A DNA stretch of 27,028 bases, taken from positions 1-27,028 of the forward strand of contig NIVC01001311.1 of NCBI GenBank assembly GCA_002269645.1, given 5' to 3'. Positions 1 to 27,028 of the stretch are shown here, piece after piece. Every line of letters starts with the position of its first letter. Within the stretch, counting starts at the first letter, position 1. This DNA comes from Macrostomum lignano (Eukaryota). The notes beneath the pieces are model-generated. The model searched no databases, was not told where the DNA came from, and saw nothing but the letters and a program-made list of their open reading frames with translations. A program made the translations under genes and the position numbers.

Positions 1-1137
1 AAAACATTTTCTCGCATGAGCTAGCTTAGTTCTTCTGAATGTGCCACAAGTGAGGTGTAGGCGAAACAAAAAACTGGTGCTGTAAACTGAGGCAGAAATT
101 ATTTCCGACAACTCAACAAGCCGGAACGTCTCGACTACTACTGCTAATAGATGTAAATGCATTCGAGCACGGAAGGCCACACCGGTACCTTGCCTCCAGG
201 CCGTTTGAAATCCGTCGCTATCGCTGCCGGAAGTCAGCTGGATAGTGTACAGGCTGACAACGTGGCTTAACAGACGCGTCCAAGTTAGGCTGGAGTGGTT
301 GGCTGCAGAGGACGCGACGACTATGGAGCTGACTGACTGTTTCTCAATTGCGCTACCAAAATATTTGTCTGCTTGGCGTTTAACGCTTCTTAAACTCTGC
401 GCGTCTCCTCCAGAGAAGTCAATTAATGTGGAGTCTCTCTCGGGCTAACCTGTTCCTCAAATTTTCAGCGTTGGAGTGGGCTGGGCGATAAGATAGTCTG
501 GACGGGATAGACAATTGAGAGAGTGAATCTACTCGGTCGATAGAGGGTCAAAAAATTTTCCAACTGTCAGTTCCTGCAGAGCCTCTGGGCGCGTCTATTT
601 CTCATCCGTTCTCTCTGGGTGCGCCCACTGCGTTCTAGGCCTGATTGGCTGCCATCTCCGGAGAGTCTGCATGCTGAGAACTGGGAGGGCGGGCGGTGGC
701 AGCAGGGGGGGGGGCTAGCCAAGGATTGGGACGGGATGGAGAAAGAAGAAAGGGAAATGAGGGGCAAAAGAAACTCCTCCTGGTAGGAGGCTCTAGAAAT
801 GATAGAAGTGCAAAAACATGTTGGCAGGATGGAGAGAACGCATAGCCCCCAGCCTCCCTGAGCTAACAGCCGCTGCCATCACAGCTTGAATGGCTGGTTG
901 TTCAGAAGGAAATGCCAAGTTTTTAGGCCGGTTGCTTCCCCAATCCTATCCTCCCCTCTCCGCGCGATACAATAGAAATTTCCGGACGTAGATTAGTAAA
1001 GACTTTCTGTCTTCACTTTTCTCCCGATTATGCACACTACATTTAATTTTGCAGGTTCTTCCAAAAGAAGTTCAGCAGCAGCTACTGGAAGTAGACTGGT
1101 GGAAGCATTGAAAATATATTAAATCGGAGCGCCTTAC

Positions 1138-4100
1138 CCCCAATCTCGAAGGTGGTATTGACAGAGCCTTGCAGGTTTGTAAACACGCACGTGTAGTTTC
1201 CCGCGTCATTTAACTTTACTGGCCTGATGGTCAGACGACTGACAATGCCGTGGGATCTGCAAACGGAATTTGACAGCATTTGCGTATTTATATTTATTTA
1301 GCCGTACTGAAAGAACGTCTTTTAACGGTAGATACTTTATACAAGTAACTCAAACATCACTATTTGCAAAGTCAGTTTTCGCTCCCACGACAAGTCAAAG
1401 GTGCTTTGAGACGAACAAAGAAGTTCTAAATATAGACAGTTCACCTACCGCTTTTTCATCTGCGCCCTCACGCGGTCGTCGAGCACCAAATTGGCGCCGT
1501 TCTTCAGCCAGCGCACGATCGGCGCCGGTTCTCCGCGAGCGCCGCAAACGAAACGCATTGAGACTTCGCGACTGCCCTTGTGCGGCGTGACGCCCTGAGG
1601 AATGGCCTTGACTATCCAGGGTGCTTTGGCTGCGGGTGGGTCGCAGTTTTTGGTTGAGAATGTTTAAATTTGCATGTACTTCTAGTGCAGATTTCCATTC
1701 TTGTTTAAAGCCATTATCAGTGGTCCCTAAACAACGTAAATGAGAGTTCTGAACTTGCTGCTGTTTATTCCAATTTTCAATTTAAGATAACAAATTCGTG
1801 TAGCAGAAAAATACAGATAAAAGTTAGCCACAACTAGCCGCAACAAATTCTTGGTACTCTAACTTTAATTACGAGCTAGCTGTCCAGCTGAAGTATTAAG
1901 AAAAATGGAATCAAGCTTGAACAGCAGCTACTGCCACGGCAGTACAGACGTTCCGCTACAATTCTGGCGCAGTTTCGACCGCCTGCAGCACTGGGCAGCG
2001 CAGGCGCCAGACAAAGAAATCATTGTCTTTAGGCAGCCAAATTCAGCTCGTCAAGCGATCAGCTTTGCCAGGTACCATCGTCTCACCGATGGCGTTGCGG
2101 CCCACTTAATTAGTGGCTACCCGAATCTTCATGTCCGAGACATCGTGCTGCTAATGGGGCCGAATTCTTTTAGCTACTGCGTAGTGGCGGCCGGTGTACA
2201 GAAGGCTGGTCTTGTCAGTCTCAAACTGCACCCCCAGACTCAAGCCAGCCTGCTGCAATCGGTCTCTAAGGCCGGCGCCAAGGCGGTGATCTACTTTGCT
2301 GACAGCGACATCTTTGAGGTTGGCGCGAATTGGCTGCAAGACTCCGCTGTGTCCATTCGAATCGACTTTGACTCGCTGTTGCGGAGCGCCCAGGAGCTAG
2401 TAGATTCCACAGAAACAGGTGAGCTGCAGGTTCTGTTGAAAGAGCGCCAAGCGCAAGTCTCCGCTGACGATAGTTGCTGCATTTATCCCACCTCGGGCAC
2501 AACCGGCCCTCCAAAACTGGTGCCGCACTCCCACTTTTCCATGGTCAACAGCGTCAGATTTCGGGCCATAAGCGCCTTGCTAACCAGTGACGACATATTT
2601 TTCACCGATCGCCCCACCGCGCACGTAGTTGGCGACTTCGGCCTTCTGATGGCCATGGTGAGCGGCCTGACTCTCGTCGTTGCTCCGACAAATACTTTCG
2701 CTGGGGACAGATGCTCTAAAAATGCCAACTGGCTGCTGGACATGCTGACCGAGGAGCGAGTGACTAGCGGCGACTTCTTTGGTTACCTGGTGCACGACAT
2801 GCTAAATAAGGCCTGTCGCGAGCCGCCCAAAACTCTTCGCAGCGCCCTAATTGCCGGCTCAATGACTACAAGCCAGCAGATGGGCAAGGCGATGACGCTG
2901 TTGCCTGGCATAGTGAATTATTACGGCACTACTGAAGCTAATATCATCACCGCCCCATGCCCGCCTTGGGGTCCGGTGGATGACCGACAGGCCAGGCGGG
3001 ACACAGTGGGCAGGCCTTGCCATGCACATGGAGTTGCTGGTCACGGATCCCAGCAATCGAGATGCTATTCCGCTGCCCCTGGGTAGCACCGGCGAAATTT
3101 GGGCCCGAGGCTTCTCAGTGACGCGAGGCTACATCGATGATCTGGAGAAGACTCGCGAGGCCATCACAGAGACCGGATGGTATCGGACTGGCGACCTCGG
3201 CTATATCGACGCCAACAGTCGCTTGACAGTCACAGGCCGGATCAAGGATCTCATCATCCGGGCTGCGGTGAACATTTCCCCCATCACCGTGGAAGAAGTT
3301 CTACGCACCCACCCAGACGTGCTTGAAGTTCTAGTGCTCGGCGTGCCAGACGAGCGACTCGGCGAGGAGGTTGCGGCCTGCGTTGTGCTCCGACCGGAGA
3401 GTCAGGAAAGACAGCTGCGGTCCGAGCGGGAAACTGCACTCAAGCTGGCCAGGTGGTGCCTGAGTCAGGGACTGGCGGAAAGTCGCGACGGCCTGCCGAC
3501 TGCTCCGAGGTACTGGGCCATACTTGCCGACTTTCCGACAAGCCGCATTGGCAAGGTTGTACGCTCCGAAGTCCGGGAGCAAGTGGCTCTCAGTAAAGGC
3601 TTCATTGACGGTCTCGAATTTCTTAGAAAACACTAAGAGTTGAAATATCCTTCGAGTTCAATGCGGATACTGATTCGAAAATTTTCAGTAGCTATTTCAG
3701 GCACTTACGCTTGTACATCATAAACTAAAGAAAAATGATTGCATACCCTATGAGCCGAACTAAAAATAGCACTGCGTAAGAGACGCCCACGGCATTGCCA
3801 ATAATGGCGAAAATAATTTTGGAACTAAGCAGTTTTGTCAATATGAAAGTATACTGCTATTATTCGATCTTCCTGTTAATGTTTAGACACTATTGAAACC
3901 ATAAAAACAAAATGGGATACCAGCAGAGTTTGTCTGATTTTGTAAAGCCCTATATTTACGATGAAAACCAAATAACTCCATACGACGTCGTTACGGCTAC
4001 GGCTAAAAAGAGGCTATAGGCTTGCACCATAAAACTGTTGAGCCGGTGCAAATTGCCTCTCAACTAAACAAAAGAATTCTAGAATCGGTTTAAAAATAGT

Positions 4101-4958
4101 TTTCAACAGCGAAAATCGTCAGTCAGCCATCTTGTGTGCCCACGCCACCCACCTTAGTTTGCTTTCTACCTGACTCTATGTCTATGCGTGCTCCACAGTA
4201 GGAAAAAATATGCTATTGTAGTAGGAGGCAGCGTCTGGCACAAAATCCAACCATAAAGCCCCACTTTCCGACTTCAAACTAGCCATATTATTTATTCATC
4301 GTCTCAAAGTAATCAGTGACAGTAAAATTTAAGCAAACTCAGCAAACCAGTGCATTATGTAATACTCGCATGAAAATGGATTTTGGCTCTTACGACATCG
4401 GTTTCGACGTCCACAGCTGACTCGGTCGAACTTGCGCAACCTCCTGGAGCGGAACTTTATCGGCAGGAAACTGTGCTTAAAGTATGTCGGGTCCAGCGTC
4501 GGCTTCAGGAAGAAGATGTAGCCCTTGTCGTTGCTGCGGAGTCGGCTAGGCGTGCACTGCTGTCTCTGTCGAGATCGCTGCCGTCTTGAAAGTGCGCCGC
4601 TGAACTCTCCCACCGTGATGCGACTGCCATTGCTGATTCGTAGCCTGGGACCAGATTTGGAGCCTCCAATTTTCAGCACCGAGTGGACCACAATGGTTAG
4701 ATTGAATCGATGAGAGGCGCTTGCTGATTCAATGATCTGCCAATTGAGAGCCCGCAGCACCAATTTCGACTGCAGCCACTTGGACTGGATGTCGTGAAAC
4801 TGACTGCCGCACTCCATCTGACCATCAGCCTCTCCGAATGCTGTTTGATGCAGACTGCGCCATTTGCGGCGACTGGCATTCGCCGAAGTGAAGCAAAGCA
4901 CGACGAGCACAATGAACAGCACTGCAGCTAGGCGGTGCATGCCGTTACAGAATTGCAT
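1138..4958 (-). CDS. Neuregulin/vein-like secreted protein (signal peptide + NRG type II/NRG2-like N-terminal domain + Ig I-set domain); 3' end not resolved in the window
   Basis: Exons 4958-4394 (ATG at 4958, or 4940; donor C|gtaaga, phase 1), 1629-1449 (acceptor cccgcag|, donor CG|gtaggt, phase 2) and 1256-1138 (acceptor tttgcag|, donor G|gtaagg, phase 1) join in frame. Signal peptide LAAVLFIVLVVLCFTSANA. GYIFFLKPTLDPTYFKHSFLPI resembles the NRG2 N-domain motif RYIFFLEPTEQPLVFKTAFAPL (from memory). Ig core FVCGARGEPAPIVRWLKNG...SRLTIRPVKLNDAGNYTCVFTNLQG. Confidence 0.8.
1905..3636 (+). CDS. ACSF2-like AMP-binding acyl-CoA ligase (ANL superfamily), intronless, one apparent +1 frameshift near 3015-3021 (about 576 aa if corrected)
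   Basis: ORFs 1905-3086 and 2980-3636 are consecutive halves. Motifs: N-terminal SYCHGSTDVPL, P-loop YPTSGTTGPPK, YYGTTE, TVGRP then (next frame) HMELLVTDP, GEIWARG, WYRTGDLGYID, GRIKDLIIR, GVPDERLGEEVAACV, C-terminal GK. Could be a pseudogene if the indel is real. Confidence 0.88.
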
Positions 4959-7900
4959 TTTGGTAGACCGGTGCAACACTAGCCAAGTTAATCAGTAAGC
5001 GCTGTAGGTAAACTGTTGGATTTTCACAAACAATGCAGGCATTATATGTCCCTTTTAATCCTCGTTAATAAGTGAGGCGGAGGGGAGGTGCGCGGACGAC
5101 CCACCACCGGGTTGGACTTGAGCGGGAAAGAACCGCGCTACCAGAAGCGAATGGCGACAGACAATGGAGCTTGGGGTGGGCTTAAACAGTCTGTGCGGCT
5201 TAAAATAAGCACTGTGCAGAGTTGAGTTGCACCTGGCGCCTCTACTTCCAGCGTCTACTTTAGGCCTGCCTGTCGTTTCAACAACGCCGTGAAGCGTGGG
5301 AACGTCGAATTATGGTTGGCTGATTGTCTCCCTTCGGGTAGGCAATCTTGACAGCTGCAGTGTTTGAGATGGCTTTTGGCTATGTACAGTAGTTACCGTG
5401 CGTAGGCGGGAGCGAAATCTTGAGAGCAGGAAGAGAGTCCTTCGGGTAAAGCAAGCCAGGAGTGATACAGAAAGAGAAAAGATGGAGCTCCTGCTGTGTG
5501 CTTTGCGCTGACTGTCTGAGAAAGTCTTGGGCCTACAATTTCGTTGGGGCCGCCAACTTAGAGCGAATTTTTCTATGCAGTGTCAGATTTAACAGTAATA
5601 AGGCAACCATGGAGACTAAGAGAAGAAGGGATTCGAACGCTGTCTGCTGTAGAGTTCTGGTGCGAGGGCGTGAGGCGCGAGTATGAAAAGCTTGCGTTTG
5701 CGTGGGCACGGCCACAATGAAGCAAGCTGGCCAGCGAATGAGATCGGAGGGGGGCAGAGGTGGGTGAGAGAAAGAACGGGACTGATGAAGAGAGAGAGAG
5801 AGCTAGGTAGTGGCCATTCCATGAACTTCCCGATAAATAATTTTTTCTTCAAAAATGCATGAAATTTCCGGGTGAGTAGTGAAAGTGATGCTGCATTCAG
5901 GTTCAAGCAGCTGAGGTCACTATACGAGTATGTCCTGTGAAATCAGGCAGATATGAAAAAAATCAACGCTCACAAGTCTAATAGTGTTCTTTTGACAAGA
6001 GGCCTAGTGGAAAGCAGTGTGCAGCTGGAAGAGTGATTTTGCGTCATCTCGCTCGTTTCAATTCAAATATTTCTGTTCTCGGGTTTAGAAACATTGCTGC
6101 TCAAAGTGTTTGGAGCGCGAAAAGGCTCAGGTTCTGAAGTGTCTGCAGTGAGTTGCAGGCGAGTCTGCAAAGTAGTTAAAGCAACGACGTAATACCCTTT
6201 CCCTGCTACTCATGCTCAATCCCAGCCAACGGCCAGTTAAAACTTGTCGGAGTGCTTCTGCGGGGGTTGTTCCACAGATTCTTAAGTGCTACAGCAACAA
6301 GACGCGCAGAGCAACGTTGCCGACTAGTCTGGTTGAGCTGGCTGAAGAAGTGAAAGCAAAGCCGCCCGTGCTCAACCAGTCGATTTTTCTGTATCGATGG
6401 GTGTTCGTCCCAATCTTTGGACTGGCCTTTAGTCCGCGCGGTTGTCGCAGAAATGGCTGAAAATAATTGAATCGGCACGAGCAAGCATGCAGAGGGACCA
6501 GCTCTGTATTTGCCAGACTCCGCAAACCCAGACTCCAGACTCAGTGAGAGCTGCTACAGCCTTGGAATTAAATACAAAAGTGCCATTCCGAAAACTGTCT
6601 TCGATTACTCTCGCCTCAACGCCCTGGCACTTCTGGCTCGAATATTGACTTGATCAATTTTCCAGTTGCTTCCAGTTAAAAAAATGTCTTGCTTAAGTTG
6701 CCGAAAATGGAAAACAAACTTACCATGAGAATTGGAGTAGCACATGCTATGATATGATAAGTGCCGAGCTGAAATCACAGCATACTGATGACACTGATGA
6801 GGTGCAGAGATGTCAGTCCAATCAAAATATTTAGACGCAGTAGCAAGTTTTAATGCTAAAAATTCATAGCCATCTATATAAGTAGTTACTATATATAAGT
6901 AGTTATATATATAGTCGTTCTGTCCGCAGAAATTGTAGGGAAAAATGATCGAGCAGTGTTTGGACAGAGCTCTCTTGAGAATTGACACTTCGGTTGGATT
7001 CAAGCGTTATTATCAATAAAAACTGCGAAAGATGTGTGTTAAAGTGCACTAGCAGTACTAGTATGGGTGAAGTCAAACACTATAGCCGTCAATGCCAAGA
7101 CTTATTTGATTTCACTGTTACTTCTTAAATGCACAAATTCTAAAAAATCGTTCCTATCAACATAGCCTTTTTATAGTAGGCTTTGAATTCCACACGAGGC
7201 AGTAACTATCAGTACTAACAGTAGTACTAACAGTAGTAAATATCTGTTATATAGTACACTAGTACACAACTAAAAGAAAAATGACGAAGAAACACAAAAT
7301 CCAGTAAATCTTGCGTTTAACAATTTCCCTCTGGTGCAAGTTAGAAATCAATTTAATTTACCTAATTTTAACCAGAAAAGTTTAGAAGTTAGCACTGTTC
7401 GATTCATTTCTTCTAAAAAATCTTTCGTCGGTTGATTGATGAACCTCAGTTAAACAAGAGCTAAAATTTTCAGCTCAAAGTTTATTGATTACACCGGCGC
7501 AGTGCGCGGGCCAATACAGTTAATAATTAATTTAGCTACCTATAGCATTATTGCGCCAGTTTCCAGTCGCCAATTTACCGCCTAAACCGCCAGAGGCGCT
7601 CTCGTGTTTTTGTAGCATTTCTATAATTGGATCTTTAGGGTAGCAGAGAACTTCTGAGCTTGGAGCTTTGACAAGCCCGGTAAGGGACCTCTGGCTAAAG
7701 ACCTGGACTGTAGCCACGCAGGGCCTACAGAAGAACCTTTAACAATCGGGAGTATGAAGAATGTCTGATGTCTTGGGTGGCTTTCCAATCCAGGCAATCA
7801 AGAGGTCTATGTAGTCGGCTAAAGTCCGACGGAATGAAACAACGGTTTGAGTTGAGAGAGGGGGAGACCGGGACAGTGGAAGAGGAACGGGGAAAGGAAC

Positions 7901-8813
7901 AATTCAATAAAAGGAATGTGCTAGAAGCAAAACGCACGCCTAAACGAACAGAATTGCCAGACTGACCCTTACACTTGTTCCCTTTATTAGCCAAGTAAAG
8001 AGAATATAACTTTGTGCAGGTTAATTATGAGTCCTACTATAGTAAAGTAGCCCACACGAAACCCTCTAGCACCCGACTAAAATATTTTCAAATCTGTTGG
8101 CCCAAACAACAGCTCTCTTTCTGTTGTGCAAGAGAGCACTCAACTATAACCTCCATAAATGGCGACCCCAACACAGTTGAGTCACATTGAACTGAAACGC
8201 TGGGTTGAGGGGAGGCAGGCTTGCTTTGCAAGCCTCTCTGTCCTCTCTACCCCCCCCCCCGTCAAAGCGGAGTCGACCTAGAGACGTGGTAAATCAGGAG
8301 AGAGAGGCGAGAGGCCAATCTAGTCCAGGTATGTACGTCTTGCTCTACCCCAATCTCTATAGAACTCTGTACAACGAGCACAAGCGTTGGCAGTACAGGG
8401 GAGACCAGCGACACGTACCCACCGTCCTTGGACCAATGACTTGCCAGTCGCGTCTACTTCGCGACAAGGGAAATCCTGGCTGCTGAGCGCACAGCTAAAG
8501 CGCTAGAGTCGAGAGCTTGACGGGTCAGCACAAACCTTCTCTCGAGTGGTCTCACTCTCGCGAGTCTGTTATTTAAACTTTCATAAGACCTGGAAGACTG
8601 AGAATATACACAGAGACATGTAAGAAAAGAAAAATCCATTTTAGGTTGCTAAGCCTGAGTACACAAAGCTGTTTAATCTCTTTGTAGTCAAGCGAGCCTC
8701 AGGCACAAAAGGGTCCTATTCAGGTGATATCCAAAATGCAATCTATACCAAATTAGTTGTTTAAAACAACCAGATTTTGTTCAACTAGTCTAAAGACGCC
8801 ACCCGAAGATAGA

Positions 8814-11800
8814 ATGCCTGGCTACACTTATTTCTTCGTGGACAGCGTGCCGAAGCAGTGCATCTGCCCGATCTGCAAGCTGCCGATGCAGGCTCCAGTA
8901 GTTTTGACCTCCTGTCAGCACGTGTTCTGCGACTCCTGTCTACGACCGAGGCATAGACGAGGTCACAGGTGAGTAGATTTATTGTGCTCTGCTGTCTAGA
9001 TCATGTAGAGACGATAGCAGGAAAATTTCCTATTATATTTCAGTCACAATCGTGCATCACTGGACCTGGACTCGAGCCTGATGTGCCCATTGGATGAACA
9101 ACGAGTGGATAGTAGGAATGTAAGACTGAGAATCATATCGCTGTTCAAAGTGAGCAACAATCGCCCCTTAGACTGCCTATAGGAATTGCCCCATGAGTAA
9201 CCAAGAATCGCCCCAGAGTGACAGAGTGACCTGAAATCGTTCTTTAGAGACCTATAATCGCCTCTCTGAGTTACCAGGAATTACCTCTCAATGTCTTTTT
9301 AATTAGTCAAATGTTTGCGCCGACAGTAACCGCCAAAGACACTCTATTAGGTAATTTCCAATCAATTCACCAGGTGAAAAGCAGCGTTGAACTGAGCAAC
9401 CAAATTGAAAACTGCATGGTTCGATGTCCACAGGAGCCTCAAGGCTGTCGCTGGGTTGACATCGTCCGAAATGTGCCGGTGAGTAACGCATGATATGGTG
9501 AGAGAGTGGTGAATGTCCAAGGACGGTGCCTTCATGACATTTTCCCCTGATCATTCAGGATTCAGTTATCACAATCAGTGTTATCACCATTCAAAAAGCA
9601 GCAAAAGGTACATACAATTTCAACAGCAGCAAGAAACACTGCCATAAAGGTAAAAAAGAGAGCAGCGTCACTTTCGAAGGGACCTTCGGAGCCTACAACA
9701 TGAAAAACTGATACTTTATAGAAATTCTTTGGAGTCCTCGGGTCTTTCTTCATGTGCCATTGGAAATGCATGGTAAATATCTAAAGGTACTCATATCGTA
9801 CACAGATAACTACAGATAGGAAGTCGTCATTGAAGCGTCAAGCCTACGTCTATGAAAAAATGGAGTCTTTTGTCTCGGATTAATTCCTTTATTGCTGCAC
9901 TCACCTGATTGAGTTGAGATACTTGCTATTTTGATCTGAGCGTGGGTAGCTTATTGTCAGCGATGAATTTCATGCAATTTATTGCGCATCAGAAATGCAG
10001 AACCATTCCCATATTGCATTGCTCACGTCCAAACTGCATTCACGACTCCCTGTTCCCAGAGCCCACATGCGGCCTCTCCTCTCTATCCATCCGTCCCTCG
10101 GGTCCTTTGAAACTTCACAATGGCAATCATCCCATCTCTCCCCTCTCCCCTCTATTCCCTCTTATTTCCTCTCTCATCTTCTTTACACTGAGTGTTTCAA
10201 TCACTTCTCCTTATTCTTTCTTAATATCCAGTGGAATTCAACTTGAATCCATCTTCAACGAGTCCAAATGTTTGCTAAGCAGTTCTTACGAACAACCCCA
10301 ACCTGTATTTATGATAATTCTATGGACAAAATCGCGGCTAAAAGTTACTGTATACGATCTTATTATTCAGTTCTCTTTACTCTCTTGCCTCCTCTCTTTG
10401 CATGTACATGCTACATACACTCGCTCCATTGTGTAGCACCGTGTGTACGCTTAATTATCTTGCCTTCACTTCGTCTCTTCAAGTGTCTGTTTCTCTTCCC
10501 TTTGCTTGTGCATTTACTACCCAACATTTTTATTTCGTATTTTTTGCAGCCGTGAGAATTTTAATATCCCAGAGCTAAAATCCATGAACTGCTGTGCCGA
10601 TAACAAATCCTGATGCTTGATTATGGCGCCAATAAATACTTGACTCTGGTGCAATGACTCTGGCGCCAATAGTTGTGTGGACTCTGGCGCCAATAGTTGT
10701 TTGACTCTGGCGCCAATAGTTGTTTGACTCTGGCGCCAATAGTTGTTTGGACTCTGGCGCCAATAGTTGTTTGACTCTGGCGCCAATAGTTGTTTGGACT
10801 CTGGCGCCAATAGTTGTTTGACTCTGGCGCCAATAGTTGTTTGACTCTGGCGCCAATAGTTGTTTGACTCTGGCGCCAATAGTTGTTTGACTCTGGCGCC
10901 AATAGTTGTTTGACTCTGGCGCCAATAGTTGTTTGACTCTGGCGCCAATAGTTGTTTGACTCTGGCGCCAATAGTTGTTTGACTTTTCCAACATGCTTTT
11001 GCTCCAAAAGTTTTTTTTTGTTTTTTGAGGCAAACCTCGTAGGCATAAAGTCAAACTCATGAAACCCGACACACCCCAGAGCGCTCCTATTCAAACATCA
11101 ATATTTCCCAACCTAAACGTGCAACCCGAGGACGCAAACTAATCCTCGGTCTGGAACTGTAGTCACGATTGCAATCGTATTCACTCTGCTCAAACCGGCT
11201 TGCAGAGCCACCTGGAGACTTGCCGCTACGTGGCGGTGCTCTGCCCCCAGAACTGCGGGGACATGGTGTGCAGAGCGTTTCTCAAGGAACACGTCGATCA
11301 TGCCTGCTCAAGGAGGCGACGCCTGTGTCAGTTCTGTAGGAACAGCTTCAGCGCTGAGGAATACCCAGTGAGGATGCCTGTTATAAGATCGTGAATCTCA
11401 AATCTCAGATCCTGAATCCCAAATCTCAGATCCTGAATCTCAAATCTCAGATCCTGAATCCAAATCTCAGATCCTGAATCCCAAATCTCAGATCCTGAAT
11501 CCCAAATCTCAGATCCTGAATCTCAAATCTCAGATCCTGAATCCAAATCTCAGATCCTGAATCTCAAATCTCAGATCCTGAATCCCAAATCTCAGATCCT
11601 GAATCCCAAATCTCAGATCCTGAATCCTGAATCTAAAATTCTCTCCGAAACGCAAAAAATCTCTCATTGGAATGCCAACTTTCAATCGAATCCCAAGTCT
11701 GAAGTAGTATAGTTAGTATAGCCCGCACAGGTAACCAGCCCTACACCTTGTAAAAAACTGGCTTTCAGAAGCACGAAGGCACCTGTCCAGACGAGCAGGT

Positions 11801-13945
11801 GTGGTGCGAGAACAAGTGCGGCCTGCGGATTCCGCGGAGGAAGCTGGCCAGGCACGCTGAGCACGATTGCGTCAAGCGGGAGGTCGGCTGCAGCTTCTGC
11901 CGGAAGCGGTTCCTGTTCGACACGCTGCAGGTTGGTTTGTGATGGCTGCTGCTGTGGTCCTGGGTTCGAACTTCAGTCACACCTACATAAGCTATTCATA
12001 AATTAGCAATTAAAGTACTCGATCCTGCTCGAGGAAACCAAATCCTGACAAAAAAGTCATAGAAGAAAAATAGTTTATCCCAACCTCACAGATATCATAG
12101 ATCCCATCCCTAAAGCCATAGATCCCATCCCTAAAGCCATAGATCCCATCCCTAAAACCATAGATCCCATCCCTAAAGCCATAGATCCAATCTCTAAAGC
12201 AATGGATCTCACCCCTAAAGCCATAGATCCCATCTCTAAAGCAATGGATCTCACCCCTAAAGCCATAGATCCCATTCCTAAAGCCGTAGATCCCAACCCT
12301 AAAGCCATAGATCCCATCTCTAAAACCATAGTTCCCATCTCTAAAGTCATAGATCCCATTTCTAAAGCCATAGATCTCATCCCTAAAGCCATAGAGCTCA
12401 GTATAAAGATATTCCCAATACTAATAATCCTTCAACCCAAATTGCCAACACCCACAGACTCATATTCAGCAGTGCACACTGAAAGGTGTGACCACTCCAG
12501 TTTCTGGTCAGCAAAGCCACAGTAGCAATCATCAGCAGCATCAGCAACAGCAGCAGCCGCAGTACAACACTTCGACATCAACGTCAAATTCCTCATCAAA
12601 CGACGCGGCCATTCTCAGCGCAGTGGGCAAGACCTCCTCAGGAACTGGCACCAGTCCCTTGGCGGTGACCCCGGAGTCCACGCTGGACAAGCCCGACAGC
12701 GGCGGGGTGAACCCGCAGTTCAACAGCCAGCGAAGGCAGCAGCCGGAAGCCTCAGCCGAGGCACCGCCACCCGTGCCGAGGAGGGCGGCCTCCGCTGAAT
12801 GTCTTGACGGTGGCAGAGTCCGAGGAGCGCCTCCGATCGACTGTCCGTTGAAATGGTGCGGCTGCCAGTTCAAGGTGAGAGGCTTGCATAATCCTAAGGG
12901 ATTAGTGATAGAGATTTAAAAGTGTGAGGATCTAGTGCTACGATGTACACTAACACAGGTCTAGATGGTTCCGGATCAAGAGGTGCAGAACTGAGCCTCT
13001 GATCCAGAGGTTCAGTAACTGCTAGTTTGCAGGTGGTTTCGACTACTACGCAATACTCGTACGTAAGGATTCGTATGAGACACACGCCCACATGGACTTT
13101 TGCACGGAATGGAACCAAGGGTCTAGAATTTGGATCGAGAGAAAAGATACCTAGAGATTCGAGATTGAAGAGAATGTCCCTCTCGACAATGCATTTGAAA
13201 GCGAATTTCTAACTTTTGCGCAAATTGTACACAATGTTGAAGTGTTTAGTCCTCCTCGATTCATTCTATTGCGATTCCCCCAACCCCCCCCCCCCCGAAC
13301 TTTAAGGGCGATCGAGCCTCCGTCGATCGGCACCAGTGCGACCCGGCGGCGTCGGCGCATCACGTGACCTTGCTGGCCGAACTGGCTCGAGCCCAGCGCC
13401 GGGAGTTGGACTCGTTGAAGCGCCAGCTGCGTCACCTGCCGCTGGTGCACTCTGGTCGCCTGGTCTGGCGGGTTGACAATTACGCCGAGAAGCTGGCAGA
13501 CTCGACTCCCAACCGGGAGCTGGAGTTCTGCAGCGTGCCGTTCTACACTGGCAGACCGGGCTATCGGCTGCAGGCCTCCGCCTTTCTCAACGGAAACGGC
13601 AGCGGCGCAGGTCGCTACCTGTCGCTCTACGTGAAGCTGCTACCTGGGGAGTTCGATCCCATTCTGGACTGGCCGTTCGTTCGACCGATTCGAATGCGAC
13701 TGCTGGATCAGAGGGACGGGTCGGCTGGATCGCGGCGTCACCTGGAGGAGAGCTTCACCCCGGATCCCAGCTGGCGGCATTTCAAACGGCCAGGCAGGGA
13801 TGCTTCGGCCGCGTTCGGTTTTGGATTTCCGAAGTTCGCGGCACACGAACTGCTGCGGCCAGAGGGCGGCTCGGATGAGTGCTGCTACCTGCGCGACAAT
13901 GTCATCTTCCTGGAGATCGAGGTTCTGCCTGATGCGGCAGAGTGA
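8814..13945 (+). CDS. TRAF4: TNF receptor-associated factor 4 orthologue (C3HC3D RING, TRAF zinc fingers, coiled coil, MATH/TRAF-C), about 567 aa
   Basis: Exons 8814-8968, 9044-9119, 9374-9478, 11206-11367, 11769-11930, 12470-12874, 13307-13945; all GT-AG and phase-compatible (1704 nt). MPGY start as in TRAF4; RING CPIC..C.H.FC..C..CPLD; fingers CPQNCG, CQFC, CENKCG, CSFC; MATH GYRLQASAFLNGNGSGAGRYLSLY, FDPILDWPF, FTPDPSWRHFKRP, FGFGFPKF. Exon layout matches my recollection of human TRAF4. Confidence 0.93.
10095..10160 (+). repeat. Dispersed repeat fragment, copy 1
   Basis: 28-nt identity GGTCCTTTGAAACTTCACAATGGCAATC at 10101-10128 with 23977-24004, followed by a pyrimidine-rich tract. Confidence 0.75.
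10623..10984. repeat. 23-nt minisatellite (GACTCTGGCGCCAATAGTTGTTT), 14 near-perfect copies plus degenerate flanks, in TRAF4 intron 3
   Basis: Unit starts at 10657, 10680, 10703, 10726, ... 10958; a few 24-nt variants; no spacers. Confidence 0.97.
11386..11633. repeat. 21-nt minisatellite (AGATCCTGAATCYCAAATCTC), about 11-12 copies, in TRAF4 intron 4
   Basis: Direct tandem copies starting about 19 nt after the exon 4 donor. Confidence 0.96.
12092..12395. repeat. 21-nt minisatellite (CATAGATCCCATCYCTAAAGC), about 14 copies, in TRAF4 intron 5
   Basis: Direct tandem copies; they explain the spurious heptapeptide-repeat ORFs 12075-12392 and 12202-12525. Confidence 0.95.
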
Positions 13946-14019
13946 TCGACTGGAGCTGACTGAAGATTTTTTGAGCCTGGTGTCCGGTTTAGAGGCTGAC
14001 TGGCGATCAAATCCGGTTT

Positions 14020-14335
14020 ATAGAGACACTAACACCCAATGTAGAGCCCCCTGACACCCAATGTATATGTAGATCCTCCTGACACCCAACGCAGAGCCCC
14101 CTGACACCCAATGTAGAGCCTCCTGACACCTGATGTAGATCAGAGCCCCTGGCACCTGATGTAGAGCCCCTTGACCCCTGATGTAGAGCCCCCTGACACC
14201 TGATGTAGAGCCCCTGGCACCTGATGTACATGCAGAGTCCCTGACACCCACTTTAGAGTACCTTACACTCACTGTAGAGTACCTGACATTCAATGTAGAG
14301 TACCTGACACCAGATGCAGGGCACGTGACATCCAC
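14020..14335. repeat. Degenerate minisatellite of about 22 nt (ATGTAGAGCCCCCTGACACCYR), about 14 copies, just 3' of the TRAF4 stop
   Basis: Recurrent tgtagagccc...tgacacc units with indels. Confidence 0.9.
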
Positions 14336-15025
14336 TTGGCACCCCTGATTTACTTCTTATTCACTTCCGGTCTCAGGACAGATCTAATCCCTTTTACTCT
14401 CTCATTTCCTCTGGCTGACGACAGGCCCAGAGGCCTGATATCGATTTGAAATCTGTCGCTTTATCTGAAACAATATTTTCATACAAAACCAATTTCATAG
14501 AATTGGCCTAAATTTTATTATCAACATTTATTTGTGTCTTCTCAGCACTCGGGGTGCTTACTCGTATTTTGGAAGTTAAAGAATTTGGTATAGTCAATGA
14601 GTATTTGCACGAGTATTCGGTCCTGTCCATAGACCATAGACACCGGCAGTGTACCTGTCCAAGCCTTGAAAGTTGAACTTGGCAATATGCTTTTCTATTT
14701 TCATTGTTTCTACGAGTATAAGTAGCAATTTTGAGTAGTTTGTTTCTTTTTGAGTGTATTATTCTTTGTTAAAATATCCGATAGTCCGAGCGAAAATATT
14801 TGTAGATGTGTAGTGATCCCTAGGGTCTAATTTGCTCAAATCTATTTTGTTTTGTACTTTTAGAATCATCATAACAAATATTCAATTTTTATGATCAACC
14901 AATTTACAGTGTAGCAATGTTGGAATAAATTACTAAGGACTGTAACAGCAGTTTTAACAGGACCTGTAGATATGGAAGTAACCTGCACTTGGTGAACACT
15001 TTCTTTATTTTATTATGGCACCTTG

Positions 15026-15710
15026 GCTGCCTCAATTGCATCTGCCTCAGCTTCATCTTTCTCAGCTTCATCTGTCTCAGCTGCATCTGTCTCAGCTTCA
15101 TCTGCCTCAGCTTCATCTGCCTCAAGTGCATCTGCCTCAGCTTCATCTGCCTCAAGTGCATCTGCCTCAGCTTCATCTGTCTCAGCTGCATCTGTCTCAG
15201 CTTCATCTGCTTCAGCTGCATCTGTCTCAGCTGCATCTGTCTCAGCTTCATCTGCCTCAGCTGCATCTGCTTTGGTATAGTCGAGTCGAGCTGCATCTGC
15301 CTCAGCTTCATCTGCCTCAGCTTCATCTTTCTCAGCTTCATCTGTCTCAGCTGCATCTGTCTCAGCTTTATCTGTCTCAGCTTCATCTGTCTCAGCTTCA
15401 TCTGCTTTGGTATAGTCGAGTCGAGCTGCATCTGCCTCAGCTTCATCTGCCTCAGCTTCATCTGTCTCAGCTTCATCTGCCTCAGCTGCATCTGCCTCAG
15501 CTGCATCTGCTTTGGTATAGTCCAGTCGAGCTGCATCTGCCTCAGCTTCATCTGCCTCAGCTTCATCTTTCTCAGCTTCATCTGTCTCAGCTGCATCTGT
15601 CTCAGCTTTATCTGTCTCAGCTTCATCTGTCTCAGCTTCATCTGCCTCAGCTGCATCTGCCTCAGCTGCATCTGCTTTGGTATAGTCCAGTCGAGCTGCA
15701 TCTGCCTCAT
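15026..15710. repeat. 15-nt minisatellite (CTCAGCTKCATCTGY), about 45 unit lengths, with higher-order structure
   Basis: Tandem 15-mers interrupted four times by a 30-nt variant containing TTTGGTATAGTC(G/C)AGTCGAG (about 15271, 15406, 15511, 15676). Confidence 0.97.
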
Positions 15711-16083
15711 CTACGGTGTAATTATTCTAAAAATATTTTTCTTTTCTGATATTTTTGTTCCTTTGAGATGAAATCGTCAATCCTCGCATCTATAAAAGGA
15801 ATAATCCTGACGTAAAACGCTTAATCCGCAAATCACAGTCGCATCTGTGACGGAAAACACCTTCAATTTTGTCCAGATTTTCCCAATCAGACCTAAGCAG
15901 ATTGTCTTTGCCAATCATTTCCTTGGGAAGGAAAATTCCAAAGAATAAAGTAATCCATTTGGCGTTTTCTTCCAAATGAAATGCTCAAAACGACGTGGGC
16001 AACCAATTATCACCTTGTAATTAGCGGATTAACAGGAGGAAAGCTGCTTTGCGCTGAAAAGATTTACTCCGCGAAAAAATTGC

Positions 16084-16091
16084 TATATAAA
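16084..16091 (+). promoter_or_regulatory. Candidate TATA box for the GPCR gene
   Basis: TATATAAA followed by GGG, about 180 nt upstream of the ATG at 16268; motif match only. Confidence 0.3.
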
Positions 16092-16267
16092 GGGCCTCTC
16101 GAATCTTTGCTGGAAATTTTCGCTGCAGATTTTGACACTGGCTACCGATAAACTGTTGGAGTCCCAACTCGCCTGTTGAAGCTATACAGCGGTTTTAGCG
16201 TTATTAAAGAGTTGTAAAAATCGTTTTTTAACTGTTTAAACTAGTAAAACAACTTAAAAAATACATC

Positions 16268-17894
16268 ATGACTGCTAACGATACGGTTACCGAACTGGAG
16301 ACTGCTTTTGAGCACCTACCAGCTCTGATCGACTCTGATCCCATTGTTTTCTATCCCTACGTGAGTCTGACTTCCCTCGCCATGGTCATTGGGTTTTTAG
16401 GCAATATCGCCATTTTTATTACCCTGTTGGCTCGGCCCGATGTGCAGAAGGTTGGCCGGGAGTTCATGGCCAACATGTGCTTGGCTGATCTGTGCGTCAC
16501 TGGACTGGCCGATCCTCTGTGCATCGTTGGTGAGTTGCTGTTGCTATTGAACAGTGTATGTATAGGGTCAGAATTAACTGGCTGTCGTGTCCTATCTGCT
16601 CGAATCTCAGTTGATCTCAGTCTTAGGTGGGCCAACGATACACCATCCCTGGAGTCTTGGGTCTTAGGTGGGCCAACGATACACCATCCCTGGCGTCTTG
16701 GGTCTTAGGTGGGCCAACGATACACCATCCCTGGCGTCTTGGGTCTTAGGCGGGTCAATGATGCATCGCTGGAGTCTTAGGGGTTTGATGGGTCAATGGT
16801 ACATTGCTGGAGGCCTGTATTTTAGGTGGGTCAATGATGCATCACTGGAGTCTTGAGTCTTAGGCGGGTCAATGATGCATCGCTGGAGTCGTGGGTCTTA
16901 GGCTATCCAAGACACGTCACTGGAGCTAGTTTTGGGTCTTTTGTGGGTCAAGGATACATCCATCAAGTCTTAAGTCTGGTAGGTCCAAGAAGACACGTCG
17001 CTGGAGTCACAATAACACACTGACATAGTACCTGAGACGCAGTCGAAACGAAGCTACTTGAATGTAAAAAGCGTCTCCGTTTCCCCTCCAGCTGCCATTA
17101 AAGGCGAAAAATATCTGACTGAGAGACCTGAACTTTGCACTCTGGTCGCTTCGCTGTGCCTGACAGCCTGCTTCTGCGCCTTCTTCAGTCTGGGCTGCAT
17201 CACCGCATCCAGAACGGTATTCATCTGTCACAACCGAATGTACAAGAGCCTATTCAGCCGACGAAAGGCCATTGTGCAGTGCTGCCTGTGCTGGGTGCTG
17301 AGCCTGACAGCCGAGGCTGGTAACTTTCTCGGTTGGGGCGGCCATTTCTACGATCGGAAAAGCGAGAGCTGCGCTTGGCAGAGAACGGCGTCCTCGTCGT
17401 ACACATTCTTTGTCGGCGTCGGTCTGATCTCTTTCCCGCTGACTCTGATGCTGGCCGCTAATATAAAAGTCCTAGTCAAGGTTCACTCTACAAAGCTTCG
17501 CCTTCTCGCCGCCGTCACGTCTCATCTGGACAAGCCAACGCCTCGACCAAGCGCTGTCTGGCGAGAGACAGCACGAGCTTGCCGAACATTGCTGGCTATG
17601 ATCGTAGCCTTCTGCGTCTGCTGGATACCCTACACTGTTGTCATTCTGGTGGACGTCAGCAACACTGTGGTTCCGCCTCGGGTTCACCTGTTCGTAACTT
17701 GGCTGGCTCACCTGCATTCGGCTGTCATCATCTTGGTGCACCTGAGCAATCGGCAAATCCGGCTGGCAGTGATCCAAACCATCTTCTGCCAGCGCGACAA
17801 AGGATCGCCTAAGGCCAACACCGCGACTACCAAGTGCACAAACAACAGCAAAGCTACTAACCAGACCACCTCTACCACCGATAACAAGATCTGA
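16268..17894 (+). CDS. Class A (rhodopsin-family) GPCR, melatonin-receptor-like invertebrate family, about 354 aa
   Basis: Exon 1 16268-16529 (donor G|gtgagt) and exon 2 17092-17894 (acceptor cccctccag|CT) join in phase 1. N-terminal NDT sequon, TM1 GN, TM2 LADL, TM3 LCTLVASLCLTACFC, FICHNRMY, TM4 W, TM5 P, TM6 CWIPY; seven hydrophobic segments. Confidence 0.88.
16612..17010. repeat. 41-nt minisatellite (GTCTTAGGTGGGCCAACGATACACCATCCCTGGAGTCTTGG), about 9 copies, progressively diverged, in the GPCR intron
   Basis: TCTTAGG recurs at 16621, 16662, 16703 and 16744 (period 41); later copies degenerate. Confidence 0.92.
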
Positions 17895-18789
17895 TCGACA
17901 CTCCATGAATCAAGATTGAAACAAGGCTTGGATTTATTAACTAATTGAGCGGACAGTCGGAACACTCTGATTAATATTTAACGCTACCCCCAAAAAATCT
18001 ATTTAAAAAACTTTTTGTCGAACACTGTGTTTAAATGGAATATTTTGAAAAAATTTTGCGTTATAGCGACAAATAGTATAGCAAGCCAATATCCCCCAGA
18101 TCTTTTACTGGGGGGGGGGGGACATGTCCCCCCTGTACCCCCGTTGGCGACGCTCCTGACAACAGAGCTTTGGTAATATTACCCTCATAATCAAATATCC
18201 ATTATTGTTGTTGGACTCAAAATACGTTTTAAATTTTAAAAGCACTCTTCTGATATTTTCTTCATAGTGCACAATTCTCGCATCTTATCTTGCGTTTGCG
18301 TGTATTGTCAAATGTTCAAAAGAGTTAACCAGTTTATGTCTGAGCCGAAAAAGTAATATTTTCAAAATCTAAATACTCAAGCAATTTGCGTAGCACCCGA
18401 CATTTTCGGGTGAAAGTATTATAAAGCACACAGTACGCTACTAGCAGTAGGCTAATGCACATTTTTAGCTGTGTTGTCAAAAGCAATCGATAAATATAAG
18501 CGGTCTATCTACTCTAATTAAAAGTCGGCATGCAAATGCTAAATAAAAGCCGCTAAAATTGTTTAGACAAAATTATTTACAAAAAGTCTACTATTTAAGT
18601 TGCCAAGATAGTAAATTCAAAACCAGCATGATAACACCTGATTGACTGACGAAAATCGTTAAATATCGCGAGATCAACAGTAAACGTACAAGCTATTTAG
18701 AAACAATCTTTAAAAGTTACACAGGGACAAATTCATACCGTCGAGATGCGTTGTCTGTAGAACGCGGTGTTAGTGACTCGATATCAATT

Positions 18790-21700
18790 TTATACCACTG
18801 TGGACTTTCTCGGTTCGTAATAGTAATTATCGTACTCGGATTCGTAGGCACTGTACTGCATGCTCGGATCGCTCGGGTACTCGACGCTGGTGGCCAGAGA
18901 GCTGCTGCTGATGCAGCCGGGCAGGATGTAGCGCTGCAGCTCCGGCGGCAGGACGCTGCGCATTTTGCCGTGACGAGCCACGAACCGTTGGAAACTTTGC
19001 GGCAGTCCGCGCGCCTGCCCATTAATGACGCCGTTTCGTGCGGCCAAGTCGGCCGCGTCGGCGTCGGCGCCTAGCTCCAGGGTAGCCGCGGCGGCGGCGA
19101 CCGCCGACGCGTTGGCGACTGCGGCCTGCAGCTGATCGAGGCTCGATGCCCGTCGCAGGGCGCAATCTGGCGATGTTCCGTTGACAGCAACGGCCGACTG
19201 GCGCTGCAGCGGCTGTTGATGATGCATTCGGAAGCGAGGCTGACCCGGGGTCGAGTTCTGACCTCGACTGGCCCGGTCGAGCGAGCCGAACATAGACAGG
19301 CCGCTGGATGGCCGAGTCCGATCGTGCGAGTTGCCCCGCTGAAGCGGCACTGGTAGCGCCTGCTGCTTCCCCTGCTGCTCTGTGGGCTGCATCGGAGCCA
19401 ACAGCGCCGCAAGAGTCTGCCGGTGGCACAGTCGGTCGGGCACCTCGCCCTCGGATAAGTCTGCTCCGTCCGGCATGCAGAAGTCGCGCCGGAAGACGCT
19501 GCTAATTCGACGTGCCTCCGCGGCGATGCGCTCGTGAAAGCTGTCCTCCATGCCGCTGCCGATAGCAAACGGCAGACCGGCAGCTCGCAGCCGCTGCGGG
19601 AAGTCGGACTCGTCGGTCATGTTGTCGTAGTCGGACTTCTTGGATGCCGGCGTCGAAGTTGTGTCGTTCGGCGTCAGCGAGGAAGCTTGATGCGGCGGCT
19701 GCAACAGCCGGCCGAAGCCGTTCTGATAGCCACCCCGGTGGCCGCTGTACCCGTTGTAGCCAAAGCTGCGCCTGAGCCCTGGCGCATCTTCCGCCTCAGA
19801 GTGCGTTTCGTACGCGCTCGACGGAACATCGCACGAATAGCCAGCCTCCTCTTCATCTTCGTCATCCTCGGCTCTAGTTTCGTAGCCGTACTCGTCGAAG
19901 TCGGTGTCTCCGCCGTTGTCATATTCTCCAGTTTTCTGCCTGGGCTGGCGCGGTCTCGGAGCTGGCAATCTACGTCCGGCGTTCAATGGCGTCAGCAGGA
20001 CTTCTCCGTCGCTTACTCTGCCAAGATCTTCGCTAGAGATGGCCACGCTTGCGGTGGAAGTCGGCGGTAAAAAGCCAAAGTTCGGCAGGCCAACCGGCGC
20101 CACTTGCGGCAGGCGACGCTGCGCGGGTACCGGCGTCGGCGGCTCCGACCCGGGCGGAGGGTACGATGCCGTGACCGGAAGCTCGCAGTAGGACGGGTCC
20201 GCGTCAGAGAGGGCGGCAGCGGCTGCCTCTTCTGGCCAGGCGCGCATCAGTGCTGCCTCTGGCTCTCCTGGTTCAATGTTTTTGGAGTTCATTGAACTAT
20301 TAAATAACCGTTTCTTTACACACTATAATTTAAATAAAAAGGTAAGGTCATACCTGCATTGCAGTTCCCTCTAATCGACTGTCACTACCGATGTCGTTTG
20401 CCGCAGTTGCCGCTGTCGGTGTCTGCAGAGACGGCGGCGCCGACGGTCTGTACGCCTGCGGCACGTACTGGAAAAAGTTGGTGCAGTCCTCGTCAATGTC
20501 GCTCACCAGAACGTCGCTGATCTCGCCATCGTCGCTCTGCAGGCCGCGAAGTGCATCCAGGTCTGTGTCGCAGCCGCCATCGCGACCGCCGCGACCGCTG
20601 ACTCCTCCATCTGTGTTGTCATCCTCGTCACCGCTGGTCAGACCCCACCAATGGAGTCGGAGACCAGTGAAAGCAGCGAGTCGCCAACAGCCGCACCGCC
20701 AGACGCTACTCCGCCGATGCCACTACTTGAAGTCGTCGGTGGAGCTACTGGCGCCAGTCGGAACGCTCCGCTGCGTTCCTTGGCCAATCGAAACAGTACT
20801 GGAGGCACAGTAGAGCCGCTGCATGTGTTCGTCGTTTCCCAGCCAGTATTGGCGGCTGCGTTTGAACGCTGCGAGGGTTCTGCGCTGGTTGATGTCGCGG
20901 ACGCTGTAGAGATCGGTGCCTCAATTGGTGGAAGCGACAAAGTGGCCCCAGCCGTGTCTGATGGCGGTGAAGTCTTCAAGCCTCCAGCGCCGCAACGGCT
21001 TCCTCCAGAGGAGTCACTCAGCCGACTGGCTGGCGACAAGATCGGAGGACTCGGGCGCGTATACTCGGGGAAGTCTAGGTGACGGGCACTGGGCGTGCTG
21101 CGCTGGCTACCTTCGGCTGATGGGCTTGCTGAGGTGCGAGACTTTCCAGAAGCGCGAGCTGCGGCTACTGGCGGAGGAGGCCGGTATTGGTGCTGAGGCT
21201 GAGACTGGTGATGTCCACTGGTGTCGGAGTTCGATCGTGTCATGCTGTGCTATGACCGTGACTGCCACGTGGAGGTCGCGGCGGAGGCGGCACGGGAGCC
21301 GATGACTTCACAGCCGCCATCTCCATGAAGATGTTTGCGCTACTCTCAGCCATAGAATCGTACTCAGTGTCAGTGTACAGCGGGTTTCTGTGGCTCACCG
21401 GCCCCGGCATCTCAGCAGAGGCGGTAGCGGTAGCCGAAGCGCTGACTGCAGCGGCGTTGTCCGTAGCCTCGGTTGCTACTTCATCTTCGTCAGAGGTGAC
21501 AATCTGATCGAGCGTGTCACCCGGCGGATGCCTAGCCGCCGACTGAAAGGCGGCACTCTCGTGCATGAGGAAACTGCTCAGGGATGACCTACTGGCAACG
21601 GTGTCGCTAATTCTTCGAGGCCTCTGCGGCTTCTGCTGGTGAGGCTGCGGTTGAATCTGAGGCTGAAGTTGAGGTGCCGGAGGCGGCGGTGGCAGAGTCG

Positions 21701-24700
21701 GCGTCTGCGTTTCAGCAGCGACCACGCTCCGTGTGTGCGTCTCGGGTATCGGCTTGAGGCCGGAACCGCTGCCGCAATGGGCAGAGTAAATGTTATTGGA
21801 GACTCCGGCCTGTAGCACCGAGAAAGCTTCTTGTGGCGACTCTAGCGGGCTATTTTGTCGGCGGCTCGGTTGATGATGGTGTTGCTGACTGCCTTGATGC
21901 TGACGGAAGCCCGTGGAATTTACAGTCACTTGAGAATTTCGGCTAGAGGACGTGGCCGGTCGGCCCTCGCGCAGCACCATGGCGCGAACTCGCAAGCCGT
22001 CAACGTTGTGCGACGAATGCTCGGTAAAGTCGAACTGCTGCTGAGCCACCCGGTGCACACGTTCGGACACTAGGATCTGTCCGGGGCCGGCCGCTGAGGC
22101 CAGCACTTTCGAAATAGATGCTGCCTGGCCCCAGATGTCGAAAACTGGCCTGGAGCCGCCGACCACGCCGCAGAATCCGGGTCCGAGGTCGATGCCAACC
22201 CGCATACGGATGCGGTCCTCGTACAGTGTGGCGTTGAGTTCAGCCACCCTGCGGCGCATCAGCTGGGCCAGCTGGACCAGACCGGTGAGGTGGAACAGCT
22301 TGCTGGCCGGGTTGTCCTGCAGTTGCGGATTCATGCCAACAGCTACTACATAGTTTTCCCCAACTGTGCGCACTTTGACGAGCTCCTGGTGTCGGTCGGC
22401 ACGTTGAATTAGCTCGTCCAGCTCGCAGATGACGTCATTGAGCACCCGGATGCTCTCCTGGACAAGCAGGGGAGCCTCAGTGCCAGGAGCTGGCTGCCAA
22501 TCCGGTAGATTGGCCCACAGGATGCCCAGCAGCTGGTACTCTTGGGCGTACAGATCCTGTGTTGGCGAGAGACGTTAGGGGAGGGCATCAAAAGAGCACA
22601 CAAAGGCGCACGGAATGCAGGCAAAAATCCACAGGATGTACAGACGGCCCTGACTTTCTCATTGGCAGGCATTTCTCACTCTGTGACCTGGGGCTTTGGC
22701 CCTCATGGGCGATTTTTCGTGCCAAACGTCAGGTAAATTTTTTCACGAGCCTCAAATTTGTGTGGCCCAGGTACTTTGGTGCCTGGAGTCAAACGCCTTA
22801 ACCCCTGAGCTTCTCTGTCAGTAAAAACGGTTTTCTAGCTTTTTGTAAATTCCTACGCACTCCACATCCCTCTGGCTCCCTGCTGCACAGGTCGAAACTC
22901 GAAGGCTTTCCCGGCTTCAGCCCAGCATACTCCCAACTGGGGAACCGAAGTTATGACTGCTACCGAAACCGCGCGCGTCAAACTCCCGAAACCCCCAGCC
23001 ATAGTGAAGTTTTCTCCTCTCCAGCTAGCTCTGATGACTCACCCAAGCTCGAATGCGGGCACGCGAGGCACGCGCAGATATGCATATATTGATGAGGAAT
23101 CGGGCAAGTTTTTCCTATAGTTCCGCGTCGCTTTTTTCGGCTTCATTCCCTGCGCAACAACCGGCAAACCCCACCGGCACTCGGTGGCAGGGGCAGGCTT
23201 TGGCTTTGGCATGCCCCATCCATCAAGGCATTCGGTAAGGTTTGCTGGGCCAGAGTGGATGAGGGGAGGGCATTTCGGGCCTCTAGTGCGACGCTTCGTC
23301 GTTGCGCGTCGGAGTTATGCTTATAATAATTCGTGGCCTGGCAACTGACCTCGAGTCTGTGTAACCCTCTCTATCTGTGCCTCTTATTCTATCAATATAC
23401 ACTACATGCCAAGTTCCCTATGTAAATATGAATAAGCTGTCTATGAATAAATTTGTCAGAAAAAGTCGAGCTCCTATTCTTCTGGTGAATTGCACTTGAC
23501 GTTACACTCGAATAGGATATTTCTATCATTGCTATCAGCTGATTTAATAGATTAGATTAATTAAATAAGTGAAACCCGCTACCAGCTGTACTCACCACAG
23601 GATTTCGATAAGTCGTATCCGTGAAATGCAGCGCAACGTGCTGCGGCAGCAGATTTTTCAGCAAACAGCAACTGGCCTCCTTCACCAGGAACATGTCGTG
23701 CTGGTTCTCGGCGGACTGAAAAAATATTCGTTAAAAATGAAAGAGAATGATTCGATTTGGGCTGTACGAGGGTTGTAAGTCTGCTAAGTAGAAATGTTGA
23801 TTTTTCTATTAAAAAGAAAATCTTTGCAAAATCCTCAATTAAAACACAACAGAATTGTGAGAGCTTCCGCTACCCCATACTATTATTGAATTTACCACAG
23901 GAGAAGCAAATATGTGATTCATTTGCTATTCAGGATCGGCAAACTCCGGCCCACAAAGCCTTTCTATCCGGCCCTCGGTCCTTTGAAACTTCACAATGGC
24001 AATCTGGGCCGCTCAGGGTTTGTGTCTCTTCTCAGCTCCCTACTCTCTAATCCCCTCCCTCTCCTCTCCTATTCCATCTTCTAATGGGCAGATGTGCAAC
24101 CGACAGCTCGAGCCCGAGTAAATCTGAAGGTTGCGTACGGCTGTTCAGTCCAAAGATCCCCTAGAATTACTCCAGCTAATGCTGGCACCCATTTTACAGC
24201 TGGGTGATCTGAAGCAATGCAGAGTTAAATGCCTTGCTCAAGAAGTCAAGGACTATAGATTGTTACGAGTGGGTCGAGAATGAAACCCCGGACCTTTCAG
24301 TCTCAATTCCGACGCTCTAGCCACTAGGCTAAAACTCTAGGCTATAATGGAAGCTCACCTGCGACTTCCACTGGAACTCCTGTCGCTGGGCGAACTCGTG
24401 AAACCGAGAGTGCACGAAGATCAAGATGGAGAAAGCGGTCAGGCAGACGAGGCCCCAGACAAAGGTTGGCACAGGGCCAGCTGACATGTCGTGAGCGGAG
24501 GCGGCCAGACCGGACAGACTCGCCAGCCCTCTGACATCGGAGTCAACCAGCGAGAACAGCGGACGATGCGTGACAGCTACAGTCAGGCCGAAGGTGGTGG
24601 ACACGGCCACGAGCAGGAACAGCTTGATGAAGGAGGGCAGCGATGCGAACACAGCCACCAAGATCAGGCAGAGGGTGCCAGACAGGTAAATGAAGTCCGG

Positions 24701-26795
24701 CAGCGGGCACTGCAGCTCCAGTGAGTTGTCCGAGTCCTGCAGAATCGGGCCGTACGTGGTCCTGTTGCCCACTGTCGAACGGCAGCAGAACTGAAAACCG
24801 ATGCCAAATAATCAATAAATTCGGTTGAAATCCTAAAACCACCTCCAGCCCAAGCCCGACAGCACTAAACGCCAGCTCAGCTCACCACATTGGCCTGCGA
24901 TACGGCGTACACAAACAGAACCGAAGTAATGATGACAACCACTCGTATGACGAATGAGCTCTGAATGTTGAATTCCAGGCACTGTCGATTGGAAATTGGT
25001 TGTTTTCACAATTACTGCATTGTGTACAGTGAATTTAGATTCTTTCACGCGTGACTTAATCACCAATGAAATTGTTCAATTAATCTCTGCATAGTTGATG
25101 GGGCATAAATTTCTACAGGTATAGATTAAAGTAACTGCCATTCAATATCTTATAGCCCAGTGGTCCAACTCGGCGCTCTGATGTGCCAGCGGCCCAGGCT
25201 CGATTCAAGTGCAGTCACATTAATTTAAGGCAGAATTGGAATCTCGGCTTGGCTCTGCTCGTGCAATTAACACCTTTGAAGGCCAACCCTAAGGACAGTG
25301 AAGTGTACATGACTAACGATAAATAAAGTTAGGGCCGCTGTACACTCCTGTGTGAGTGTGTGCCTGTGCGTATGACTGCGTACGCATCCGCGCGCTTGTG
25401 TGACATAACAAGCCATCCGTTCAAGGCCTTCAAATCTGGGACAAGATAGGTGCATGGAGCGGTTCATTGGAGTCCAACTCAAACTTGATTTGAATTTGCT
25501 CACCTTAAGCCTGGCAGCCAGCAACACCATGAGCATCATGCCAATCCAGGTGAACGCAATCATGAATAGCAGCAATAGCAGCATGGTTCTAAAATGGGGA
25601 AGGGTTCATTAATAATTAATTAAAACAGCTTTTAACAGCATCTCTACATTTTCTCCGCGAAGAGCTCACCTGGGCAGCACTGAAGCCTGAAGGCTGGCGC
25701 TAATTAGCAAAATGAATAGGGCCGCTAGCATTGCCGCTCCGAATGTGTGATCCTCCTGTCTGTGGTACTGGAATTGTTTGTTTGAGTTTTCAGTTGCAAT
25801 GTATTTAGCGAATAAATTCTAAGCAAAATGAATGACATCTTTTCGTCGTTTTTTTGTACTGTTTAGGGCGAGACCGATTCAAACTATTATTTTACTCGGT
25901 TGTTATGCAGTTGCTGTGGGGTTGCTAAGCGGTTGCTATACTATTTTAAAGCAATGTAGAGACTAGGTTGTATCTATCTGATTGATTACTGTTTAGTTAC
26001 AACGCGGTTGGTACGCAGTTGCTCTGCGGTTGCCATACGGTTGCTATGCGATTGCTATGCGGTTGCTATGCGATTGCTATGCGGTTGCTATGCGATTGCT
26101 ATGCGGTTGCTATGCGGTTGCTATATTGTTGCTATGTGGTTGCTATGCAGTTGCCATACGGTTGCTATGCGGTTGCGATGCGGTTGCGATGCGGTTGCGA
26201 TGCGGTTGCTATGCTGTTGCTTTGAGGTTGCTGAGATAGCTGTTTCTATCTCATTACTGTTTACGAGTTACGTACATGTAGTTACTATGCGGTTGGTACA
26301 CGGTTTCTATGCGGTTGTTATGCTGATTGCTTTTTCATTACGTTTTCCTCGCTTGCTGTACAGTTGCTACACGGTTGCTACGCCGATGCTTTTTGATTGC
26401 TATGCAGTCGCTGTGCGGTTGCTATGCTATTTCTACGCAGTTGCCATGCGATTTGCTAAGCTGTTGTCAAGACTGAATTTCGAATTCTTAAACAAAAGCT
26501 ATAACCAAACTTTCGGTTCGAGTTCAACTTAAGCACTCCTGCTCACCTCATTCTCTTTAGCCTGAGTTGAGAACTTCAGCGTCACCGGGTTCATGCTGGT
26601 TCGGCAGCGCCTCAGCACGGTTGTTGAGGCGCCGCTAGCAGCTACTTGACCACCGCAGCCTGAGAGGTCGACGAAGTCTTGACGCTGCCCAGGCGGGTGA
26701 GTTCGGTGCCTTTGAACGAAGCCGCGTGCCCGTTCCCAATGAGAGGACTGGAGCTGCCACCGGAACTCCTGCTGCGAGGGTGGTTCGAATATGTA
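18790..26795 (-). CDS. Rutabaga/ADCY1-like transmembrane adenylyl cyclase, 3' part only (end of C1b, M2 helices, degenerate C2 domain, about 1,100-aa low-complexity tail); the 5' part lies beyond the right edge
   Basis: Exons 26795(uncertain 5' edge)-26547, 25767-25670, 25588-25504, 24981-24886, 24790-24359, 23715-23596, 22556-20354, 20296-18790. LQASVLPRTMLLLLLFMIAFTWIGMMLMVLLAARLKCLEFNIQSSFVIR...QANVFCC closely resembles rutabaga M2 as I recall it. Also LLKNLLPQHVA, LYAQEY, RVLNDVICELDEL, RMRVGIDLGP, FDIWG. The tail needs three single-base frame corrections (about 21245, 20645, 20281). Confidence 0.85.
23950..24080 (+). repeat. Dispersed repeat fragment, copy 2
   Basis: Same 28-nt core at 23977-24004, similar upstream cccaca...ctatcc and a downstream C/T-rich tail; family not identified. 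Confidence 0.75.
24080..24340 (-). mobile_element. tRNA-derived SINE with a CORE-like central domain
   Basis: Minus strand reads GCCTAGTGGCTAGAGCGTCGG (A-box-like), GGGGTTTCATTCTC (degenerate B box), then TCTTGAGCAAGGCATTTAAC...CCCAGCTGTAAAATGGGTGCC (24243-24186), resembling the CORE consensus CCTTGGGCAAGTCACTTAAC...CTGTAAAATGGG. Ends are approximate. Confidence 0.7.
25905..26460. repeat. 11-nt minisatellite (GCGGTTGCTAT), core about 26005-26225 with degenerate flanks, in a cyclase intron
   Basis: Tandem gcggttgctat/gcgattgctat units; they explain the repetitive ORFs at 26008-26532. Confidence 0.93.
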
Positions 26796-27028
26796 CTTTT
26801 AAAATTTGTTCGAATACATTTTCCGAGTTGTTAGGATTCTTACATTTTTCCTGAGGGCTGGCACTTCAGAAGTTCCTCGGTCAGCTTCTGAAAGATTTGT
26901 TAACATTTAAAGTTGTGAAGTTTTTACACAAATTGATAGATAGAGGCCAGCAGATCGAATTTAAGATGAGTTGGGTCAACTGACCTCCCCTATAGATTAT
27001 TATATTGGGGTCAACTGACCTTCGCAAT

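Follow-up and report, generated by a model that had tools for sequence, protein, structure and literature searches.

Membrane adenylyl cyclases (tmACs) are regarded as uniformly catalytic, and their scaffolding, dimerisation and G-protein sequestering are hard to disentangle from cAMP production. Pseudoenzymes are common as a class, with allosteric partner, scaffold and competitor as their usual roles. A swapped C1/C2 arrangement is known from 12-TM cyclases of protists, namely the guanylyl cyclases (GCs) of Paramecium and Plasmodium and Dictyostelium GCA. Half-sites with a cyclase fold that have lost their catalytic residues and are kept for regulation have been described in the tmAC forskolin site, sGC alpha/beta and chytrid NeoR/RGC, and in such heterodimeric class III cyclases the inactive half-site regulates its active counterpart (PMC12264004). 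To the adenine, C2 of a tmAC contributes K938 and D1018 (AC2 numbering), to the ribose and transition state N1025, and to the phosphates R1029 and, at the gamma-phosphate, K1065, all within the one active site of the enzyme (PMC6005667 Table 1, PMC3591389). The Asn and Arg are reported to be essential for catalysis (Yan et al. 1997, JBC 272:12342, cited in PMC5918993).

We analysed a stretch of 27,028 nt from Macrostomum lignano (GCA_002269645.1, contig NIVC01001311.1, positions 1-27,028), referred to here as the window. Judged by homology, it carries the 3' two-thirds of a gene for a membrane adenylyl cyclase that belongs to the Ca-calmodulin-responsive AC1/rutabaga subfamily. The C2 domain of this protein resembles the half-sites named above in combining a cyclase fold with lost catalytic residues, and the same holds for pseudokinases, pseudophosphatases and degenerate GGDEF/EAL domains, in which fold and surface are kept. 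In the heterodimeric class III cyclases, however, one site is fully competent, whereas the residues missing from the C2 of the window belong to the site that is otherwise competent, and the second site has no Asp/Asp pair on the C2 side either; no complete site is predicted to remain. Like the Paramecium and Plasmodium GCs and Dictyostelium GCA, the window protein has a tmAC-like topology and a C2 without the K/D(E/C)-N-R set, yet their C2 carries two metal Asp where ours has Asn and Glu, and since M2 and tail are animal AC1-like, we see no phylogenetic affinity to the protist 12-TM cyclases. The closest likeness is to AC type 1-like proteins and Drosophila rutabaga (group I, with AC8 and AC3), shared in the M2 motifs LPRT.LLL.LF..AF.WI, QVNVF.C and F.W..Q, the linker LLxNLLPxHVAxHF, and a long low-complexity C-terminal tail with a distal SAYESEYDNY. 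From these proteins the window protein departs in a C2 that is only ~30% identical to theirs (relatives ~69%) and lacks K938, N1025, R1029 and K1065, and in a tail that stops shortly past the SEYDNY block. Neither a described animal pseudo-tmAC nor a paper on M. lignano cyclases was found in the searchable literature.

Gene identity and membrane domain

The class III cyclase domain (Pfam PF00211), encoded on the minus strand by positions 22556-21960, scores 89.8 bits in the match to its profile, well above the curated threshold of 21.9 (E=2.2e-25), and spans positions 2-172 of the 183 that the profile has. The gene is that of UniRef100_A0A1I8GG26 (P0001), an independently deposited M. lignano protein model named "adenylate cyclase", which is 100% identical to the C2 domain of the window over all 199 residues. 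The N-terminus of this model, RILLSKSTYLELADADLRVDPG, comprises the last C1 strands and is absent from the window; the C1 catalytic domain, with its metal-binding Asp residues and R484, and M1 lie past the right-hand end of the window, and C1b is mostly outside it or unalignable. The features that could be placed are listed in Table 1. No second M. lignano cyclase was seen besides A0A1I8GG26, and among 1.84 billion representative proteins there was no orthologue above ~31% identity. An Rfam scan of the window returned zero matches. The plus strand of the region holds merely one 80-aa chance ORF.

Table 1. Features of the cyclase gene in the window, in the order of transcription.
Feature	Coordinates	Strand	Evidence or remarks
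C1b/pre-M2 exons (KLTEELLKCQPSGK ...; ...MNPVTLKFSTQAKENE)	26547..26887	-	internal boundaries approximate
M2 exon, TM7 (YHRQEDHTFGAAMLAALFILLISASLQASVLP)	25670..25767	-	exon map
M2 exon, TM8 (TMLLLLLFMIAFTWIGMMLMVLLAARLK)	25504..25588	-	exon map
M2 exon, TM9 (CLEFNIQSSFVIRVVVIITSVLFVYAVSQANV)	24886..24981	-	exon map
M2 exon: extracellular loop, TM10-TM12, juxtamembrane VHSRFHEFAQRQEFQWKSQ	24359..24790	-	GT-AG flanked
Linker exon SAENQHDMFLVKEASCCLLKNLLPQHVALHFTDTTYRNPV, TM12-C2 interval	23596..23715	-	acceptor ttttcag, donor gtgagt
C2 (second class III cyclase) domain, start of last large coding exon	21960..22556	-	Pfam, PDB, residue table, AF2, Foldseek
Proximal low-complexity C-terminal tail, same open frame as C2	21240..21959	-	ORF list, tblastn of P0001
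Distal tail, three long open frames joined to C2 in P0001	18790..21246	-	tblastn
Distal tail open frames	21246-20644, 20620-20366, 20292-18790	-	
Conserved distal-tail block LPPELQRYILPGCISSSSLATSVEYPSDPSMQYSAYESEYDNY	18951-18823	-	C-terminus ...KSTVV then stop

Hydrophobicity, homology and the exon map agree on the order of a six-helix M2, linker and C2, with the expected series of hydrophobic helices in M2. The juxtamembrane VHSRFHEFAQRQEFQWKSQ is equivalent to HGRxxEWTxRLDFLWxxQ of canonical cyclases, and the linker exon is homologous to their ...EKxxMxxLQxxNxxLLxNLLPxHVAxHF...RN. The best M2 matches (E 1e-43 to 1e-32) are exclusively AC type-1-like or Ca-CaM-responsive cyclases, coming from molluscs, a nemertean, an annelid and arthropods, and in the M2 neighbour-joining tree the window protein is grouped with spiralian AC1-like proteins. 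The rutabaga-like membrane domain proposed from the sequence-only reading is thereby confirmed, as are its intact M2 helices and splice sites.

Residues and predicted fold of the C2 domain

The minus-strand translation of the domain reads DLYAQEYQ...KVRTVGENY...FDIWGQAASISKVLASAAGPGQILVSE...HNVDGL. In it, the position of K938 is taken by Arg (CGC, 22370-22368), that of N1025 by Ser (TCT, 22118-22116), that of R1029 by Val (GTG, 22106-22104), that of K1065 by Asp (22001-21999) and that of K1067 by Leu, while D1018 is retained (22139-22137). Hence the domain keeps one of the five residues that make up a competent tmAC C2 set (K938, D1018, N1025, R1029, K1065). The sequence-only reading had placed the Arg, the Ser and the Val at exactly these codons, had read NVDGL in place of VKGKG, had set Ser and Val without gaps against the catalytic Asn and Arg, and had named the Asp as the sole survivor; all of this holds in the alignments, which run gap-free through the catalytic motifs both with HMMER (against solved AC8, AC5 and AC9) and with MAFFT (against 14 AC1-like C2 domains). 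Each changed catalytic codon is at least 2 nt away from every codon for the canonical residue, so that single-base or indel noise is inadequate as an explanation and the earlier description of multi-base substitutions proved correct.

How unusual this state is can be seen from the 149 best-matching proteins of the 1.84-billion-protein library. The alignment extends as far as R1029 in 146 C2 domains; 144 of these have K-D-N-R at the first four positions, and the remaining two differ in R1029 alone (to Cys in P0090, to Lys in P0127). Two further proteins (P0057 and P0131) show K-D-N in an alignment that stops short of R1029, and another (P0132) has K-D-N-R in both domains. The R-D-S-V of the window was found in none of the 149. 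Chance as the origin of the residue changes is excluded. In the two C2 columns that correspond to the metal-binding Asp of C1, the window has Asn16 and Glu67, where these relatives have mostly Ser/Ser or Ser/Ala. The catalytic helix, GNTVNVASRM in canonical form and GQAASISKVL here, shows the lowest conservation within the domain, although it ranks among the best-conserved parts in relatives. Some neighbouring residues, namely Lys150 (immediately preceding the lost Arg in the same helix), Arg63 (conservative for Lys938) and Arg189/Arg191 (after the lost Lys1065), may partly compensate, so residual activity is possible.

Among solved structures, the C2 domain of AC8 gives the best match (PDB 8buz, E=2e-34), and the match to AC8 amounts to 83.9 bits for the C2 stretch vs 35.9 bits for C1. 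A C1-type or guanylyl-cyclase-type domain was ruled out: the score is that of a C2, the base position holds D instead of C/S, and R instead of E stands at the other one. An AF2 model (pLDDT 77, pTM 0.74) has the canonical order of strands and helices, and in Foldseek it matches AC5, AC9 and AC2-C2 structures, e.g. 1cjt_B, with probability 1.00 and TM 0.74-0.80. The class III palm-type beta-alpha-beta-beta-alpha-beta fold is therefore predicted to be kept.

Divergence extends well beyond the catalytic positions. The C2 domain is 30.0% identical to the 14 AC1-like proteins, which are 68.6% identical among themselves (minimum 47%), and its terminal branch in a neighbour-joining tree measures 0.49 vs a mean of 0.12, i.e. 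it is ~4x longer. For M2 the respective values are 34.7% vs 45.6% and 0.36 vs 0.20. The idea that catalysis had been lost selectively thus stands only in part: the residues are gone, but the conserved background assumed for them is not there, since the whole C2 has been remodelled and M2 is somewhat diverged as well.

Probable maintenance of the gene and rival explanations

Together, the exons of M2, linker and C2 (~470 codons) contain zero stops and zero frameshifts and are flanked by GT-AG introns (donors GTGAG, acceptors AG). Codon structure is pronounced in C2, where GC1/2/3 is.73/.39/.73 and the introns, by comparison, are flat; none of the marks of a pseudogene (stops or frameshifts, lost splice sites, lost codon structure) was found in these exons. 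In simulations of neutral substitution, indels not counted, 1.9% of runs reached comparable divergence stop-free. At 93 near-invariant columns, which served as canonical reference for constraint, Gly/Pro is kept in 10 of 12 and hydrophobic character in 40 of 47 cases, and where hydrophobic residues have been replaced, 25 of 32 positions are still hydrophobic (p=1.5e-4). The open frame, introns, periodicity, kept Gly/Pro and hydrophobic positions and the predicted fold indicate a fold that is under selection while catalysis has been given up. In line with the earlier view of a maintained gene, which the distal tail motif also supports, the gene looks maintained and not in long-term decay.

The tail deserves separate consideration. 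Its distal motif SAYESEYDNY, ~1000 codons downstream of C2, is common to the window protein and annelid and nemertean AC1-like proteins, and the distal tail is colinear with the near-C-terminal regions of such proteins (Owenia, E=4e-6; Tubulanus, E=5e-5). Relative to the deposited model, three 1-nt frame breaks that the sequence-only reading had missed occur (~21243, ~20645 and ~20378), all at homopolymers; the first difference creates the TGA at 21242-21240 that closes the proximal tail frame. In the proximal tail, GC varies little between the three codon positions (.63/.56/.60), and the deposited model has a frameshifted stretch of its own (residues 785-815). Single-base homopolymer breaks that differ between two versions of a locus are a signature of long-read assembly error, and we read those of the window as, at most, very recent damage to one copy.

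These breaks, together with the slight codon periodicity of the proximal tail, speak for a decaying or recently dead duplicate, whose degenerate C2 would reflect relaxed selection before loss. The M. lignano genome is highly duplicated. The divergence over the whole C2 and the lack of an orthologue with the R-D-S-V state among the matches from the 1.84-billion-protein library would also agree with decay. We nevertheless consider it unlikely: a fall in identity from ~69% to 30% needs long evolution, yet the ~470 codons have remained without stop or frameshift, with canonical splice sites throughout, strong codon periodicity, and substitutions that preserve Gly/Pro and hydrophobicity, and the tail motif is still conserved across phyla. 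A normal C2 that merely looks degenerate through mis-assembly or mis-alignment is hardly credible. Although the tail of the assembly has clear indel noise, the changes in C2 are multi-base in an unbroken frame, and the separately deposited model agrees at all 199 residues of the domain. Mis-alignment was ruled out because three independent alignments agree gap-free.

A still-active cyclase, which we hold to be as improbable as decay, would require either that the neighbouring Lys150, Arg63 and Arg189/191 substitute for the lost residues or that the asymmetry of C1 and C2 is swapped, with base, ribose and phosphate residues coming from C1 and metal ligands from C2. The Lys just before the R1029 position fits the former. 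For the latter speak the Asn and Glu at metal-equivalent positions that are mostly Ser/Ser or Ser/Ala in the 149 relatives, a first C2 strand, ILWANL, that resembles the C1 motif ILFADI, and the location of C1 outside the window. However, class III sites that function use Asp/Asp there, not Asn/Glu (PMC6005667 Table 1), which makes swapped asymmetry unlikely as seen from the C2 side, and the bit scores clearly favour a C2 over a C1 assignment. Moreover, four simultaneous non-conservative losses fall on the beta7-beta8 hairpin and on the catalytic helix, the least conserved stretch of the domain; release from catalytic constraint fits this better than a re-engineered site.

On balance, the comparisons favour a C2 that has probably been remodelled to a non-catalytic or very weak module within an AC1/rutabaga-type protein that is, overall, under selection. 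The locus most likely encodes neither an ordinary enzyme nor the remains of a dead gene but a maintained pseudo-cyclase, non-catalytic or very weak, and we infer that cyclase activity may have been lost totally.

A putative regulatory role

In such a protein, the C1-C2 pseudo-heterodimer would still assemble around an incomplete canonical ATP site, and because of this the protein alone would make little or no cAMP. It might then act through the parts that it has kept, namely membrane targeting, the C1-C2 and G-protein-facing surfaces, which include the alpha2' helix, and the long tail with its conserved motif and S/T-x-V-type end. It may serve in regulation, form an anchoring subunit or dimerise with active cyclases. 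The roles put forward in the sequence-only reading (scaffold, G-protein sink or dominant-negative partner) are hypothetical.

More tentatively, on evidence that covers one gene of one species at the level of sequence, Macrostomum, perhaps along with other macrostomorph flatworms, may keep a true pseudo-adenylyl cyclase, an AC1/rutabaga-derived 12-TM protein with no complete site that serves as a membrane-anchored regulator. Such a regulator could, for instance, have Gs-alpha or G-beta-gamma as ligands or form heterodimers with active cyclases, and the conserved tail motif may anchor it in a signalling complex. If true, this would be the first demonstrated conversion of an animal tmAC to a non-enzymatic function. 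A full-length tmAC that has lost the catalytic residues of C2 while membrane domain, fold and tail persist would amount to a natural separation-of-function allele, and M. lignano is a tractable regenerating flatworm with RNAi and transgenesis. The parts of an AC1-type protein that appear to be kept after catalysis is lost are the Gly/Pro scaffold, M2, the distal SEYDNY motif and the alpha2' helix, ESIRVLNDVICELDELI, which is among the better-kept stretches of C2.

Identity and affinities of the cyclase gene

Translation of 22556-21960 (minus strand) yields a 199-aa segment that carries the C2 motifs quoted in the sequence-only reading at the codons assigned to them there, and that matches the Pfam cyclase domain PF00211 (E=2.2e-25). 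The closest solved structures are the C2 domains of AC8 (E=2e-34), AC5 and AC9, and since comparison with AC8 gives 83.9 bits for C2 vs 35.9 for C1, the domain is of the C2 type. When 1.84 billion representative proteins were searched exhaustively with HMMER, a single near-identical protein emerged, P0001 (UniRef100_A0A1I8GG26, 1468 aa, deposited as "adenylate cyclase" from Macrostomum lignano), which is 100% identical across the domain; the second-best match reaches only 31% identity in C2. P0001 is colinear with window positions 26887-19267, and its N-terminus consists of the last C1 strands (RILLSKSTYLELADADLRVDPG). The gene thus has the usual C1-M2-C2 order; RILLSKSTYLELADADLRVDPG is absent from the window, and C1 lies beyond its right-hand end. 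Both the family and the architecture from C1b onward are established. The deposited model drops 19 conserved juxtamembrane residues after TM12 (VHSRFHEFAQRQEFQWKSQ; window 24359-24415, minus) via an internal donor, and the GTGAG donor at 24358 restores the homology of this segment to rutabaga-type proteins.

Features located in the window
Feature	Coordinates	Strand	Details
C2 exon start	22556	minus	AG acceptor aacacag/GATCTG
Linker exon	23715-23596	minus	SAENQHDMF...LLPQHVALHF...RNPV; GT-AG; precedes C2 exon
M2 exon	24790-24359	minus	GT-AG; precedes linker exon
Further M2 exon	24981-24886	minus
Further M2 exon	25588-25504	minus
Further M2 exon	25767-25670	minus
Acyl-CoA synthetase-type gene	1905-3636	plus	Pfam AMP-binding (E=3e-42), AMP-binding_C
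Exon with TRAF/meprin MATH domain	13364-13945	plus	E=2e-32
Rhodopsin-family GPCR	16268-17894	plus	two ORFs; 7tm_1, E=2e-22
216-aa ORF	4329-4979	minus	NRG2_N 24.6 bits, below cut-off 27
Minisatellite	10655-10984		23 bp x14
Minisatellite	11386-11634		21 bp x12
Minisatellite	12096-12395		21 bp x14
Minisatellite	14032-14311		22/70 bp
Minisatellite	15027-15675		15 bp x43
Minisatellite	26004-26232		11 bp x21

Only some of the homologues match the M2 region of P0001 (E 1e-43 to 1e-32); their annotation is adenylate cyclase type 1-like or Ca2+/calmodulin-responsive adenylate cyclase, and they stem from molluscs, a nemertean, an annelid, chelicerates, a crustacean and insects, among them P0004, a fly rutabaga-type protein. 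The membrane domain is thus rutabaga-like, as had been proposed, and the claim of intact splice sites and M2 helices also holds: every intron has a GTGAG donor and an AG acceptor, and a hydropathy scan finds the expected hydrophobic helices. A 500-aa open frame (20292-18790, minus) belongs to the same gene and is closed by a distal tail block (LPPELQRYILPGCISSSSLATSVEYPSDPSMQYSAYESEYDNY; …ISSSSLA…SDPSMQY-SAYESEYDNY; 18790-18951, minus). Close to the C-terminus, this block is colinear with the AC1-like proteins of Owenia (E=4e-6) and Tubulanus (E=5e-5), and an alignment is also visible with those of molluscs and arthropods. We know of no earlier description of this motif. On the strength of the M2 matches and the distal block, both shared with AC1-like proteins, the gene is assigned to the invertebrate AC1/rutabaga group. 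The C-terminus, ...KSTVV, is akin to the ...TDV ends of relatives and may be a PDZ-type ligand.

Catalytic residues and divergence of C2

Key columns were read from an alignment of the 149 other best matches to the query. R1029 (AC2 numbering) is reached in 146 C2 domains, 144 of which carry K938, D1018, N1025 and R1029; in the two exceptions, the homologues P0090 (Arg to C) and P0127 (Arg to K), the Arg alone is changed. The window C2 has R, D, S and V at these four positions, together with D at K1065 and L at K1067, both in the beta7-beta8 hairpin, which is also present in the structure model. Since every altered catalytic codon lies at least two bases from a canonical one, the loss of the catalytic residues, with only the Asp kept, is confirmed far beyond chance, and the substitutions are indeed multi-base, as first described. 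The base, ribose and phosphate roles of these residues have been tabulated (PMC6005667, PMC3591389), and Yan et al. 1997, cited in PMC5918993, reported that catalysis depends on the Asn and the Arg.

The abnormality spans the entire C2, beyond the five catalytic residues. C2 identity is 68.6% among 14 AC1-like proteins (minimum 47%) vs 30.0% between these and the flatworm protein, the corresponding M2 values being 45.6% and 34.7%, so that the usual ranking, in which the catalytic domain is better conserved than the membrane domain, is reversed in the flatworm protein. Its neighbour-joining terminal branch is 4x the mean for C2 and 1.8x for M2. Only 37 of 93 canonical near-invariant columns are retained, and the least conserved stretch is the catalytic helix (GNTVNVASRM to GQAASISKVL).

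Signs of gene maintenance and breaks in the tail

Long-term pseudogene decay, which might account for such divergence, is unlikely, because several independent signs point to ongoing selection for a folded protein. The M2, linker and C2 exons run for ~470 codons with zero stops and zero frameshifts, splice sites are intact, and the GC content of the three codon positions is.73/.39/.73 for C2 and.56/.45/.80 for the M2 exon, vs flat values in the introns. When the C2 exon was subjected to simulated neutral substitution up to comparable amino-acid divergence, 1.9% of runs were stop-free, indels being uncounted. At the canonical near-invariant columns, Gly/Pro is kept in 10/12 cases and hydrophobic stays hydrophobic in 40/47; even where such a residue was replaced, 25/32 positions are still hydrophobic (p=1.5e-4 vs the domain's own composition). 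AlphaFold2 (15-row alignment) predicts that the C2 fold is retained, with pLDDT 77, pTM 0.74 and strands and helices in the canonical order, and Foldseek aligns the model to AC C2 chains at TM 0.74-0.80. Finally, the short motif conserved across phyla persists ~1000 codons downstream of C2.

The tail is open only in pieces in this assembly. The C2 frame ends at a TGA (21242-21240), and only 1-nt shifts at ~21243 (A run), ~20645 (G run) and ~20378 (T run) on the minus strand lead into the long ORFs further downstream. These breaks could mark a recently damaged copy; however, the indels sit in homopolymers and differ between the window and P0001, and long-read assembly error is hence the best explanation. 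Relative to P0001, the first break (21240-21246) creates the TGA; P0001 spans the ~20645 break with a 38-nt "intron" and has a frameshifted stretch of its own at residues 785-815.

Residual activity and possible roles

Could the protein still be a working cyclase? We consider this quite improbable, although Lys150, next to the lost Arg, as well as Arg63 and Arg189/191 might partially compensate and allow weak activity. Alternatively, the site may be swapped, C1 supplying the missing residues, in which case C2 must give the two metal-binding Asp. The first strand of C2, ILWANL, does resemble the C1 motif ILFADI, but the columns matching the C1 Asp pair hold Asn16 and Glu67 (22509-22507 and 22358-22356, minus), where canonical C2 has Ser/Ser and relatives Ser/Ser or Ser/Ala. 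Because of these two residues, neither pseudo-symmetric site would hold the standard complement, whatever C1 carries. We lean towards an AC1/rutabaga-derived transmembrane cyclase turned into a protein with little or no catalytic function. The sequence-only reading of a maintained but dead or weak cyclase stands as to the lost catalytic set and the kept frame, to which a kept tail motif and a predicted retained fold are added; it needs correcting in that the whole C2 has diverged, and the absence of cAMP synthesis is what we infer.

Such a protein might act through what it has retained on its surface: the membrane domain, the region of the alpha2' helix (ESIRVLNDVICELDELI) and a tail whose last residues are ...STVV. 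In mammalian C2, the alpha2' helix region is part of the Gs-alpha groove. The roles first proposed, scaffold, G-protein sink and dominant-negative partner, are reasonable candidates. Allosteric action is known for degenerate sites in heterodimeric class III cyclases, e.g. the forskolin site and NeoR/RGC (PMC12264004), but there one site remains live, unlike the state predicted for the flatworm protein.

A literature search found no account of an animal pseudo-transmembrane adenylyl cyclase or of the M. lignano cyclase gene; the protein already has a database entry under an automatically given name, pseudoenzymes are well known as a class, and the case comes from one species only. With the catalytic helix erased and fold, M2 and distal motif kept, the pattern is a clean one, and the model organism is tractable enough for it to be tested.

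Elsewhere in the window, the acyl-CoA synthetase-type gene is divided around 2980-3086 between two ORFs that overlap and differ in frame; the division reflects a short intron or a further frameshift. The MATH exon is probably part of a TRAF-like gene, and the NRG2_N match of the 216-aa ORF is probably without meaning. The many minisatellites, one of which (11 bp x21) lies inside a cyclase intron, give rise to long but spurious ORFs in either orientation. A tandem repeat (38 bp x 7; 16620-16902) overlaps both the last part of the first GPCR ORF and the stretch between the two ORFs, and the GPCR gene lies head-to-tail beside the end of the cyclase gene, which is on the opposite strand.
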